A stretch of 64,000 nucleotides of DNA from IMG/VR virus record IMGVR_UViG_2596583540_000001, positions 1,510 through 65,509 of that record, one strand, 5' to 3'. Both the position numbers and the translations under genes were made by a program. Below the pieces are notes generated by a model. The model did no database searches and was not told the origin of the DNA. It was given only the letters and a program-made list of their open reading frames with translations. Origin of the DNA: a virus (taxonomy: Duplodnaviria > Caudoviricetes). Below are positions 1 through 64,000 of the stretch, piece by piece (within the stretch, counting starts at the first letter, position 1; each line of letters begins with the position of its first letter).

Positions 1-3000
1 GGTACGCCCCGGATGATCGTAATAAGCATACAAATCCTTCATATAAGACGGCAGTTCGACTCTCTGCGTTTTCCCATTCTGATCAAGCATCCCTGTCTGC
101 GGATAATACAAATCCTTAATGGATTGTGGGGTTTGACCAGTATAAAGATACTGTGTAACGGCACCTACTAAACCTACCGTAATAGGAAGTGCCAACGCAT
201 ACGACATTTTATATGTCATTTCCGGGTGTCTACCATGAAGCAGATTGTTCATCTGTTCAACAGTGTCAACACCTGCACCCCCCAATTCACGGAAGGTACC
301 TAAGTTCCAGCCAACAGACCGGACGCTTGCCATCGTTAAGTCTTTCAAAGTTTTATTCCAAAACAGATTGACATAGGCCAATTGTCCCATTCTATTATCA
401 ACACTATTCCAAATTTTTCCACCAATTTGCCGCATTTCGTCACGCGTCATATTAGGTTTTCTTGTCATTTCATATCGCATTGCATCAGCCCATACCCCCA
501 ATTTTTGACGAGGTACAATATATTCCATAATAGGTTTTGTTGCTTTATCCATAATGGCAAATGGGATACGCCATACTCCGCCTAAATAGTTCTTAGCATT
601 AAATGCATCGCTCATCTTATCCCACATACCAGTTCTGTAGAATTTATCCATCTGGACACGACCACCGGAAGCAACCAATGCATCTGCAAGTTTGGCAACT
701 TCTGCTCCCTGCGTACCCGGTGTATACCATTCCTTCAAAACCTTATTGCCACGCAAAGCATTTTCAACCGGCGCAATGGGGGCATGAAAGAAATCTTTTA
801 ATCCTGAACCAATATCACCATGAGAAACTTTCAAAAATCCTAACGCCACTTTAGATACAGTAGCATCCATGGAAGTAAAACCTAGATGGAATGCGGAAAG
901 TCCTAATTGGAACTGATTTAAAATATTAGCTGCTCCCAGATACGATCTATACAAACCCGACATGGGACGGCCATGCGTCCGTAATCCCGGTGATAAGTAG
1001 TTGTTAATCAATCGTGCTGCTTCCTTTGGCATATAATAATATCCTCTGATGTGTAATCCGCCAATAGGTTTACCGGTTACATCAACCGGTGCACCATATA
1101 CTGTTGCAATACGATCATCAATCCTTTCCCAGTTATACGGAATATCTTTAGAGGTAGCTTTAATATATTTGGTAAGTCCACGGGCTTTTGCCTCATTTAT
1201 AACATTGTGGGCCATAATATATTTATCCATTTCACGCATTTTAAGCATGGCAATATCCACGGGATTATCACTAACTGGTTTTAGTCCTGATTCTATACCC
1301 TGCTTAGTAGTTGGAATAGAACGTTTCTTCAGAAATGATTTACCACCTTCAAATGGCCGTCTTCCCGCCCACGCTGCAAACAAGTTCCCTGCATGATTAG
1401 GATCTTCCCACATATGCGGAAAGTAATTTACAATAAAATCTTGCAGTTTGCCGGTTCCTAATTGTTGTATAGCTACACGCCGTTCATCCAACATCTTTCT
1501 CAACGTATAAGCAAATTTCTGCAATTCTGGCGTAGATTGACCTCTGCCGGTTTCAATACGGTTTACAAAATCAAGATTGTCTACTGATGATTGTTTGGAA
1601 AAATAACTCCGCGCAGTATGGAGTGCATTTTCAGCACGATCAGCTTTCTGTGCCATCTCAGATAAATTTTCACGCATGATATTGGCCATAGTTTTTGCGT
1701 TTTCACCCGCTGTCGCAGGAGCTAATGTATCTTTGATATCTTTTATGCCATCTGAAATAGTATCTTTAACCGATTGTACAGCTGGCTTTATATCTTGTTC
1801 GTTAAGATTTTTTAATGGATTATTGGAATCATTAACAGGCACACTTGTTCTCTGTTTAAATGCAGTCATGCCATTGTTTTGCTGCTGATACTGATCTATT
1901 AATGATTTTACATTATCAATTTTTGACTTTAAAGCCGGATCATTATCTAGACTCTTTTCAAACGCTTTATAATAATTTGGGAATTCTTCTTTTACAAGAT
2001 CCGGATCTGTAAAATACTTCGAGCCAAAAATAGATACCCCTTCACGCCGTGCCTCTAATGGAGTTAAATTTTGCCCTTTTAGTTGGTTAAGTGCTGTATG
2101 AATCAATTCTGCATTACTCCGCAATTTTAATTTATCATCCACATATTGAGCTACTAACCGGCCATATTTAGACAAGTCAAAACCATTTTTTATTTTACCG
2201 GCAGGAGTAATCGCATTCACGGCCTTTGTGATGTCATCCGGTGTTACGGATTTATCATTAGTTGATTGACCATTATTTTCTCTGATGGAATACTGTCCTG
2301 CATTTTCATTTCTCATATTGACAAGATCTCGTTCGGTTAGTATACTCTGATTAGATAAAGCACTAGATAGTGCAGGACCCACAAGGGTATCTCCTTTGAT
2401 GGCCCGCACCCAATCTAGTGCTTTTGTCTTGTTCGCATATATCAGTTTCCCTGCTTTTAAATTGGCTGCAAACCAATTATAGTTTGGTGTAGACGATCCC
2501 TGCTTTGTACGAGCGTATGCAGTATTAAGCACATTAATAGCATGATGAGCATTATCGTTTTTTTCTAATTGAACAGGAACAACGACACTGGCACCTTGAT
2601 CAGTTTTTAACTCCAATGCCAATACAAATTTATTAACATCAGCTGTTTTAAAAACCATAACAGGATCTGCAATTGCTTTCGGTAACTGTCTTATAATATC
2701 AGTTGTCATTCCGTAGTGCTTTGGCTGTAAAACATGTTCAAAAAAGCTTCCATATACGGACAATTCCTTGTCATTTTTGCTAATCATTTGTAAAACCAAT
2801 GGCATATCCATAACTCTATAAAGACGACCATTGTTATTCTCTTTCCATACTTGTTTATCAGCTTTGTCATATGCATCAACAACATTATTCCATTTTGCTA
2901 TATCTTGATTCAAGTGTTGTTCCTGTACATCCCGTGTTTTAATATCAAGGTGATCCTGATTAATTGATTTTTGTTCTCCTAAGATACGTACATCATAATT

Positions 3001-6000
3001 CAATGTTCCGTCCGTATTAACATATGGTTTCCCTTCACGATCATTGACACCTCGTAATAATTCTGCTACACTGACAGTGTTTAAAGGAGATATCTTCCCA
3101 CCTTGCATACCCATTTGCGGCATGCTTGGGGAGACATCTCCTTTTTGTTGTATCATATCGTAAAACTTAGCATCTCTTATGGTAAATTGATTTGCGTTTT
3201 TATCTCCTTCCTTGGCTACAATTCTAAATCTTACTAATTTGTTGCCATCCTTAACAACGGAGAAAAGTTCAATATAAGGTTTACCACTAGAGTGTCTATC
3301 ATCTATATGCTTCTCAACATATATTGTATTATTTAAAATATTTTTAATAACTGATAAGGCTTTTCCTCTTGTAGCCAACCCTTGTCTTGACAGATTTGAC
3401 GAATTAATTAAATGCCTGCCATCCGAAACAGAGGCTACCCTTCCCGTACCTTCACTACCAATAATAGTAAATGTTTTTCCAATTAAACTTTTAGCTATTG
3501 CCACTTTTTCTTGATTATTTTTTACATTCACTTTTGGCTGATCTGTTACATCTATAACAGGCACACGTGTATCACCTGTAATATTTTTATTCGTTACAGA
3601 GTAATCCTCATCTTTTATATAGTCTGCCTGCTCACCTTCGCTTTTCCACACTTCATTAGTTTTAATCTTCCGCATCACATTATGAACATTTTCCGTCCCT
3701 GTTAAAACAACTTTTATTTTGTTTGCGAAGTCAATTAATTTATGATATAACTTACCAAATATACCCTGTGGTTTAGCCATACCGGCATACTTGGAAAATG
3801 CATCTGCCATTACTTCATTAACATTTACGCCTTGTTTTTTTGCAATAGGATCGTAATGATTCAGCATGGCATCTTTTTCACGCCGTGTTAAAGCCATATC
3901 CCATGCCGCATGAAAAGCTTCATGATAAACTGTTCCTTCTCGGCTGCTCTGTGACAATTCCATTAATCCAGAGAGATGATCGAGAGATGTTTCGCGCCAC
4001 GCCCCTTCAAGGCTGATGGTTGATTTAGGAGAAACACCATGCGCCAATTTTGCGTTTTCTATTTCTTTGCCGTTCCGTATAATTTGATTTTTAATATCGA
4101 CTACAATTCGTTTACCGTTAGGCATATCAACATTTATCAAATTCCCGTCTTGTGAAAATTCACCGGCAGGAAAAGCTCTTTTAACTTCTGCTGCAACATC
4201 ATCATACGCACGTTTAACTTCCGGATGATTTGTTGGAATCATATGATTCTGTCCGGCAACCTGGTATAAGGTAATACCTTTATCTGTTTTTTCTTGTTCA
4301 ACAGTATCAAAAAAGGCATCAAATGCTTTCCGAATTTCAGGCATTTCTTTTGGCTGTACATAAGGATACCCTTTTTCTCTGTCGCCTTTTACATTTGCTT
4401 CCCATGCCGACGCTGGGACGATATTAGCAAGGTAATCATCTGATTCGCCACGTTCTTTTAACTTATCTACAATATAACTTTCAAAGGCACGAGCATATAA
4501 TTCTTCCGGTTTACTCCAATATGGTTTTGAACGGTATTGATCCAATGCTTCTGCCCGTTTCACCATACCTGAATTATAAATAGCTTTGCGAATATCACCC
4601 CACTTCTTTACTATTTCAGGGCGTATTCCTTCAGGCGAATAATATTTGCTGCCTTGTGCTGCTAACCGTACATCAGATGCTGTTGATAAAAATTCATCTT
4701 TTTTACGTTTTGTTCCAAAGAAGTAATCTAAAGCATGTAACCATTCATGTGCTAAACTTCCTGCACCTTCATTCTTTGTAAGATTGATAACATTATGTAA
4801 CGGTTCATAATGTGCCGCTGCCGGGTGCTTGCCGCCAATACCACGGGCACCAAAGGCAAGTCCTAATTGTCCGTTTAATGACAGCGCTTCTGGATCGACA
4901 TCAATAATATTAGCCATATCACGTAGTGAATCATACGCATTATTTAAGTCCGACTGGCGACGTTTGCCTTCCACCCAATTACCAAATTCAACACCTCTGA
5001 ATCCAAATGCCTTACCGAAAATTTCCGGAGTAACATCTTTGCCCTTTCGATAGTTGGTACCAACACGCTGTTCATTTGCCTCTCTGCGTTCATTTGGCAC
5101 ATACTTCATCTGCTTCAGCTGTTCTTCTAATTCTGTTGCATGATTGTCACGATAATTAACTGCATCTTTAACGTTCTTGAATCCATCTTTCATCAAAACA
5201 ACTCGGTTACCAATTTTTTTACAAATTTCATATTCCTTGGTACCACGGTTTATATAAATTCCAAATGACTGCTTTGTTGTATTATCGGCATTATCTCCCA
5301 TAATACTATCATATTGTTTTTTAAATTTATCAATTACCTGTTGTTCGGTATCACCATCAACAACGGTTTTATGAAAGTGCACCTGCCCTTTTTGTGCTTT
5401 TACTATCTCCCATATATGTTTAGGAGGATTATATTCTTTGCCGTCATACATACTATATGTACCTTCTGACAATGTATATTCTTTTAAAGAATGCGCATGC
5501 CCGACTGCTTCATATAATTTGGCATTAGAAACGACATCACGAATACCTTTATGTCCGCTTGAATACAACCTTTTTTCTATTTCATCTCCTTTACCATCCA
5601 ATATCATTTGTGCCATTTTCTTTACAGCATCAACGCCTTGAGCCCAGTATTTTATATCTCTCCGAGGTTTATTGCTAATAGAATCCCGCAATGCATGAAC
5701 AAGAGCTATGGCATGTTTATCTGCCCCCGCCTTTATTAATGCATCATATTTTGGTTCTGGAAATGACTTCGATAATGGTTTGGTTTGAGTATCAATCTTA
5801 TCACTGTCATCCAATTCTTTTTTATAAGAAGTATATATATCTTTCCGTGCGCCGCCTATTTTTTCGCCAAAATCTTCAATTTTAGTAGTTTTGGATTGTT
5901 CATTCTCTATTTTTGTTTCCAAGTTATTTTTGGAATTATTGATTTTGTTTTCACGGTTGGTATTTTTTTGTTTTTCAGCTTGGTCAGATTGGGCGTTTCC

Positions 6001-9000
6001 AATTGTATTTTCAACGGCTTGTCCACCCAAGCGTGCCCGATTGATTTCATTGTTTTCTCCTTTGAATACAGTATCCGTAATATTTTTAGCCTGCTTTAAA
6101 ACGTCCTCAGGGTTCCTGCCATATATGCTGTGCTGAAAATCTCCGGCAGCTCGTTGCGCAGTATCCATATCCAAAAAAGCTTCTGGAAAATTATCGGAAG
6201 AATGATATACCATCCAGTTTGCTAACCTACCATATATATCCTTGAAAAAATCATTATAGGATATTTTTTTTGGTCTGCCTTCCATTGATATAGAAAGCTT
6301 GTTCTGATGAGCATAGTTTTGAAGAATATCTGCCACTTTTTCTGTAGGAACAGGTCCATCATTTCGAATATTATTGACAACAGCCCCAACACCGGCATTT
6401 GTTTCGTTTTCCCATATACCATTGCGCTGATCATATAAAGCATTCAATTTCTGTTGACTAGAGACAGGGATAATGTCTTTATCATCACCAAGTCCCATAT
6501 GTATAACAGAGTCTTCCCCATATTTATTGGCAAGAGCATCTTCCATACTATCAATTTCTTTTTGCACATCATCATACGCAGGCTGCCGTTGTTTATCAGT
6601 TGACACCTTCCCTCGTAATTTATCCTGCAATGTTTGTACCGCTAATGGCTTATTTGCAAGTACATCATTCCGAAGCTTGTTATTAACAGGAATATTATTG
6701 TCATCTGCTAATTTTAGCAGTTGTTTTTCTAGTCGTAATTCCCCAGTGCTGCCCGTTGTTCCTCTGGCGTTTTTTTGTTCCACTCCGCTGTTTTCTTGTC
6801 TAAATAAGCGTTCATTTCCGGCGTGTTCCTGTGCATAAAGGCTTTCCGTTCCGCCAACGTTGGTTTCTTTAGAATTTTCCCGTCCTTGCTCAAATAATGA
6901 TTTTTGTCCATTGTTATTCACCTCATTAATAGAACGTTCAATAATATTTTCAAGAGAAGGTCTTTCCGTACCAAATAATTCTGCTTGGTGCGGATCTCCA
7001 ACAGCCATAATTTTATTGCAGATGGTTTTATATACTTCGCTAATTTTTTTGGTACTGAATTTATTAGCATCAACAAATTCCAAGATTGCCCGTTCTTCAG
7101 GCGATATGGAAGCATCAAACAAACTTGTTTCTTTAAGATAAAAATTAAGCGGTTTCTTAGCATCACGGAGTGACATTAATACTTTAGATGCATCAGACAT
7201 AACTTTTGATATGTCATACTTATAAAGAGTTCCATGGTCTATCCCATAATTTACTTTTGCCACATCGGGAGCTGCAATAATCATTGCTTTTAAAATATTT
7301 TTACTATTATTATCTGTCGATTCACTCATTTTTGCAAGTAATGCATTATCATGATATGCCTTAGCAAACATTGCATTCTTAATACGGCTAACACCATAGG
7401 GAGTAACTTCGTGCTTGTCATTATAAATAGCATTACTGTCATCTTCTGTCTTAATATCTCGTGCCGCAAGTTTTCTAAATTCCCTGTTCCCCGGATTCAA
7501 GAATTCTCCTGTACCATCATCAACAAATTTATTCATGGTAGATAGTTTGAGTTTGTTTGCATCCATTTGTGCTTGTTCTGCCGAACCTAGCCGTGCACCA
7601 CCTTCAGTACTATGAATAATATCTTTGATAGGCGCTTCTTTATCTACTTGGCGAACGAGTATTGGATTATCAATAGCTTGCACTTGTCCTGATGTAAAGC
7701 CAAATTTATTAGCGTTATCTTTTAAATATTGTTTATATCCAGCCGCACTTATTTTATGCTGTCTATCTTGTCCCTCATATGCCCGTTGAATAGCAATAGT
7801 CCGGCCATTACCATTTAAAACAATACCATTTTTATTAACAACCGGGGCCCCTTGATTAACAAATTGACTGTCCGACAGCAATTCAGGTTTAATAGTCCGT
7901 GCCATCTTTTCAACTTGATTGCGCATTTCACCACGCTGCCGATCTCTCGGTTGCAGTTCAATTGGATATTTAGGATTAATAGAATAATCCGTCAGATTGC
8001 TAGTTATCAGGTCACCTGACGGTACCAGTTTATATGTTGCATTAAATCCTTTATCTAATGTATTTGCATGAACACTTGTGACATTGCCTGTTGGTACATG
8101 CTGCATTAATTGTTCCTTTTTGTTTAGATAATTATCTTGTACAAAAGGTTCATTTGTCGATTCTTCCAATGGCTTTGGCGTTATTGATTTTTGCAGCAGA
8201 GAAGACGGTGTATCTTCCTGCTGCTGTTTTAATGCATTCTGTATTTGACTATCCGGCACATGACTTTTCTTTAATTTATCTTGCAAAGTCTGTACTGCTA
8301 AAGGCTTGCTTTCAAGTACCGCTTGACGTAATTTATTATTGACAGGCACTTGATTATTATCAGCTAAATCTAACGGCGTGGGAACATTTTGAATAGGAAT
8401 CGTATTCATATCAGCATTCTTTAAGTCAATCTGTGGATTATTCTGCAAAATATTCCTAATTGCTTCCAAATCTCCGTTTATACCCGCCATCTTAATACTG
8501 TCACGCAGTGCCTCATCCGAGTTATCAGGCAACGAATTTAGGACTAAATCTGCCGTCCGTTGTGCCGTCATAGCATCAATTTGAGGACCATACATATTTT
8601 TCAGCGTATCAATGTTTTCCTGTGTATCGATGAATGGGCTATTATTTTGATCTCCTTTGAACATTGCATCCAAAGTACTTTTTTCATCCGGATTACTATT
8701 TTCCTGACGCTGAATATCAGCTTCTTCTTTTGCCATTTCATTACTGATCTGATCTATTGTATCATCATTAACAATATCATTCATTGCTTTTTGATCTGCT
8801 TGTTCATCCTGTCGAGATGCTTTATCAAATTGATTAATGATATTATCCTGTGTAGAATCAGAATTTATTGAATCGGTTGATGTTCCAGAAGTATCAGACG
8901 TTTTAATAATTTTAGTGGGTTCCAGACCACCCATTTTATTATAATCATCGCCATGAATAATCTTACCTTGACTTGTAGAATTACCAATATAACCACCGTC

Positions 9001-11538
9001 ACCATCGTATAAAACAACATGGTCATCATCGCCATATACAATAACGTCGCCTTTTTGTAAATTATCTTCGCTGAATGGAACAACTCTATCACCAGCATCT
9101 TTTACAAGGGTATCTACATTATCTACCCCTTTCTTTGATTCTTCTGCTAAAAATGGATCATAAAAAGAACCTATTTTGCCAACAGCTTCAACACACCCAT
9201 TTGCACCATTTTCCATTGATTGCCCAATCCACGCTTCTGTACCGGCAGATAAGCCATCATTTGACTCTGTATCAAATTCACCAGTGCCGCCTAAATTATC
9301 ATATGCATTTTGTACTTTACTCAGATATTCGTCATCGCCACCACCATTGTAATCTTGTACACCTTTCCACAAATCACCATCGTCATTAGCTATTTTGTCT
9401 TTCAAAACTGCCATGCCTGCTTCTGCATTCTGTTTCGGATCAGTCTGATAGTCTGGATATAAATCTGCAATTTTTGCCCGGCCACCATTGCCATCATTAA
9501 TATCTGTATCTGGTTCAATCTGAAACATGCCCCCACCATCAGACATTTTTATAGCATTGACATCTCCACCGCCTGTTTCAACTGCTGCAACTGCAAGTGC
9601 TACTTTTGGATCAATGCCTGCATTATTTGCAGCATGTTCAATAATTCCGACATTACTATTATCAGAACTTACAGGAATATCGTCAGAATTATTTTCTTTA
9701 TCGGATACAGATTCCATGGGTATATCTTCTTCATTTTCAGATGTTTCTTCTGGCATTGATGACATCATATCATAGGCAGTATTGACACGTTTCGAGTCCC
9801 CACTGCGCAGAGCATCAAACATTGTATTATAATTATCTTCACCTATTGACTCTGGATCTATATTATCCAGATAATCTGAAAGTTCATTTTCTTTAGATAA
9901 TGTATCAACATCAACAGATGAATCAGGCCTCGTTGCTTGGTCATTATTCATTTGTCCATTATCAGTATTTGCCATGGAAGACATTGGCTCTGTTGCTGAT
10001 TGACTGTTTTCTGTTTCATTGGTATTTGGATTTACCGTTGTTTGTGTATCCTGCATTGTCTGATTCCCGGATACAGTATCCGTTTTAGGCACCATTCTAC
10101 TTAAAACACCGCCAGGAATACCCATGGCTGCGCCACCATAGGCACCTCCGAAGAAAGAAGCTACTTGATCAGGTGTCCATGTATCCGGATTCCATAGATC
10201 GCCCGACGGTTGCCCCATTGCATTATTCTGAATTCCTTGCTGTTCTACTTGCTGTAAACCACCAATTGCCGCGTTTGCAGCAAGTCCCGGTACAGCACGA
10301 GGTACAGCAAGTGCTGCACGTTGTGCGATACTTTCACTTGCTGTAGGTGTAAGATTCCCAAATGTTGCACCTTTCATACCCGCATATTCAACAGGAATAG
10401 TTGCCATATCTACACCTAATGCTTTCACAAATACAGGAAAAGCTTTAAGACGCGCATTAGTTTGTGATTCACCATTTTTTACCATATCATTAATAGTACT
10501 TCCGTAACGGGACGCTGCATCAAGGAATGAAGCCGGAGAAGTCTTAATAAAATTAGTAATAATTTCTTGCCCTACTTTACTGGTTGCTGCCCGTTGTAAT
10601 CCAATTCGGGATAATCCTCTAGTAATTGCACCTGTCCCCGTTCCAACGACAGCTTCAGGAAATAGAGCAGCTGTACCGGCAATAGCGGCTGCCGAACCAA
10701 GCCCTGCACCTATATCAAAAGCGAGTCCCATTGGATTAGTGAAATATTCCATAGATGTATAACTTTTAAATTCTGGTCGTTGCATAGATGCATTTACTCT
10801 ATCCATTCCTTCTAAAGGCGCGCTCCATCCAAAATCATTGGCTGCGCCCGCAAGCATGTTGCCAACTCCCGATACAGCACCTTTTAAAACCCCCGTTGCA
10901 TAAGGATGGTCACTATAAAATTGCTGAGATTGTGCAGTTCTTTCTTCTTCCGGCATTGCGGTACCTTGTTCACCATTCATTTCTGGTAAATTAGGCATAG
11001 ATGGGTCTATATCACTATCAAGAGGACGTTGATAGCCATTTCCTATCGGTTCCGGTGTAAGATATTGTTTTGCCGCTTGTGCAATACTATTTAAGGTTTC
11101 ATTTATTCCAGATTGTTGTGATTGAGCTGCTCGTTTCTCTTCTGGCATTGCAGTTCCAAATTCACCGCCTTGTTCGGGTAAATTTGGCATAGAAGGATCT
11201 GCATCACTGTCCAGGGGACGCTGATAACCGTTCCCTATTTGTACTGGAGTAAGATATTCCTGTACTGTTTGTTTTACATTCCCCAAACCATTACTAATCG
11301 CACTTTCGGCAGCATTCGCTGGCTGTGGATTATCGAATCCACTTACATCTACATCTGATGTATCCGGTAATTGCCAATTATCTAATGTGCTTTTAATTTT
11401 ACCAATTATATTATCAAATATCCCCGGTTGATTTTGTGATTCTTCCGATGTATTTTCTTGTCCATCATCAGTAGATTGTATTTGTTTAATATTATCCGGA
11501 TCTCCAACAACAGATTCTAATTCGCTATAAAAAGACAT
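1..11538 (-). CDS. Giant polyvalent/internal virion protein, at least 3846 aa, 3' end outside window. Domains N to C: SLT lysozyme-like (~9310-9650), NlpC/P60-like (~8900-9250), ddrB-like ParB (~6950-8100), LPD5-like (~5500-5890), LPD1-like (~4300-5100), zincin (~3700-4100), LPD3-like (~3150-3560), MuF-C/PBECR-like (~2430-2900), LPD38-like C-terminal region
   Basis: RBS AGGAGG then ATG at 11538 (MSFYSELESVVGD). Same frame is still open at base 1 (VELPSYMKDLYAYYDHPGRT), and the ORF track lists no terminated ORF from this start. Motifs read manually: AVAAVETGG, GCVEAV..HVVLY, LQPRDR..GAP..GNGRT, IEDFGEKIGGARKD, FRGVEFGNW..LAHEWLHALD, YHEAFH. Domain names are from motif recognition, not HMM searches. 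Confidence 0.9.
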   Translation of the reverse strand, partial: MSFYSELESVVGDPDNIKQIQSTDDGQENTSEESQNQPGIFDNIIGKIKSTLDNWQLPDTSDVDVSGFDNPQPANAAESAISNGLGNVKQTVQEYLTPVQIGNGYQRPLDSDADPSMPNLPEQGGEFGTAMPEEKRAAQSQQSGINETLNSIAQAAKQYLTPEPIGNGYQRPLDSDIDPSMPNLPEMNGEQGTAMPEEERTAQSQQFYSDHPYATGVLKGAVSGVGNMLAGAANDFGWSAPLEGMDRVNASMQRPEFKSYTSMEYFTNPMGLAFDIGAGLGSAAAIAGTAALFPEAVVGTGTGAITRGLSRIGLQRAATSKVGQEIITNFIKTSPASFLDAASRYGSTINDMVKNGESQTNARLKAFPVFVKALGVDMATIPVEYAGMKGATFGNLTPTASESIAQRAALAVPRAVPGLAANAAIGGLQQVEQQGIQNNAMGQPSGDLWNPDTWTPDQVASFFGGAYGGAAMGIPGGVLSRMVPKTDTVSGNQTMQDTQTTVNPNTNETENSQSATEPMSSMANTDNGQMNNDQATRPDSSVDVDTLSKENELSDYLDNIDPESIGEDNYNTMFDALRSGDSKRVNTAYDMMSSMPEETSENEEDIPMESVSDKENNSDDIPVSSDNSNVGIIEHAANNAGIDPKVALAVAAVETGGGDVNAIKMSDGGGMFQIEPDTDINDGNGGRAKIADLYPDYQTDPKQNAEAGMAVLKDKIANDDGDLWKGVQDYNGGGDDEYLSKVQNAYDNLGGTGEFDTESNDGLSAGTEAWIGQSMENGANGCVEAVGKIGSFYDPFLAEESKKGVDNVDTLVKDAGDRVVPFSEDNLQKGDVIVYGDDDHVVLYDGDGGYIGNSTSQGKIIHGDDYNKMGGLEPTKIIKTSDTSGTSTDSINSDSTQDNIINQFDKASRQDEQADQKAMNDIVNDDTIDQISNEMAKEEADIQRQENSNPDEKSTLDAMFKGDQNNSPFIDTQENIDTLKNMYGPQIDAMTAQRTADLVLNSLPDNSDEALRDSIKMAGINGDLEAIRNILQNNPQIDLKNADMNTIPIQNVPTPLDLADNNQVPVNNKLRQAVLESKPLAVQTLQDKLKKSHVPDSQIQNALKQQQEDTPSSLLQKSITPKPLEESTNEPFVQDNYLNKKEQLMQHVPTGNVTSVHANTLDKGFNATYKLVPSGDLITSNLTDYSINPKYPIELQPRDRQRGEMRNQVEKMARTIKPELLSDSQFVNQGAPVVNKNGIVLNGNGRTIAIQRAYEGQDRQHKISAAGYKQYLKDNANKFGFTSGQVQAIDNPILVRQVDKEAPIKDIIHSTEGGARLGSAEQAQMDANKLKLSTMNKFVDDGTGEFLNPGNREFRKLAARDIKTEDDSNAIYNDKHEVTPYGVSRIKNAMFAKAYHDNALLAKMSESTDNNSKNILKAMIIAAPDVAKVNYGIDHGTLYKYDISKVMSDASKVLMSLRDAKKPLNFYLKETSLFDASISPEERAILEFVDANKFSTKKISEVYKTICNKIMAVGDPHQAELFGTERPSLENIIERSINEVNNNGQKSLFEQGRENSKETNVGGTESLYAQEHAGNERLFRQENSGVEQKNARGTTGSTGELRLEKQLLKLADDNNIPVNNKLRNDVLANKPLAVQTLQDKLRGKVSTDKQRQPAYDDVQKEIDSMEDALANKYGEDSVIHMGLGDDKDIIPVSSQQKLNALYDQRNGIWENETNAGVGAVVNNIRNDGPVPTEKVADILQNYAHQNKLSISMEGRPKKISYNDFFKDIYGRLANWMVYHSSDNFPEAFLDMDTAQRAAGDFQHSIYGRNPEDVLKQAKNITDTVFKGENNEINRARLGGQAVENTIGNAQSDQAEKQKNTNRENKINNSKNNLETKIENEQSKTTKIEDFGEKIGGARKDIYTSYKKELDDSDKIDTQTKPLSKSFPEPKYDALIKAGADKHAIALVHALRDSISNKPRRDIKYWAQGVDAVKKMAQMILDGKGDEIEKRLYSSGHKGIRDVVSNAKLYEAVGHAHSLKEYTLSEGTYSMYDGKEYNPPKHIWEIVKAQKGQVHFHKTVVDGDTEQQVIDKFKKQYDSIMGDNADNTTKQSFGIYINRGTKEYEICKKIGNRVVLMKDGFKNVKDAVNYRDNHATELEEQLKQMKYVPNERREANEQRVGTNYRKGKDVTPEIFGKAFGFRGVEFGNWVEGKRRQSDLNNAYDSLRDMANIIDVDPEALSLNGQLGLAFGARGIGGKHPAAAHYEPLHNVINLTKNEGAGSLAHEWLHALDYFFGTKRKKDEFLSTASDVRLAAQGSKYYSPEGIRPEIVKKWGDIRKAIYNSGMVKRAEALDQYRSKPYWSKPEELYARAFESYIVDKLKERGESDDYLANIVPASAWEANVKGDREKGYPYVQPKEMPEIRKAFDAFFDTVEQEKTDKGITLYQVAGQNHMIPTNHPEVKRAYDDVAAEVKRAFPAGEFSQDGNLINVDMPNGKRIVVDIKNQIIRNGKEIENAKLAHGVSPKSTISLEGAWRETSLDHLSGLMELSQSSREGTVYHEAFHAAWDMALTRREKDAMLNHYDPIAKKQGVNVNEVMADAFSKYAGMAKPQGIFGKLYHKLIDFANKIKVVLTGTENVHNVMRKIKTNEVWKSEGEQADYIKDEDYSVTNKNITGDTRVPVIDVTDQPKVNVKNNQEKVAIAKSLIGKTFTIIGSEGTGRVASVSDGRHLINSSNLSRQGLATRGKALSVIKNILNNTIYVEKHIDDRHSSGKPYIELFSVVKDGNKLVRFRIVAKEGDKNANQFTIRDAKFYDMIQQKGDVSPSMPQMGMQGGKISPLNTVSVAELLRGVNDREGKPYVNTDGTLNYDVRILGEQKSINQDHLDIKTRDVQEQHLNQDIAKWNNVVDAYDKADKQVWKENNNGRLYRVMDMPLVLQMISKNDKELSVYGSFFEHVLQPKHYGMTTDIIRQLPKAIADPVMVFKTADVNKFVLALELKTDQGASVVVPVQLEKNDNAHHAINVLNTAYARTKQGSSTPNYNWFAANLKAGKLIYANKTKALDWVRAIKGDTLVGPALSSALSNQSILTERDLVNMRNENAGQYSIRENNGQSTNDKSVTPDDITKAVNAITPAGKIKNGFDLSKYGRLVAQYVDDKLKLRSNAELIHTALNQLKGQNLTPLEARREGVSIFGSKYFTDPDLVKEEFPNYYKAFEKSLDNDPALKSKIDNVKSLIDQYQQQNNGMTAFKQRTSVPVNDSNNPLKNLNEQDIKPAVQSVKDTISDGIKDIKDTLAPATAGENAKTMANIMRENLSEMAQKADRAENALHTARSYFSKQSSVDNLDFVNRIETGRGQSTPELQKFAYTLRKMLDERRVAIQQLGTGKLQDFIVNYFPHMWEDPNHAGNLFAAWAGRRPFEGGKSFLKKRSIPTTKQGIESGLKPVSDNPVDIAMLKMREMDKYIMAHNVINEAKARGLTKYIKATSKDIPYNWERIDDRIATVYGAPVDVTGKPIGGLHIRGYYYMPKEAARLINNYLSPGLRTHGRPMSGLYRSYLGAANILNQFQLGLSAFHLGFTSMDATVSKVALGFLKVSHGDIGSGLKDFFHAPIAPVENALRGNKVLKEWYTPGTQGAEVAKLADALVASGGRVQMDKFYRTGMWDKMSDAFNAKNYLGGVWRIPFAIMDKATKPIMEYIVPRQKLGVWADAMRYEMTRKPNMTRDEMRQIGGKIWNSVDNRMGQLAYVNLFWNKTLKDLTMASVRSVGWNLGTFRELGGAGVDTVEQMNNLLHGRHPEMTYKMSYALALPITVGLVGAVTQYLYTGQTPQSIKDLYYPQTGMLDQNGKTQRVELPSYMKDLYAYYDHPGRT
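2318..2346 (+). promoter_or_regulatory. Internal antisense sigma70 promoter 1
   Basis: TTGACA (2318-2323), 17 nt spacer, TATACT (2341-2346). Confidence 0.8.
2353..2426 (+). ncRNA. Putative antisense hairpin sRNA 1
   Basis: AAAGCACTAGAT (2357-2368) pairs with ATCTAGTGCTTT (2413-2424). Inner stems GTGC/GCAC and CAAGGG/TCCTTTG. Ends in a T run directly downstream of the promoter. Confidence 0.6.
3044..3072 (+). promoter_or_regulatory. Internal antisense sigma70 promoter 2
   Basis: TTGACA (3044-3049), 17 nt spacer, TACACT (3067-3072) preceded by extended -10 TGc. Confidence 0.75.
3079..3147 (+). ncRNA. Putative antisense hairpin sRNA 2
   Basis: AAAGGAGAT-A-TCTTCCCA (3083-3100) pairs with TGGGGAGA-C-ATCTCCTTT (3127-3144). 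Inner GCAT/ATGC stem, then a T run. Confidence 0.6.
5907..6050 (-). CDS. Candidate nested +1-frame ORF, 47 aa, basic
   Basis: AAAGGAG-6nt-ATG; MKSIGHAWVDKPLKIQLETPNLTKLKNKKIPTVKTKSIIPKITWKQK. Overlaps a low-complexity linker of the giant protein. Confidence 0.35.
   Translation of the reverse strand: MKSIGHAWVDKPLKIQLETPNLTKLKNKKIPTVKTKSIIPKITWKQK
6616..8367. repeat. Diverged ~95 bp direct repeats (6616-6712 and 8272-8367) flanking the ParB-like module
   Basis: Encode LADNNQVPVNNKLRQAVLESKPLAVQTLQDKL and LADDNNIPVNNKLRNDVLANKPLAVQTLQDKL. Confidence 0.85.
6729..6911 (-). CDS. Candidate nested +1-frame ORF, 60 aa
   Basis: GAGGTG-7nt-ATG. Helical, charged, natural-looking protein, while the host frame here reads as a low-complexity linker. 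Confidence 0.5.
   Translation of the reverse strand: MDKNHYLSKDGKILKKPTLAERKAFMHRNTPEMNAYLDKKTAEWNKKTPEEQRAALGNYD
10920..11260. repeat. Two-copy ~48 aa internal repeat near the N-terminus of the giant protein
   Basis: YLTP..IGNGYQRPLDSD.DPSMPNLPE..GE.GTAMPEE.R.AQSQQ occurs twice. Confidence 0.85.
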
Positions 11539-11547
11539 GTTGACCTC

Positions 11548-13584
11548 CTAAAAATAATCATCCCAGTTAACATCATTTATAATTGATTGAGCCGTATGCG
11601 GTTCCAAATTGTTACTAATTAAATTTTGCATTGCATCTTTACTATAAGGATTACCTAATGCCTTATTTCTATCCAATCTATCTGTTATCCATTCCATTGC
11701 ATCATTATAATTATTGTTGCTAGTAAGAGGAACTAGTCCATAATTGTCAATAACATCTTTGGCCGGTGCATAAGCAGCAGCTAAATCCTTTTTTTCCTCA
11801 TCAGGTGTATCTGGATTATCATATGCTTTTACGATGGACATTGCATTACTAATTGTTTGTCCATTACCACCATTACTACCTTTGTTATTAGCTCTTATAA
11901 TTCCAAGCTTTTCTTGGGTTTCTAGCTTTAATTTTGTTAATGCATATTGGAAATTCTGTGCAGTCTGCATTTCAGACAGCTTATTTTGATGCGCATTATT
12001 CTGAAGTGCCTCACGAACTTTTCCGTTATTATAAATATCTTCCGTAGTATATCCATGCTGCATTTTCATATTTGATTGTTTATACTGCTGTGCTGTTTCT
12101 GCACGCTGACGAGCATCGTTAGTATTGTAATAATTCAATGCTGTTGGCCCTGTCTTAACATATTGTGCACCTAATGTCGGATTATACTGCATTAATTGTG
12201 AAGCCAAAACATTTGCAGTTGGATAATCTCCTTTTGCAACAGCAGCTTGATATGCCGGTACTATCTTATTGGACATATATTGATCATATTGCTGTTCTTT
12301 AAGATCAGCATCAGGTTTTAATCGGTTAATTACTTCATCAATCTGGTTTTGCGGCATTCCCATTGAATGCATTTTCGCAGTAGCATCACTTACCCACTTA
12401 GCAGAACTGAATGGTTGAGGCGTATATTGTATATCAGAAATCGGCTGTCCTGCCTGAAAGTGAGAGTTTACAGCAGTATTATTTGCATTATTTTGTTGTA
12501 TAGCATTTGCTGCCGTATTTTTATCCATTATAGGAATATCGCCTTTTTCCGCTTGTTGTTCTGCCGTAAGCGGATCACCTTTAGTATTCGGATACACCTG
12601 CTGTCCTGTTTGTGGATTTAATTGTACTTCCGATGTTGCAGGCGTTGAACTTGTATTGGTTTGATTAGTTGACTGCATCGCATTTAATATTGTTTGTGCT
12701 TTTTGTGCCTGCTGTGGCGATAATTGTTGTTGAGATCCTAACGGTTGTATAACTCCATTTTGATTTGAAGCTATCGGTTGCTGTTCCGTTATCGGACCAC
12801 CTTGACTTGTAATTGGTCCACTATTTTTATATGCAGAACCGCTATCAGTTGCTATCGGTTGTGATTCAGTTGGTGCATGATTTATAGCTGAAAGATCAGA
12901 AATTTGTTGTTGTAAATCTGTGTTTTTTGATAAATCAGATGTTACTCCACCACTAATAAAATTACTTAAATCAGGCATCTGTCCATCTGTCGTTATTGTA
13001 GAAGGTGCTGGTATTGAAGTATCTGATGATGTTCCATCTACCCCTTCATTAGACAATACAGGCTGTGTCTTTGCATCATTTCCTGATAGAGTCGCAAGTT
13101 TGCTCATATCAATAAGGCCACTACCATTTACATCTCCCTGATTTGTATTAACAAAATCTGCAAAACTAGTTGGATGCGCATAATTGATAGCATTGTTTTT
13201 GGAATACAATGCTGGAATAAATGCCGGTGCCTGATAGGTTATTTGCCGTGTATTAGGATCATATGTCAATTTATTCTTATCATTCGCTAATGCGCTTTGA
13301 AAGTCAGCTGCTTGCTGTCCGTTATCACCCGCACCACTTTCCAATTGTGGAGCTGAAAATGCCTGTGTATCATTTGATATTCCATTTCCATGCATATCAT
13401 CTAAACCACTTGTTGCTGCCACTCCTTTATCAACGCCCCGTTGATTATACTGATTGTTCCATGCTTCTCCCAATAATTGACCTAATGCAAACATAGGGTC
13501 TTTATAAGCATACATAGCAAAACTAGGAACATTAAAACTACTAGGAGAAATTGCAGGATATTGTAATTTATAGTTATTAGGCAT
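11548..13584 (-). CDS. Putative internal virion/ejection protein (Q/N/S-rich)
   Basis: Long ORF with GGAGG RBS before MPNNYK; position between tail tubular gene and giant protein is typical of podovirus ejection genes. Confidence 0.6.
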   Translation of the reverse strand: MPNNYKLQYPAISPSSFNVPSFAMYAYKDPMFALGQLLGEAWNNQYNQRGVDKGVAATSGLDDMHGNGISNDTQAFSAPQLESGAGDNGQQAADFQSALANDKNKLTYDPNTRQITYQAPAFIPALYSKNNAINYAHPTSFADFVNTNQGDVNGSGLIDMSKLATLSGNDAKTQPVLSNEGVDGTSSDTSIPAPSTITTDGQMPDLSNFISGGVTSDLSKNTDLQQQISDLSAINHAPTESQPIATDSGSAYKNSGPITSQGGPITEQQPIASNQNGVIQPLGSQQQLSPQQAQKAQTILNAMQSTNQTNTSSTPATSEVQLNPQTGQQVYPNTKGDPLTAEQQAEKGDIPIMDKNTAANAIQQNNANNTAVNSHFQAGQPISDIQYTPQPFSSAKWVSDATAKMHSMGMPQNQIDEVINRLKPDADLKEQQYDQYMSNKIVPAYQAAVAKGDYPTANVLASQLMQYNPTLGAQYVKTGPTALNYYNTNDARQRAETAQQYKQSNMKMQHGYTTEDIYNNGKVREALQNNAHQNKLSEMQTAQNFQYALTKLKLETQEKLGIIRANNKGSNGGNGQTISNAMSIVKAYDNPDTPDEEKKDLAAAYAPAKDVIDNYGLVPLTSNNNYNDAMEWITDRLDRNKALGNPYSKDAMQNLISNNLEPHTAQSIINDVNWDDYF

Positions 13585-14701
13585 TGTTGTTACCTCCCCA
13601 AATAGCGTTTGAACCACCCTGTGCAATAAATCCATCCGCACAATAGTTGTTGGCACCTGTCAAAGCCATATCATAAACCTTCCGTTCCCCGCTATAAATA
13701 ATACTGATTACCTTTCCTACCCCTTTTAATGCAAGACCAATACTTATTTTCCCTAATTCAACGAAATTACCATCTGCCGCTAAGAATGGCTGCGTAGATG
13801 TTGCGCTTACATAATGCTTACTTTTTCCGTCATCCGTAATGACATTGTATACATCATTATATGTAGCAGGCATAAGTCCTGTGATTGTTTCCGTGCTTTC
13901 CGTCCCATCTGTATGAGGGCAGATTACCTTATCCCCAACCTTCAAACTGTCCATTCGTACATTCCCGTTTGGTGTCTTGATTTTGGTATCTCCCGGAAAA
14001 CAAAATAAACCAGAATTATTTGCAAGTCCGGCAAGAATACCGCCAAATAAACCACTACCGCCACTGGTATTTGCTGAAGAGGTCGTTGTTCCTTTACCTG
14101 ATAAAGCAGATAAGGCACCCGTTGTAGCTCCATTTAATCCCAAAGAAGCATTCCACAAATTTAAAGCCGGTTCTTGGGCTGCTTCCTGCGCTGATGCTGC
14201 TGTTGTAATCGGCTGTTGTGCATTGCTTACTTGTTGGCTGTAAAGGTTTGATAAGGTATTGATGTTATTGTTATATTCCTGTGCCATGGTATTTGCTGCA
14301 CTATCACTTATCCCTTTTAATCCGGTATCAGTAACACTACTATTTAATACTCCTTTATTACCAAGACTGGATAATAAACTTCCCATACTATTTTGAACAC
14401 CGGATTTTATGCTGTTTTCCATAGCTGTTTGATACGATGAAGGCAATTGTCCATTAGCTAAGTTATTTACTCCTGTTTGTGCTGAATTAATTTGTCCCAA
14501 TGCATTATTCAGAAGGCTGTTATAATCTACTTTACTATCACCTAAAGAGTTATATAAAACATTTGCAGCTTTCGTATTTAATGCTAATGCATTCGGTTCA
14601 ACAGCATTTGTATACTCCAATTCTTTGCCAGTCAATGCATCTTCATTAGCAGTAGGTTTATATGACTGTACTGTTGTAGAACTCGAACCTTTGCTACTCA
14701 T
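13577..14701 (-). CDS. Putative ejection protein with C-terminal Hint (intein-like) domain
   Basis: MSSKGSSSTT-type N-terminus; CFPGDTKI..LKVGDKV..VYDM....NNYCADGFIAQ starting at Cys234. Confidence 0.75.
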   Translation of the reverse strand: MSSKGSSSTTVQSYKPTANEDALTGKELEYTNAVEPNALALNTKAANVLYNSLGDSKVDYNSLLNNALGQINSAQTGVNNLANGQLPSSYQTAMENSIKSGVQNSMGSLLSSLGNKGVLNSSVTDTGLKGISDSAANTMAQEYNNNINTLSNLYSQQVSNAQQPITTAASAQEAAQEPALNLWNASLGLNGATTGALSALSGKGTTTSSANTSGGSGLFGGILAGLANNSGLFCFPGDTKIKTPNGNVRMDSLKVGDKVICPHTDGTESTETITGLMPATYNDVYNVITDDGKSKHYVSATSTQPFLAADGNFVELGKISIGLALKGVGKVISIIYSGERKVYDMALTGANNYCADGFIAQGGSNAIWGGNNNA

Positions 14702-14712
14702 ATTATCAACTC

Positions 14713-15168
14713 CTATCCATTAACTGTTTTCCATTTTTTATATTGTTTGTGCATTGCTTGCGTCACATAGTAATAAATTTCTCCATGTACGCCAACATAT
14801 TTAGCAGTAATAACGATTTCTCGATTTTCTTGATCAGAACAGATATATCTTTTAAATCCATTAACGGTAAATTTTTGTTCAATAGTCCACCCAAAATAAC
14901 GAATGTATGGCAGTATATGACGAATACATAGTGTCATAAGAAAATCATATCCATATTGATGTGCTAAGCATTCCATAGTATCTCGCCAAAAATGTGCATC
15001 ATTACATGTGTCTCGAATAAATATAAGCTTTTCATTTGGCAGCATTGTAAATTGACAAAATCCTCTATTAGGTAAATACCACAGTGTAAAATCTTTCAAA
15101 CATTCAAATTTATTGCCTGTTCCCTTTTCATATTCTTGTATCCAGTCTTTCAAGCTTTTTTGTATCAT
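14713..15168 (-). CDS. Phage protein, possibly GNAT-like virion assembly factor
   Basis: 151 aa ORF; synteny with podovirus genes following tail tubular B; YIRYFGW motif. Confidence 0.45.
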   Translation of the reverse strand: MIQKSLKDWIQEYEKGTGNKFECLKDFTLWYLPNRGFCQFTMLPNEKLIFIRDTCNDAHFWRDTMECLAHQYGYDFLMTLCIRHILPYIRYFGWTIEQKFTVNGFKRYICSDQENREIVITAKYVGVHGEIYYYVTQAMHKQYKKWKTVNG

Positions 15169-16517
15169 AAATCCGCCACCTCTAATGCAACATAATCCAC
15201 GGTGAAGCGATCACCTGATTTAATGTTTAATTCTAAGTTATCTGCACTATGACAACATTTAACGTTATTTCTATCATTGCTTGGCACCTTTATATCCAGC
15301 GAGCCATCTATCAATTCTACTTCACCTGCATAATCAGCTGAAAACTTAGTATCAATAGATGTCAATAATACTTTATTCGCTCCAATAATAGATTTTAATT
15401 TAATTTCATAATCTATCTTTTTACCATCGTCATCTGTATATTCGTCACTCCACTTATAAATGTTATTGTTAGAAGCGACCAGTATATCATTGGAAGTTTC
15501 ACAAATACTGGCTATGGGAATATTAAATTTTAATATTGTTGCAGCTCCTACTAAATAGTTATATGCAACAAAATACGTCCAATCTGAGGTTGAACGTATT
15601 AGCAGCATACTATGTCGTTTTAAATGAAAAACTCGTGGTTCAAACATATTAGAGGTAATGAGTTTATTGAATTTATCTCCTATGTCATTTGTTGCAATGT
15701 TTCCATATTCTTCTACCGCTGCCATTGTTTTTAATCCACGAATAGAGAGGAATATAACAGAATTACCAATATTCACAGCGCAGTTTGTACCAACAGTGTC
15801 AGTATCGCAGGATATTTCCGTTACTTCCCAGTTAGAGGGATCGGCATCCCCAGATAGTTGATATATCTTTCCATTTGATTTAAGAAAAATAATGTCAGTA
15901 GCAAGTGGAACAATACCAATAATAGTCCCACTATCACCATACCCAACATCTAACCATTGTTCTTTATTTGACATGTTAGTATCCTCTGTCCATGACGTAC
16001 CATCGCCAACCTCGGAAATATAAAATCCGTCGGTTCCATCCATGGACACCGCAAGTCTGGAGAATCGTTGGAATACAAGATTACATATAGGGCTTGATGT
16101 TACCGTACCTAATTGTCCCTTTTCTGAATAATCATAATATTGTAAATGACCACCAGAAGCTATCCATATTTTATCTTGAAACTTTGCACACGTAGGATTG
16201 TCTGATCCATTTAAATCTCCGATAAAAGTAGGTGTCTGCCCCACCACATAGGAATATGCTTTAAAGGTATTCGTAAATAATAACAATACATTTGTATCAA
16301 CGTCATACCATATATCACGAATACTATCATCCATTGCATATAATTTTCCAATACCATCACGTCCTGTAAGACGATTACTATCTCGGCTATATACAAAATT
16401 AATGCATTGCTGCATATCAGCATCTCCTATTTGCTCAGGCGCTTGTGATACATTAATACCACCCGTTAAACCTACAAACGTTGTTTTTGTTACGGTATGC
16501 TTATTAAATCGTTTCAT
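15165..16517 (-). CDS. Tail tubular/nozzle (stabilization) protein
   Basis: F.GLTGGIN N-terminus, beta-propeller-like composition, synteny; likely start MKRFNKH. Confidence 0.65.
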   Translation of the reverse strand: MKRFNKHTVTKTTFVGLTGGINVSQAPEQIGDADMQQCINFVYSRDSNRLTGRDGIGKLYAMDDSIRDIWYDVDTNVLLLFTNTFKAYSYVVGQTPTFIGDLNGSDNPTCAKFQDKIWIASGGHLQYYDYSEKGQLGTVTSSPICNLVFQRFSRLAVSMDGTDGFYISEVGDGTSWTEDTNMSNKEQWLDVGYGDSGTIIGIVPLATDIIFLKSNGKIYQLSGDADPSNWEVTEISCDTDTVGTNCAVNIGNSVIFLSIRGLKTMAAVEEYGNIATNDIGDKFNKLITSNMFEPRVFHLKRHSMLLIRSTSDWTYFVAYNYLVGAATILKFNIPIASICETSNDILVASNNNIYKWSDEYTDDDGKKIDYEIKLKSIIGANKVLLTSIDTKFSADYAGEVELIDGSLDIKVPSNDRNNVKCCHSADNLELNIKSGDRFTVDYVALEVADL

Positions 16518-16521
16518 CACA

Positions 16522-17124
16522 CTACCATTCTTTCCATGTATAATTGACCGCGTAATCGGGTTTTCCATGGCCAGCATATGCCATGCTTTCCCATTTTCCG
16601 GCTTGATATCCTGCTCCAACCGATAAACCATTATCGTGATACAGAACTCCGCCCTTGAGTTTATGGTTGTTTCTGAGATTTATCTTATACACATCCACCT
16701 GCTGCTGTTCCGTATTAGCCGTTACCACTGTCCGGTCCGTTTTTTCAACTGCTGCTGTCGGCAAATTTTTCGTGTTTTTTCCTGTATCCATTGTTGTTTT
16801 TATATCATCTGCCGTATCGTTAGCTGCTTTTTTTAAGGTAGGTGCAGTTACATAATAAATAGTTTCTGGCGGAATTTCACCATCATGAATATATTCAATT
16901 TGTTTTACCAATTGATTTGCCGTACCATCATCTACATCTAGGGTATTTTTTAATTTACCCGGATTGGTCGTATCTGGGTATTTCATCACTTTAGGCGCTT
17001 CCTGTACCGTTTTTTCATGATGCAGGTAAAAGTATAAGCCAATACCCAGTAAAACAGCTACAACGACAGCACAGACAACACAAACAATTATTTTTTTATG
17101 TTTCTTAATAAAATTCAACATCAC
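16522..17124 (-). CDS. Membrane-anchored protein ending the lysis cassette, possible spanin-like
   Basis: N-terminal TM; C-terminal amphipathic beta strands ending in Trp. Confidence 0.5.
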   Translation of the reverse strand: MMLNFIKKHKKIIVCVVCAVVVAVLLGIGLYFYLHHEKTVQEAPKVMKYPDTTNPGKLKNTLDVDDGTANQLVKQIEYIHDGEIPPETIYYVTAPTLKKAANDTADDIKTTMDTGKNTKNLPTAAVEKTDRTVVTANTEQQQVDVYKINLRNNHKLKGGVLYHDNGLSVGAGYQAGKWESMAYAGHGKPDYAVNYTWKEW

Positions 17125-17145
17125 AAACTCCTTCTCAAATTATCT

Positions 17146-17174
17146 TTGACAATATGGGATATATCCTATATAAT
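17146..17174 (+). promoter_or_regulatory. Consensus sigma70 promoter of TA operon with palindromic operator in the spacer
   Basis: TTGACA-17-TATAAT; spacer region ATATGGGATATATCCTATAT is near-palindromic. Confidence 0.85.
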
Positions 17175-17219
17175 AATTATGAAATATCTACCATATAAAA
17201 TATGCAAGGTAGTGAATCA

Positions 17220-17576
17220 ATGCAAACTTTTGAAGTAATTTTTTATGACAAAAAAAACGGGACAGAACCAGCAAAAGATTTTATCTTAACTCTTAACAAT
17301 AAAATGCGAGCTAAGGTATTACGCACAATTAAACTTTTAGCTGATAATGGTCCCGAACTACGAGAACCTTTATCTAAATCACTCGGATATGGTATTTTTG
17401 AGCTACGTATCAAGTTTGCCTCTGATACCTCTCGTATATTGTATTTTTTCTACGTAGATCAATTGATTATTCTTACAAATGGGTTTATCAAAAAAACACA
17501 AAAGACACCCTCTTCAGAAATTAATAAAGCAAAACGTTATCGTACTGATTACCTCGACAGAAAGGAGTCTGAATAA
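17220..17576 (+). CDS. higB: RelE/ParE-family (HigB/Gp49-like) toxin
   Basis: LREPLSKSLGYGIFELRIK..RILYFF..ILTNGFIKKTQKTP motif. Confidence 0.9.
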   Translation: MQTFEVIFYDKKNGTEPAKDFILTLNNKMRAKVLRTIKLLADNGPELREPLSKSLGYGIFELRIKFASDTSRILYFFYVDQLIILTNGFIKKTQKTPSSEINKAKRYRTDYLDRKESE

Positions 17577-17860
17577 TGACTAAATTCGATGATTTTTTAT
17601 CTCAACAACTTCAAAATCCTGAACTAAAAGCTGAATATGATGCATTAGATCCAGAGTTTACCATTATTCAGTACCTAATTAATGCCAGAAAAAGTACTGG
17701 TTTTACTCAAAAACGCCTTGCTGAAAAAACAGGTATAGCGCAAAGCGATATTAGTAAGTTGGAACGAGGACATGCCAATCCTTCTTTACGAACCCTAAAG
17801 CGGCTCGCTGCCGGTATGGGTATGAAAATGAAAATTGAATTTGTAGCAGATGAAAAATAA
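17576..17860 (+). CDS. higA: XRE HTH antitoxin (HigA-like)
   Basis: TQKRLAEKTGIAQSDISKLERG..NPSL; TAATG coupling to the toxin gene. Confidence 0.9.
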   Translation: MTKFDDFLSQQLQNPELKAEYDALDPEFTIIQYLINARKSTGFTQKRLAEKTGIAQSDISKLERGHANPSLRTLKRLAAGMGMKMKIEFVADEK

Positions 17861-17887
17861 ATATAATTTTTTTGTATTATACAAAAT

Positions 17888-17919
17888 AGGCCGGAAGGAA
17901 ATACTCCCTCCGGTCTTTT
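17888..17919 (+). terminator. Rho-independent terminator
   Basis: GGCCGGAAGG..CCCTCCGGTC followed by a T run. Confidence 0.7.
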
Positions 17920-17925
17920 TCATAT

Positions 17926-18267
17926 CTAATATCGCTGATAAATAATCACAGCCAAAGCTACAATTTCAATTATATTTAATATTTCATTGCCATATTTTTC
18001 CCGGAATGTCTTTTCTGCGGTTTCCACATTAGTCACAACGTTTTTTGCTTCTTGCTGCAATTGGGCTTCCGATGCCGCAATTTTGGCCTTCAAAGATTTA
18101 ATTTCGTCCGCATACAACTCTTTATCATCCTGTTCCAAGTTAGTCAAATGTTGTTTCATATTAACAATATCCTGTTTTACTTTTTCTTCCGGTGTAGTCT
18201 GTACTACCGGTTGAATTTCTGGTGCTGCTAAATTCTGTTCTGTTTCTTGTTTAACTTCTTCTGCCAT
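17926..18267 (-). CDS. Coiled-coil protein with C-terminal TM (lysis cassette)
   Basis: RBS AGGAGG; homologous to 62731-63078 (FREKYGN..IEI). Confidence 0.65.
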   Translation of the reverse strand: MAEEVKQETEQNLAAPEIQPVVQTTPEEKVKQDIVNMKQHLTNLEQDDKELYADEIKSLKAKIAASEAQLQQEAKNVVTNVETAEKTFREKYGNEILNIIEIVALAVIIYQRY

Positions 18268-18303
18268 AATTATTTTCCTCCTATGTTATATATAATATGT
18301 AAA

Positions 18304-18903
18304 TTACGACGGATCGTCGTTCCATTGATCCGTATCCACGTTGGTACCGTCAATATTCCCACTTTCACTATCCTGCCATGCCGCCATGTGCTTGTTCGGA
18401 TATTGGGACGGGAAATCACATTGCGATACTCCATATTCTGCAATCCAATAGGGAACGTAGTCCGCTAATAAGTTTGGATTAATTGCATTGGTTGCATCAC
18501 CAAATTTACCATCACTGGCATACACACCACACTTCAACCCTGCGTTATTGACGGCACAAATAAACGCACTGCATAATGCCGTAGTATCTACGCCATCAGC
18601 AAAACATTCGTCTGCTTCAATATCGTACCAAACACCTAACGGAGGTACTCTGCCATTCAAATAACTGACTAAGTCATTAGCTTCCTGTGCCGCTTCATCA
18701 GGTACCGTAGCATGGGTAAACAGATATACGCCCCAAGGTAAGTCTTCGTTTTCTACATCCTGCAAGAATGTTTCAAAGTCAGCGTCTTCCTGCTTTCCTT
18801 CTTCAATTTTGATGACAACGCCATCTACACCGTTATTTCGTAAATCGTCAAAATTAAGACCTTCCTGCCAATCAGATATGTCAATTACGTTCATGTAAAT
18901 CAT
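18304..18903 (-). CDS. GH25 lysozyme (endolysin)
   Basis: VIDISDWQ, GVYLF, YDIE, YWIAEYG, WQ..NVDTD motifs. Confidence 0.9.
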   Translation of the reverse strand: MIYMNVIDISDWQEGLNFDDLRNNGVDGVVIKIEEGKQEDADFETFLQDVENEDLPWGVYLFTHATVPDEAAQEANDLVSYLNGRVPPLGVWYDIEADECFADGVDTTALCSAFICAVNNAGLKCGVYASDGKFGDATNAINPNLLADYVPYWIAEYGVSQCDFPSQYPNKHMAAWQDSESGNIDGTNVDTDQWNDDPS

Positions 18904-18912
18904 CTCTTAATT

Positions 18913-19194
18913 TCACTTATTATTACCTCCATTTTGTTGTTTTATATCCGGAAACACTCCCCTAGGACTATTAAGTGCCGAATTAATTAAATGGGTAAAC
19001 AAACCGACAAGTCCCGCTCCCATAGCGGTAAGCCCTTGCCAACAACTATCAATAGGAAATTTCATACCGTATAACCCTTCTAACCAATATCCGACTGTCC
19101 ATGAAAACAACACATCAACCGCGCCAAAAACACCGATTACCATGCAAATATCAGCTATATTTTGGTGTATCCATCGTGCAAATTTAAGAAACAT
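18913..19194 (-). CDS. Putative holin
   Basis: 93 aa with two hydrophobic segments, immediately upstream of the endolysin. Confidence 0.6.
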   Translation of the reverse strand: MFLKFARWIHQNIADICMVIGVFGAVDVLFSWTVGYWLEGLYGMKFPIDSCWQGLTAMGAGLVGLFTHLINSALNSPRGVFPDIKQQNGGNNK

Positions 19195-19516
19195 GTAATC
19201 CCTCCCTCGGCGGCAACTCAGAAAGACGCATCATTTCTTTATATTTTTCTTCCATGACACCATTTTGTCCTAAGCTTTCATACTGGTTATACAAGTTTTC
19301 AAAATTACGTTTTTCATAATCAGGGGCCCAATTCTTCTCAAGTACGTAATGCTGATATTTTCCCAATAAATCATCCCGGAGAACTGCCTGTGTTCCGAGT
19401 TTAATTGCAACAACTGCTTTATACAACTTATACAAAATGCCTATAATACCGGATAGCATTATAGGCACGATTGTTATTAATACGACATATAATATTTTTA
19501 AATATATGGTTTCCAT
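19184..19516 (-). CDS. Phage membrane protein (holin-associated)
   Basis: N-terminal TM; GTQAVLR..YESLGQNG motif common in Firmicutes lysis modules. Confidence 0.65.
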   Translation of the reverse strand: METIYLKILYVVLITIVPIMLSGIIGILYKLYKAVVAIKLGTQAVLRDDLLGKYQHYVLEKNWAPDYEKRNFENLYNQYESLGQNGVMEEKYKEMMRLSELPPREGLHVS

Positions 19517-19587
19517 ATCTCACCTCCGATATTTACTCATACCCGCCTATAATCCTCACCAACACTCCATCCATGCCGCGCACATCC

Positions 19588-20835
19588 TTAATACATAAGT
19601 AATACCATTCCCGGTCCACCATTGCCACCTGTTTTAACAGATGGTGTATTATTATCATATTTTCCAGCGGCACCCCCGCCACCAGATCCTAATCCGCCAT
19701 TCCCCGGAGGCGTTGAATTATTTCCAGCAGAACCACCAAACAAACCACCACCTCGTCCACCGACTGATCCTGTAGTTTGGGATTGTCCACTATTTAGAAT
19801 TATCTGAGAATTACCACTATACCCATATATCAAAGCTCCCGTTCCATCAGCCATACCCCCAGATGCATATAGAATAGAACCGAAAGACGAAGCCCCTCCG
19901 TTACTTCCTAAGTTAATTCCGGGTGCACCATTTTTAGTTGCAGCTCCCCCATTGCCGCCTGCCCCTACCGTAATAGCATAATCAGTGCCTGGCGTAACAG
20001 GGATTGAAAAATCTCTGATAATATTTCCACCACCGCCACCATTAGGACATACTGTAGTATTATTTAAATAAGCTCCCCCTGCACCGCCCCCACCAGCTCC
20101 TATAACAGTAACTAAAATCATTGTTATACCTGCCGGACACGTCCATGTATAGGTCCCCGGTGTGGTATATACAACTTTAGTCAATCCACTTTCCGCTGTG
20201 CTCCAAGTTCCATCCCCCCTAAAGAATTTCTTTTGATCACCTGCCGCAGCTACAGGCACTAACCCCTTATTACTAGCAGTCGTGTCCGTTGCCCCGGAAA
20301 ATACAGCCATGCCATCAATTGCCTTTGTTAATCCATCTTTTGTAGCATATGTATCTGTAATAACATTACCGGCTGCATCATATTTTGCTTTTTCCACGAG
20401 AATTTTATCTGCATCTAATGAAGCAATTCCATTGTCAGCCCCCTTAGATGTAGTCGGTACATAACTCAATTGAGGGATTTGTGCAGTCGGAATCTTCCCC
20501 GTATTATCAAGCGTGGCCAATCCATTAGATACTCCCTTTACATTACTTATTGCCGTCTTCACTCTGGCAGGTGACATGATTTTGTCGTCTACCGTTCCGG
20601 CCTTTGCCTCATCATCCGTTGCAAAGGAAGGTGAATCTAACAGCCAATCTGTACCATCCCATTTATACGTATTTTTTAAATCTGTACGATAACATTTCAT
20701 CCCAACAAATAGATTTGCTGTAGGGAATACCTCACCACTGAAATTACTGGCCACACTTTCAAGACTAGTCTGCATCTGTGGTATGACCGTCTTTACATCT
20801 TTTGTCACATCTAACGAATAAAAATTTTGCGCCAT
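19588..20835 (-). CDS. Tail fiber protein with glycine-rich C-terminal domain
   Basis: GLATLD..GKIP repeats, TPGTYTWTCPAG, GAGGGG motifs. Confidence 0.8.
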   Translation of the reverse strand: MAQNFYSLDVTKDVKTVIPQMQTSLESVASNFSGEVFPTANLFVGMKCYRTDLKNTYKWDGTDWLLDSPSFATDDEAKAGTVDDKIMSPARVKTAISNVKGVSNGLATLDNTGKIPTAQIPQLSYVPTTSKGADNGIASLDADKILVEKAKYDAAGNVITDTYATKDGLTKAIDGMAVFSGATDTTASNKGLVPVAAAGDQKKFFRGDGTWSTAESGLTKVVYTTPGTYTWTCPAGITMILVTVIGAGGGGAGGAYLNNTTVCPNGGGGGNIIRDFSIPVTPGTDYAITVGAGGNGGAATKNGAPGINLGSNGGASSFGSILYASGGMADGTGALIYGYSGNSQIILNSGQSQTTGSVGGRGGGLFGGSAGNNSTPPGNGGLGSGGGGAAGKYDNNTPSVKTGGNGGPGMVLLMY

Positions 20836-20839
20836 TCAA

Positions 20840-22528
20840 TCACCATCCTTTCGATACCCATGAAATGATGCCTGTCACTCTATTGCTCGTACTATCAAGC
20901 AGTTCTACTTCAAAATATCTGCCTTTTTCATCGATTTTATCGGTACTCATAATAGACGGCATGGCAAATGCACTGCCACCACGCAGCGTAACCTGCACTT
21001 CCGGAGCGTTATAGTAGTGCTTATTGTAATAGACCTTTGTTGCCGATGTGGTATCCGTTATTTCTACAATGCCGCTGTCATTAGTATCATCAACATCGAC
21101 ATGAAGAGCCACGTCATATAACATCGGCTGTGAATGAGTTGCATTGCTTATTACTTGCAGCCGCATCAACGCTTTTTCATACTCATAATCACCCACATTG
21201 AAATCCGTAAATTCTTCAAATGTATACGGGATATTGATGTCTTTCTTGAACTGTTCCAATGTCAGTTCATTACCTGATATCCGGATTGCTTCCAGAATAG
21301 CATTGCAAGCCCTAACATAAGCATCCGCTAGTAGGAAATATTCAGGCATGGTTTTTCCTTGATATTTAGAAAGAGCTTCTCCAATCGTTACCAATTCTTT
21401 TACAATACGGCTGAATTTCATATCACGGTTAAAAGACTCCGCGGTCAAAACAGTCTCACAAATTCGATGGAAAAGAGCAATCGATTTATGATTATTCAAA
21501 CCAATCCGGTCATTCTTCCTAAGTTCCATCTGACGACTAATAGCATCCATGGTCTGCATGACTTCCATAAATGTGCGGTATATGCTGCACACCCGGCCCA
21601 TGGTATCCGATAAATTAAATATTTCCTTTTTAGATGGAGCCATGCGCTTAGATAGGCCATCCAATAGTTTCATCTGAACAACAATAACATGACGTAAATT
21701 TTGCATTACAGTATCTCGTATCGTAACGTTTTCCAATATTCTAATGATAAAAGATATGTTGTCCCAGTACGTTTCTGTTATACAAAATTTCTCTTTTTTT
21801 ACAGCACTGATATACCGCCTGTAGGCTTCTGCAAAAAACATTGTTTCTTTATACATATTTCTGTAAGTTGTTTGATGTACATCTGATATGGTTGTAGATT
21901 CAGTCTTGATAGATTGGATATATTTTTTCAATATATCCGACATAGATATAGAAAATATTTCTCTAACCATTTGTTGTAAATCAGTAAGGGATGTATCTTG
22001 TACTCTAACAGAATCATCCCATAAAAAATTTAGCATTTTCCATATGCTATCTACCATATTCAGATGTTCTGACAAAAAATGAATGTACTTCCAACTACAC
22101 ACATCTTCCATAGAAAGATAGTCAAATTTAACCGGATAAAAAACTTTCCGGATTGCATCTGAAACTGCAATTACATCTTTCAAAAAATGCTTAAAATCAT
22201 AAGACCTACACTCGTTTACGCCAATGTTCTCCACTATATGGATAATAAAAAAAATATTATCCCAATACGTTTCAGCTATCCGGATAACATCTTTTTGTAC
22301 TATACTAAGTTTTCTGACATACCCTTCGGCAAAATGCATCACTTCATAAGAATTTTTTCCATGATTGGTTATATATGTATCGGATATTCCCATGACATCT
22401 GCATTTCTCATGGCATAATCAGCGTATCCAAAATCTTGCAACGGCTTACTGCATTGTGAATCCGTCAGCAGGAACGCACAATCTTGAACGGCATAGTAAT
22501 GCAGATCGCTCGTAATATCCGTACTCAT
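20840..22528 (-). CDS. Tail-associated structural protein with internal repeats
   Basis: FAE.Y.R...ETYWDNI occurs twice; located in the tail module. Confidence 0.55.
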   Translation of the reverse strand: MSTDITSDLHYYAVQDCAFLLTDSQCSKPLQDFGYADYAMRNADVMGISDTYITNHGKNSYEVMHFAEGYVRKLSIVQKDVIRIAETYWDNIFFIIHIVENIGVNECRSYDFKHFLKDVIAVSDAIRKVFYPVKFDYLSMEDVCSWKYIHFLSEHLNMVDSIWKMLNFLWDDSVRVQDTSLTDLQQMVREIFSISMSDILKKYIQSIKTESTTISDVHQTTYRNMYKETMFFAEAYRRYISAVKKEKFCITETYWDNISFIIRILENVTIRDTVMQNLRHVIVVQMKLLDGLSKRMAPSKKEIFNLSDTMGRVCSIYRTFMEVMQTMDAISRQMELRKNDRIGLNNHKSIALFHRICETVLTAESFNRDMKFSRIVKELVTIGEALSKYQGKTMPEYFLLADAYVRACNAILEAIRISGNELTLEQFKKDINIPYTFEEFTDFNVGDYEYEKALMRLQVISNATHSQPMLYDVALHVDVDDTNDSGIVEITDTTSATKVYYNKHYYNAPEVQVTLRGGSAFAMPSIMSTDKIDEKGRYFEVELLDSTSNRVTGIISWVSKGW

Positions 22529-22530
22529 GA

Positions 22531-22974
22531 TTATGACAAAGTAAACTGGAAAGTCGTTGTCATGGTGTCATCGGCAGCTTTATTGATAACATCAAATGTG
22601 ACGCGATCCAAGAATGTACCCCCGGAAGATGCATTACAGATACCCGCTTCCGTGATTGCGCCTGTTGCTTCTCCTGCTGCAAACGTTGTCGTAAGGGTAA
22701 AGATATGCGTTCCTGCTGTATGTGCATAGGCAGCCGCTTTACGCTTCAGTTCTGTTACAAGTGCCGTTTGTCCTGCCTCTACTGCTGTTGTACCAGTCCC
22801 TACTGCGGTATATGCCATAATAGCAGGCCGAGAAGTACCTGCCAATGCATCACAAATAAAATCAAATCCGGCGGTTAAAATCAAATTGTCCCTGCGCCTT
22901 GCAATAACATCACCATTGGCTTTATGCAGCATTACATTGATACTGCCTTTTATTTTTAATTTATCTTTTTCCAT
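22531..22974 (-). CDS. Phage tail structural protein
   Basis: AVGTGTTA..ITEAGI..INK..DT motif. Confidence 0.65.
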   Translation of the reverse strand: MEKDKLKIKGSINVMLHKANGDVIARRRDNLILTAGFDFICDALAGTSRPAIMAYTAVGTGTTAVEAGQTALVTELKRKAAAYAHTAGTHIFTLTTTFAAGEATGAITEAGICNASSGGTFLDRVTFDVINKAADDTMTTTFQFTLS

Positions 22975-22979
22975 TTTAT

Positions 22980-24746
22980 TTACTCCTTCGGATAACAATA
23001 TAATTGAGTAAAACTGCCACAGGGAGAAACTTCATATGAATCCTGTCCCATGACATCGTAACTCAGACCATATACAAAAAATGACCGCCTATCTATCGTC
23101 TGTGAAATCCCGATAAATAACCAGTCCCTATCTAATGTCTTAATACTTACCGTGAGCATGTCCGGATGAACATCATCACGCAAATAGAATGCATCTTGTT
23201 TTTTATCATACCCCACATAAAGAGTATGACTGCCGCGAAGTACCAAGATGATACAGTCGTGCAGCAACACTTTTTTCTTTATCCAAAATTCAAGGCTAAA
23301 CCGTTCTGGAATCGACACATCATACGATAACTGGGTTGTATCCGTTATGAATATTCCTTTGTTATACCGGCACTCATCTATTGATATGTTGATATTCTCA
23401 TTCAGTGAGCCTCCGTTTGCTGCTGCCGTGCCATCTACAATTGCATTAAATAGATCGTCTGAATCAGCTCCTATATATCGTGCTATTTGTTTCTTTACCT
23501 GTACGCCGTCTATATCACCGATAATGCCACAGACAAGAATATGTTCCGCTTCGTAGCTTTCAACAGAAAAGTCCATATCACAAATACGTATCATTTGCGT
23601 TGTAACAGCATTAATTTTATTATCAATCCAGTTCCGCGCTTTTATTTTTTGTGGTAAAGATACATTCATAATATATTCACCGTTAAAAGCTGATTCTTCA
23701 AGTCGCAGACCATTCATATCACTATCAAGATACATGTTTATTTTGTTACCGCTATACCCTTGTGCCTGCTGATCAAAATTAAATATGATATTCTTATTAA
23801 TTTCTGCATCAGCAGACAGTAAGTACCATGCACAATCAGATGAATAATTATTATGATCATCAACGGCTTTGATCATGAAATACCAATTCCCTGAGTTTGG
23901 ATATATATAATTCTGTTTGTTTAATTTAGTTGAAAATATTTCAATCCCTTGTTCCCAATCATGCGTAGTTCCTACTTTTACAACGTACTTCACATTATAA
24001 AGAGACAAAGCATCCCAGCTAAATGTCAAATCGGCACCATTTTTTTCTACATAAAAGCCTGTCACAGTTGGAACATAACAGGATAACGCACCTCGTTCAC
24101 CTTCTCCAAATTGATCATAATAAGCAATTTCAAGCGTCCTAATAGTATCCTGATTATGATAAAGTACTACATTATCCAATGCTTGATATTTAACACCATC
24201 AATATAAAGGTTGGCACCAATACAATCCGAAGGTATCTCTAAAAACGTTATAAGCGTGCCTTCATTGTTCTTGGTAAGAGAAATATTGGTCGGCGCATTC
24301 GGACGCGACTTGGTATAATGAAGACTAATTCCATTTGAAGTTTTTCCTTCTGTACTAACAGCGAATAGATAAACAACACTGGAATATGATGGTGGTAAAA
24401 TAGTCGTTTCATTATCTTTCGTCTGAATGAGCAGACCATATGCATTCCCTACATTAGAATCCATCCGTACTTCATAGCATTTAAGCTTACTTTCATCGCT
24501 TATTCTATCCCATAATAATAATCCTCCTAAACGGTCAAACGTCAAAGTGAGATTTTTAGGCATATCATATTCGCCTTTATTATTCGCATCTACATCATCA
24601 GCCGTAAATCCATTAGCAAGATTAAGCTGATCATTTACAGTCTTTAAATAACTCCGCAACAGCGACAAAACATATCGTCCATCGCCCTTAATAGATGTTG
24701 GCAAATTTGGGAATGTGACAATTTTTTTGATATCGTCTGCCATCAT
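22980..24746 (-). CDS. Tail protein with FN3-like domains
   Basis: Beta-rich FN3-like segments (W.....Y.V, FMIKAVD); tail module. Confidence 0.6.
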   Translation of the reverse strand: MMADDIKKIVTFPNLPTSIKGDGRYVLSLLRSYLKTVNDQLNLANGFTADDVDANNKGEYDMPKNLTLTFDRLGGLLLWDRISDESKLKCYEVRMDSNVGNAYGLLIQTKDNETTILPPSYSSVVYLFAVSTEGKTSNGISLHYTKSRPNAPTNISLTKNNEGTLITFLEIPSDCIGANLYIDGVKYQALDNVVLYHNQDTIRTLEIAYYDQFGEGERGALSCYVPTVTGFYVEKNGADLTFSWDALSLYNVKYVVKVGTTHDWEQGIEIFSTKLNKQNYIYPNSGNWYFMIKAVDDHNNYSSDCAWYLLSADAEINKNIIFNFDQQAQGYSGNKINMYLDSDMNGLRLEESAFNGEYIMNVSLPQKIKARNWIDNKINAVTTQMIRICDMDFSVESYEAEHILVCGIIGDIDGVQVKKQIARYIGADSDDLFNAIVDGTAAANGGSLNENINISIDECRYNKGIFITDTTQLSYDVSIPERFSLEFWIKKKVLLHDCIILVLRGSHTLYVGYDKKQDAFYLRDDVHPDMLTVSIKTLDRDWLFIGISQTIDRRSFFVYGLSYDVMGQDSYEVSPCGSFTQLYCYPKE

Positions 24747-24747
24747 A

Positions 24748-25230
24748 TCACCCGCTTGTAGTCCCACTTATACCACTTGCAATAGCCTGTTGCAAAGCCT
24801 GCATAATACTTGTATCTTGAGTTATATCCATTTCGTTATCGTTACCAGCCAATAACGTAGCTGCCATTACAACAACATCATTGATCCCGCTATGAGTAAA
24901 CGGAAGATCAATGGTTGTATCATCAATTAAATCAGGTGTAGCAAAATAACGAAAGGGAACGGTTTCGTAATCATCATCAATAATTTTTACTGTCCCATCG
25001 GTCATACGAAGTGGGTATGTTCCAACACAGCACATATAATTTTTAGGAAGTGAATCCCCATCACGCACAGTGGTTTCCTTTATAAATGCTGGCCATCTGG
25101 CAGCAATGAGTAATGAACTTACCTGTTGGACAGCCGTATTTAAAAAATCAATGTATTGAGCGTCTGTATATTCATTTGAGATATCATGAATAGATGACTT
25201 TATTCGAGCTATTGCATCTGTTACTTTCAT
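24748..25230 (-). CDS. Head-tail adaptor-like protein
   Basis: Synteny; IDFLNTA motif. Confidence 0.55.
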   Translation of the reverse strand: MKVTDAIARIKSSIHDISNEYTDAQYIDFLNTAVQQVSSLLIAARWPAFIKETTVRDGDSLPKNYMCCVGTYPLRMTDGTVKIIDDDYETVPFRYFATPDLIDDTTIDLPFTHSGINDVVVMAATLLAGNDNEMDITQDTSIMQALQQAIASGISGTTSG

Positions 25231-25242
25231 AATAAATCACCT

Positions 25243-25872
25243 CTAACAATAAAACGGCATCTGTCTATGCGCATTCGTATATTTACGCCTAGGAACAATA
25301 TTTGACAAAACATCCTCTACAGCCTGTGCCATAGTATCTCCATTCGGATTATTTGCAAGTATAGTGCAACTGATTTTACATAACGCATCTTTAAATATAT
25401 CAGGAATATTAACATTATCAGTTTCTGTTTTTACGCCTGCAATAGCCGCATTATATACCATATCAAGGTCTTTCACGCCTGCATACAACTTGCCACCCAC
25501 TATTTTATACTGATGTGGAAGTGGATCTCTAATGGATTGACACGGTTCAAGCTGTACCCGATTCCATGTCCGTTCAATTGCAACAATGTCAATAAAATCA
25601 TCAGGAAGGTTTATACCGGTCATCCTCATGTCTATATGCGGTACAGATGTGTTATTTGCAACATTATCTGCATCAATTTGAGCGTTAATCGTATCTTCTC
25701 TGATATGAACAGCCTTTTCCAAAAAATCACTGTTTGCTAGTGCATAATACTGGTTTACATATCGAATACATTCATTCAGTGCTTGAATAATATCATAGTC
25801 ACTGAATTGTACAGCATTATTATCTTTTGTCTTATAACGGATAAGTTTCATTAACTCCTTAACCGATATCAT
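25243..25872 (-). CDS. Head-tail adaptor/tail tubular A-like protein
   Basis: SDYDIIQALNE..LPDDF motifs; synteny. Confidence 0.6.
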   Translation of the reverse strand: MISVKELMKLIRYKTKDNNAVQFSDYDIIQALNECIRYVNQYYALANSDFLEKAVHIREDTINAQIDADNVANNTSVPHIDMRMTGINLPDDFIDIVAIERTWNRVQLEPCQSIRDPLPHQYKIVGGKLYAGVKDLDMVYNAAIAGVKTETDNVNIPDIFKDALCKISCTILANNPNGDTMAQAVEDVLSNIVPRRKYTNAHRQMPFYC

Positions 25873-26207
25873 AATAAAAATGCCCCCGTTCCCCGCCAAT
25901 AAATACGTTTGTGATTGACTTTGAATGCTTGATGAAGATCAAAGAACTTTTTCAAATTTCGTAAGTATGTCCGCATATCTCCCTCTTTTTGCGCCCGCCG
26001 TGCGGTAATAAGCCATGGATCAAAATTCCAAAAAGCAGGGGGAATACAGCCCATAAACATACAACGTCCGTTTTTGTCACCAAAATAACCATTTGTTGTT
26101 TCATTGTATTCCCGTACCTTATTTACCTCATCAGAACAGTCAATTTTATTTCGCAATACCACTGTGCCGTTTTTTTCGGTATGAAGGGATTGTTTTGTTA
26201 CTTTCAT
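25869..26207 (-). CDS. Hypothetical phage protein downstream of capsid
   Basis: 112 aa ORF with RBS AAGGTG. Confidence 0.6.
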   Translation of the reverse strand: MKVTKQSLHTEKNGTVVLRNKIDCSDEVNKVREYNETTNGYFGDKNGRCMFMGCIPPAFWNFDPWLITARRAQKEGDMRTYLRNLKKFFDLHQAFKVNHKRIYWRGTGAFLL

Positions 26208-26276
26208 TGCATCACCTTCTTTAAAAAAATAGAGACATAGAAAACAATGTTCCTATGCCTCTTAATGATTAAAAAC

Positions 26277-27476
26277 TTACCGTGGAATATTGATAATAGA
26301 GCAGGACGCTTTTGGCTGCGTACCTTGAAGTCCCATTTTTGTTTCAACAACGAACTTATCATAGGTACCAGTTTTAGGTAATCCCTGTACTTCATGGGTT
26401 TTGGTAAAGAATCGGTTGTCCCAGTACTGCATGTCAAGAATATCAATACGGTTATCCGGATAGAGCGGATGGATATTAGCATTGATAGTACCAAATGCTC
26501 CTGTATAAGTCGTCGCCACCATACTAATGCTTTTATCTTTACTACGTTGCGTAGTAGTCTGTGCCAAAACAAGTTTATTCCAAGCCTGATATTTACGGCC
26601 AGAAATAAACATTTCGGTAGGATTACCTCCACGACGGAACGCCATTTCCATTGCGTTATTAATATCATCCAGTGTAAAATCTGTTTTACCGTCAAGGGCA
26701 ATAACATTATTTTTTACAACAAACGGTTTTGTACCACTATCAGTAGGAATGACCTGCTGCGTTGTATCTTTTTCAATAGCACCCTGCATAGTATTATAAA
26801 TCGTAAATTTGGTGGTTGGATTCGTATCATCGGTACGGATGTAGTATACTAATCCGGATTTCAATCCTCCCGGTATTTTATCTGCCGTAAAGTACACAAC
26901 ATCACCCGTTTGTAAATGTAGGGTATCAGCAACAGTAAATATTCCCGTAGTAGTATCAATCGTAACCGCTTCATTTGAAAGCTGCATAAAAAATGGAACA
27001 CCACCGGACCGCGCCGGAGTAGTAGCATCTCCTGCCACTTTTTTATTGCTGGTAACAAGCATATATTCAATATCTTTGGATTGTCCAAGGATAGCATCAA
27101 ACTTGGCATCATCAAGATCAGAGCCATGTTCATTGTTATATGCCTTTGCCATCAGGTTTTGATCATCGGTTACATAACCGGAGTTCTGGAAACGCTGGAT
27201 ATTGTTGCTCATACCTTGAATGCTGCCGACTTTGCCAAAGGCATAATCTTCCATTTCAAGATGAGCATTGTCCTGAGGTGGACGAAGGCCTTTTGTCATC
27301 CAAGTAAAATCAAGTTCAGTTGCCGGTTTTGTTGTACCGAATTTCGGCAGGAACAGGGTTTGTTCCGGATCAATATTATACAGTATCGGTGTTAAATCTT
27401 CTGAATGTCCGATTGCTTCGTAGGATACTGACTGCGAAGAGGAAGGACCAAGGTTTCTTTGTACATCTGTTGGCAT
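26277..27476 (-). CDS. Major capsid protein (SU10/DUF5309-like) with inserted domain
   Basis: EDLTPILYNIDPEQT, NNIQRF, KDIEY, FGTI, LPKTG motifs; follows scaffold gene. Confidence 0.8.
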   Translation of the reverse strand: MPTDVQRNLGPSSSQSVSYEAIGHSEDLTPILYNIDPEQTLFLPKFGTTKPATELDFTWMTKGLRPPQDNAHLEMEDYAFGKVGSIQGMSNNIQRFQNSGYVTDDQNLMAKAYNNEHGSDLDDAKFDAILGQSKDIEYMLVTSNKKVAGDATTPARSGGVPFFMQLSNEAVTIDTTTGIFTVADTLHLQTGDVVYFTADKIPGGLKSGLVYYIRTDDTNPTTKFTIYNTMQGAIEKDTTQQVIPTDSGTKPFVVKNNVIALDGKTDFTLDDINNAMEMAFRRGGNPTEMFISGRKYQAWNKLVLAQTTTQRSKDKSISMVATTYTGAFGTINANIHPLYPDNRIDILDMQYWDNRFFTKTHEVQGLPKTGTYDKFVVETKMGLQGTQPKASCSIINIPR

Positions 27477-27503
27477 TTTTATTTTCTCCTTTGTTTAAAA
27501 AAA

Positions 27504-28781
27504 TTATTTTCGTTCTTTAGACCAAAATTTATGCAGCATGGCACGCCGATCACGGATTCCGACAGTACGTAATTTATTAAAGTCAAACGCTTTCGGCGTT
27601 GATGTTGTACCGGTTCCCGGTTTCTCAACCTTTGGAACAGGTGTTTTTTTAGGCGTAGTAGATAAATCATTTTTCTTTGCATACCAAGCAACACGACTGT
27701 CTTCATAGTACTTTTGCAATACTTTACATTGTTGCGGGTTGATCGTACCGGCATTCATCGCATTTACGGCATCCGCAATTATATGAGCATCTTGATATGG
27801 CATTGCTTTGTAGTATGTACTCATAAACTGATTAATAGCAGCAAAGTTTTTTTCTTTTGACATGGCATCTGTAACAAAAGTCGCAATATCGTTATAAACG
27901 CTTTTCTGCGACTGCTGCGCCTGTTGTTTTTGATACTGCTGCATTTGCACACCGTTAATAAGCTGCTGCCTATTCCATTCAAGAGCTGTTTGATATTGAC
28001 TGATTTTTTCCTTTTCATTTGCATCATCAGAATATTCAGCAATTTCAAGATCCTTTGCAGTAAGCCCCAACTGTTTTAATGCAGCATCTTTAGCCATAGT
28101 ATCAATCTTGGCATATAATTGTTTTTGCTGCTCCACCGCCTGTTTCTGCTGTTGCTGTTTCAATTGTGCCTGCTGCGTCTGCATCATTTGCTGCTGTTGC
28201 GTTTGTTGTGATTTATACTGATTGTACTGATAGAGATATTGAGGTGGAATACGCCCTTCATTAACATTTCCCATCTGGATTGCCATATTTAACTGTTCAA
28301 GAGTATATGGCTGGGTATTAATGAGTGGTTCCGTATTGGTCGACTTAACCTCTGTATCCTTTGTATCAGACGGTTTCTCCTCTGATGTATCGTCCGGTTT
28401 ATCGGCTACAGTAGCTTCATTGGATTCCTTTTGGGTTTCCGTTGCTGTTTCTTCCTCTATTGATGATGTTTCTTTATCACCTTCGCCGGTAACCTCCGCC
28501 GGTTTTGCTGCCGATTGTTCTTCTTGTGCTGCATCATCAGTAGAATGCGTTGGTTCCGCAGCACTCGTAATAATTCGACGATGCCCTGAACGATCAATAT
28601 AAAGCTTTACCTGTTGAGCTGGTTTTTCCTCAGACACTGGTGTAGATGTTTGTTTTGGTGACGCAGCTGGTTCATTACTAGGCGTTCCTGATGCCGGGGT
28701 TCCTGCGGGGGCGCCCGTGGTAGTGGATGGAGTTGCTTCTCCACCTTCTGCAAATCGTTGTAAATTAAAATCAAATTTCAC
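27504..28781 (-). CDS. Capsid scaffolding protein
   Basis: FNLQRFAE N-terminus, acidic disordered region, Q-rich coiled coil. Confidence 0.75.
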   Translation of the reverse strand: MKFDFNLQRFAEGGEATPSTTTGAPAGTPASGTPSNEPAASPKQTSTPVSEEKPAQQVKLYIDRSGHRRIITSAAEPTHSTDDAAQEEQSAAKPAEVTGEGDKETSSIEEETATETQKESNEATVADKPDDTSEEKPSDTKDTEVKSTNTEPLINTQPYTLEQLNMAIQMGNVNEGRIPPQYLYQYNQYKSQQTQQQQMMQTQQAQLKQQQQKQAVEQQKQLYAKIDTMAKDAALKQLGLTAKDLEIAEYSDDANEKEKISQYQTALEWNRQQLINGVQMQQYQKQQAQQSQKSVYNDIATFVTDAMSKEKNFAAINQFMSTYYKAMPYQDAHIIADAVNAMNAGTINPQQCKVLQKYYEDSRVAWYAKKNDLSTTPKKTPVPKVEKPGTGTTSTPKAFDFNKLRTVGIRDRRAMLHKFWSKERK

Positions 28782-28808
28782 CTGTTTTTCTCCTTCCCAT
28801 AATAAAAT

Positions 28809-29120
28809 CTAGTCCGCATCATTTTTCTTGCTTTTGGCAAGTTTTATAATGCTCATCATATAATTATAAAAAGCAATTGCTGTCCTATATTGTGCCTGCA
28901 ATTGCTCTGGATACTGTACTTTAGGAAACAGATTAAGAGCTTCCCGTTCTTGAATTTTCATAAAATCATCAAGAAAGTTTTTAAGATTGTCCGCTTGTTG
29001 TCCCTGTTGGAGAAGTCCCGCCAGATATTGTTTGCGGCTGTTGCTGTCCTTGTATGCTTGGCCCTGCCCCACTGTTTTGTCCCGTAGGTGTTCCAAGCGG
29101 GTTTTGAATTGTTCCAACAC
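28809..29120 (-). CDS. Small phage protein overlapping the portal 3' end
   Basis: AAGGAG RBS before GTG at 29120. Confidence 0.55.
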   Translation of the reverse strand: MLEQFKTRLEHLRDKTVGQGQAYKDSNSRKQYLAGLLQQGQQADNLKNFLDDFMKIQEREALNLFPKVQYPEQLQAQYRTAIAFYNYMMSIIKLAKSKKNDAD

Positions 29121-31320
29121 GTTTAAGCAACTCCTTTTCTGCGATATCCATTGGTGTAACATTCGTCGCTGCATTGGCATTCATAATCTGCATTTGTGTA
29201 TTAGGCGGTAAATCGTCTAAATTTGCCCTGACTGATGGTGTCTGTGCAACTGCAAGTTTGCCTTCATTCTTCATCTGTTCAACGGCAAGCTGTGCTTCTA
29301 ATTGCGCTTGGTATTTAATTGCCGCCAGTTGAACAGCCTGTTGTTGTACTTGTTGCTGCTGCTGTTTAGCTTCATCACTTGAAGGATCAAGCAGAATACC
29401 TGATGTATTTTTCAATCCCATTTCTTCCAATAGTGCCGACCCTGCCTCATAATATGAGTTTGGTGTAGCAACGCCTTGTGCGCCAAGTGTCGGAAATACA
29501 TTTGCAAGAAGAGCCATATACGACTGTATCCTTGCTTCCTTTGTTCCTGCGCCATCGCCAACATTAATTACTAAGTCAACATCCATATCCATATCACTGT
29601 TGCTAATAGATAAGTTCTGCCCTTTATAAGGAAAAGTCTGTACCGGTTCGCCATACTTTTGATTAAGCAGAATAAGGAAACGCACCATCGGAATAATCCA
29701 ACTTTCAGCTATCAGCCGTGCCATAAGTTTAATACGTTTATCACTTTGTCCAAGAATAGCAGTAAGCCCCGTAGCTGTTTTATTCAAACTATTAGCATCA
29801 AGACCTTGATTATACTTTGTACTGCCTGAACGATTTTCTACTTCCGTTTCAGCGTATTCAATCATTGACATTGCCATTTCGGATATCTGGTATTGCGGTA
29901 CACTATATATAACGGTTGATGGATCATCCTTTGTTGGTACATATTCTTCACCGGCAAACAAAGCATCTGCATCAATTTTGGAATAGTTGATAAAACTCTG
30001 CCTGTCATTATTCTTAGCAACGTTAATAATAATTTGCCGTATGAGTGCCGTTTTAAGATCCTGTAACGGTTCAAGTTGTTCTGCAAATCCTTCTTCCGGA
30101 AAAATACGACGGTTATCCCGTGTGGCTGAAATGGTAAAGAAAGGGGCAATGCCAAACTCATTTGTCTGAATAGACAATGGCGTATCTCCTACACAATGTA
30201 CAATCAAATATTCATAAATACCATCATCGTTATAATCTACTTTAAGATAGCATTCATATAATTCCACATCTTTACTAGCATTATCACTGTCTGTGGCCTG
30301 CATCTTTGGTTGTGTTAATACTGGATTATTGTATATATCGGCAGCTGTATAAGTTGTATCTCCCGTTTTTTCTAATGCTTCATCAACATTTTTAAAGTCG
30401 CCGTCCGCTTCTTTCCGTTTGAGATAATCACCTTTGACAATCTTACGATGAGCAACAAACTTGCACTGCTGAATACTGGATTCTTCCGGCGTAAATCTTA
30501 ATTCTGTCGGCGGAACATACTCAACAACCGGATAATTGGAGATAAGCTTTACATGATCAAATTCGACTTTATACAGATCATCTGCATCTTTGATCGAAGA
30601 TATATCGGTAATCTCAATGTCACCGCTTAAAGTCGCTTCCGTCAGCATGATTGCAGTCTGCACGTCGGCAATATTAAACATCATTTTATAATGGTCACGC
30701 TTTTCTTCTCGCTTCCACCAACATTTTGATACTCCAAGATTTAAACCTAAACCATCAGTCACAACATCATTGATTAATGATGTATAGTTGTTTTTACGTG
30801 TGAGCTGATACTCTATCAACCGCTGCAATGTTGTTGCTGTATCATCATTTTCAATGGTATTGCCCGCAATCGTAACAGGACTTTCACTACCCGTAAAAAC
30901 TTCTACTAATGATGGCTTAATCCAGTCAATTACATTAGCAATATCATAGGAGACAAATTTACTGCGCTCTGATAACTGCGGGAATTTTTCCTTATACAGT
31001 TTTTGATCAGCCTTAACTAACCGTTGACGATCAATTAATTTCGGTTCTACAACAGATTCATAGTATTCCTTTGATACCGCTATCCCATCTTTTACAGAGG
31101 TCATAATCTTGTCAATTTCATCTTGTGAAAGCGTATCAAGTGACACTGGTTCATCTGTTGGTTCCGCTTGCTGCATCAACCAGTCAGATAATGACGGCTG
31201 CTGTCCTTGTCCAAATAAGCTTTGCGGCATTTGTGGCGGTGTATCTGATTGCATTTGCATAGGAATCAATCCTTGTGCTTGGTCACCGGCCTGCGCTATC
31301 GAATTATTAATATCTTCCAT
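28981..31320 (-). CDS. Portal protein (podovirus-like)
   Basis: IKPSLVEVF, VELYECY, QG.DANSLNKTATG motifs; start MEDINN after AAAGGTGG. Confidence 0.85.
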   Translation of the reverse strand: MEDINNSIAQAGDQAQGLIPMQMQSDTPPQMPQSLFGQGQQPSLSDWLMQQAEPTDEPVSLDTLSQDEIDKIMTSVKDGIAVSKEYYESVVEPKLIDRQRLVKADQKLYKEKFPQLSERSKFVSYDIANVIDWIKPSLVEVFTGSESPVTIAGNTIENDDTATTLQRLIEYQLTRKNNYTSLINDVVTDGLGLNLGVSKCWWKREEKRDHYKMMFNIADVQTAIMLTEATLSGDIEITDISSIKDADDLYKVEFDHVKLISNYPVVEYVPPTELRFTPEESSIQQCKFVAHRKIVKGDYLKRKEADGDFKNVDEALEKTGDTTYTAADIYNNPVLTQPKMQATDSDNASKDVELYECYLKVDYNDDGIYEYLIVHCVGDTPLSIQTNEFGIAPFFTISATRDNRRIFPEEGFAEQLEPLQDLKTALIRQIIINVAKNNDRQSFINYSKIDADALFAGEEYVPTKDDPSTVIYSVPQYQISEMAMSMIEYAETEVENRSGSTKYNQGLDANSLNKTATGLTAILGQSDKRIKLMARLIAESWIIPMVRFLILLNQKYGEPVQTFPYKGQNLSISNSDMDMDVDLVINVGDGAGTKEARIQSYMALLANVFPTLGAQGVATPNSYYEAGSALLEEMGLKNTSGILLDPSSDEAKQQQQQVQQQAVQLAAIKYQAQLEAQLAVEQMKNEGKLAVAQTPSVRANLDDLPPNTQMQIMNANAATNVTPMDIAEKELLKRVGTIQNPLGTPTGQNSGAGPSIQGQQQPQTISGGTSPTGTTSGQS

Positions 31321-31355
31321 ACTTTCACCACCTTTCATTAAGATTTCGTAGTACA

Positions 31356-31443
31356 TGGCGGAAAGGATGGGATTTGAACCCATGGAGCAATTCGCTCTCT
31401 TGCTTTCAAAACAAGTACCTTAAACCAACTCGGTCACCTTTCC
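31356..31443 (-). tRNA. tRNA-Ser(TGA)
   Basis: Acceptor GGAAAGG/CCTTTCC plus GCCA, anticodon arm CTTGT-TTTGAAA-GCAAG, variable arm, T arm ATGGG-TTCAAAT-CCCAT. Confidence 0.9.
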
Positions 31444-31586
31444 ACAAAAAAGGACAGTGTGTATGCCACTGCCCCTATATCGGCACGTTAAATACCGTCT
31501 ACTGTATCAACGTACATACCATGCGTTAATATCTCGACAGGCTAAACCGTTACCAAATGTTTATATGAATAAGGTATTGCTATAAT

Positions 31587-32036
31587 TTATTTTGCAAATT
31601 GCCAATCATCTGCTAACATGTCTGCTTGACTTGCAAGCCAGCCTAATTGGATACCAGATGTTCCTACAAATGCTATAGCCTTATTACCCATTTGATCATG
31701 ATTTACATTCTGCATTTTATTATCTGGATTCATATAACTTACGTGAGTAGCAAGTTCAATATACTGTCCTTTACCATTCCAACCTTTACGACAAACTTTC
31801 TTTCCAAGTTTTACCGCTTCAATAGCAAATCCAAAAGTCATACCATTTGTTTTTTTATATGCATTTTCAAACGCATCTCTTGGCGACCATGATTGATAAC
31901 CACCTTCATATTCAACTAAATATCCATTGGCATTGTTATCTTCACCACTTGCAACGGGATGTCCAAGATGTTTTTCTGCATTTCCTTTTGTCATGTGTTC
32001 ACCATGAACGATTTTCGTTCCAATATACTGTTCCAT
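31587..32036 (-). CDS. DUF2829/Tad2-like protein with additional N-terminal domain
   Basis: MTFGFAIEAVKLGKKVCRKGWNGK..WLASQADMLADDW. Confidence 0.8.
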   Translation of the reverse strand: MEQYIGTKIVHGEHMTKGNAEKHLGHPVASGEDNNANGYLVEYEGGYQSWSPRDAFENAYKKTNGMTFGFAIEAVKLGKKVCRKGWNGKGQYIELATHVSYMNPDNKMQNVNHDQMGNKAIAFVGTSGIQLGWLASQADMLADDWQFAK

Positions 32037-32462
32037 TTATTTATCCTCCTTAAAATTAATAAACCATTCTCTCTGTAAATTATATTTTGCCATAATTAGA
32101 CTCTTTGCCATTTGTTCCAGTAACATGTGTTCCGTCTGCATTAGGGATACTTCTTCATAAGAAGGATTTGATGCATCAACTAAATTATATTTAAGGTGTA
32201 ATAATTCATGCACTAAAATAAGTTCCTGACAGAATTTAGATATGCGGCTTTTAGCATCATCATCTGGAATGCAAATACTAATAACAGATGCCTTATTGGT
32301 TATTTGAAATGTGTTATGACCTGCATCATCATCCGTCATTTGAATACGTGGCAACAGATTTAATTTGATAATCCAATCATCTAAAAACAATCTATTCTGC
32401 CATTCATGTAAACAGTCATAGGCTTGCTTAATTGATGTGAATTCTATAATAGGCTCTGTCAT
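32037..32462 (-). CDS. Zincin-like metallopeptidase-fold phage protein
   Basis: LVHELLHL motif with downstream E. Confidence 0.6.
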   Translation of the reverse strand: MTEPIIEFTSIKQAYDCLHEWQNRLFLDDWIIKLNLLPRIQMTDDDAGHNTFQITNKASVISICIPDDDAKSRISKFCQELILVHELLHLKYNLVDASNPSYEEVSLMQTEHMLLEQMAKSLIMAKYNLQREWFINFKEDK

Positions 32463-32465
32463 TTT

Positions 32466-32636
32466 TTATTTTCCCCTGACTTTATTCAATGCCGGATTTT
32501 TTCGTCTGGCGCCTGCCGATGCCCTGCGGGTACCAGAGGCAAGTTCTGCGGATGCCGTTTTCAATGATACTCCTTGACGTTGTGCAATGAGCACAGCATT
32601 GTTCTTAAATCCTTTTACTTTTTTACGTTTCGCCAT
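32466..32636 (-). CDS. Small basic phage protein (56 aa)
   Basis: AAGGAG RBS; MAKRKKVKGFKNNAVLIAQRQG..; below the ORF track cutoff. Confidence 0.65.
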   Translation of the reverse strand: MAKRKKVKGFKNNAVLIAQRQGVSLKTASAELASGTRRASAGARRKNPALNKVRGK

Positions 32637-32649
32637 AATTCATTACTCC

Positions 32650-32799
32650 TTATTTACTGGGTTCGGTATTCTGTTGAGTACCTTCATTGGCTGTAGCTGT
32701 GGATTTCCCTGATTCGTTACTATCCATACTTTCTTTTAAAGCAGCTACATCTTTTACTAAACCATCAATAATTTTTTCATCTTCTTCGCGTGTACGCAT
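32650..32799 (-). CDS. Small phage protein (49 aa)
   Basis: AAGGAGGTG RBS; MRTREEDEKIIDGLVKD.. Confidence 0.6.
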   Translation of the reverse strand: MRTREEDEKIIDGLVKDVAALKESMDSNESGKSTATANEGTQQNTEPSK

Positions 32800-32823
32800 A
32801 ATCATCACCTCCTTACATAATAT

Positions 32824-34335
32824 TTACATACAACCGGCTTTACGTACCCGGCCACGGCTTTTAGCTTTCCATTCATCAAAACAATTGGTATTCTTTTGGC
32901 CATACATCTTCGCACATAGATATCCGATACAGTCCATTAAATGACTGTAGTCATTCTTTTCCGGTTCATCTAAGATACGATTTGCAACAACCTTACGATG
33001 ATAACCGCCTTGGAATCCTTCAATAATCCTTGTACACGATGGATCAATCAACATCATTGGCTGTCCATCTGATGTAAGTGTCGTTAGGTAATACCTCACC
33101 GCTTCACTCCGTGCTGTTTGTGTAATAGCCCCCGGCGATACATAGATACCAAATTCATTCTGCAATAATTCATTGGCCGTCTTTTCATCTGCCTGTGAGC
33201 GTTGGTTTCCTGCCGGATCACCGGTATCATTTGCGGCATAGCCTGAATAAAATGTCCCCATTTCTGCCCGTACTGCTTTAGCATGATTTCTCATTCCACA
33301 ATCAAATGACTGCAATTCATCCAGTATTAACAACTGACCTTTTGCCGTCTGCTGCGCTATTAATGTCGCCGGTGTAAGTCCATAGTCCCATGTCCGTTCT
33401 AATGGCCGTCCTTCCAACGGTTTCAATGGTTCTTTAGCTACATGACGTTCATAGGAAAATTCTGGGTAATACTTCGGATTAATGGACACATTCCAATTGA
33501 TTTCATATTCACGTTCCCAGCCTTCAGTTGTTGCACCGGCTTTTTCATTAGCGATCCATACAGGATCACGCTTTATCGGATCAGCCGTATAATGGATACG
33601 TGCAATATAAGCACCATTTCTACGATATTCATGAACACCTGTTAAATCATCATGTGATTCCAGTTCCTTATCATCTGACTGTTCATTAATTTTCCCTGTA
33701 ACTAACCGTTTAAAAAAGCCCGGATTAGCCGAGCTGTCCACGATAATTTTCCCTCCGCCTTGGATAACAGGCCGGAAACTGTTCCATGTGCTTTCTGCCT
33801 TTTCCCAGAATGCCATTTCAGTAGCATACAAAATAGAGGCTGTATACTGCCGTAACTGGTCTGGTCCTTCAGCGATGGCCATAAATGTAGTACCATTGTC
33901 GAATTGGATGTATCCATAGCCGAGCTTATCTTTCGTTGCCCGGATAATCTGTGGCCATGAATGATGCATCGGTAAATGATGGTACATAAATAATAATCGG
34001 TCATCACTCATAAGATATGTGCTGTCTTCAAACTTCTTAGATTGAATGAATATAGCAAGATTCGGATTAAACATTGCTGCATATAATAAATTAGCCAGGC
34101 ATCTCCAAGTCATCATCATCCGGCGACTCTTCGGGAATATACTTATTTTTTCTCCTGTAATAATCTTATCAACACGTTTGAGATAATCCTTCTCCGGAAA
34201 GTGTTTTACTTTTCCTTCATCTGCTTCATCTCGTGTCAAACAACATTCTTGGATAAAAGCCGTCTTGTTATGCTTCCATTCTCGCCATTCAAGCAGTTGC
34301 AGCAGTTCATTTTTTTCCTTTTTAGTTAGTGCCAT
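32824..34335 (-). CDS. terL: Terminase large subunit
   Basis: KSRRMMMTW Walker A-like motif, WDYG, GDPAG, SHLMDCIGY nuclease motif. Confidence 0.9.
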   Translation of the reverse strand: MALTKKEKNELLQLLEWREWKHNKTAFIQECCLTRDEADEGKVKHFPEKDYLKRVDKIITGEKISIFPKSRRMMMTWRCLANLLYAAMFNPNLAIFIQSKKFEDSTYLMSDDRLLFMYHHLPMHHSWPQIIRATKDKLGYGYIQFDNGTTFMAIAEGPDQLRQYTASILYATEMAFWEKAESTWNSFRPVIQGGGKIIVDSSANPGFFKRLVTGKINEQSDDKELESHDDLTGVHEYRRNGAYIARIHYTADPIKRDPVWIANEKAGATTEGWEREYEINWNVSINPKYYPEFSYERHVAKEPLKPLEGRPLERTWDYGLTPATLIAQQTAKGQLLILDELQSFDCGMRNHAKAVRAEMGTFYSGYAANDTGDPAGNQRSQADEKTANELLQNEFGIYVSPGAITQTARSEAVRYYLTTLTSDGQPMMLIDPSCTRIIEGFQGGYHRKVVANRILDEPEKNDYSHLMDCIGYLCAKMYGQKNTNCFDEWKAKSRGRVRKAGCM

Positions 34336-34442
34336 CAAAACCACCACTTTGTATAAACACAAAACGGAACTGACAACTTTATGTTATCAATCCCGTTATA
34401 CTAGGTATATTAATGTATAAACATACAACAATCACAAAAATA

Positions 34443-34940
34443 TCAATGCTTTTGCTTTGATTCTAATTCCGCAATACGCTTATCAGCATCCTCATCACTC
34501 ATATTGCATACATTGATTGGGCCGCCATCTTTACCGGTAATCTCGGTTTCCTGCTTATCACGCCATTCATCCCGCTTACGATTTTTAAGCCAGAATATCT
34601 GTGCCGTTGGATTAGGCTGCACAACTTTATGTACAACCTTTGTTACCACTAATTTGCCGTCTTTATCTGGTTCTTTCGTTGTTTCGTCATATTCCCAACC
34701 ACAGGCAGCTTTATGTAATGCATTTTCTACTTGCCGATCAGCTACATCTTTGGATTCTTTTAGGACCTGCGCTATCTGCGGAAATCTGACCTTCCATTCA
34801 TAAAATGTCCGATCACCAATCTGCATATTCTCGGCTATCTGTTCATCCGTCAGTCCATCACGTGCCCAGCCTTGGATACGCAACAGCCCTTCATTCGTCA
34901 GCCATTTTTCATATTTTCCTTTACGTCCTGCTTTTGCCAT
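34443..34940 (-). CDS. terS: Terminase small subunit
   Basis: GWARDGLTDEQIA HTH, AQIFWLKNRK, EITGKDGGP. Confidence 0.85.
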   Translation of the reverse strand: MAKAGRKGKYEKWLTNEGLLRIQGWARDGLTDEQIAENMQIGDRTFYEWKVRFPQIAQVLKESKDVADRQVENALHKAACGWEYDETTKEPDKDGKLVVTKVVHKVVQPNPTAQIFWLKNRKRDEWRDKQETEITGKDGGPINVCNMSDEDADKRIAELESKQKH

Positions 34941-34999
34941 ACTATCACCTAATTTACGTACTAAAAAAGCACCCATTGCTGAGTGCTGTAAATTAACTA

Positions 35000-36064
35000 T
35001 TATAACAATCCTAATACCTTCCAATTTTTACTTTGATCTGCACAACCTTTATACCCCGGAAATAAATGTGCTGTTAGATAATCTTGTTCTCGTAAAAAAC
35101 GTAAAGTTGAATTAATATCTTCACTAGGGAATATGAATTTATATAAAACGGCTTCATTATCCATCTTTTTAACAATTCCTTTCCAGTCGTCATCATTAAA
35201 ACTGTTTTTACAATAATCTGAAATAAGTTTTTCTAATGCTGCATTATTTGTATCTCGTAGTTCATTCTCATAACTTTCTTTTCCTTCATCGGTACATAAG
35301 TTTAACCGCCATGTTGTTAAAATACCTTTTTGTGCACATATATTAGGATTTTGACTATACTGAGGAACTACAAATTCTAATGGGATAGTATCTTGTTGTG
35401 TTTTAATCTTTTTATACCTAAGAGTCCCAATTTCAGCTGTATTCAACGCCCAAATAACATACGATCTATTCGTTCTTTTTTTTAAATTTTTAAGAGTTGC
35501 AAAATACGCAGCAACTCTTACATCAAAAGTCCAATCCAACATTCGTGTTGGCAAACCATAATGTTGTGCTAACGCAACAAAATTCAAATACATATCAGAA
35601 ACCCATTGACCCTTTTCCATTACATTTTCAAAAACATTTTTCTTAATATTTTCTAAATCAGTATTTGTCATAGTTTCTAAAATTTCTTTATTGCTATATA
35701 TTTGAGTAAATTGATATTTGCTAAGATTAATATCTCCAGGTATAGGTAATCCCTGAAAATTACATTGTTTATAAAATTCTTCTAAAAATTTAAATTCATT
35801 AAAAAAACAACTCTCAAACGCTGTCTGATAATTGCCTGAAACCAAAGAATAATAAGGGGAACTCCGAAACCATCTGTGAAATGAAGGAATTAATTCATAA
35901 GAAGCATCGTGCATTCCTCTAAAAATAAAATCTTTATAATTAAACTCAAGACATTTGCCTGTCCTATTCTTTTTGTTGGTTATAGGTTCAATAAAATTTT
36001 CTTCATAAAATTCTAAAAAGCTGTCATATTCAACCGTTTTTACGCTTTGCCATTCTTCTTCCAT
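35000..36064 (-). CDS. FRG domain protein
   Basis: IFRG, AQHYGLPTRMLDWT, AQKG motifs; low GC. Confidence 0.9.
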   Translation of the reverse strand: MEEEWQSVKTVEYDSFLEFYEENFIEPITNKKNRTGKCLEFNYKDFIFRGMHDASYELIPSFHRWFRSSPYYSLVSGNYQTAFESCFFNEFKFLEEFYKQCNFQGLPIPGDINLSKYQFTQIYSNKEILETMTNTDLENIKKNVFENVMEKGQWVSDMYLNFVALAQHYGLPTRMLDWTFDVRVAAYFATLKNLKKRTNRSYVIWALNTAEIGTLRYKKIKTQQDTIPLEFVVPQYSQNPNICAQKGILTTWRLNLCTDEGKESYENELRDTNNAALEKLISDYCKNSFNDDDWKGIVKKMDNEAVLYKFIFPSEDINSTLRFLREQDYLTAHLFPGYKGCADQSKNWKVLGLL

Positions 36065-36233
36065 AGGATATCACCTCAATTACGATAATATCATAAAGTT
36101 CGAAGAATTAACACCTCAATTAAATCAAAAGCCGCCACTGTATCAAGTGACGGCTATCCAGAAAGGAGACATTGAATCATAGACCTATGCAAACTCATTA
36201 CTTGTAGTAGTGTTTTACATAATTCTACTGTAT

Positions 36234-36270
36234 ATAGTATAACAGTTTTTGAAGCTTCTTATTCCGCGAA
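36234..36270 (-). promoter_or_regulatory. Putative phage late promoter
   Basis: Extended -10 TGTTATACT on minus strand, no canonical -35, upstream of FRG/terminase genes. Confidence 0.45.
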
Positions 36271-36335
36271 TAAAAATAAACTATTTATCTCAAATATATT
36301 TTATAATTACTAAAAATCATATTTATCATGTATCT

Positions 36336-36387
36336 TATTCACTTTTGAATATATTCAAAAGTGAATAGATTATTCTTAAACGAATAG
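36336..36387. promoter_or_regulatory. Putative enhancer (UAS) for the sigma54 activator
   Basis: Perfect 32 bp palindrome made of two TATTCA-N4-TGAATA sites, plus a third TATTC-N6-GAATA. Confidence 0.7.
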
Positions 36388-36436
36388 CACACAAACAAAA
36401 ATGCCTTATTACAGGCATTTTTTCTATAAAAATATT

Positions 36437-36452
36437 TGGCATAAATATTGCA
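36437..36452 (+). promoter_or_regulatory. sigma54 (-24/-12) promoter
   Basis: TGGCAT-AAATA-TTGCA. Confidence 0.85.
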
Positions 36453-36507
36453 TATATATTATCGCATGAAATAATTTAATCACCATTACATCATTAGGAG
36501 GTATATT

Positions 36508-37647
36508 ATGGAATTTGTTTATGACGAAATGAATCAAGATATTGTGAAATTGGCGAAGGACTTTGCCGAAAAACGGCTGTTGCCGACAGTACATGAACGG
36601 GATGAACAAGAAGTTTTTGACCGCTCCTTGGTAAACGAATTAGGAGAATTGGGAATGTTGGGAATACCCTTTCCTGAAGAATATGGCGGTGTCGGTGCTG
36701 ATTATCTGAGCATGGCAATGGCTTGCGAAGAACTCTGCAAGGTCGATGCTTCCATCGGCCTCAGCTTAGAAGTACATACGACATTATGCTCTTGGCCAAT
36801 TTACAAATTTGGCACGGAAGAACAACGACAAAAATATTTAGTACCATTGGCAAGCGGTACCAAATTAGGTGCTTTTGGCCTTACTGAACCGAATGCTGGT
36901 ACGGATGCTCTCAACGGTAGTACAACCGCGATTAAGGATGGTGATCATTACATCCTTAACGGATCCAAAATTTTTAACACCAATGGTGGCGAAGCAGAAA
37001 TCACCGTGGTTTTTGCTGTAACAGATAAATCCAAGGGTTCCAAGGGTTTAAGTGCTTTTATTGTAGAAAAAGGAACACCTGGTTTTACTTACGGTAAACA
37101 AGAAGTAAAGATGGGTATTCATGGTTCCGTACAACGTGAACTTATTTTTCAGGACATGCAGATTCCCGCAGAAAACCTACTCGGAAAGGAAGGCGAAGGT
37201 TTCAAAATTGCTATGATGACCCTCGACGGTGGTCGTGTTGGGGTCGCTTCTCAGGCACTTGGTATTGCCGAAGGCGCTTTGGATCATGCTATCAAATACT
37301 CGAAGGAACGTATCCAGTTCGGCAAACCCATTGCTAAATTCCAAGCTATCAGTTTTATGCTGGCAGATATGAAGGCTAAAGTAGAAGCAGCCCGTTGGCT
37401 AGTCTACAAGGCAGCGTATGATATGTCGACTGGTGCCAACTATACCATGTCAGCAGCTATTGCCAAAAAGGTTGCTTCAGATGTAGCGATGCAAGTTACG
37501 ACAGATGCAGTACAAATTTTTGGTGGTTATGGCTTTACCCGTGAATACCCAGTAGAACGCTATATGCGTGACGCGAAAATTACTCAGATTTATGAAGGTA
37601 CCACACAGGTACAGCAAATGGTTATTGCCGGTGCCTTGTTGAAATAA
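36508..37647 (+). CDS. Acyl-CoA dehydrogenase family flavoprotein
   Basis: FGLTEPNAGTD, LNGSKIF, RDAKITQIYEGT. Confidence 0.95.
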   Translation: MEFVYDEMNQDIVKLAKDFAEKRLLPTVHERDEQEVFDRSLVNELGELGMLGIPFPEEYGGVGADYLSMAMACEELCKVDASIGLSLEVHTTLCSWPIYKFGTEEQRQKYLVPLASGTKLGAFGLTEPNAGTDALNGSTTAIKDGDHYILNGSKIFNTNGGEAEITVVFAVTDKSKGSKGLSAFIVEKGTPGFTYGKQEVKMGIHGSVQRELIFQDMQIPAENLLGKEGEGFKIAMMTLDGGRVGVASQALGIAEGALDHAIKYSKERIQFGKPIAKFQAISFMLADMKAKVEAARWLVYKAAYDMSTGANYTMSAAIAKKVASDVAMQVTTDAVQIFGGYGFTREYPVERYMRDAKITQIYEGTTQVQQMVIAGALLK

Positions 37648-37772
37648 TCCTCCAAAGTAAGAAATGTATTTGTCTATAAACTGTGCAGGCAAATACATTT
37701 CTTATAAAAAAACTTTGTGAAAAATATAACAATGATGTTTTGATTACCTATCATTATCGAGGAGGTTATGGA

Positions 37773-38957
37773 ATGAAACTTTTAGACGGTATTAAAATAC
37801 TTGATTTATCAACAGGTCTCGCCCCTGCTTTGGCAACAAAATACTTAGCTGCCTTTGGTGCTGAAGTCATAAAGGTGGAAAAACCCGGTGCCGGTGATAT
37901 GACACGGAAATGGGAACCACTGAAAGACGGACGGAGTCTATATTTCAATTATCTAAATGGCGGTAAGAAGTCTGTAGCGTTGGATATTGCTTCCGGAGTA
38001 GGAAATGCAATTATTCTGGAATTGGTCAAAAAAATTGATGTTTTTGTAGAAAGCTTCCAACCCGGTTACATGGAAACTATCGGACTGAGTTATGAAATTT
38101 TGCAGGATATCAATCCAGATTTAATTTACGTGCAATATTCTACGTTTGGTGACAACGGCCCCGACAAGAACCGCCCGGGCTCTAGTCTTGTGGCCCAGGC
38201 CAAGAGCGTAGCCATGGACATGACCGGTGTCATTGGACAGGAACCCATCAAATTGGAACCTTCTGTTGGAGAACACTATGCTTCCGGCAACCTAGCTGCC
38301 GGAATTATGCTGGCTTTAATCAACAGGGAACGCCATGGCGGCGGACAAAAGTTAGATGTTTCTCTCGTCGATTCACTGTTCAACTGTATTGAAGCAGCAC
38401 CGGCAGCTTATTCGACAGTCGGAGAAATCCATACGCGTAAGGGTAATTTTGACCCGTCCTGTGCTCCTTATGATACGTTCAAGACAAAAGACGGTTTCAT
38501 CGCTATCGGCATTGCCACCGATGCCCAATGGTTCAAATTTTGTGATGCCCTGGAACTGAAACATTTGAAAGAAGATTCGCGTTTCCAGACCAACGAAGGT
38601 CGTGTCGATGATTATCTCAACAAGTTGCGTCCCCTTGTAGAAAAGGAAACCATGATTTACACGAAAAGTGAAATCGAAGAAAAATGCCGCGTCGAAGGCA
38701 TTCCCTGCAGCGCCGTTTTTGATATCAGTGAAATCATGTCTCACCCAAATACGAAAGCTAATCATTTCATGTGTGAATTGGAAAGCAAACAGTTCGGACA
38801 GATGTGTGTACCCAACCTGCCTTTTGAATTAGGTAGAAGCACAGCAGAAATTTCCTGTGATGGCCCGGAACTTGGGGCAAACACAGAAGAAGTATTGGAC
38901 GGCCTCGGCTATACAGCAGATGCCATTAAAGAATTTGTTGAAAATCAACATTGTTAG
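37773..38957 (+). CDS. Family III (CaiB/BaiF) CoA-transferase, subunit with Glu at the catalytic Asp position
   Basis: GAEVIKVEKP, NGGKKS; PSVGEHYASG. Confidence 0.9.
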   Translation: MKLLDGIKILDLSTGLAPALATKYLAAFGAEVIKVEKPGAGDMTRKWEPLKDGRSLYFNYLNGGKKSVALDIASGVGNAIILELVKKIDVFVESFQPGYMETIGLSYEILQDINPDLIYVQYSTFGDNGPDKNRPGSSLVAQAKSVAMDMTGVIGQEPIKLEPSVGEHYASGNLAAGIMLALINRERHGGGQKLDVSLVDSLFNCIEAAPAAYSTVGEIHTRKGNFDPSCAPYDTFKTKDGFIAIGIATDAQWFKFCDALELKHLKEDSRFQTNEGRVDDYLNKLRPLVEKETMIYTKSEIEEKCRVEGIPCSAVFDISEIMSHPNTKANHFMCELESKQFGQMCVPNLPFELGRSTAEISCDGPELGANTEEVLDGLGYTADAIKEFVENQHC

Positions 38958-38967
38958 GAGGATACCT

Positions 38968-40146
38968 ATGAAATTATTAGAAGGAGTAAAAGTCATCGAC
39001 TTTACACATGCCTATGCAGGTCCATACTGTTCACTCGAATTAGGAGACTTCGGTGCTGAAGTTATTAAAATAGAACGACCCGATACAGGCGATCAAGCTC
39101 GTCTTTGGGGACCATTCAAAAATTGCTATAGTGCTTACTATTCTTCCTTTAACAGAGGAAAACGAAGCTTGACATTGAATCTTACTTCAAAAGAAGGCAA
39201 GAATATCGTATTCGACTTGGTCAGAAATGCAGACATTGTCATTTCTAATTTTAAGAGCGGTACCTTAGAAAAATACGGTCTCGGCTATGATGAACTCAAA
39301 CAAGTTAATCCTGAAGTCATCTTTGCAGCTATCAACGGCTTTGGCCGCTTTGGTAAATATGCTAAATTTGCAGCTTATGACAATGTTATTCAGGCCATGG
39401 CCGGCATTATGGACATGACCGGCTTCCCCGACAAGACACCGACAAAAATCGGACCAGCTATCGGCGATAGCTACAGTGGTTTAATGTTGTTGGTCGGTGT
39501 TCTATTGGCGTATTATAACAAACTCAAGACCGGCAAGGGCCAGCGTGTCGACGTTTCTATGCTGGGCTCGCTTGTTTCTATGGCAGAATATCCGGTTCTG
39601 GAATATGCTAATTTCGCAAAAAAGATTTCCCGTATCGGTAATGTGAACCCCTACTACGCGCCGGGCGATATCTATAAATGTGCTGATGGTTACATCGCCA
39701 TTTCTGTAAAGAAGGAAGTCATGTGGATGCCCTTCTGCGAAGCTTTGAATCTTACCATCGCCAATGATAACCGGTTTGTTACGAATGATCGGCGCCTGGC
39801 TAATGTAGCAGAGCTGAAGAAAATCATTGAAACGGCCATTGAAGACAAAACACGTCGTGAAATTGTGGACCTACTGACTCCGGCAGGCATTGCCGCAGCA
39901 GGTGTCATCAATATTGCCGAATCCTTTGAAGACTCCCAACTAAAAGCTCGTGATATGGTCATCAGCTTGAAAGATCCTGGACTCGGACCGATCAAACTGG
40001 TTGGCAATCCTATCAAGCTTTCCAAAAATCCACCGGTAACAAATATTCCTTCACCGCTGTTAGGTGAACATACGGATGAAGTGTTGCGAGAATTAGGCTA
40101 TACTGATGCGGAGTTAGTCGATTTCCACAGTAAAAATATTGTATAA
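38968..40146 (+). CDS. Family III (CaiB/BaiF) CoA-transferase
   Basis: GAEVIKIERP, NRGKRS, YDNVIQA, GPAIGDSYSG. Confidence 0.95.
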   Translation: MKLLEGVKVIDFTHAYAGPYCSLELGDFGAEVIKIERPDTGDQARLWGPFKNCYSAYYSSFNRGKRSLTLNLTSKEGKNIVFDLVRNADIVISNFKSGTLEKYGLGYDELKQVNPEVIFAAINGFGRFGKYAKFAAYDNVIQAMAGIMDMTGFPDKTPTKIGPAIGDSYSGLMLLVGVLLAYYNKLKTGKGQRVDVSMLGSLVSMAEYPVLEYANFAKKISRIGNVNPYYAPGDIYKCADGYIAISVKKEVMWMPFCEALNLTIANDNRFVTNDRRLANVAELKKIIETAIEDKTRREIVDLLTPAGIAAAGVINIAESFEDSQLKARDMVISLKDPGLGPIKLVGNPIKLSKNPPVTNIPSPLLGEHTDEVLRELGYTDAELVDFHSKNIV

Positions 40147-40159
40147 GGAGATGAAATTA

Positions 40160-41728
40160 ATGAAAAACACAAAGGGTAATATAGACTATGCATTAATGCT
40201 TCCGGCAATTCTTGTTACGTTGCTGATCTCCCTGCCACTCGTACTCTTTAAAGAAGAAGGTGCGGACATCGTCAATGCACTTTTTAAGGGTGTTACGGGA
40301 AACTTTAAGTTTATCTTCCTGCTTTATGGTTTTTTCTGTGTCACGTTTCTGCTCTGGCTCGGTCTGAGCAAATGGGGTAGTATCAAATTTGGAGGACCTG
40401 ATGACAAACCGGAATTCTCTACATATAAATGGGGCATCATGATGTTCTGCGCCGGCATCGGTATTGCTATCGCTCGCTGGGCCTTTATTGAACCTGCCTA
40501 TTATATAAGTGCCCCCCCCCTCGGAATCTTGCCGAACAGCACGGATGCCGCCGAATGGGCCGGTATGCTTGGTCAGTTCCATTGGGGCATTACCCCGTGG
40601 GCTATTTATGCCTTACCGGCCTTTCCCATTGCTTATGCACTCCATGTCAAGAAGTTGCGAACGTTGCGTTTCAGCACGGCCTGCAAGGGAGTACTTGGTT
40701 CCAAAGCTGACGGTATTATTGGTAAAATTATTGACATCCTAGTTATTTTCGGCATGATTGGTGGTGTTGGAACATCGTTAGGTCTGGCTGTACCACTCGT
40801 ATCTGCTTTGGTCGCCCATTTCATGGGCTTGGAACAGAGCCTGTATCTGCAGCTAGTAGTCCTTGTTGCTTTTGTGGCTCTCGTTTGTGTCACGGTCTTC
40901 TTTGGACTGAAGAAAGGTATTTCCAAGCTTTACGACATTAAGACATATTTGGCTTATTTTCTGTTAGCCTTTGTCTTCATCGCCGGGCCGACTATCTTTA
41001 TTCTCAACACCTGGGTCAACAGCATCGGCCTCATGGCCACGAACTTTATTCGCATGAGTCTTTTTACCGATCCCATTGCTCATACGGGATTTACCGAAAG
41101 CTGGACCGTTTTTTATTGGGCTTGGTGGATTGCTTACTCACCGATGATGGGACTCTTCGTAGCCCAGATTTCCAAGGGACGTACAATCAGGGAATTAGTT
41201 TTCGGTGAACTCTTTTTCGGTAGCCTGGGTTGCTGGGTATTCTTCGCTGTCTGGGGTGGTTATTCCATCAATCTCCAGATTACGGATGTCTTAAACATCT
41301 CTCAGATTGTTAAAACCATGACACCAGATGGCACTATCGTTGCTATCTTGGGCACCTTGCCAATGGCAGAAACGTTAATCATTCCGGTATTTGCTGTCAT
41401 GTGCTTGGTTTTTCTGAGTGGCACGATCAGTTCCTCTGCGTATACACTATCTTCTCAGGTATCCAAGGATATCGGTAGTAGTGAAGAACCAAATAACAAA
41501 GTCAGCACTCTTTGGGCTATCTTGCTCGGCGTTTACGCCGCTGGCTTGCTCACTACCGGCGGATTACAGTCCGTACAGCTGTCCTCAATTATCTTGGCAT
41601 TACCGTTGATTGCAGTTATGGTAATGATGGTACTGTCCTTTATGAAATGGCTTCACGAAGACTATGGTGAAATCTTGGATACAAAGAAAGTAGCTGCAAA
41701 GAGCGAAGACATCAAACCTGTGGAATAA
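40160..41728 (+). CDS. BCCT family (betaine/carnitine/choline) transporter
   Basis: PEFS..W..MMFCAGIG, FHWG, WTVFYWAWW, ISKGRTIRE. Confidence 0.95.
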   Translation: MKNTKGNIDYALMLPAILVTLLISLPLVLFKEEGADIVNALFKGVTGNFKFIFLLYGFFCVTFLLWLGLSKWGSIKFGGPDDKPEFSTYKWGIMMFCAGIGIAIARWAFIEPAYYISAPPLGILPNSTDAAEWAGMLGQFHWGITPWAIYALPAFPIAYALHVKKLRTLRFSTACKGVLGSKADGIIGKIIDILVIFGMIGGVGTSLGLAVPLVSALVAHFMGLEQSLYLQLVVLVAFVALVCVTVFFGLKKGISKLYDIKTYLAYFLLAFVFIAGPTIFILNTWVNSIGLMATNFIRMSLFTDPIAHTGFTESWTVFYWAWWIAYSPMMGLFVAQISKGRTIRELVFGELFFGSLGCWVFFAVWGGYSINLQITDVLNISQIVKTMTPDGTIVAILGTLPMAETLIIPVFAVMCLVFLSGTISSSAYTLSSQVSKDIGSSEEPNNKVSTLWAILLGVYAAGLLTTGGLQSVQLSSIILALPLIAVMVMMVLSFMKWLHEDYGEILDTKKVAAKSEDIKPVE

Positions 41729-41754
41729 AAACGAAACATGTCATGAACGCATGA

Positions 41755-41792
41755 AAAAAGAAGCCTTATCTGTACAAATAGGCTTCTTTTTT
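41755..41792. terminator. Bidirectional terminator
   Basis: AAAAAAGAAGCCT...AGGCTTCTTTTTT between convergent genes. Confidence 0.8.
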
Positions 41793-41793
41793 G

Positions 41794-43149
41794 TTATTCA
41801 GTATCCTTGATATATTTCTTGATGAGACGGTAAGCCTTTGGTTGACTGATTTTCAGGGCCTTGGCTACATGAGTACTGGTTTGGTATTTGTTGTAAGCAT
41901 CATGGATGATTCGGCTTTCGTAATCGGCTAGTAAATCGTCAAGCGATGTATCTTCTTTAACTATTTGCTCCGTAGAAAAAAATTTAAAAAGATTCTTTGG
42001 CAAGTCTTGGGGTAGTAACTCATGGCTATCTGTAGACAGGACTACCATTTTTTGGATGATATGATCCAGCTCGCGTATATTACCCGGCCAAGAATAATTC
42101 ATCAGCACGCTGAGTGTTTCCTCCGTAATAAGTTGATTGCGTTTAAATTTCTTATTGTATTTATTCAGGAAAAAATAGGACAACGCCTTAATGTCATCGG
42201 GTCTTTCCCGGAGTGGTGGCAGGACGATTTCAAAAGCATTCAGGCGGTAATAAAGATCCTGACGGAAATTCTTTGTCGCAACTAGTTTTTGAAGATTGCA
42301 ATTGGTAGCAGCAATAATTTTGACATTGACGGTGACCGGCTTATGTCCACCCACGGGGATAAATTCCTGATCCTGCAGGACTTGTAGGAACTTGCTTTGC
42401 AATTCCATGGGAATCTCCGATACTTCATCCATGAACAGGGTACCACCATCGGCGATTTCCAACAGACCCTTTTTTCCTTGTTTGTCAGCTCCAGTAAAAG
42501 AACCAGACTTGTAACCGAACAGCTCCGACTCTATGAGGTTCGGATTGATACAGGCACAATTTAGGCTGACAAACGGTTTATCCTTGCGGAGACTGATGTT
42601 ATGCATATATTTGGCTAACAAGCTCTTACCAGTACCGGTTTCACCCATGATCAGGCAGGGCATATCGTAAGCCGCCAATTGTCCGACCATGGACATGATT
42701 TTTTCCATGACTTTACTACTGTAAATATAGTCACCCTTTGAAGTTTTAGGATAAGTAACATCAATGGATTTCTTTTCGCTATCATTTAACTCGTTGATAG
42801 TATACAAGTCATTGACGTTCATGACTACATATTGGATATTTTTATCTTTATCCATGATGGGAACAGAAATAGTAATAATGTCGGCGCCAAGATTCGTGAT
42901 CTGTCGGCGGGTTATAGTTTTTTTCTCTCTGTACACTATAGGCAGTGTGGAATTACCCCAAAAAGTGTTATCTAACACGGAAAAATTCTGGCCGATAAAA
43001 TGTTCCGGCGGCAGTCCGTAGTGACGGAGACTAGCTTTGTTGAGATAAACTAATTTGTAGTTGTTATCAAAAATCATGATTTCGTCATGGAGATTATCAA
43101 TGAGATTTTTGAAAGTTTTCAAATCCCAATCTGTAGTATTTTTTGTCAT
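41794..43149 (-). CDS. PAS-domain sigma54 enhancer-binding protein
   Basis: GETGTGKS, ESELFG..GSFTGA, FRQDLYYRLN, WPGNIREL, C-terminal HTH. Confidence 0.95.
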   Translation of the reverse strand: MTKNTTDWDLKTFKNLIDNLHDEIMIFDNNYKLVYLNKASLRHYGLPPEHFIGQNFSVLDNTFWGNSTLPIVYREKKTITRRQITNLGADIITISVPIMDKDKNIQYVVMNVNDLYTINELNDSEKKSIDVTYPKTSKGDYIYSSKVMEKIMSMVGQLAAYDMPCLIMGETGTGKSLLAKYMHNISLRKDKPFVSLNCACINPNLIESELFGYKSGSFTGADKQGKKGLLEIADGGTLFMDEVSEIPMELQSKFLQVLQDQEFIPVGGHKPVTVNVKIIAATNCNLQKLVATKNFRQDLYYRLNAFEIVLPPLRERPDDIKALSYFFLNKYNKKFKRNQLITEETLSVLMNYSWPGNIRELDHIIQKMVVLSTDSHELLPQDLPKNLFKFFSTEQIVKEDTSLDDLLADYESRIIHDAYNKYQTSTHVAKALKISQPKAYRLIKKYIKDTE

Positions 43150-43630
43150 GCTCAAACAACCCTTCCGCAACAATTTCTGTATGTTTTTATTATATCATAT
43201 GGGCCACGGTCTCGCAGTATCTTTTTGACGGCTCGATCAGGTACTAGTGCAAATGTTATTACATTTTAGATTAAGCTATAAAATTATTTCCATTTATATA
43301 AGTAAAACGGGTGTATCAAGATTTTTGTGTAAATAAATTTTAACAGCGCGTATCATACTGCTGCATCAATTCGCTTATATATTATTTTTTTATTCATACA
43401 AAATTCCCTATACCATTTTAATTATTATTCGATAATTGTTTATATATAAGTTATTTCTCAAAAGAATATTGGTCAACTGCTTAATTTACACTTAATAATA
43501 AACAACAAAGCGACCACCAAAAATTGATTTTAAGGTAGTCATTTTGTATTTTTCAATATTTTATATCCATAATCATACGAATTAACCTTATCCTACCAAT
43601 AAGAGTTTATTGATATTGTAGCACAACAAC

Positions 43631-44089
43631 TCACACCACATGAATCAGTCCCAAATCAATTGCAATCTCGATCGCATGGTTATCCGCCTTTTCTAGAATT
43701 TTGTAATACATTGTCCGTCCCATATTCAGCTTATTACATATTCGTCGCCAATGGCTGCCTTCATACCTCATTTTTACGGCTTTGCGACTAACATCATCCA
43801 AGCCATCATACGTAGCGTCAATTACTTTAATCCACTTTCCGGGATTATCAATCACAATTCCATTCCGAAGTGTTACAGATTTTAATTCCGTCGCTAATTT
43901 AATACCTTGCACTGCAGTAGGATCAGAAACAAAAGCCTGACTACCTGAACCATCTGTATGCCCCGCTGTACTGAGTGATTCTTCTCGCGCTTCCCGGACA
44001 GCCCGTTTAAGTACCTGTTCATGATAGAATATAAATTGTATTGTTTGTTTCTTGGGATCTTTTCGCGTCCGCTGTCCTTTTTTTATCAA
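43631..44089 (-). CDS. Putative late-gene transcriptional activator (RinA/ArpU-like)
   Basis: SDPTA motif, C-terminal HTH, last gene of the early module. Confidence 0.6.
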   Translation of the reverse strand: MIKKGQRTRKDPKKQTIQFIFYHEQVLKRAVREAREESLSTAGHTDGSGSQAFVSDPTAVQGIKLATELKSVTLRNGIVIDNPGKWIKVIDATYDGLDDVSRKAVKMRYEGSHWRRICNKLNMGRTMYYKILEKADNHAIEIAIDLGLIHVV

Positions 44090-44103
44090 GGGATATCACT
44101 CCT

Positions 44104-44277
44104 TTAGCACACATGTTTACATTTTTCTTGTAATGGGAACCATTGCCCCTTCTTGCCACAAAATGAGCAGCTATGCTTCCTGCATGCCGTATTATGACAA
44201 TCAGTACAATTACAATCCTTACACTGTTTAGATGATCCTGTTATGGTTTTAGCACTCTTTTTTATAGTATTTTTCAT
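44104..44277 (-). CDS. Small Cys-rich protein (57 aa)
   Basis: AGGAGG RBS; CKDCNCTDC..C..CSFC. Confidence 0.55.
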   Translation of the reverse strand: MKNTIKKSAKTITGSSKQCKDCNCTDCHNTACRKHSCSFCGKKGQWFPLQEKCKHVC

Positions 44278-44287
44278 TAGCTGCCTC

Positions 44288-45169
44288 CTACAATAACCCG
44301 CTTAAAATACACTGTTTATGTAATCTAACAGCCTCATGTTCTAAATCGCTGTAAGACGTACATTGTTCTATCTTTTCCTTATCAAAGGGTAACTGTATCG
44401 CTTTTCGCTTCATATACTTTTCAACATACATTTCTTTTTGCTCTATTGTCGGATCTGGGAATGAAAGCACTACATCAAACCTACGATGTACTGCACTATC
44501 CAATAAATCATCACGATTGGTAGCTGCTACAAATACAACGTCTTCAGGCAATCGGTCTAAGCTCATTAACAGACTATTAACAATATTGTTGTAAGCTCGC
44601 CCGCTTGAGGCTGTATCATCTGTCCTTGATGTACCCAACGTATCAAATTCATCCAGAAATAAAAGCCCCTGCGAAGGAATATTCTGGATTAAATTTATCA
44701 CGTTCTTTTCAGACTCCCCTAAATGCGAATCGATTAACTCATTTGTGATGGCAATATACGGTGTAATCCCTAAATATCCGGCTAAGGCAATGGCAAAACT
44801 GGTCTTACCGTTGCCCGGCGGTCCAACTAACAACACCCTGTTACTATTTGTTAATCCCTGTTCCCGGAGTTCTTTGCGATAGGACCATTCTTTACGGATG
44901 TTTTCCAAAAACTCAATGATCGTATCGTTCAGTAATAGATTATCCATGGAAACTTCTTTATAGGTCTCACAAACAAACGGTTTTAATGCCTGCGGAAGTT
45001 CAATTAATTTGCCGGTATTATTTTTATAAGAATCATATATGCGTTGTAACCGATACGCACCATTTGTATTTCCTAACTCACTGATCATTCGGTTAAATCC
45101 AATATCTATTTTTTGTTTATCTCCATCCACCAATGAGCAGATTAAATCAAATACCTGATCCTGTTTCAT
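44288..45169 (-). CDS. AAA+ ATPase
   Basis: GPPGNGKT, LFLDEFD, AATNR..LDSAVHRRFD. Confidence 0.9.
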   Translation of the reverse strand: MKQDQVFDLICSLVDGDKQKIDIGFNRMISELGNTNGAYRLQRIYDSYKNNTGKLIELPQALKPFVCETYKEVSMDNLLLNDTIIEFLENIRKEWSYRKELREQGLTNSNRVLLVGPPGNGKTSFAIALAGYLGITPYIAITNELIDSHLGESEKNVINLIQNIPSQGLLFLDEFDTLGTSRTDDTASSGRAYNNIVNSLLMSLDRLPEDVVFVAATNRDDLLDSAVHRRFDVVLSFPDPTIEQKEMYVEKYMKRKAIQLPFDKEKIEQCTSYSDLEHEAVRLHKQCILSGLL

Positions 45170-45184
45170 TTATTTACCTCTTTT

Positions 45185-45592
45185 TTATAACGGATGAATG
45201 CATTTGGAATTTCTAATAATCCCCTTATTATTTTCAATAGAACACAGCTCTTCCTCTTTTATCTTGCATCGTAAACAAAATGAACTAAGACGGATATGTT
45301 CCCATTTCCAACATCGGATCATCTGCCGTGGTCTGAATGTACCGGCTTGCTTTCTACGCCATATCTTATTCCATCCACGTTTGTGCCATTCAGCAGCCGC
45401 TCTGGATCTAGCAATATTTAATGCACTTACACGTTCCAAACAATCATCATACTGTAAATCAGTACATGTCCGTTTATTACATTTTCTAGCAGCGAATTCA
45501 CATTTACGGCCAAACTTCTTAAAAAAATGCTTCTTGCAAATACTCCATTTATCTTTTCTAATGATATATTCATCTATGGTTTCTTTTTTCAT
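45185..45592 (-). CDS. Hypothetical basic Cys-rich phage protein
   Basis: ORF with GGGAGG RBS. Confidence 0.5.
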   Translation of the reverse strand: MKKETIDEYIIRKDKWSICKKHFFKKFGRKCEFAARKCNKRTCTDLQYDDCLERVSALNIARSRAAAEWHKRGWNKIWRRKQAGTFRPRQMIRCWKWEHIRLSSFCLRCKIKEEELCSIENNKGIIRNSKCIHPL

Positions 45593-45625
45593 TGTTTCCC
45601 CTCCCACTAAATCAATAGGATACTC

Positions 45626-46054
45626 TTATGCCCGACGCATATTTTTAAGCACGTATGGATCAAGCGTATAGGCAATGCCATCCGTTGGCACAATTTCTAT
45701 CCCAATATCTACATGAGGATTCTGCTTGTCTATCCCTGCTATCCGGCTGTCACCAAAACCAACAACCAGTCTGTCATTTGCAAGGATCGCCGCTTTTTCC
45801 AATATGTCACACGTTGCCTGTAGCAATCCTATCAAGTCCGGCCATGACTTTCGATTTGGCATATAATACAACGCTGTCATAATGACAGGGCAGTCAATTG
45901 TATTTTCTTTATGCCTGACTTTTAATTGCCATAAAGCCGATTCTTCATATGCTGCATACTGCTTACTTTGCATCAAACTATTTTTTGTCCGCCTCATACT
46001 GTTCTTTTTAGTTATCGGACGACCTGTAATTGTAAATGTATACGGTTGATTCAC
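45626..46054 (-). CDS. RusA-like Holliday junction resolvase
   Basis: GRPITKKN, PDL......DIL....LANDR. Confidence 0.75.
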   Translation of the reverse strand: MNQPYTFTITGRPITKKNSMRRTKNSLMQSKQYAAYEESALWQLKVRHKENTIDCPVIMTALYYMPNRKSWPDLIGLLQATCDILEKAAILANDRLVVGFGDSRIAGIDKQNPHVDIGIEIVPTDGIAYTLDPYVLKNMRRA

Positions 46055-46301
46055 TTTCTAATTACTCCTTTAACTGTTATTTATATATACAAAAATTTAC
46101 TAACTATCTACTTTTCTTTTAAATATTTTGTACTATAATGGAGCCAAGCAGAGTTCCATTCATGCAAAAACTTCCAAATTATGACAAATCAAAAGTTCCA
46201 CACCTGCTAATCTTCCAATGAAACTCTGCTGTAAGACAAGATATGTGAAGACAAACCACGTATCTTGTCTTTTATTTATGTTGATGATGTATTCATCCGT
46301 T

Positions 46302-46544
46302 CTATTTAACCCCATTATTTTCACCATCCATTGGCATAGTCCATGTTCTTTTCCCCTCTGCAATAGCCTGATATATAGCATCCCGTACTTTTTCTGGATC
46401 TTTGTATTTTCCAAGCATATCAAACAGGTAATCATGTTCTAATGAATCATATCCGCAATAAGAAAATATCTCATTATTATGAATTTCAACCGCTATGCTC
46501 TTATCCAGATTTACAATGTTTCCATCTTGTGTTAAAATCCACAT
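46302..46544 (-). CDS. Hypothetical phage protein
   Basis: MWILTQDG..LGKY motif common in phage early genes. Confidence 0.65.
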   Translation of the reverse strand: MWILTQDGNIVNLDKSIAVEIHNNEIFSYCGYDSLEHDYLFDMLGKYKDPEKVRDAIYQAIAEGKRTWTMPMDGENNGVK

Positions 46545-46734
46545 TTCCCTTCACCTTCCTAGCAATATCATCATCGTTAAATAAATTTACTGCCCCGTCC
46601 TTTGTGGTAGACCATCCGCCGGTACGTCCGCAGTGGTGACATACCAGACGATATATCGTAATGCCGTTGCTACTATTTACTTCTAAACAGGCACTATACC
46701 CACATTTACAACTCGTTTTCTTTGTAGTTTTCAT
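46501..46734 (-). CDS. Lar-like zinc-finger protein
   Basis: CKCG..CHHCG..AVNLFN. Confidence 0.55.
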   Translation of the reverse strand: MKTTKKTSCKCGYSACLEVNSSNGITIYRLVCHHCGRTGGWSTTKDGAVNLFNDDDIARKVKGNVDFNTRWKHCKSG

Positions 46735-46758
46735 AATTATTTATGAGTACCACCTTTA

Positions 46759-47157
46759 CTAAAATGGGATTTCTTCTTCATTTACATCAGACCCGTAGTG
46801 ATCAAAACTACTGTCATTTTTTTGTATTTTTTCATCATTCGTTATATTTCGGCTGACATAATCTGCAATAATTTCAGTTACGTAGCGTTTTGTACCATCT
46901 TTCGCCTCATAGGATCGGGTACTGATTCTACCTTTTACTAATACGTTGTCACCCTTAGTCAACATATTCCCCACCGATTCAGCAAGCTTGCCCCAACATA
47001 CCACATTCAGCCAATCCGTTATTTCTGTCCCTTCCCCATTGGATTTCACGTAGTTTGATGCAGCAGCCACACTAAAGCTTGCCACGGCTTTGCCGTTTGC
47101 CGTAAACCGCAGTTCAGGATCTCGTCCCAGATTTCCGCTTATAATTGCTGTATTCAT
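46759..47157 (-). CDS. ssb: Single-stranded DNA-binding protein
   Basis: GNLGRDPELRFT, C-terminal EEIPF. Confidence 0.95.
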   Translation of the reverse strand: MNTAIISGNLGRDPELRFTANGKAVASFSVAAASNYVKSNGEGTEITDWLNVVCWGKLAESVGNMLTKGDNVLVKGRISTRSYEAKDGTKRYVTEIIADYVSRNITNDEKIQKNDSSFDHYGSDVNEEEIPF

Positions 47158-47201
47158 ACATAGTCCTCCTTAAAAATCTCCTATCATCGAAAATTCGCAA
47201 T

Positions 47202-47522
47202 TCATTCATGGTGAACGCTTTCGCCTTCGATTTCCGCCACAATACAGCCAGTAAACTGATCTATGTCCAATACTGCCTTCTGCGTTACAAGCGTACCTGT
47301 CATTCCCTGCCAGTTCACGTACTGTACTTGATTATTGTCATAGGCAAAGGCGATTTCAGTATAGTTATCACGCAGCATCTTTTCTGTCAGTTCCGGGAAA
47401 CATCGTTTTGCATATTCCACTACTTCCGGACGCATTTGCATTTCTTTCCGGAATGTACCCGTCTTAATGCTGTTAAAAATATTTTTTATACGGTCTGGCA
47501 ATTCTCTGTTAGTCATCCTCAT
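47202..47522 (-). CDS. Hypothetical phage protein
   Basis: GGGAGG RBS before MRMTNRE. Confidence 0.55.
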   Translation of the reverse strand: MRMTNRELPDRIKNIFNSIKTGTFRKEMQMRPEVVEYAKRCFPELTEKMLRDNYTEIAFAYDNNQVQYVNWQGMTGTLVTQKAVLDIDQFTGCIVAEIEGESVHHE

Positions 47523-48063
47523 GACCTCCCATACATTCACCAATTCGCTGTAATTTAGATTCTTTTGTTGCCGATATCGGAATTTCATATACTCCCAGTT
47601 TTCTATCAAGAGCATTTTCGCTATGCCGGGTACACGCAATTTTATAGGTATCTCGAAATTGAGCCCTGTATGTACTGCTTTGCCGTGTTTCCATCATGCA
47701 GAGATTCCGCCACCCCATGCTTTTCACTGTTTCCGCTATTTCAGGAGTAGAGAATTTCGGAGCTTGATAAACAAAGCAAATTCTGACTTGCTCCATCACT
47801 TCTTCCCAAGCTTCGTTCATATCTTTTTGTCTGGTCCCGTTAACCTTGGTGATCATCTTTTCAGCCGTTTCCCGTATTTCTGCTACCGTGGGAAGAAATT
47901 TCGATGTACATATCAGTTTCTTAATTGCCTTATCCAGAACAACGGGATGAATATCTCGTAACATATCTGCATAAAACTTCATTTGTGATTTTGAAAGGCT
48001 GTCCCGATAAGCAAGCTGTAATCCTGATAAAGCCTTCACTACCTGCTGATCCCTAGTTTCCAT
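47509..48063 (-). CDS. Helicase loader/inhibitor-like (G39P-like) protein
   Basis: KFLPTVAEIRE, EAWEEV, GWRNLC motifs; follows the replication initiator. Confidence 0.65.
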   Translation of the reverse strand: METRDQQVVKALSGLQLAYRDSLSKSQMKFYADMLRDIHPVVLDKAIKKLICTSKFLPTVAEIRETAEKMITKVNGTRQKDMNEAWEEVMEQVRICFVYQAPKFSTPEIAETVKSMGWRNLCMMETRQSSTYRAQFRDTYKIACTRHSENALDRKLGVYEIPISATKESKLQRIGECMGGHEDD

Positions 48064-48916
48064 TTTGTTCTCCCATCTCGTCATACAGTTCATTGACAAC
48101 ATCGATAGCAGCTTGTTTGCTGTCTTCTTTTCCTGTACTTACTTGATTCAAATATCCTTCAAATTTATTACTAAAGAGTGTTTCTGGACGGAGATACTTA
48201 CTCATTTTGCAGTCTCCGGCCCAGTCAGCAACTTTCTTATCAATGACAAACTTAAAATCGCTGACAGCAAACCCTTCTTTCATTCTGGATCGTATTAATT
48301 TCACTGTCAGAGGGGTATTCGGTTTATACCGTGTTCCGACCTTATCATTCAAATAATCGATAATCTCAGTTATTTCACCGTGATGGTTTTCTATACCGCA
48401 AACTTCTTCAACCTGTTCAATTACCTTTGATTTTGATGAATCCGGTGTATCACACTCGCCCTTTATATATATATTATTTTTATTATTAGTTATATTAGTA
48501 TTTTGTATATTAGTATTTTGTTGTGTGCGATTTTCCAACGTAGGTTTTTCCACGATTGGATTTTCCAACGTAGGTTTTTCGGACATAGGTGCCTGCGTCT
48601 GATTTTCCAATATAGGCTGTTCCGGTTCTTCTCTGATAATATATTCGGTTCCATCCAGACGGCCCTTGTCATCTCTAGCCCGTTCCATAACAAGATATCC
48701 ACATTCTTTCAGTTCGTTTAGAGCTGTTCGAATGCTGTTTTTCCCGTCTTTAGAACAATACGCCAACCCTTCTATGGAATAATCCCAATCAGGCGGTAAA
48801 CTAAGCATAAAAGCCAATAATCCTTTCGCTTTAAAAGATAAGCGTTTATCCTGCAATAGTTTATTGGATAATATTGTAAAATTTTTTACTTTTTCAACTC
48901 TTATTTTTGTCGACAT
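48053..48916 (-). CDS. Replication initiator (N-terminal HTH, conserved phage C-terminus)
   Basis: LSFKAKGLL..LP.DW; YLRPETLF..KFEGYLNQ. Confidence 0.85.
   Translation of the reverse strand: MSTKIRVEKVKNFTILSNKLLQDKRLSFKAKGLLAFMLSLPPDWDYSIEGLAYCSKDGKNSIRTALNELKECGYLVMERARDDKGRLDGTEYIIREEPEQPILENQTQAPMSEKPTLENPIVEKPTLENRTQQNTNIQNTNITNNKNNIYIKGECDTPDSSKSKVIEQVEEVCGIENHHGEITEIIDYLNDKVGTRYKPNTPLTVKLIRSRMKEGFAVSDFKFVIDKKVADWAGDCKMSKYLRPETLFSNKFEGYLNQVSTGKEDSKQAAIDVVNELYDEMGEQNGN
48466..48616. repeat. Putative replication origin: iterons plus AT-rich tract
   Basis: GATTTTCCAACGTAGGTTTTTC at 48529 and 48559, partial copy at 48601; TATTAGT repeats adjacent. Confidence 0.75.
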
Positions 48917-48919
48917 ATA

Positions 48920-49195
48920 TTACCTCCGGCCGTGCCAGCGTTCTCCATACAATTTAGTTAGATAGTCACGACAAATTTTTCTTATTTTAGCGACCGCCCC
49001 AAAATGCCGCTGTTGATGACAGGCATAGCAAAGCGTTACACCTTCTTCGATACAATCATTTTTAAGACCGCTGCGTTCATGATGGAATTTAATGCCATTC
49101 GGGACATATACTCCGCAGACAATGCACTGATGATGATCTCTATCGTGGATATCATTGTTCAGTTTTCTTAGCTTTTTCCCGCTGAGTCTCATCAT
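48920..49195 (-). CDS. HNH-like zinc-binding nuclease
   Basis: RDHHQCIVCG..HH..LCYACHQQRH. Confidence 0.75.
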   Translation of the reverse strand: MMRLSGKKLRKLNNDIHDRDHHQCIVCGVYVPNGIKFHHERSGLKNDCIEEGVTLCYACHQQRHFGAVAKIRKICRDYLTKLYGERWHGRR

Positions 49196-49730
49196 GCTCG
49201 CCCCATTCCTGCAATAAGCCATCAACATATTCCCGTGGTTCGGTTGCTACGCCTAACCGCTGCGCTTCATCAAGCAAGCAATTAATTAACCTTGTCATTT
49301 CTTCTACGGTATAGGTACTGCTTCCGTGATACATGGCAACAATGGTATATCCCTTTGTGTTTTTGCAGGGGCCTAAAACTTCACTTACCCACCCCAAGCC
49401 TTTGCTTCCCCATCTCCGGCACCATTCATCTACAACATCATCCCGCACCGGTACCGGAACAAAATGGCCGCAATCTTTAATACAGGCACGATATACATCT
49501 TCTTTGCTGTGATAGCTGCCGTCCTGCGATAACTTTTCAGCGATCCGCTGCGTTAACACCCAACAATACGCATTCGCCTGTAAGGATCTTTTCCGATAGG
49601 GTTTCTTGATTTCAATGCTGTATTTTTTCTTTCCGTCAAACTTGTTTATCTCTTCAGATTTAGGTGCCGTAATAACAAGGGCCGTTCCTAATGCCCCTGT
49701 TATCGTCTGCACTGTTGCTGTAAATTTCAT
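49152..49730 (-). CDS. NinB/Orf-like recombination protein
   Basis: KRSLQANAYCW, GSSTYTVEEM. Confidence 0.75.
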   Translation of the reverse strand: MKFTATVQTITGALGTALVITAPKSEEINKFDGKKKYSIEIKKPYRKRSLQANAYCWVLTQRIAEKLSQDGSYHSKEDVYRACIKDCGHFVPVPVRDDVVDEWCRRWGSKGLGWVSEVLGPCKNTKGYTIVAMYHGSSTYTVEEMTRLINCLLDEAQRLGVATEPREYVDGLLQEWGEHDETQREKAKKTEQ

Positions 49731-50602
49731 TACCTATTCACTGCCTCTTTATCCTCGGCTTCCGCCATAGCCGTATCGAGAATAAAATCAATATTTTCAT
49801 ACATTTCTTTTGCCTGTTCAAAGGTTAATTTATTAATGCTGTTAACTCCGTATTCTTCTTGTATAATCGATGGCAGCCTGTTTGCCATTTCTTTTACATT
49901 CGCGGCCTTCACAATTTCAATCAGGTAATGATTCCGCATTTTTATATCATTGGCAGCATTCGAGGTTACATCATTCGTCTGTTTTTCAGCCTGAGCCCCG
50001 CTGCTTTGCGTTTTATTTTCTTTTCCTATACTTTTATCATCGTTTTGCTTCGGTACCGTTACAGCCGACTTCACGGGTGATTGTAATGAATACCTGCTTT
50101 TCCCTTTGCTGTCTACAATGCTAAGTTCCGTAAATTTCCGGAGTGTTTCATCATACTGAATGCTTTTTACGTAGAATTTCGCATAGGAGGTCGTCTTTCC
50201 ATTACTCCGTGGCACTATTTCCGTCTTATCCAGTAAGATAAAGATAGGCGGAACATCATATAATTCTCTGCCGATTCCCCAACAGGTACCCGCACGCTTA
50301 AATGCATCGCTTGCCTGTCCTTTTTCTGCTTCTGTCTGTGAAGGAACGCCGACATCCTGTTTAGATATCCACGCTTTTTTGCTCTCGTCCCACACTGCTA
50401 TAGTACAGAACAGATTGTTATTTACCACTTGGTGCTCCCGCTGCCAATTCATCGGCCCGAATACTTCATCTAAAACCCGCATATCTACACGGGCGTTCTT
50501 ATACAGTAAAACCAACGCTTTATTATTCTTGGTAATCATTTGTATCCGACATTCAATGTCATTTGCCGTTAAAAGCGGTATTTTTTTATCCATATTTCCC
50601 AC
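49730..50602 (-). CDS. Rad52/Sak-like single-strand annealing protein
   Basis: YKNARVDM..LDE.FG..W, KGQASDAFKRA...GIGRELY. Confidence 0.85.
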   Translation of the reverse strand: MGNMDKKIPLLTANDIECRIQMITKNNKALVLLYKNARVDMRVLDEVFGPMNWQREHQVVNNNLFCTIAVWDESKKAWISKQDVGVPSQTEAEKGQASDAFKRAGTCWGIGRELYDVPPIFILLDKTEIVPRSNGKTTSYAKFYVKSIQYDETLRKFTELSIVDSKGKSRYSLQSPVKSAVTVPKQNDDKSIGKENKTQSSGAQAEKQTNDVTSNAANDIKMRNHYLIEIVKAANVKEMANRLPSIIQEEYGVNSINKLTFEQAKEMYENIDFILDTAMAEAEDKEAVNR

Positions 50603-50605
50603 CTC

Positions 50606-51619
50606 TTACTCTTCAAGCGTTACGTCATACACCCGGTCAAACCCATCAATCATTTGACAAATGAGTTGATCCTCTCTTTCTGAAACGTGGACTCCGTATA
50701 TTTTAATGACCATGGTTTTACATACAGGCAGCGCGTCTTCATTTTCAATTGGGGAATTGTCCTTTTGTATGACTTCCTGCGGTTCTTTTTGATTGATGGT
50801 TTCCTGTTCTGCCTCTAATGCCCGATGCCATTCTTGTTCCTGCGCTAATTTTTCTTGTTCGGCACGTTCAATGGCTTGCTGTTCTATCTCATGCAATGTC
50901 TGCGCCTTGCCATATATCAACTGCTTTAACTCGGTTATTGTCCGTTCGCTTAAAGATGATTCAGGAATAACATCACTCAATTTCATGGAAGTACTTAATC
51001 TGTATTTTTCATTTGCCATGCTGACCCATTCATTGGCCATTTCAAGCCGTTCTTCCAATAATTTTTTTCTGTCGTCATCGGCTTTTTGTAATTCCATTAA
51101 TCTGCTGATTTCCCGATCAATGCCAATCGTTGTTTCGCTGTACTTGGAAGTCTTGTTATACCAACGGGTATCACTAACAAACTGTTCTAAATAGGTTTGA
51201 CGCAAACCAGCAGCCGCTGCCTTATTTGTTATTTCGTCTGCGATTTGCTCGGACAAAACCGCTTGTCTGTGTTCTTCATACCTATTAAGCTGCTCACGCA
51301 ACGGCACTTCCACTTCAGAAACAACCTGAAGTAACTCTTTTACCTGTAATTCCAAGGTATTGACCGGCTCTTTTAATTTGTGTTTTGCTTTAGTTTGAAA
51401 TTTAGTAATCGCAGTACGCAGGGAAACTACTTCCCGCAGCGCTTTCGACATATCCTCTTCATTTTCATCGGTAACCACTAATCCATGATATTTTTCTGTT
51501 ACGGCTACCAAATAATTTTTGACCTGCTCGTGATTCCAATCAAAGACTAAATCCGCTTTCATTAGTTTAGGTTCTATTGGCACGAGTGTTGGCAATGCGT
51601 TTACGGCCATACTGATCAT
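50606..51619 (-). CDS. DUF1351-like coiled-coil phage protein
   Basis: N.E....EKY.GLVVT.E pattern; adjacent to the recombinase. Confidence 0.7.
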   Translation of the reverse strand: MISMAVNALPTLVPIEPKLMKADLVFDWNHEQVKNYLVAVTEKYHGLVVTDENEEDMSKALREVVSLRTAITKFQTKAKHKLKEPVNTLELQVKELLQVVSEVEVPLREQLNRYEEHRQAVLSEQIADEITNKAAAAGLRQTYLEQFVSDTRWYNKTSKYSETTIGIDREISRLMELQKADDDRKKLLEERLEMANEWVSMANEKYRLSTSMKLSDVIPESSLSERTITELKQLIYGKAQTLHEIEQQAIERAEQEKLAQEQEWHRALEAEQETINQKEPQEVIQKDNSPIENEDALPVCKTMVIKIYGVHVSEREDQLICQMIDGFDRVYDVTLEE

Positions 51620-51625
51620 CCTCTC

Positions 51626-51907
51626 CTATTCTGCTGATACACTTTGTCGAGCAATTTCTAATTCGTCCATTTCAGCACGGATATCATCTACAATCACTTC
51701 AAGTTTTGTTAACGATTCATTTAGTCTGGATTTCGAGTAATCATTTTCGGCATTATTTCTCATATCTTTTGCAACACCATCTAGCTGTCCGCTGATATAG
51801 GATAGTTCCGGATACGAATCTCTTATCCGCTGTATGGCACTATTGGGTAATCTGTCTGGATCTATTCTTTTATTAAAATCGTTTCTGTACATGGTGCAAT
51901 TCATCAT
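51626..51907 (-). CDS. Hypothetical phage protein
   Basis: ORF with AGGGGG RBS. Confidence 0.6.
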   Translation of the reverse strand: MMNCTMYRNDFNKRIDPDRLPNSAIQRIRDSYPELSYISGQLDGVAKDMRNNAENDYSKSRLNESLTKLEVIVDDIRAEMDELEIARQSVSAE

Positions 51908-51996
51908 TTTGAATCCCCCTTTAACTATTTATTGTTTCGTGGTAAACTATTCACAGATTTAATTTTTCTTAGTCGCCTCTGCCAAGGCGGCTTTTT

Positions 51997-52233
51997 TTAT
52001 GTCAGATCATAAATAATTCTACAAAGCAATAAAATTGTTACTGCCGATACAACTAACACCGCATAATACTTTGCCTTTAACTTATTTAATTGCATTTTTA
52101 ACTGCAAACTTAGCTGTGATTCCAAGGCTTGCTGCACGTCAATATAATAGATAGCTTTAGGTGGTTCCCTAGGGTTGTTATATCCCTTAAAGTGCCACGG
52201 TATTACGATGTCCTCTTTCGGTTTTACTGCCAT
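51997..52233 (-). CDS. Hypothetical membrane protein
   Basis: AAGGAGG RBS before MAVKPKE; C-terminal TM. Confidence 0.6.
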   Translation of the reverse strand: MAVKPKEDIVIPWHFKGYNNPREPPKAIYYIDVQQALESQLSLQLKMQLNKLKAKYYAVLVVSAVTILLLCRIIYDLT

Positions 52234-52432
52234 TTTGTTTAACCTCCTTTTCTTTGGCCATACTGTCAATCCATGCCCGAATCTGCCAACCGGCAAAACG
52301 AAGCTGACTATGAGGCGTTGCTTGAAAACATGGAATTCTTCCGTTTTTAGCCATGGCATATACGGTTGTCGTTGCTATACGCAGTTCCTTTGCCACACCT
52401 CTAGCTGAATAAATCTGTCCTTCTACAATCAT
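52187..52432 (-). CDS. Excisionase-like HTH protein
   Basis: YSARGVAKELRIATTTVYAMAKNGRIP..LRF. Confidence 0.75.
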   Translation of the reverse strand: MIVEGQIYSARGVAKELRIATTTVYAMAKNGRIPCFQATPHSQLRFAGWQIRAWIDSMAKEKEVKQNGSKTERGHRNTVAL

Positions 52433-52500
52433 GAAAAACACACCTCACTTTCTATATTTTTTCTGTTATCAAATATGTCTACTCCTTTTTACACGATGTT

Positions 52501-52716
52501 TTATATACTTGTATTTCCGTCATTTTCTTTTAAAAAATTAAGATCGATATTTAAAAGATTACCTAATCGAGAAAGAAGTTTTAAGCTGGGAGTATATCTA
52601 CCACGTTCAACATCTGCATAATAAGCTCGTGATACTTCAGCTTCATCGGCAATTTGCTGTTGAGTCTTGCCAATATTTTCACGTGCTTTTTTTAACATTT
52701 TTCCAATCTCCTTCAT
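52501..52716 (-). CDS. Cro-like XRE regulator
   Basis: XRE HTH, divergent from the repressor. Confidence 0.85.
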   Translation of the reverse strand: MKEIGKMLKKARENIGKTQQQIADEAEVSRAYYADVERGRYTPSLKLLSRLGNLLNIDLNFLKENDGNTSI

Positions 52717-52736
52717 TATTAATCTCCTTCCTACTT

Positions 52737-52835
52737 GTATTTTCGTTCTTAATGATTATTGTATTGTATTTCCGTCTTTTTGTCAATGGTATTTCCGTCA
52801 AAAATGTACTATAATTTATATATAGACGGAAAAAC
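52737..52835. promoter_or_regulatory. Lysis/lysogeny switch: operators and leftward promoter
   Basis: GTATTTCCGTC at 52766, 52789 and 52511, variants at 52737 and inverted at 52825; minus-strand TTGACA (52786-52781), 17 nt, TACAAT (52763-52758). Confidence 0.8.
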
Positions 52836-52861
52836 CGTACAAATAAAAGGAGGCATTATTA

Positions 52862-53254
52862 ATGGCTACTATTGGAGAAAACATAAAAGAGGCTCGTAAA
52901 AAAGCTGGACTTACTCAAGTAGAATTAGCAAAACTAACAAACCTCTCACGTTCCTATATCGGAGATATAGAAAAAAATCGTTATAACCCCAGTGTTTCTA
53001 CATTGAAAGCAATTGCTAATGCAACAAATGCACCCTTAGATACAATTATTATCTCCGAAAAAGTAAATCCAGAAAAATCAGAAAAGGTGCCTGCGGATTT
53101 AAAAAAATACTTAGAGCAATCAGAAGTAATATTTGACGGAGATACATACAACCTAACTCCAGAAGAAAAGGATATGGTTATGCAGTCGTTAAAAGTCGCC
53201 TTTTATGCTGCCAAACGTGCCAACAAACGCAAAATAGACGACAAAACTAAGTAG
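52862..53254 (+). CDS. CI/ImmR-like repressor
   Basis: XRE HTH, followed by ImmA-like gene. Confidence 0.9.
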   Translation: MATIGENIKEARKKAGLTQVELAKLTNLSRSYIGDIEKNRYNPSVSTLKAIANATNAPLDTIIISEKVNPEKSEKVPADLKKYLEQSEVIFDGDTYNLTPEEKDMVMQSLKVAFYAAKRANKRKIDDKTK

Positions 53255-53264
53255 GTGTCGTCTA

Positions 53265-53708
53265 TTGCGAAAAAATATTAAATTACGTGTTAAAAATCTT
53301 GTACGGAAAATGGGGACCTCTAATCCCATGCAAATTGCTAAAATATTACGAATTCCTATTGTATATACTTCTCTTCCTGATGATATTCTTGGATACCTTA
53401 CCCACCCACTCCGCCGAAAAACATTTGTTCTGAATAATAAACTAGATGAACGAGAAATTCCTATTGTTGTTGCTCATGAATTAGGACATGCACTCATGCA
53501 TGGTACTATTGGATATACTTTCCACACGGACACAGTAAATTACTGTCGTGCCCGTAGCGAATATGAGGCAAATATATTTGCACTTTATTTATTGTCATAT
53601 AGTTATGATATAGATCCACGATTGCTTCAAGCAGCTCCTCGTTATAAAGATATTATGACCCATCGAGAAGCACATTTTTTATTATGCAGGTGTATTGAAA
53701 GATACTAA
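53265..53708 (+). CDS. ImmA/IrrE metallopeptidase (anti-repressor)
   Basis: AHELGHALMH..EYEAN. Confidence 0.9.
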   Translation: MRKNIKLRVKNLVRKMGTSNPMQIAKILRIPIVYTSLPDDILGYLTHPLRRKTFVLNNKLDEREIPIVVAHELGHALMHGTIGYTFHTDTVNYCRARSEYEANIFALYLLSYSYDIDPRLLQAAPRYKDIMTHREAHFLLCRCIERY

Positions 53709-53820
53709 TTAGAAGAAACAGTATAATAACATTGTTTCCTTTAGGGAATATATATTAAACTGTTATAAAATAATTAGTGCAAATGCATTTTATGTTATTT
53801 GGCGAAATTGATAAAGAGGC

Positions 53821-54456
53821 ATGTCTATGAAAAAAACATTTTATGTAATGATTTTTGTTTTATTATTATTTGTAACTGTATCTAGTAATGTATACGCCGA
53901 TGATTGGTATAATATTGGGTATTCAATTGGACAATCTATAGGAAATTCTCCAGCTCAAGATGACAAATCATTTTATAAAGATGATAAATATGATTTTACT
54001 CATATAAAAAAAATTTGTGTCGTCTCCACAGTACCCCCCCAATGCTATGCCTATATATCAGATCCATATATAACCCAAAAATATACAAATTATATTAGCC
54101 ATTCTTTTGCTGATATATGCAACATGTCCTCTGCGAATGAAGCCGGTGATGTTTTTACAGCATTATATTCCGATACCTTGAAACCAGGAAGCACTGAATT
54201 TAATTCTGCTTATATTACATATATACGTAAAAATTATGATGCAGTACTTTATGTGAATATTTACGCATATAATCAAAATGAAGGACTCGGAAATGTTTTT
54301 ATGGATTTTCGGCTTATTGATACAAAAACTGGAAAAGATGTAATGTATTATAAAGACATGAGATTAAATGCACCCCGTTCAGATAAGGAAGGCATGATTC
54401 AAAGAATTACAAACACATTTAGAACTAAATTTAAAAAAGCAAAAAATAACTACTAA
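53821..54456 (+). CDS. Secreted hypothetical protein
   Basis: Signal peptide ending VYA. Confidence 0.7.
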   Translation: MSMKKTFYVMIFVLLLFVTVSSNVYADDWYNIGYSIGQSIGNSPAQDDKSFYKDDKYDFTHIKKICVVSTVPPQCYAYISDPYITQKYTNYISHSFADICNMSSANEAGDVFTALYSDTLKPGSTEFNSAYITYIRKNYDAVLYVNIYAYNQNEGLGNVFMDFRLIDTKTGKDVMYYKDMRLNAPRSDKEGMIQRITNTFRTKFKKAKNNY

Positions 54457-54483
54457 ATATCATAATAAAGAGGAGATAATTTA

Positions 54484-55101
54484 ATGAAAAAATTATTCAT
54501 GACACTCACATTTATTTTATTAGCTATTCCTGTTTTTGCTTCTGTCGAATCTGGATATCAAGAAGATACTAACATGCAATTATCCTACCCTCTTGTGTAT
54601 ATAGACAATGCGGATGCACAAGAAAAAATCAATACTGATATTGCTAGCTATGTAGAAAAAACAAAAGCTGATTATTACAGTGGTTGGTATAAAGTAAAAT
54701 TGTCCTACACTGTAAAATATGAAGATAATCATACTTTATCCATTATACTAACTAAATTAAGAGATGGCGGGGGTGCTCATCCACAAGAACATTATTATGG
54801 ATTGGTATATGATAAAGACACCGGAGATCGAATTCCAATATCTAATTTTGTAAATATTGCCAGTATTGATCAGTGGAAAAGACTAGCCGGTAGTCAAATT
54901 TTTCCTGCATACAATTGGCAATGGAAGCAAATTTATCTAATGCACCAACCAACTAGAATAAGTAATGACTATTATTTAGTCGGGCAAGGTATTTTTTATA
55001 TGATATATCAGCCATACGAAGTATCTTCTTATGCCAACGGAATGATATCTGTTGAATTTAACTCATCCAATATTGATTACTTGAATAGATTAAATAACTA
55101 A
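54484..55101 (+). CDS. Secreted RsiV/DUF3298-like protein
   Basis: Signal peptide; GGAHP, YQPYEVSSYANG. Confidence 0.7.
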   Translation: MKKLFMTLTFILLAIPVFASVESGYQEDTNMQLSYPLVYIDNADAQEKINTDIASYVEKTKADYYSGWYKVKLSYTVKYEDNHTLSIILTKLRDGGGAHPQEHYYGLVYDKDTGDRIPISNFVNIASIDQWKRLAGSQIFPAYNWQWKQIYLMHQPTRISNDYYLVGQGIFYMIYQPYEVSSYANGMISVEFNSSNIDYLNRLNN

Positions 55102-55143
55102 TAACTAATGCCTACAAATTTACAATAAAGGAGCTCTTATCCA

Positions 55144-56100
55144 ATGAGACTTAGTGAAATTCAAAAAATTATTGAAGAAAATAAAGATTTATTATCTATA
55201 TCAATTGACCCCATTCCTCGTGATAGCAATTTATGTATGGTAAAAAACGTAACAAATGTATTAATAGCATTACATAAGCTAGAACGTATTCCCAGTTTAA
55301 AAGAACACATTAATATAATAACAAGTATTCCCGAAATTTCCACAATACATACATCTAACCAAACTGTAGTTGCAAATGCTAATTGCAATAAGTTCAATAA
55401 TGAATTAGCAACATTGAAGATTGAATGTAATGCAATATTATCGCTTGCAAACAATATTTTGCCTACAATGGATAAAGATATGATTTGCATAAAATTACCA
55501 GAAGAATCAGATCTTAAGACTTTAAGTGATATAGCTGATAATTTTTCTAAACTTTTCACAGCAGTATTAACCGTTCCCGAAATTGAAGGAAACATTAAAT
55601 TTGTAGGTGTTGAAGCGGGGTGTTCATGGTTATATATAAAAATGACAGGGAAGATAATAGCTATAATTAATATAATTATAAATAATATTTATAATGTATT
55701 TAATAAGTACATAACAACTAAAAAGGCTAATCTAGACCTTCAATCTCTAGAAAAAGATATCAAAATTAAGACATCAGCAAACATAGATATAGAACAGGTT
55801 CTTCATGCTCTATGTGAAAAAGCAATAAAAGAAATAAATAACAATGAATTGAAAAAGTTAGATGAAGGAGAACTAGGAAAATTTACTCGTACAATGGAAA
55901 ATCTAGTAAAAATATTAGAAAAAGGAATGGAAATACATCCATCCCTTATGGCTCCTCCCGAAATACAAGAAGAAAAAAATAATCAAATTTTACTTCTCCA
56001 AAAACAAATTAAAGCTATAAAACTTCTTGAGTTTACACCAAAAACATCTGAAGAAGAGAGTTCCTTGGAAGACAATTCTGATAATTCAACTGATGTATGA
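55144..56100 (+). CDS. Hypothetical low-GC accessory protein
   Basis: 318 aa ORF with AAGGAG RBS. Confidence 0.75.
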   Translation: MRLSEIQKIIEENKDLLSISIDPIPRDSNLCMVKNVTNVLIALHKLERIPSLKEHINIITSIPEISTIHTSNQTVVANANCNKFNNELATLKIECNAILSLANNILPTMDKDMICIKLPEESDLKTLSDIADNFSKLFTAVLTVPEIEGNIKFVGVEAGCSWLYIKMTGKIIAIINIIINNIYNVFNKYITTKKANLDLQSLEKDIKIKTSANIDIEQVLHALCEKAIKEINNNELKKLDEGELGKFTRTMENLVKILEKGMEIHPSLMAPPEIQEEKNNQILLLQKQIKAIKLLEFTPKTSEEESSLEDNSDNSTDV

Positions 56101-56232
56101 CAGAAAAACCTCACCATGCTATCAACATGATGAGGGGAAAACGCAATCGCACCACTCGCTAAAATGGGCTGATTACTTCCTAAGTATATCATATCAGCCC
56201 TTTATTTCACATACTCAAAGGAGCTGATTTTT

Positions 56233-57468
56233 ATGATAACTCAAAAAAGTGGAAAATATTATGTTATCATCAATTACAAAAGTATTTCAGGTAAATGGAA
56301 AAAAAAATGGTATCAAGCCGGAACAGGAATTCGAGAAGCAGAACGCCTTGAACATAGATTAATCGTAGCTCGTGATAGTGGAGAATCAATTTTAGACAGA
56401 AATACTGCTCCCACGATACACGAATTTTTAGATCAATGGTTGGATACATCTATAAAACCACCATCACATGCACTAGGAACCTATGAAAATTATAAATATT
56501 GCTGCACCAAAATCAATAAATATATCGGAAATGTTCGAATTGATAATTTAAAAGCTTTTGCTTTAACAAAGATGTACAAGAAAATGATGAATGATGGCCT
56601 ATCTGCATCATCTGTTCGTATTATTTATAGAGTGCTGAGAACTGCATTAAATAAAGCCGTTAAATGGGACATTATATTCAAAAATCCAGTACTTTCTTCC
56701 GATGCACCAAAAAACACCGAATCACCAGCTCAGGCTTATGATCAAAATCAGGCTATCTTATTATTGCGCCAATCTGAAAAAATGGGGATTTTATATAATC
56801 TAATTATTTCATTAGGAATGTTATGTGGGCTTCGAGGCTCAGAATCCTGTGGACTTCGTTGGCAAGATTATGATAAAAACGCAGAAAAACTTTTTATTCG
56901 ACACAACCTTTGCCGACGAGACATGACCGGTTTTGATACTACTGCATACGAATATTGTGAAAAGGCAGGTAAAAGCTGGCATGTGCTCGATACAGTTAAA
57001 ACAAAAGCCTCAGAGAACACCATTAAATTACCAGAATATGTATGTGAATTATTAGATAAACGAAAATTGCAATATGAGACATATCACCTAAAACTCGGAC
57101 AGGCTTATCATGATGACAATTTCATTTTATCAAATGATATAGGTATCCCATATGACGTTCATTATATCTACTTTGTCGTACATAAAGTAATTAACACCTA
57201 TAATAATGCTCACCCAGATGACCTCCTACCTGTCATTCGTGCTCATGATCTCCGCCATACCGCTGCTACATTATTACTTGAATCTAATATTGACATAAAA
57301 TATGTTAGCCGACAATTACGCCATTCATCCACTACGATAACACAAAATTTATATCAACATGTTACTGACAGAATGGCATCCATTACCGCAGATGCCATGG
57401 AAAAAATTGCACGACCAGAAAAAAAAGATGCTAATCTTTCTACCGCAGTTTCTACCGCAAACCATTAA
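56233..57468 (+). CDS. int: Tyrosine integrase
   Basis: GLRGSE, HDLRHTAAT, LRHSS..T..LYQH. Confidence 0.95.
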   Translation: MITQKSGKYYVIINYKSISGKWKKKWYQAGTGIREAERLEHRLIVARDSGESILDRNTAPTIHEFLDQWLDTSIKPPSHALGTYENYKYCCTKINKYIGNVRIDNLKAFALTKMYKKMMNDGLSASSVRIIYRVLRTALNKAVKWDIIFKNPVLSSDAPKNTESPAQAYDQNQAILLLRQSEKMGILYNLIISLGMLCGLRGSESCGLRWQDYDKNAEKLFIRHNLCRRDMTGFDTTAYEYCEKAGKSWHVLDTVKTKASENTIKLPEYVCELLDKRKLQYETYHLKLGQAYHDDNFILSNDIGIPYDVHYIYFVVHKVINTYNNAHPDDLLPVIRAHDLRHTAATLLLESNIDIKYVSRQLRHSSTTITQNLYQHVTDRMASITADAMEKIARPEKKDANLSTAVSTANH

Positions 57469-57565
57469 AACGCGCATTTGACAACCATCTCATATAATTA
57501 AAGAAATGCGTCAACCATGCACTATAAGAGACACACACGAACACAAAAAAACAGCCTCTGCTTTG

Positions 57566-57610
57566 CTCTTAATCAGGGTGTCCAGGGTTCGAGCCCCTGG
57601 TGGTCCACCA
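57566..57610 (+). other. att core: 3' part of tRNA-Lys(CTT)
   Basis: CTCTTAATCAGGGTGTCCAGGGTTCGAGCCCCTGGTGGTCCACCA lacking the D arm and 5' acceptor strand; next to the integrase; paired arm-type repeats at 57437-57459 and 57679-57699. Confidence 0.85.
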
Positions 57611-57620
57611 TAAAAAGTAT

Positions 57621-57656
57621 GATAACCATGCCGTTTGCGCGGCATGGTTGTTTTTG
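57621..57656 (+). terminator. Terminator after tRNA 3' end
   Basis: AACCATGCCG..CGGCATGGTT followed by a T run. Confidence 0.75.
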
Positions 57657-57758
57657 TATATACGGGAAAAAACAGCTCATCTACACCCTTATCTACACCT
57701 TTTGTAAATTTTTTGCATTATGCACAAAAAAGGTCCTATTTAAAATAGGGCCTTTTAG

Positions 57759-58490
57759 CTATATAGCATTCATTATTCTTTTCTCAGCAATATCATAATA
57801 TACTTCAGTCTTCTCAAATCCAATATATTGCCGGTTATGTTTCTTGGCTGCCACGCACGTCGTACCGCTTCCCGCAAATGGATCTAAAATAACTGACCTT
57901 TCCGGAACAATTTGTACCAGTTCTTCCATGAGTGGTGTCGGCTTTCCGGTCAAATGGAACTTATCTTTTTGTTTTACTGGAAAATTAAAGCAGCCGGGAT
58001 ACGGTCCTGCATGTTGAGCTTTAGGACACTTTCCATTCGTGCCCCATACAATGTATTCACATTGATGTCGAAAATAGCCTTTGTGCGGGGCTCTCGCCCC
58101 AAGTCCTTTATTCCATGCTACAATACCACGCCATATCAAGCCGCCCATTTGCAGCGCATCTGAAGCCGTCGGCATTTGTCGCCAATCAGTAAACATAAGA
58201 AAATACCCACCCGGCTTAAGAATCCGCTGACAATCCGTAATCCATAATATACACCAATGCAGCCATGAACGTTGATCCATGGTATCACCAACAAAATCCG
58301 GACGATGGACAATTTTATTATCTGATTGTTCATATTTGCTGGACGGACTTTGTGCCCGTACATTTGCAGTTTGTCCACCACTACAGTATGGCGGATCTGT
58401 AATAACTGCATCCACGGAATTATCTTCAAGCTGCTGTAACAATTCGATGGAATCACCGCATATAATTTGATTTAAAAATTTCTCGTTCGT
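57759..58490 (-). CDS. N6/N4 DNA methyltransferase (beta class); apparent ACG start
   Basis: ITDPPY, HLTGKP, LDPFAGSGTT; reading frame extends to GAGGTGG-6nt-ACG. Confidence 0.9.
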   Translation of the reverse strand, partial: TNEKFLNQIICGDSIELLQQLEDNSVDAVITDPPYCSGGQTANVRAQSPSSKYEQSDNKIVHRPDFVGDTMDQRSWLHWCILWITDCQRILKPGGYFLMFTDWRQMPTASDALQMGGLIWRGIVAWNKGLGARAPHKGYFRHQCEYIVWGTNGKCPKAQHAGPYPGCFNFPVKQKDKFHLTGKPTPLMEELVQIVPERSVILDPFAGSGTTCVAAKKHNRQYIGFEKTEVYYDIAEKRIMNAI

Positions 58491-58606
58491 TTACAACCAC
58501 CTCATAATAATAGATTCTGACTAGTCTAGTATTAGTATAACATGATAGTAATTACAATACAAACATTTGTTCTTATTTTAAAAAGTGTATTAGGATATTC
58601 TTTCTA

Positions 58607-61600
58607 TTATATTTTTTCTTTCTGTAAAGAAGACATTAATAAGTTTGTTTTTGTGTGTTTTCCTAAAAAAAATTTGTCTATTATTTGTTGACGTTTAGTA
58701 TATGACAATTGTGGATTACACATCAAATGTTTTCGTGCGATAAGTCCCACTATATAATAAGCTTTAACATCAAAATTTTTGATTACCTTTTCCGCCTCTT
58801 TTATAAATTTTTCAGTATCTCCTAAATTTTCAACTATCATTAATCTTTCTATATTTTTATTCAGTTCTTTATATTCTTTTGTTAACAAAAGTTCAATTGT
58901 TCTTTGACTTGTACAAAGTTCAGAAAAATGATCATATGTATTCAATATCATTGAGAGTCCAAATTGAGAAAACATTTCACGTATATCTTCTTCATTATAT
59001 AAAACACCTTCTTTTTTCTCAATCTTTTTTTTCTTAATAATTTTTAATAATTTCTCACATATTATATCAATTTGTTCATCAATAGGTTCTAACATAGCAA
59101 ATACAATTTTATGTGGATATGAATAAATCAATTCAACTAAATGTTTTTTTTGCTCAAGTAGGATGCTACTATTAAAAGCAGGTAAAGCTTTACATATCAT
59201 TTCCGTATATTTAATAGCTCTAATAAGTCTGTAGGGATATTCATCAATATCTTTTTCATTATATTCAAATAATCCTTTTGCCTCAATAGTACAATCCTGA
59301 TATTTTCTTTCTTCAGCAATCTCTTGGTTTTGTTTCATATTGTCATGATCTTTTGGCGTTGGAGTTGTTATTCGATCAAACTTACGCTGTTTTAAAAATG
59401 ATATATTGCTTTCATTTAAATTAAATTCCTTCCATGGATAAAGAAGTTCGCCAGCATATTGAGCAATTAACATTACAATTTTTGTATTACCTGACAAATA
59501 CGAAATAAATAAAATAATATCTGAATTAATACCAAAGCAAATATTTTTAAGCGCATATTGTATCAATAAATTACCTGTAGACTTATCGTCTTGTAAAACT
59601 CTTAAAAGATGCTTAGCTATAAAATATGCTAAATAATTTTTATTTACAAAATAAATTGAACAATCCTCCGTGTTTTTAAACAATTTTGCTTGTTCACCAA
59701 TTTTTAATATCTGTGCTAAATATACATTCATGCCATAGAGTGCATTATATTTGTCAACAATATCTCGTACTTCCTCTTGCTTTAAAATGTCTTTGCGGTG
59801 TTCATACATATATCCTGCTATTTTTTCAAACACGATAAAATCCTGATTAATATCAGCATCTTTAGATACTCTCATAATAGAAGTATGTAATTCATATTCA
59901 AATATTTGACTAAAAATTGCCTCCCCTTTTGTATAGTCACAATAATGTTCTTTAGTAAAGTAATCTGTATATCTAATAATAAATCCAGGATTTAATGAAA
60001 ACAAATTACTATTATTATAAACCAATCTATCAATTAGCTTATTTACCCCGTCTGCATCTTCACTAGTATATGTACTATTAAGTAAACATATTTTTTTCAC
60101 AAGTTGACTACGTTTTTCTGCAAAAAAAGGTTTTATTCTTAATTCTTCAAAATAATCAGCTTTAACAATTTCGTTTTCAACTAATTCTACAATATTTTTT
60201 CGTTCTTCATTTGCACTAAAAATAATAAAATCAAAATTAACTTCAATTACTTTTTGCAATTGTTTTTTATTTTCTTCTTTTAATTGTTCCCATCCATCAA
60301 CAATTAAAACTTTTTTATTTTTTTCTGTTTGTTGATATTTTTCAAATAAAATAGAGTTATCACCATATTGATCCTCAAATAATCGTCTAATAAAATTTTT
60401 TGAATTAATTTTAGTTGCAGAATCAATAAAAAGAAACAATGGCAACTTATCCTTGGTCATAACCAAATACAGATACTTAAGAAGAGTTGATTTTCCAGAA
60501 TTAGATTCTCCTAAAATTAATATTTTCTTTTTCTGATCAATATATTCAAGTAACGCTTCACCCGTTTTTATTTCTTCATATTTACCAAATTCATTTTTAT
60601 GTTCGCTAATTAACTTAGGAAAAACAAAATATTGCGTAAAATCTTTTGAATAGTAATAAATATCTTCCTTCATTGTCTTAACATAACTTTGCAATGGATT
60701 TAATTTTCTAGTTTTACTTAGAAGATTTTTATTTTCTATTACCAGTTCATGTATAAATATTTTTTCTCTATAATTCCAATTAAATATATAGCCACAAAAA
60801 GTATTATCATCTGTATTAATGATAATACTATTAAATGAATCAGAAAAATTTAATTCAGAAAAATTCATTGCTCCTGCACACGATATCCAAGTCTCAAAAC
60901 TTTCCTTATTTGAAATAGCTTTTGTATCGGCATAATGGTCATGACCTAATAATAGTATTTCCGAATTACTCAGAATTGAATGTTCTAAATTGGATTTATA
61001 TCTAGGATTAAACCATTCCCATCCATGATGCATTATTGTTATACATAAATTTGCCTCATCATCCTTATCTAAAACGTTCATTTTATCTTGAGGAAAATAA
61101 TGTAATTCCTTATCATCAGGATTAAGTGTAGAAAACAAAGCCGTATTAATCAAATTAAATTGTATACAATAATCCTTATATCTACAAAAGCGTTTATCAA
61201 TAATCTTATCATTAGGTTTTTTAAAATTCGCATGAGAATAAGTATAAAAATTATCAAGTAATTTTATTTCATTTTCAACAATTGATTCTATACAATTTTT
61301 ATCATAATAACCCTGTATAATAATATTATCTCTTACTTCTTTCGTTAAAGTTAAATCGTGATTTCCAGGTACAATTAACATATCAATAAATTTTTGATTA
61401 TTTTTTTTTTTTATTCCCGCAATTATTTTTCCTATCACATATCGAGATTTCTTATATTCAGTAATTTCACCTGAATATGCTAAATCTCCAGAAAAAGCAA
61501 TAATATATTTATCGATATGACTCAATACATTTAGAGAATTTAAAAATTTTTCTATCTTTTCATTTATAATTTGATCTTTATCATTAACATGAAAATCACT

Positions 61601-61624
61601 AATATGAACAATCGCCAATTTCAT
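58607..61624 (-). CDS. Metallophosphoesterase-STAND NTPase fusion, candidate anti-phage protein
   Basis: HISDFH, SGD, PGNHD, GHDH; GESNSGKST, LIVDG; long helical C-terminus; very low GC. Confidence 0.85.
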   Translation of the reverse strand: MKLAIVHISDFHVNDKDQIINEKIEKFLNSLNVLSHIDKYIIAFSGDLAYSGEITEYKKSRYVIGKIIAGIKKKNNQKFIDMLIVPGNHDLTLTKEVRDNIIIQGYYDKNCIESIVENEIKLLDNFYTYSHANFKKPNDKIIDKRFCRYKDYCIQFNLINTALFSTLNPDDKELHYFPQDKMNVLDKDDEANLCITIMHHGWEWFNPRYKSNLEHSILSNSEILLLGHDHYADTKAISNKESFETWISCAGAMNFSELNFSDSFNSIIINTDDNTFCGYIFNWNYREKIFIHELVIENKNLLSKTRKLNPLQSYVKTMKEDIYYYSKDFTQYFVFPKLISEHKNEFGKYEEIKTGEALLEYIDQKKKILILGESNSGKSTLLKYLYLVMTKDKLPLFLFIDSATKINSKNFIRRLFEDQYGDNSILFEKYQQTEKNKKVLIVDGWEQLKEENKKQLQKVIEVNFDFIIFSANEERKNIVELVENEIVKADYFEELRIKPFFAEKRSQLVKKICLLNSTYTSEDADGVNKLIDRLVYNNSNLFSLNPGFIIRYTDYFTKEHYCDYTKGEAIFSQIFEYELHTSIMRVSKDADINQDFIVFEKIAGYMYEHRKDILKQEEVRDIVDKYNALYGMNVYLAQILKIGEQAKLFKNTEDCSIYFVNKNYLAYFIAKHLLRVLQDDKSTGNLLIQYALKNICFGINSDIILFISYLSGNTKIVMLIAQYAGELLYPWKEFNLNESNISFLKQRKFDRITTPTPKDHDNMKQNQEIAEERKYQDCTIEAKGLFEYNEKDIDEYPYRLIRAIKYTEMICKALPAFNSSILLEQKKHLVELIYSYPHKIVFAMLEPIDEQIDIICEKLLKIIKKKKIEKKEGVLYNEEDIREMFSQFGLSMILNTYDHFSELCTSQRTIELLLTKEYKELNKNIERLMIVENLGDTEKFIKEAEKVIKNFDVKAYYIVGLIARKHLMCNPQLSYTKRQQIIDKFFLGKHTKTNLLMSSLQKEKI

Positions 61625-61875
61625 ATTCAAACTCCCCTTCACGCTAAATTTAACAAAATTTTATCAAACTAAAAACATACAATATAATTTAAAATTATTA
61701 TACACTTCTTAATAAAAATAAAAAAGAGCTTCTATCTAAAAGTAAGTACTCAATATATTATCACTTATACACCGTATGTAATAATTTTCATTTTAAAACA
61801 AATGTTCCACATTATAACTCATCCAATAACCTATTGGCCATGTTACAAATTGAATTCGTATAATTCCACAAAAAT

Positions 61876-61900
61876 AAACCCCGGAACTCTCCGGGGTTTA
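61876..61900. terminator. Terminator after lysis operon
   Basis: AAACCCCGGA..TCCGGGGTTT. Confidence 0.7.
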
Positions 61901-61948
61901 TAAAACAGTAAATTTTTTTGATATATGAAATGCTATCTAGAATTTTTC

Positions 61949-62434
61949 TTATACTAATTTATCATGTATCACAACACCCACCAAGATACCGCATCCGGCA
62001 GCCCACATATCACGCTGCCGCTGCAAAACACTAATTTTATGTTCCAGTCCCTTGATTTGCTTGGTCAACGTTTGCGATAATACTTCGTTCTGCTGCAATG
62101 CCTGCTCGGCCTGATTCAACGAGATTGTTGCATTCGCCAATTGTGTCTTGATTAGATTGAACTGACTCTTGCAATCGGTCAGCTGACTGTTGAGCGTCAT
62201 CAACGTCTGTTCCTGCCCTGTCGAGTTCTGACTGAGCAGATTTAATTTGGTCTGCAGCGTTGTCAACGTCATGTCCTGCTGATTTATCGTTTCTTTCAAT
62301 TTGTTCCACTGTGTCAATTGCACTACGACCGTCTGCGGTTCCTGCACTGTTGTAGTGTCGGTACAATAACCAGCCACCGGAAGCGACAAGAACAACAAGC
62401 AACACAGCAATAATCCAAGTTTTTTTATCCACAT
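61949..62434 (-). CDS. Spanin-like coiled-coil protein (signal peptide and C-terminal hydrophobic tail)
   Basis: ATG after AAGGAGG; hydrophobic termini, heptad core. Confidence 0.6.
   Translation of the reverse strand: MWIKKLGLLLCCLLFLSLPVAGYCTDTTTVQEPQTVVVQLTQWNKLKETINQQDMTLTTLQTKLNLLSQNSTGQEQTLMTLNSQLTDCKSQFNLIKTQLANATISLNQAEQALQQNEVLSQTLTKQIKGLEHKISVLQRQRDMWAAGCGILVGVVIHDKLV
62037..62432 (-). CDS. Spanin-like (i-spanin) protein embedded in an alternative frame
   Basis: GTG after the same RBS; N-terminal TM plus coiled coil. Confidence 0.6.
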   Translation of the reverse strand: MDKKTWIIAVLLVVLVASGGWLLYRHYNSAGTADGRSAIDTVEQIERNDKSAGHDVDNAADQIKSAQSELDRAGTDVDDAQQSADRLQESVQSNQDTIGECNNLVESGRAGIAAERSIIANVDQANQGTGT

Positions 62435-62468
62435 TAGATTACCTCCTTAATATAATTATTGATCATTT

Positions 62469-62717
62469 TTATTGAACTGTAAAATTGTTACATTTTTTAT
62501 ATACATCGACGTATGTTTCGTTTTTATCCCCATTATGCGTGATTTCATAATACATAGTACCTTTCATAAGGTCTACTATTGCCAATGCCTTCCAATTCTG
62601 CAATGTTTTACAAAACCATACTATATGTACGTGGTCTGTGCCAACTGGTTTATCTCCTGGAACTTTACCATACTCATTGAAATAATCGGCTATAATTTGT
62701 TTTGCTTTTTCCTGCAT
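62469..62717 (-). CDS. DUF6275-like phage protein
   Basis: VWFCKTLQNWKAL..YYEITHNGDK.ETYVDVYKK. Confidence 0.8.
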   Translation of the reverse strand: MQEKAKQIIADYFNEYGKVPGDKPVGTDHVHIVWFCKTLQNWKALAIVDLMKGTMYYEITHNGDKNETYVDVYKKCNNFTVQ

Positions 62718-62730
62718 ACATATCACCTCC

Positions 62731-63078
62731 TTAGAAAAAGAACAGCCGATAAATAATAGCACCGATCCCTATAATCTCAATTCCGTTTACCATGATGTTC
62801 CCATACTTTTCACGGAAAGACGTTTCCGCCGTAACAATTTGGGTTTCCGTTTCCTTGGCTTCTGTCTCGATTTGAGCAGTCAAGGATTTTTCTTTTTCTT
62901 CCAGCGATGCAATTTCATCCTTGAACAGCGTTTCCCCGGCTGCAATCAATTCATCTTTTTTGGCCCGAACCGTAGCCAAATCCTGTTCTACTGTAGTGTT
63001 AGTTGCTGGCGTATCCTGTACAGTTGCTTCCGGTATTGCTGCATCTATTGTCTGTACTGCATTTACTTCTTCTAACAT
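62731..63078 (-). CDS. Coiled-coil protein with C-terminal TM
   Basis: Homolog of 17926-18267. Confidence 0.65.
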   Translation of the reverse strand: MLEEVNAVQTIDAAIPEATVQDTPATNTTVEQDLATVRAKKDELIAAGETLFKDEIASLEEKEKSLTAQIETEAKETETQIVTAETSFREKYGNIMVNGIEIIGIGAIIYRLFFF

Positions 63079-63109
63079 AATTATTACCTCCTAATTGTTA
63101 ACCATAAAA

Positions 63110-63709
63110 TTATTCAGGCATATCATTCCATTGATCCGTATCAACATTCACTCCGTCAATATTCCCATTTTCACTATCCTGCCATGCTGCCATGTGCTTG
63201 TTCGGATATTGAGATGGAAAATCACATTGCGATACTCCATATTCTGCAATCCAATAGGGAACGTAGTCCGCTAATAAGTTTGGATTGATTGCATTGGTTG
63301 CATCACCAAATTTACCATCACTGGCATACACACCACACTTCAACCCTGCGTTATTGACGGTACAAATAAACGCACTGCATAATGCCGTAGTATCTACGCC
63401 ATCTGCAAAGCATTCGTCAGCTTCAATATCGTACCATATACCTAAAGGAGGCACACGGCCACATAAATAACTAAGCAAGTCGTTTGCTTCCTGCTCTGCT
63501 TTATCTGGTGTCGTAGCATGGGTAAACAGATATACGCCCCAAGGTAAGCTTTCGTTTTCTACATCCTGCAAGAATGTTTCAAAGTCAGCATCTTCCTGCT
63601 GCCCTTCTTCAATTTTGATGACAACGCCATCTACACCGTTATTTCGTAAATCGTCAAAATTAAGACCTTCCTGCCAATCAGATATGTCAATTACGTTCAT
63701 GTAAATCAT
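63110..63709 (-). CDS. GH25 lysozyme (endolysin), second copy
   Basis: Near-identical to 18304-18903. Confidence 0.9.
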   Translation of the reverse strand: MIYMNVIDISDWQEGLNFDDLRNNGVDGVVIKIEEGQQEDADFETFLQDVENESLPWGVYLFTHATTPDKAEQEANDLLSYLCGRVPPLGIWYDIEADECFADGVDTTALCSAFICTVNNAGLKCGVYASDGKFGDATNAINPNLLADYVPYWIAEYGVSQCDFPSQYPNKHMAAWQDSENGNIDGVNVDTDQWNDMPE

Positions 63710-63718
63710 CTCCTAGTT

Positions 63719-64000
63719 TCATTTATTATTACCTCCATTTTGTTGTTTTATATCCGGAAACACTCCCCTAGGACTATTAAGTGCCGAATTAATTAAATGG
63801 GTAAACAAACCGACAAGTCCCGCTCCCATAGCGGTAAGCCCTTGCCAACAACTATCAATAGGAAATTTCATACCGTATAACCCTTCTAACCAATATCCGA
63901 CTGTCCATGAAAACAACACATCAACCGCGCCAAAAACACCGATTACCATGCAAATATCAGCTATATTTTGGTGTATCCATCGTGCAAATTTAAGGAACAT
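63719..64000 (-). CDS. Putative holin, second copy
   Basis: Protein identical to 18913-19194. Confidence 0.6.
   Translation of the reverse strand: MFLKFARWIHQNIADICMVIGVFGAVDVLFSWTVGYWLEGLYGMKFPIDSCWQGLTAMGAGLVGLFTHLINSALNSPRGVFPDIKQQNGGNNK

Follow-up and report, generated by a model that had tools for sequence, protein, structure and literature searches.

Putative small antisense RNA genes nested at the tails of RNase-type domains in a giant polyvalent phage protein

The window analysed here, a stretch of 64,000 nucleotides from a virus of the class Caudoviricetes (IMG/VR record IMGVR_UViG_2596583540_000001), opens with a giant gene for a polyvalent virion/effector protein, which occupies positions 1-11538 on the minus strand and has 3846 codons within the window; the complete open reading frame extends 620 nt past the window start and encodes 4052 amino acids. 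A Pfam profile search placed SLT, ddrB-ParB, LPD5, LPD1 and MuF_C domains in the protein, and a head-closure gene lies upstream, also on the minus strand. The giant gene is a textbook polyvalent protein gene, prophage-borne. Iyer, Burroughs, Anand, de Souza and Aravind (2017, PMC5512222) describe how the domains of such proteins are shuffled as mosaics.

Two successive domains of this protein are at the centre of our analysis. The MuF_C domain (PF18819; residues 2940-3040, positions 2419-2721, minus strand), a PBECR-type predicted RNase, passes the curated cut-off of its profile by a wide margin (E 1e-16, 61.3 bits vs 27.6). The core of the second domain spans residues ~2682-2781 (positions 3196-3495, minus strand), within a conserved block that reaches from residue 2600 to ~2857, and its match to LPD3 (PF18798), although covering profile positions 15-109 of 114, stays below the curated cut-off (19.2 bits vs 27, E 0.0014); an LPD3 profile search of genome G000 returned no match. 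Because the profile score is below the cut-off, yet the domain has the tail motif of canonical LPD3 loci and likewise their antisense unit (see below), we refer to it as LPD3-like. An AlphaFold2 model of it (pLDDT 77.9) gave no Foldseek match at E 0.001 or better, and among the 50 rows listed by a wide VIA-align search, many were weak BECR/RelE-like matches, to CdiA-CT, RelE, ParE, BrnT, MqsR, HigB, YafQ, YoeB or colicin D, with a best Z of only 3.7; comparison with the MuF_C family by hhalign gave a probability of 0.2%. The first-pass annotation had taken both MuF-C/PBECR and LPD3 domains for predicted BECR RNases. For MuF-C this is supported by Iyer et al. (2017, PMC5512222), who count it among the PBECR domains, that is, predicted BECR RNases; LPD3 occurs once as a whole word, with no function attached, in the main text of that paper.

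On the plus strand, antisense to the giant gene, the tails of the two domains contain the same arrangement of elements. Promoter 1 (2318-2346) consists of TTGACA at 2318-2323, a 17-nt spacer and TATACT at 2341-2346, and promoter 2 (3044-3072) of TTGACA at 3044-3049, a 17-nt spacer with TG at 3064-3065 and TACACT at 3067-3072, forming an extended -10 element (TG-c-TACACT). In translation, the promoters are written into the protein as S-I-L-T-E-R-D-L-V-N and S-V-A-E-L-L-R-G-V-N, respectively. They are the top two of the 51 promoter-like sites in positions 1-12000 (11/12 matches, and 10/12 plus TG), a region in which the total number of such sites is chance-like (45.6 +/- 7.5 in shuffles). Each promoter is followed by a predicted small RNA hairpin. 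Hairpin 1, supported by folding and covariation, lies at 2353-2429, with transcription predicted to start near 2353 and a core stem in which 2357-2368 pairs with 2413-2424; it is closed by a T-run (2422-2433) that is the reverse complement of conserved Asn/Lys codons and would form the tail of an intrinsic terminator. Hairpin 2, supported by folding, lies at 3083-3144, with a predicted start near 3079, a terminator-like match at 3128-3143 and a T-run (3142-3149) that is the reverse complement of codons matching FYDIIK in homologues; its region codes for a disordered protein linker (model residues 163-178, pLDDT <50).

Both hairpins are far more stable than expected from their composition: the folding energy is -37.2 kcal/mol for 2353-2440 (z -5.6) and -28.9 kcal/mol for 3079-3165 (z -4.4), with 0 of 200 shuffles as stable in either case. 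When the whole 64 kb was scanned with a sliding 80-nt window, the most stable place on both strands was at 2351, and the second site (3071/3081) came second on the minus strand and, when distinct places are counted, about fifth on the plus strand. The occurrence of the same promoter, long hairpin and T-run in two successive domains, pointed out in the first-pass annotation, is far above chance. By contrast, ATCTCCTTT, which the two hairpins were said to share and do share, is not kept in homologues and carries no weight; it is AAAGGAGAT on the sense strand, where it codes for K-G-D. Each domain has one antisense hairpin, neither 2318-2440 nor 3044-3165 contains repeats, and a search of Rfam returned no match here.

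A single automated scan, run over windows of 460 nt taken from the tails of domains, revealed that the arrangement is widespread and linked to particular domain types, as had been supposed. The antisense unit was detected in 30 of 30 MuF_C loci (sense-strand control, 2/30), in all 30 loci of the second, LPD3-like type (0/30), in 25 of 30 canonical LPD3 loci and in 3 of 5 PBECR1 loci, whereas none of 10 ddrB-ParB tails had one in the same scan. The first-pass annotation had proposed to look in homologues for an S-[IV]-x6-V-N tail with an adjoining hairpin. In all 30 MuF_C and all 30 second-type loci, a predicted hairpin and T-run directly follow the promoter, and the spacer length departs from 17 nt in just 2 of the 67 detections from the scan of these two types. 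The unit is also found outside intact giant genes. Stand-alone MuF_C genes stop inside the hairpin, with the promoter beyond the stop codon (L068, L067, L058), and on another contig of the same genome (C27), an orphan unit is kept at 101/108 identity in a broken reading frame, next to flanks with identities of 138/168 and 46/59. Two further loci (L054, L055) contain short remnants of the unit. A related E. coli phage, PhiR5_2, has a hairpin and T-run at its MuF_C-like tail.

The choice of codons points to selection on the nucleotides themselves. Among 40 distinct sequences subjected to synonymous-site analysis, the synonymous sites that form the -35 box, the TG, the -10 box and the U-tract are fixed, and the spacer codons drift, with 5-6 different codons in use for the spacer leucines. 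Thus, Val9 is GTC in 32/32 (background 0.18), Ile2 is ATA in 21/21 (0.20), Val2 is GTA in 15/15 (0.31), Ser1 is AGT in 23/24 (0.20) and Thr1 is ACT in 10/10 (0.23); at position 3, xCA codons, which supply the TG of the extended -10, are used for Pro (CCA, 11/11; background 0.26), Ala (GCA, 14/14; 0.32) and Ser (TCA, 7/7; 0.12), but the compared sequences are kin, so that simple probabilities derived from such counts overstate their independence. The codon choice of promoter 2 is fixed in 30/30 related loci. Each of the six weak -35 boxes (<=4/6 matches; the doubtfully aligned L069 was left out) is accompanied by TG, and the promoters without TG have a -35 box with >=5/6 matches in 8 of 9 cases. 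In U-tract 1, 25 of the 29 Lys codons of the family are AAA (background ~0.60); in U-tract 2, ATA makes up 19 of the 22 Ile codons, and all 9 Lys codons are AAA. Close relatives point in the same direction: a 97%-identical sequence differs at 38 of 1499 nt, with 0 differences in 3026-3192 (Poisson P 0.015), and its changes in promoter 1 are confined to the spacer (2326 and 2335); the sole hairpin 1 change in relative X7 (2377) hits an unpaired base.

The hairpins evolve in a different manner. Homologues have unrelated hairpin sequences in the same place with the pairing kept; among LPD3-like loci, no sequence at all is common to the hairpins, although the domain protein is 37-62% identical. 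The stems, which include an inner helix, comprise 20-35 pairs. When windows of a fixed 111 nt were folded, the antisense strand was more stable than the sense strand in 35 of 40 cases (mean -38.4 vs -32.4 kcal/mol), compared with only 106 of 300 control windows from the same open reading frames, and 151 G-U pairs fall on the antisense strand vs 38 on the sense strand. Synonymous resampling gave a mean z of -3.3, and in 23 of 40 cases 0 of 100 resamples were equally stable. Among 19 MuF_C units in a sequence-only alignment, from which the structure used in the test was also taken, compensatory changes occur at 13/13 pairs; 88.4% of cells are paired vs 70.6% in shuffles (slid controls, 31-62%), and double-change cells number 57 vs 21.1 +/- 4.3, values reached by 0 of 500 shuffles. 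A lack of conservation and covariation of promoter and hairpin in homologues had been named at the outset as one of the results that would refute the first-pass reading; the fixed codons and compensatory changes clearly show the opposite.

Taken together, these comparisons show that promoter, hairpin and U-tract are under nucleotide-level selection on the antisense strand in all the relatives compared, dozens of them distant, and, judging from sequence, both units can almost certainly be regarded as genes for small antisense RNAs. Each would consist of a housekeeping-sigma promoter and a transcript of ~70-100 nt, essentially one long hairpin with an intrinsic terminator, placed within the flexible C-terminal linker where an RNase-type domain has its tail (MuF_C/PBECR, 2318-2433; LPD3-like, 3044-3149). 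The alternative that there is no RNA gene and the motifs are by-products of conserved peptides, with the hairpin acting in the sense mRNA through ribosome pausing or in the DNA through module recombination, appears highly improbable. Both promoters do overlap conserved peptide motifs, in this window the sense strand folds equally well or better at both sites, and the contigs of two relatives break exactly at 3052, within promoter 2. However, peptide conservation cannot fix synonymous positions, the antisense strand folds better against the background trend and carries the larger share of the G-U pairs, the trade-off between extended -10 and -35 strength is that of real promoters, and the units outlast the disruption or the end of the reading frame.

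What such RNAs would do is suggested by analogy. Most likely, they restrain the RNase-type domain that they overlap, like the antisense RNAs of type I toxin-antitoxin pairs or the OOP RNA of phage lambda, and our overall reading, which we hold to be somewhat more probable than all the others together, is that one antisense RNA gene is nested at the tail of each RNase-type domain and acts as a cis brake on the giant-gene mRNA. Host RNA polymerase would make the RNA constitutively, for instance, in the lysogen, and the RNA would pair with the exactly complementary stretch in any giant-gene mRNA. As the mRNA would fold into the mirror hairpin, pairing probably begins between the two loops; the duplex would then be cut, presumably by RNase III, or translation blocked, so that the presumably toxic RNase-type domain is not produced from leaky or internal transcripts. 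During lytic growth, strong late sense transcription might override or occlude the antisense promoter, and with a brake for each domain, the brake would move with the domain during shuffling. The complementarity of RNA and mRNA is perfect by construction, given that the unit is nested in antisense, and a hairpin that is free in sequence and kept only in its pairing fits an RNA with an automatically complementary target, i.e., a cis-antisense silencer, which the first-pass annotation had named as its alternative. Antisense orientation alone, however, is no proof of antisense action: no other orientation would allow the gene of a terminator-bearing RNA to lie within an open reading frame and leave the host mRNA unterminated. 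Moreover, a near-consensus constitutive antisense promoter would burden lytic-phase expression too.

Other roles for the RNA have to be weighed against the cis brake. The main idea of the first-pass annotation, a type III-like antitoxin, is rather improbable. In this view, the hairpin RNA would bind the neighbouring RNase domain and keep it inactive in lysogens and in cells that produce phage, but would be left out of the virion, so that the injected domain is free. Such an antitoxin would account for the link of the unit to RNase-type domains and not to ddrB-ParB, for the one unit per domain and for the shielding from an active RNase domain that the producing cell plausibly needs. The apex of the MuF_C-type hairpins (loop AATTGNA) is conserved, including in the E. 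coli phage, and may have a sequence-specific RNA role, such as binding of a protein or chaperone; the same apex, however, is conserved along with the protein motif G-L-Q-L-P, with which it coincides, so that no RNA explanation is needed. The lack of common sequence among the LPD3-like hairpins is an ill fit to specific recognition of a domain that is itself conserved, and both the tandem repeat array and the same-strand layout of ToxIN are missing.

A trans-acting or competitive RNA, whereby the units, most of all the orphans, shut down the effector gene when related phages enter, as an RNA-based exclusion, or target host RNAs, is unlikely. Orphan units do outlive the domain, well kept on C27 and as remnants elsewhere, and fast divergence of the hairpin would allow strain-specific targeting, but orphans may be mere recombination debris, and such a function would supplement the cis-antisense reading rather than replace it. 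Scarcely probable, finally, is a device acting at the level of transcription, in which head-on promoter occupancy or collision damps sense transcription, the hairpin-terminator only confines the antisense transcript and the RNA itself has no role. The promoter elements are indeed the most rigidly conserved part of the unit, and the terminator stops the transcript at once; yet the long stems with their inner helix exceed the needs of termination and are kept by compensatory change, and orphan copies retain the hairpin too.

The cis brake has several partial precedents. The lambda OOP RNA, a constitutive antisense RNA of ~77 nt that is little beyond a hairpin-terminator, overlaps the 3' part of cII, and RNase III-dependent cleavage is the model that we borrowed for the present units. 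OOP, too, is a short antisense hairpin-terminator RNA with its promoter in or next to a phage coding sequence, but the present unit, predicted from sequence, lies deep inside a 12-kb open reading frame, in a translated linker; each RNase-type domain has its own, and such units occur in three or more domain families and in many phages. In the type I pairs txpA/RatA and bsrG/SR4 of Firmicute prophage regions, the antisense RNA is complementary to the 3' end of the toxin open reading frame, an overlap that stand-alone MuF_C genes reproduce in convergent form; the toxins of those pairs are small membrane peptides, whereas in the present case a domain of RNase type, as a rule a single module within a giant virion protein, would be the toxin, and the whole RNA gene lies inside coding sequence. 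IS10 RNA-OUT, CopA, RNAI and FinP share with our units the long interrupted stem-loop, the strong promoter, the location on a mobile element and the mirror hairpin in the target that would permit loop-loop kissing, but their targets are 5' leaders or ribosome-binding sites rather than an internal coding linker. In the type III system ToxIN, ToxI consists of direct repeats in tandem, encoded ahead of the toxin gene on the same strand, and is processed by the toxin; the combination of an RNase toxin, here predicted, with an RNA on phage-related DNA is common to both, whereas the present unit is one antisense hairpin without repeats and, in one of its two families, without conserved RNA sequence. 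EcOnc36, a candidate sRNA of Stx2 phage considered for comparison, does not appear in the main text of Tree 2014 and stands in a review table as an Hfq-CRAC entry with the target given as unknown. The main text of Iyer et al. (2017, PMC5512222) does not use the word "antisense" and describes no nested RNA genes, and our literature search found no paper describing nested antisense RNA genes of this layout.

These observations would have consequences for the way in which phage effectors are understood. Polyvalent proteins are regarded as a phage's first injected weapons, and a backward RNA gene behind each RNase-type domain would partly explain how the producing cell or lysogen tolerates genes for toxic domains, be they RNases, nucleases or others. 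It would also mean that a widespread class of phage small RNAs has been missed by standard annotation and RNA databases, and that some "variable linkers" and short peptide motifs, such as S-[IV]-x6-V-[NK], owe their existence to an RNA gene on the opposite strand. The system is cleanly testable, as synonymous promoter changes spare the protein. A broader generalization, which we regard as possible though doubtful, is that every BECR-type RNase cassette (MuF-C, LPD3, PBECR1) has a nested antisense antitoxin RNA, with the orphans providing RNA immunity against related phages and the hairpin turnover reflecting an arms race. Were this the case, toxin and antidote would reside on the same DNA and be shuffled together; hosts, prophages or satellites would use orphan copies, such as that on C27, to silence the effector gene of incoming phages; and the rapid turnover of the hairpins would represent an arms race over targeting specificity. 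If the orphans indeed act in trans, they would constitute a new form of RNA-based inter-phage or anti-phage interference.

Within the window, a giant ORF of 4052 aa occupies the minus strand (1-11538, extending 620 nt past the window start), is preceded by phage head genes and encodes the Pfam domains SLT, ddrB-ParB, LPD5, LPD1 and MuF_C; its product belongs to the polyvalent proteins as defined by Iyer et al. 2017. Nested in this gene, on the plus strand and antisense to the ORF, are two predicted small-RNA genes with the same anatomy, which bears out the paired promoter-hairpin-T-run architectures described in the first-pass annotation. Unit 1, directly behind the MuF_C domain (PF18819; residues 2940-3040), comprises TTGACA (2318), 17 nt, TATACT (2346), a hairpin (2353-2429) and a T-run (2422-2433). 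Unit 2, behind a second, LPD3-like domain, comprises TTGACA (3044), a 17-nt spacer with TG at 3064-3065, TACACT (3072), a hairpin (3083-3144) and a T-run (3142-3149). The two promoters, read in the protein as SILTERDLVN and SVAELLRGVN, score best among the 51 sites in 12 kb that resemble promoters, and few local folds anywhere in the 64 kb are more stable than the two hairpins.

Elsewhere in the giant gene, a unified detector returned weak plus-strand hits at 1196 and 2167 and a sense-strand hit at 8301, all with poor promoters, which we regard as noise. The stretch at 10225-10360, considered as a third unit, folds at -46 kcal/mol and consists of repeated Ala-rich codons (GCTGCA/CTTGCTG), but it has no promoter and no T-run, reaches z values of only -3.6 and -2.5, and was rejected. 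An internal translation start, suggested by an SD-like AAAGGAG and in-frame start codons in both hairpins, was dropped, as homologues do not conserve it. At gathering thresholds, Rfam identified a tRNA (31359-31443) and no family at either unit, and a DNA similarity search of cultured phages and plasmids gave no match. No RNA run was identified for the region of the units; run X17, at first guessed to be RNA and probably DNA, yielded three short contigs (2234-2272, 2621-2653 and 2789-3009), all outside both units, which speak neither for nor against expression. Behind both promoter peptides, a short conserved segment with the ending Y-[QS]-[IS] (NAGQYSIR in the window, 2251-2330; NPxxYQ in relatives) lies at what seems to be the true module boundary; it is a possible processing site for the peptidase of the polyvalent protein.

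Giant proteins sharing residues 2640-3100 yielded 203 matches, and among the 120 listed both promoter peptides fall in conserved tail motifs, with the hairpins encoded immediately ahead of these motifs, in a linker whose length varies. We sampled 30 LPD3-like loci (37-62% protein identity) from Acidaminococcaceae, Mitsuokella and Acidaminococcus genomes, IMG/VR contigs and gut metagenomes, and 30 MuF_C loci (22-47% identity to the MuF_C of the window) from 401 sampled genomes of the bacterial class. The viral-contig scan used a peptide pattern overlapping promoter 2, which biases the peptide and not the codons; the genome, metagenome and Pfam-based searches were free of this pattern. In all LPD3-like and MuF_C loci fetched, the antisense strand carries TTGAC[A/G] or TTGnnn, 17 nt and (TGn)TAnnnT, followed by a long hairpin of unrelated sequence and a T-run. 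The first-pass annotation had suggested looking for tail motif and hairpin in LPD3 and MuF-C homologues. In a single automated scan of equal windows at domain tails, the unit was present on the antisense strand of 30/30 MuF_C and 30/30 LPD3-like loci, compared with 2/30 and 0/30, respectively, on the sense strand. The same scan found it in 25/30 canonical LPD3 loci, in 3/5 PBECR1 loci and in 0/10 ddrB-ParB tails; the LPD3 loci (L078, L082, L087, L091 and L096) and PBECR1 loci (L114 and L115) without a unit may represent misses or true absences. Further units in the MuF_C flanks were spotted with an earlier detector of incomplete sensitivity: several giant genes (L041, L050, L052, L054, L055, L060 and L064) have 2-3 additional antisense units within 3 kb, some of them behind LPD3-like or other domains, and in L041 two units are separated by only 225 nt and follow a repeated S-I-V-x-x-E-Q-K-x-V-N tail.

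The codons spelling the promoter elements are fixed at their synonymous positions. Among 40 distinct sequences, with the same ORFs as background, Val9 is GTC in 32/32 cases (background 0.18), Ile2 is ATA in 21/21 (0.20), Val2 is GTA in 15/15 (0.31), Ser1 is AGT in 23/24 (0.20) and Thr1 is ACT in 10/10 (0.23), although simple-count probabilities overstate independence because the homologues are kin. Residue 3 is always encoded by xCA (Pro CCA 11/11, Ala GCA 14/14, Ser TCA 7/7), which supplies the TG of an extended -10, whereas the two Leu codons of the spacer, an internal control, use five to six different codons. Where Val9 is replaced in MuF_C sequences, the codon ends in C in 7/8, so that the TTG is kept; the eighth, L069, is doubtfully aligned. 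With L069 set aside, -35 boxes matching at 4/6 or fewer positions are always accompanied by TG, and in 8/9 sequences without TG the -35 box matches at 5/6 or better, small numbers from sequences that are kin. This trade-off between the predicted -35 and TG elements is the behaviour of real promoters. The U-tract is similarly constrained, with Ile as ATA in 19/22 and Lys as AAA in 9/9 in one family and Lys as AAA in 25/29 in the other, whereas the Tyr and Asp codons next to them are variable.

Over fixed windows of 111 nt downstream of the -10, the mean fold is -38.4 kcal/mol on the antisense and -32.4 on the sense strand, the antisense being better in 35/40, whereas control windows from the same ORFs (n=300) show the opposite trend (-21.9 antisense vs -24.1 sense; antisense better in 106). 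Synonymous resampling with the protein kept gave a mean z of -3.3, and in 23/40 cases none of 100 resamples was as stable. The antisense strand forms 151 G-U pairs and the sense strand 38; the region counted was delimited on the antisense fold, a bias absent from the fixed-window test. When 19 MuF_C units were aligned by sequence alone (MAFFT), all 13 consensus pairs show compensatory double changes; paired cells amount to 88.4% vs 70.6% in shuffles and 31-62% in slid controls, and double-change cells number 57 vs 21.1 +/- 4.3, a level reached in 0/500 shuffles. The first-pass annotation had made its proposal depend on conservation and covariation in homologues, and both are found, in the fixed codons and the 13/13 compensated pairs. 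Within the window itself, the sense strand folds equally well or better, and it is the family-wide trend that assigns the structure to the antisense strand. On these comparative grounds, the predicted hairpin is an RNA structure of the antisense strand. An AlphaFold2 model of the LPD3-like domain (pLDDT 77.9) is disordered exactly at the hairpin-encoded residues (model residues 163-178), and the promoter-encoding tail packs on the domain. In the MuF_C family, an apical stem-loop GGGC-AATTGNA-GCCC (alignment A4, columns 72-86; locus L071, 2950-3100) is conserved within the bacterial class and also in an E. coli phage, and it coincides with the peptide G-L-Q-L-P.

As to the domains themselves, Iyer et al. 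2017 lists MuF-C among the PBECR domains, predicted BECR-fold RNases, and in its main text gives LPD3 no function; the first-pass description of both as predicted BECR RNases is borne out there for MuF-C and has no counterpart there for LPD3. The LPD3-like domain scores 19.2 bits against Pfam LPD3 (PF18798; cut-off 27), and LPD3-like and canonical LPD3 loci have the tail motif and the antisense unit in common. Structure matches of its model are weak (best Z 3.7), many of them RNase toxins of the RelE, ParE or CdiA-CT type; Foldseek with the model returned nothing clear, and comparing the profile with PDB sequences gave no meaningful match (best E 0.19). In PHROGs, the MuF_C part matches one family of unknown function and the LPD3-like part has no family. 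A shared origin of the MuF_C and LPD3-like families was rejected, with no relation detectable by hhalign (probability 0.2%).

Close relatives and displaced copies also bear the unit. A 97%-identical metagenome contig has 38 differences over 2202-3700, none of them in 3026-3192 (expected 4.2; P 0.015), and its changes in unit 1 are confined to the spacer, at two positions, and to a single unpaired base of the hairpin. In two metagenome runs unrelated to each other (X6 and X9), contigs are near-identical to the window until 3052 and then continue with a diverged allele, in one of them with a different 17-nt spacer followed again by TACACT; the switch places a mosaic junction inside promoter 2, between -35 and -10, with 3137, 3323 and 3514 noted alongside 3052. 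The conserved promoter bases may serve as a crossover point in domain shuffling. On contig C27 of the same genome (G000), an isolated 335-nt copy of the giant gene contains only unit 2 and its flanks (11674-12049; locus L010, and L006 1480-1860), after housekeeping genes, where coding density is low and the contig end is near. A 1-nt insertion in the loop disrupts its reading frame, both hexamers are intact, and the unit is identical at 101/108 positions, compared with 138/168 and 46/59 in the flanks. The stem differs at three positions, with one change removing a mismatch, another creating a G-U pair and the third disrupting an inner pair. A 72-aa ORF (11783-12001) begins within the hairpin. 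This copy could be a small-RNA gene left orphaned, or debris from recombination. L054 and L055 include short remnants in which only the tail and its unit are retained, and in stand-alone MuF_C genes the ORF stops inside the hairpin with the promoter beyond the stop codon, sometimes with a perfect TATAAT, as in L068. A protein-mode phage search gave no match for the LPD3-like part and, for the MuF_C part, a single weak match, E. coli phage PhiR5_2, the MuF_C-like tail of which has a hairpin (loop AATTGGA), a T-run and a weaker promoter (TTGCGA-17-TATTTT), so that the unit extends beyond this bacterial class.

Taken together, selection acts on the antisense strand to maintain the predicted promoter, structured transcript and terminator, which are tied to RNase-type domains; that there is no RNA gene at all is highly improbable. 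How the RNA would act is a matter of weighing. Orientation alone is no proof of antisense action, because an RNA gene with its own terminator can be nested in an ORF in no other orientation, a caveat that applies to every reading alike. We lean towards the small RNA acting in cis, by pairing with the complementary stretch of the giant-gene mRNA. Three features point this way: the LPD3-like RNAs are constrained in fold only and not in sequence, the stand-alone MuF_C genes overlap their units convergently at the 3' end, and the mirror hairpin in the mRNA permits loop-loop kissing. Convergent 3' overlap is the layout of Firmicute type I toxin-antitoxin pairs and of lambda OOP/cII, and kissing is a feature of classical antisense RNAs. 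Speculatively, the mRNA would be cleaved downstream of the domain, and any product would be eliminated once the stalled ribosomes are rescued.

A role of the RNA in trans or as a competitor would be compatible with cis-antisense pairing and has some, if low, probability. The main proposal of the first-pass annotation was an RNA antitoxin that binds the adjacent RNase-like domain, which we consider unlikely; its alternative, cis-antisense silencing, is the reading preferred here. A pure transcription-interference device appears slightly less probable again.

Searches of the openly available literature returned no paper connecting antisense or small RNAs with polyvalent proteins, MuF or PBECR, and the word ‘antisense’ is absent from the main text of Iyer et al. 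2017. Compared with known cis-antisense, type I-like control, the units described here are fully nested in coding sequence, accompany several RNase-type families and, we propose, act per domain. We propose that they represent a new form of cis-antisense, type I-like control.

Follow-up and report, generated by a model that had tools for sequence, protein, structure and literature searches.

Opposite the codons of a giant prophage gene, the plus strand of this locus reads as a promoter followed directly by a hairpin and a T-rich tail (unit 2), which raises the question of whether these elements together form a gene for an RNA, serve some other purpose, or merely reflect the codons on the other strand. 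The window, meaning the whole 64,000-nt stretch of DNA that was analysed, has the setting of a temperate prophage, with an integrase, a CI-like repressor and a late operon. Unit 2 is antisense to the gene for a polyvalent protein of 4052 aa, in which SLT, ddrB-ParB, LPD5, LPD1, LPD3-like and MuF_C domains were detected. It lies wholly within coding sequence, spanning the disordered linker and the C-terminal peptide of the LPD3-like domain. The features of the minus strand are as follows.

1..11538, minus strand: giant polyvalent-protein gene, which runs off the window and has its stop codon 621 nt beyond the window start.
3196..3495, minus strand: core of the LPD3-like domain (match to Pfam PF18798).
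3083..3147, minus strand: codons of the variable linker (about residues 2798-2819), predicted to be disordered.
3040..3075, minus strand: codons of the conserved tail peptide VSVAELLRGVND, bearing the antisense promoter (translation and homologue comparison).

The LPD3-like domain of the window scores 18.1 bits against PF18798 (E = 0.003; curated cut-off 27 bits), and the homologues L008 and L013 exceed the cut-off with 27.8 and 58.8 bits. In an AlphaFold2 model of the domain (mean pLDDT 76.9) the linker falls below a pLDDT of 50 at model residues 161-172, corresponding to residues 2806-2817 of the protein, and among homologues it differs in both length and sequence. The elements of unit 2 itself lie on the opposite strand.

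3044..3049, plus strand: -35 box TTGACA, reverse complement of ..T GTC AA. in the Gly-Val-Asn codons of the tail peptide.
3064..3072, plus strand: extended -10 element, TG at 3064-3065 and TACACT at 3067-3072, reverse complement of Ser-Val-Ala AGT GTA GCA.
3083..3144, plus strand: hairpin of 62 nt, its outer stem formed by 3083-3100 with 3127-3144 and a small inner helix within the 26-nt loop.
3145..3153, plus strand: T-rich tail TTGTTGTAT, which together with the stem-closing TTT reads TTTTTGTTGT and supplies the U-tract for an end resembling an intrinsic terminator.
3079..3153, plus strand: predicted antisense RNA of about 72-75 nt, its start at 3079 placed by promoter geometry and its end expected within the T-rich tail.

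An earlier note on this DNA, made from the letters alone, had described an extended -10 promoter, an interrupted stem of 17 bp and a U tail, and all three are found again. By pattern the promoter is of the sigma70/sigmaA type (TTGACA-17-TGcTACACT, 3044-3072), with 17 nt between its boxes and a score of 10/12 with the TG extension in a promoter-site scan. Read by eye, the 17-bp stem is interrupted by a single A·C mismatch and includes a single G·U pair, and an inverted-repeat search returns arms of 18 nt that are 89% complementary and 26 nt apart. The tail follows the stem directly, giving the pattern of an intrinsic terminator (stem 3083-3144 at -28.9 kcal/mol, then TTTTTGTTGT) with an unusually large loop of 26 nt. 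The Shine-Dalgarno-like AAAGGAG (3083-3089), which the note held to be sequestered, does pair with CTCCTTT at 3138-3144, but this pairing needs no special meaning, since the arms, one rich in purines and its partner in pyrimidines, are Lys/Gly/Glu and Ser/Pro linker codons. Nor is there a convincing reading frame behind this motif, as the note had also observed: in the list of ORFs of at least 40 aa, the only one on the plus strand there is 3103-3237 (TTG start, 44 aa), which runs through the terminator, and a 1-nt insertion in the second copy of the unit, on contig C27, falls inside it, so that the frame would shift there. The antitoxin of a type I toxin-antitoxin pair was rejected as a candidate, since the overlapped gene encodes the 4052-aa polyvalent protein and, among plus-strand ORFs of at least 40 aa, only the one just described covers the unit; most type I toxins are shorter than this.

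The window holds a sister of this unit.

2318..2436, plus strand: sister unit 1, with TTGACA (2318), 17 nt, TATACT (2341-2346), arms 2357-2368 and 2413-2424, and a T-rich tail.

Unit 1 faces the codons of QSILTERDLVNM, the peptide that closes MuF_C, and the shared geometry that had been proposed for the two is exact, the first arm beginning 11 nt past the -10 box in both (3072 to 3083 and 2346 to 2357). Peptides of the form [ST][IVL]x6V[KN] end at least two different domains, LPD3 and MuF_C, and occur in further peptide contexts too. A marginal third site at 2169 (TAGACA-16-TATTTT with a 101-nt hairpin) resembles background and was set aside. Contig pieces from four RNA runs match 2200-2316, 2591-2750, 2621-2653 and 2789-3009, and both units lie outside them.

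Promoter-like sites by themselves are no commoner in the window than in shuffled sequence (55 against 48.1 +/- 6.7), which is what would be expected if unit 2 were a chance resemblance in AT-rich coding DNA. The exact arrangement TTGACA-17-TAnnnT occurs at 149 sites on both strands of the 2.9-Mb genome that carries the prophage, and seven of these enter a closed hairpin with a T-rich tail, the three strongest being units 1 and 2 and, on contig C27, a second copy of unit 2 that has decayed. A looser definition of the unit does have a genomic background (18 matches among the first 512 of 2141 candidates). Although the C27 copy has lost its reading frame, its unit has kept an identity of 93.6% (103/110), compared with 82.1% and 78.6% for the flanks. 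Matches to the 75-nt hairpin in the same genome are limited to the window copy and the C27 copy, and with just two copies a dispersed palindromic repeat or in-frame mobile element (REP-, MITE- or RPE-like) was discarded as a candidate. Rfam models gave no match to the unit at gathering score, a tRNA being the sole match in the window, and at E <= 1 only a chance match to a miRNA model at 2547-2599.

Homologues were sought in several ways. Searches of phage and plasmid collections, by megablast with positions 1-12000 and by tblastn with the residues around the unit and with a canonical LPD3 homologue, gave no match. A search for related loci with the single protein matched patterns and confirmed no relative, and DNA-level searches within the family gave short, weak matches only. 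An alignment of four sequences, when used as the query, retrieved four genome loci and three viral loci. A pattern defined on the protein only then gave 60 matches, 43 of them distinct, and after one false match was dropped 42 non-redundant tail peptides were compared. These homologues are kin from one bacterial class together with one genome of another class and three viral contigs.

On the opposite strand of the tail peptide a sigma70-type promoter can be read in 42/42 homologues. The -35 box is TTGACA in 35/42 with a single mismatch in the remaining seven, and the -10 box fits TAnnnT in every one (42/42). Codon choice follows the promoter: the Val codon is GTC in 40/42 against a background of 0.16 (P = 2e-29, a type of value that overstates independence because the homologues are kin), the Lys codon is AAG in 27/27 (background 0.35) and the Ile codon ATA in 29/29 (background 0.26), with further fixed codons for Ser (AGT, 22/24), Gly (GGT, 17/20) and Ala (GCA, 13/14). 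As an internal control, the Leu in the spacer takes all six codons. The TG extension is present at 17/18 weak -10 boxes compared with 2/24 strong ones (TATACT or TATAGT). Even the permitted residues are affected, position 2 of the tail peptide taking only residues with A-initial codons and position 3 only NTA codons. Comparison across these 42 sequences indicates that selection acts on the promoter hexamers and not on the protein, because synonymous sites are frozen, the spacer is free and TG compensates for a weak -10 box.

The occurrence of the complete unit is consistent with this. A search with an LPD3 protein profile, which provides an unbiased sample, found the full unit at 27/29 loci, and a hairpin ends directly at a T-rich stretch in 41/41 homologous units tested, although this hairpin-plus-tail criterion is lenient and the units of L020 and L029 are long and branched. 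Base 7 after the -10 box, which is G in unit 2, is A in 35/40 homologous units. Among 14 homologues of unit 1, TTGACA is present in 12 and the hairpin with its tail in all 14. Across 320 kb, 88 units were counted, of which 57 are antisense to a long ORF, two are in the sense direction and 29 lie in decayed DNA. Contig NZ_JNKR01000041 of Mitsuokella jalaludinii DSM 13811 (L038) bears two units, and arrays of four to five units occur in L023 and L073. These arrays and the C27 copy would be examples of stand-alone sRNA genes left behind in decayed prophage fragments.

Conservation, covariation and orientation bias of this kind argue against chance or a replication primer or origin signal, a pair of readings that is very improbable. 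Single-strand DNA promoters and origins of the Frpo or sso type place the -35 and -10 boxes within an intrastrand stem. In the single-stranded DNA fold of 3000-3180 both hexamers of unit 2 lie outside the main hairpin, with a weak 6-bp pairing that touches the -35 box only, and a site of this type was therefore rejected.

The plus-strand RNA of unit 2 folds at -28.9 kcal/mol (z = -4.0) and the minus strand at -35.4 kcal/mol (z = -6.7), with 0/200 shuffles equalling either fold. When all 64 kb were folded in sliding stretches of 90 nt, the two positions at which the minus strand proved most stable were 3061 (unit 2) and 2341 (unit 1). The sense-strand fold is as good or better for both units of the window, and every unit has an A-rich run ahead of its hairpin on the sense strand. 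This would suit a sense-strand mRNA structure, placed behind the A-rich run, that makes ribosomes pause or shift frame where one domain ends, the antisense promoter being accidental. However, unit 2 is one of only 4/41 units with a better sense-strand fold; in the other 37/41 the antisense fold is the more stable, as it is in 13/14 homologues of unit 1, and antisense z-scores range from -2.2 to -7.3 in 18/18 units. Over the 41 units, G·U pairs number 147 in the antisense fold and 34 in the sense fold, and A·C mismatches 6 and 40 respectively, the sense fold having A·C where the antisense fold has G·U. A sense-strand structure would also leave unexplained the frozen synonymous sites that spell TTGACA-17-TAnnnT and the compensation by TG. 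The strand comparison across 41 units already largely refutes this reading, which is extremely improbable. The same comparative evidence from the antisense strand speaks against the case that the earlier note had raised against itself, that of a hairpin functioning only as an mRNA structure. Its preference for a non-coding RNA gains support from the conservation of the promoter at synonymous sites, the covarying hairpins, the antisense bias in G·U pairing and stability, and the common A at base 7.

Covariation was assessed in two alignments. In unit 2 and four related units, 11 of 26 pairs are changed on both sides and 92% of cells are paired, compared with 46-64% when the alignment is slid; in the second alignment 16/27 pairs are changed on both sides, and the covariation score was reached by 0/500 shuffles in either. 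Stem sequences differ between units but covary, and no primary sequence is shared across units in the hairpin and its loops. Sequence comparison in many distant relatives shows that promoter, hairpin and tail are each kept by selection on the antisense strand, and selection for structure on the strand that faces the target gene is a mark of cis-antisense regulatory RNAs. The best reading of unit 2, to which we give an even chance, is therefore that it constitutes a complete gene in itself, encoding a small RNA of about 70 nt that acts as a cis-antisense RNA.

The near-consensus promoters with an immediate terminator, and hairpins whose sequence is free to vary, would also fit a device in which the act of transcription is what matters. 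A backward promoter running into its own terminator could be a polymerase roadblock, or a transcriptional-interference or topological device in the late operon, with the RNA as a by-product. Such a device would not need a long covarying hairpin closed at the 5' end of the RNA, and its terminators could be far shorter; moreover, the strong selection for pairing at the RNA level seen in the G·U asymmetry points to a stable RNA product. We consider this explanation unlikely.

Another explanation holds that cassettes of promoter and stem-loop, which close domain modules, are sites of recombination through which polyvalent domains are reshuffled, similar to the promoter-early stem-loops (PeSLs) of T4-type phages. 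The same design with [ST][IVL]x6V[KN] recurs at the ends of LPD3 and MuF_C and in other contexts, polyvalent proteins are highly mosaic (PMC5512222), and PeSLs are described in passages of PMC2839356 as sigma70 promoters with stem-loops that mediate modular shuffling. In addition, protein homology to most relatives stops shortly past the LPD3 tail, with about 46% of residues 2640-3100 covered. These homology breakpoints, however, fall downstream of the unit and not within it, and since the two hexamers alone are conserved, with neither spacer nor hairpin, homologous recombination would find few uninterrupted stretches of identity. That TG makes up for a weak -10 box is a signature of transcription. 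A junction cassette is distinctly unlikely.

An RNA that is stable and abundant, as this one would be, and that always travels with particular protein domains might instead act in trans on a host or phage target elsewhere, or be bound or packaged by the polyvalent protein as its partner. Conserved primary sequence would be needed in either case, whether for a common target in trans or for binding by a protein, and its lack in hairpin and loops across units therefore argues against both. A fold search with the LPD3 model gave no PDB match at E <= 0.001, weak NTF2-like matches only, and no RNA-binding fold. This possibility is quite improbable.

Under the cis-antisense reading, a host-type (sigma70/sigmaA) promoter would be overlaid opposite the conserved codons of the peptide that ends the LPD3-like domain. 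Transcription would start about 4 nt before the long hairpin, itself opposite the disordered, hypervariable linker, and would end at the U-tract opposite Lys/Gln codons. The product would be a stable RNA with a closed 5' end and perfect complementarity to the late mRNA for the giant injected protein. Host RNA polymerase would make it from the prophage, and it could then pair with the mRNA of the polyvalent gene, whether leaky transcript from the prophage itself or the message of a superinfecting relative whose linker is the same. Pairing could lead to cleavage or silencing of the mRNA, the variable linker serving as the specificity determinant. By analogy with STnc6030 of prophage BTP1, the function is probably to silence the late mRNA or to exclude related superinfecting phages. 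Against this explanation, antisense pairing tends to be inefficient within translated ORFs, and the target site is 8.4 kb into one; units 1 and 2 of the window have sense-strand folds that equal or surpass the antisense ones; and an induced prophage would have to escape its own RNA, a difficulty raised for STnc6030 as well.

More tentatively, and with a probability that we place well short of even, the [ST][IVL]x6V[KN] peptides may be conserved mainly as a host promoter on the opposite strand, so that module-linked antisense sRNA genes would punctuate the giant genes. The hypervariable linker hairpins would then set the specificity with which phages that have a domain module in common exclude one another by RNA, and the sRNA genes could persist on their own, in a defensive role, after the protein gene has decayed. 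If unit 2 is an antisense RNA gene, it would be a clear natural case of dual coding, in which about 40 codons also spell a promoter, an RNA hairpin and a terminator that fix the codon choice and even the permitted amino acids of the tail peptide. It would also caution that conserved peptide motifs at domain ends need not be protein features. The units would form a testable family of small RNAs in prophages of gut Negativicutes, a class for which, to our knowledge, almost no phage regulation has been described. If the RNAs exclude related phages, they would add a new, sequence-programmable layer of phage-phage competition that is tied to the most mosaic phage genes. A literature search of main texts did not find antisense units in polyvalent-protein genes described.

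Small cis-antisense RNAs are familiar from mobile elements, including RNA-OUT of IS10, sar of P22, and CopA and RNAI of plasmids. Phage examples are OOP of lambda, sas of P22 and c4 of P1/P7 (passages of PMC7067206 and PMC12197685). Unit 2 would resemble all of these: the promoter is constitutive and of host type and lies within a gene or next to one, the product amounts to a single stable stem-loop of about 70-100 nt, and it acts through perfect complementarity, with a specificity that shifts with sequence. Their targets are translation starts, leaders or replication primers, whereas the predicted target of unit 2 is the middle of a 12-kb ORF, and the promoter of unit 2, in contrast to theirs, is co-encoded with a conserved peptide.

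The T4-type PeSL cassettes share with unit 2 a sigma70-consensus promoter, a stable stem-loop terminator, many copies and a location in the most mosaic parts of phage genomes. As described in the passages of PMC2839356, however, they are intergenic, run along the gene direction and drive a downstream ORF with its own Shine-Dalgarno sequence, and their stem-loop overlaps or precedes the promoter, whereas the hairpin of unit 2 comes after it. Unit 2, being intragenic, antisense and without a conserved downstream ORF, was not assigned to the PeSLs.

The closest parallel to the proposed function is STnc6030 of the Salmonella prophage BTP1, an antisense RNA which excludes BTP1 but not P22 (passages of PMC7067206). 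It is likewise prophage-encoded, lacks an ORF and is antisense to late genes including that of a DNA-injection protein; it is expressed in lysogens and its exclusion is sequence-specific, features to which unit 2 is likened from its sequence. STnc6030, for which the passages of the same source describe no conserved hairpin design, differs in being about 786 nt long and confined to a single locus in one phage lineage. In contrast, the RNAs of the present family are predicted to be about 55-100 nt long and follow a fixed promoter-hairpin-terminator design, with several units per gene placed inside codons and conserved across a bacterial class.

Unit 2, the predicted antisense element under study, lies wholly within a minus-strand ORF that spans 1-11538 and extends beyond the window edge, and whose complete product has 4052 residues with SLT, ddrB-ParB, LPD5, LPD1 and MuF_C domains. 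This domain set makes the giant-gene product a polyvalent protein of the phage type, as PMC5512222 uses the term. The LPD3 match adjoining the unit on its upstream side is sub-threshold (18.1 bits), with homologues scoring up to 58.8 bits. The precise functions of LPD domains have been described as elusive, and in the available text the passage naming LPD3 assigns it no function and the word 'antisense' does not occur (PMC5512222). The elements of unit 2 and of its sister element, unit 1, are as follows.

3044-3049 (+), unit 2 -35 box TTGACA, followed by a 17-nt spacer
3064-3065 (+), unit 2 TG extension, read from the sequence
3067-3072 (+), unit 2 -10 box TACACT, followed by 10 more bases before the hairpin
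3083-3100 and 3127-3144 (+), unit 2 hairpin arms, 18 nt each, 89% complementary
ending at 3153 (+), unit 2 T-rich tail, TTTTTGTTGT with the last stem bases counted in
2318-2436 (+), unit 1, opening with the promoter TTGACA-17-TATACT, which is written opposite the QSILTERDLVNM peptide that closes MuF_C
2357-2368 and 2413-2424 (+), unit 1 hairpin arms, 12 nt each, perfect

The extended -10, the interrupted 17-bp stem, the pairing of AAAGGAG with its complement within that stem and the U tail, all proposed for unit 2 in an earlier note, are borne out by these elements, as is the geometry said to be common to both units, since in each the first arm begins 11 nt past the -10 box. The plus-strand RNA of unit 2 folds at -28.9 kcal/mol (z = -4.0, 0/200 shuffles as good) and the complementary strand at -35.4 kcal/mol (z = -6.7). 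The hairpin is opposite residues ~2798-2819 of the giant-gene protein, the U-tract opposite Lys/Gln codons and the promoter opposite a short peptide. When the segment was modelled with AlphaFold2 (mean pLDDT 76.9), the sole long low-confidence stretch inside the domain (model residues 161-172, residues 2806-2817 of the protein) fell opposite the hairpin, and the RNA structure thus sits where the protein is least constrained.

The DNA around unit 2 is a temperate prophage with the following genes.

56233-57468, integrase
52862-53254, CI-like repressor
43.6-51.6 kb, recombination and replication genes
after the recombination and replication block, terminase, portal, major head protein, tail fibre and endolysin genes

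The giant gene is the last gene of the prophage and adjoins a convergent host racemase gene. A metabolic and regulatory block (36508-43173; acyl-CoA dehydrogenase, family III CoA-transferases and a sigma54 activator; G+C ~0.44) is placed between the early and late regions. Terminase and portal genes are separated by a tRNA gene (31359-31443, minus strand; Rfam 59.2 bits) that covers the opening 25 nt of the longest portal ORF, which probably puts the portal start further downstream. Beside the integrase, in very G+C-poor DNA (0.25-0.30), 58607-61642 (minus strand) encodes a 1011-aa metallophosphatase and STAND-NTPase protein and looks like a defence gene. A second endolysin gene (63110-63709, minus strand) matches the same PHROG endolysin families as 18304-18903 (best phrog_291), which suggests a neighbouring second prophage. 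The third most structured spot of the giant gene (10231-10343; z = -2.65 on the sense strand) has direct repeats of a TACAGCAAG-like word interleaved with inverted ones, with no promoter or terminator design present there.

A promoter-like site by itself is no more than chance (55 observed vs 48.1 +/- 6.7 in shuffles), but the combination of parts is rare. A scan of both strands of the 64 kb for a promoter, a closed hairpin 3-12 nt later and a T-rich tail returned three sites (2318, 3044 and a marginal 2169), and when the 64 kb were folded in sliding segments of 90 nt, the two most stable on the minus strand were those at 3061 (unit 2) and 2341 (unit 1). Exact TTGACA-17-TAnnnT occurs at 149 sites in the window's own 2.9-Mb genome, seven of which lead into a hairpin and tail; units 1 and 2 are among the three strongest, the other being a further copy of unit 2, on contig C27. 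A looser unit definition has a background (18 matches among the first 512 of 2141 candidates). The marginal match just upstream of unit 1 (2169-2300, plus strand; TAGACA-16-TATTTT, 101-nt hairpin, -26 kcal/mol) falls within that background rate. On another contig of the genome, C21:658 (plus strand) has an exact TTGACA-17-TATAGT followed by a 75-nt closed hairpin and T-rich tail (-26.7 kcal/mol), opposite HTISYDRIFVK, and could be one more member of the family. With the comparative data given below, a chance origin of unit 2 is close to excluded.

Homologues of the LPD3-like segment, drawn almost wholly from one bacterial class, were found by protein and profile searches in 23/401 sampled genomes of the same class, 37/222 genomes of the same order, 3/401 phylum-sampled genomes (own genome included), four named genome records (Acidaminococcaceae, Acidaminococcus, Mitsuokella) and three IMG/VR viral contigs. 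In the segment, a linker that varies both in length and in sequence joins a core to a tail peptide, which is conserved (VSVAELLRGVND in the window). A protein-only pattern gave 60 tail-peptide matches, 43 of them distinct and 42 once a false positive (L017 +1078) was dropped, and in 42/42 a -35 box stands 17 nt ahead of TAnnnT on the opposite strand. The -35 boxes are TTGACA (35), TTGACT (3), TTGACG (2) and TTTACA (2), and the -10 boxes TATACT (15), TATAGT (9), TACACT (6) and ten other forms (12). Codon choice is frozen where synonymous positions form part of the hexamers: against a background of 30,681 codons from the same reading frames, Val is GTC in 40/42 (background 0.16, binomial P = 2e-29), Lys AAG in 27/27 (0.35), Ile ATA in 29/29 (0.26) and Ser AGT in 22/24 (0.20), kinship among the tails meaning that P values overstate independence. 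Val GTA (10/10), Thr ACT (12/13), Ala GCA (13/14) and Gly GGT (17/20) behave similarly, whereas spacer Leu uses all six codons, the varying spacer being the internal control for this kinship. The amino acids themselves look nucleotide-driven: at position 2 of the tail peptide all codons begin with A, and at position 3 all are NTA. The TG extension is present in 17/18 units with a weak -10 box vs 2/24 with TATACT or TATAGT, a compensation that would be expected of a working promoter, and base 7 past the -10 box is A in 35/40 units, which fits the predicted start site.

By lenient criteria of our own, a hairpin begins a few bases past the predicted start and ends right at a T-rich stretch in 41/41 units with enough flanking DNA (one locus-end unit was skipped). 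In 39/41 the structure forms one closed hairpin, 54-97 nt long, those of L020 and L029 being longer and branched, and antisense-fold z-scores range from -2.2 to -7.3 in 18/18 units tested. Stem sequences vary among units while pairing is maintained. In an alignment of unit 2, its C27 copy and three sister-genome units, 11 of 26 pairs are changed on both sides (0/500 shuffles attained the observed score) and 92.3% of cells are paired vs 46-64% with the partner slid; in a second group of six units, both partners differ in 16 of 27 pairs, with 97.4% of cells paired. A role of unit 2 at the polymerase level would fit the near-consensus promoters and their immediate terminators but is unlikely, as a roadblock would need no long covarying hairpin. 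The structure could also be read as belonging to the sense strand, and unit 2 and its C27 copy are both among the four units without an antisense-fold advantage. In 37/41 units, however, antisense folding is favoured, by 7.6 kcal/mol on average. The antisense folds have 147 G·U pairs with 6 single A·C mismatches, the sense folds 34 and 40, and the sense-strand reading is close to excluded. Unit 1 behaves alike across 14 non-redundant homologous tails, with TTGACA retained in 12/14, TG solely beside weak -10 boxes, hairpin and tail in 14/14, a more stable antisense fold in 13/14, and 54 G·U pairs in the antisense vs 7 in the sense fold. Units also lie opposite other [ST][IVL]x6V[KN] peptides (e.g. 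STIQKELGIVK, HSIQEWLAKVK), so the design is general to these genes and not tied to one domain.

At least one complete unit is carried by 27/29 LPD3 profile-search loci, one miss (L076) being cut by a contig end. The 320 kb of fetched loci hold 88 distinct units on both strands, 57 antisense to a long ORF, 2 sense and 29 without a long ORF, the last mostly in decayed gene fragments. In the window's own genome, the C27 copy (C27:11681-12015, ~1500-1835 of L002) belongs to a decayed LPD3-tail remnant of 335 nt adjoining an HNH-like ORF. Stop codons and a single inserted nucleotide in the hairpin loop disrupt the reading frame there, yet the antisense unit is intact. Its identity to the window is 103/110 (93.6%) in the unit vs 138/168 (82.1%) and 44/56 (78.6%) in the flanks, a pattern that fits selection on an RNA gene independent of the protein. 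Clusters of complete units, two of them tandem duplicates, occur without long ORFs in ~1 kb of decayed DNA in L073 (five units; 692-1510, minus strand) and L023 (four; 941-1947), and may be stand-alone RNA-gene arrays or badly assembled or decayed polyvalent genes.

Unit 2 is without an Rfam match, is not a dispersed palindromic element (only two copies in its own genome), and carries its hexamers outside any stem, unlike an Frpo/sso-type single-strand promoter. Nor does it look like a type I antitoxin, since the gene it overlaps is the giant gene and, among ORFs of at least 40 aa, no small toxin gene was found there. Set against the PeSL features in the available part of PMC2839356 (section 13), unit 2 is intragenic and antisense with no ORF downstream; it is not a PeSL, and a PeSL-like shuffling junction is quite improbable. 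No published description of antisense units in polyvalent-protein genes was found in full-text literature searches, and the available text of a 2025 review of phage small RNAs holds nothing of this kind (PMC12197685).

The comparisons show a conserved, predicted antisense transcription unit, selected at the promoter, RNA structure and terminator levels. As to function, we infer from sequence and analogy that host RNA polymerase would produce a stable ~70-nt RNA from the prophage, and that by pairing with the giant injected protein's late mRNA this RNA would cause the mRNA to be cleaved or silenced. This may keep a probably harmful gene quiet in lysogens, block related superinfecting phages, or both. 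Specificity would be determined by the hypervariable linker, for which antisense-controlled plasmid incompatibility offers a parallel. That the RNA instead acts in trans or is bound by protein is very unlikely. For the proposed antisense pairing, the closest tested precedent is STnc6030 of prophage BTP1. According to the available text of PMC7067206, this RNA is antisense to the tailspike gene and a DNA-injection gene, lysogens express it, and it confers exclusion of BTP1 while P22 is unaffected (also summarised in the available part of PMC12197685).
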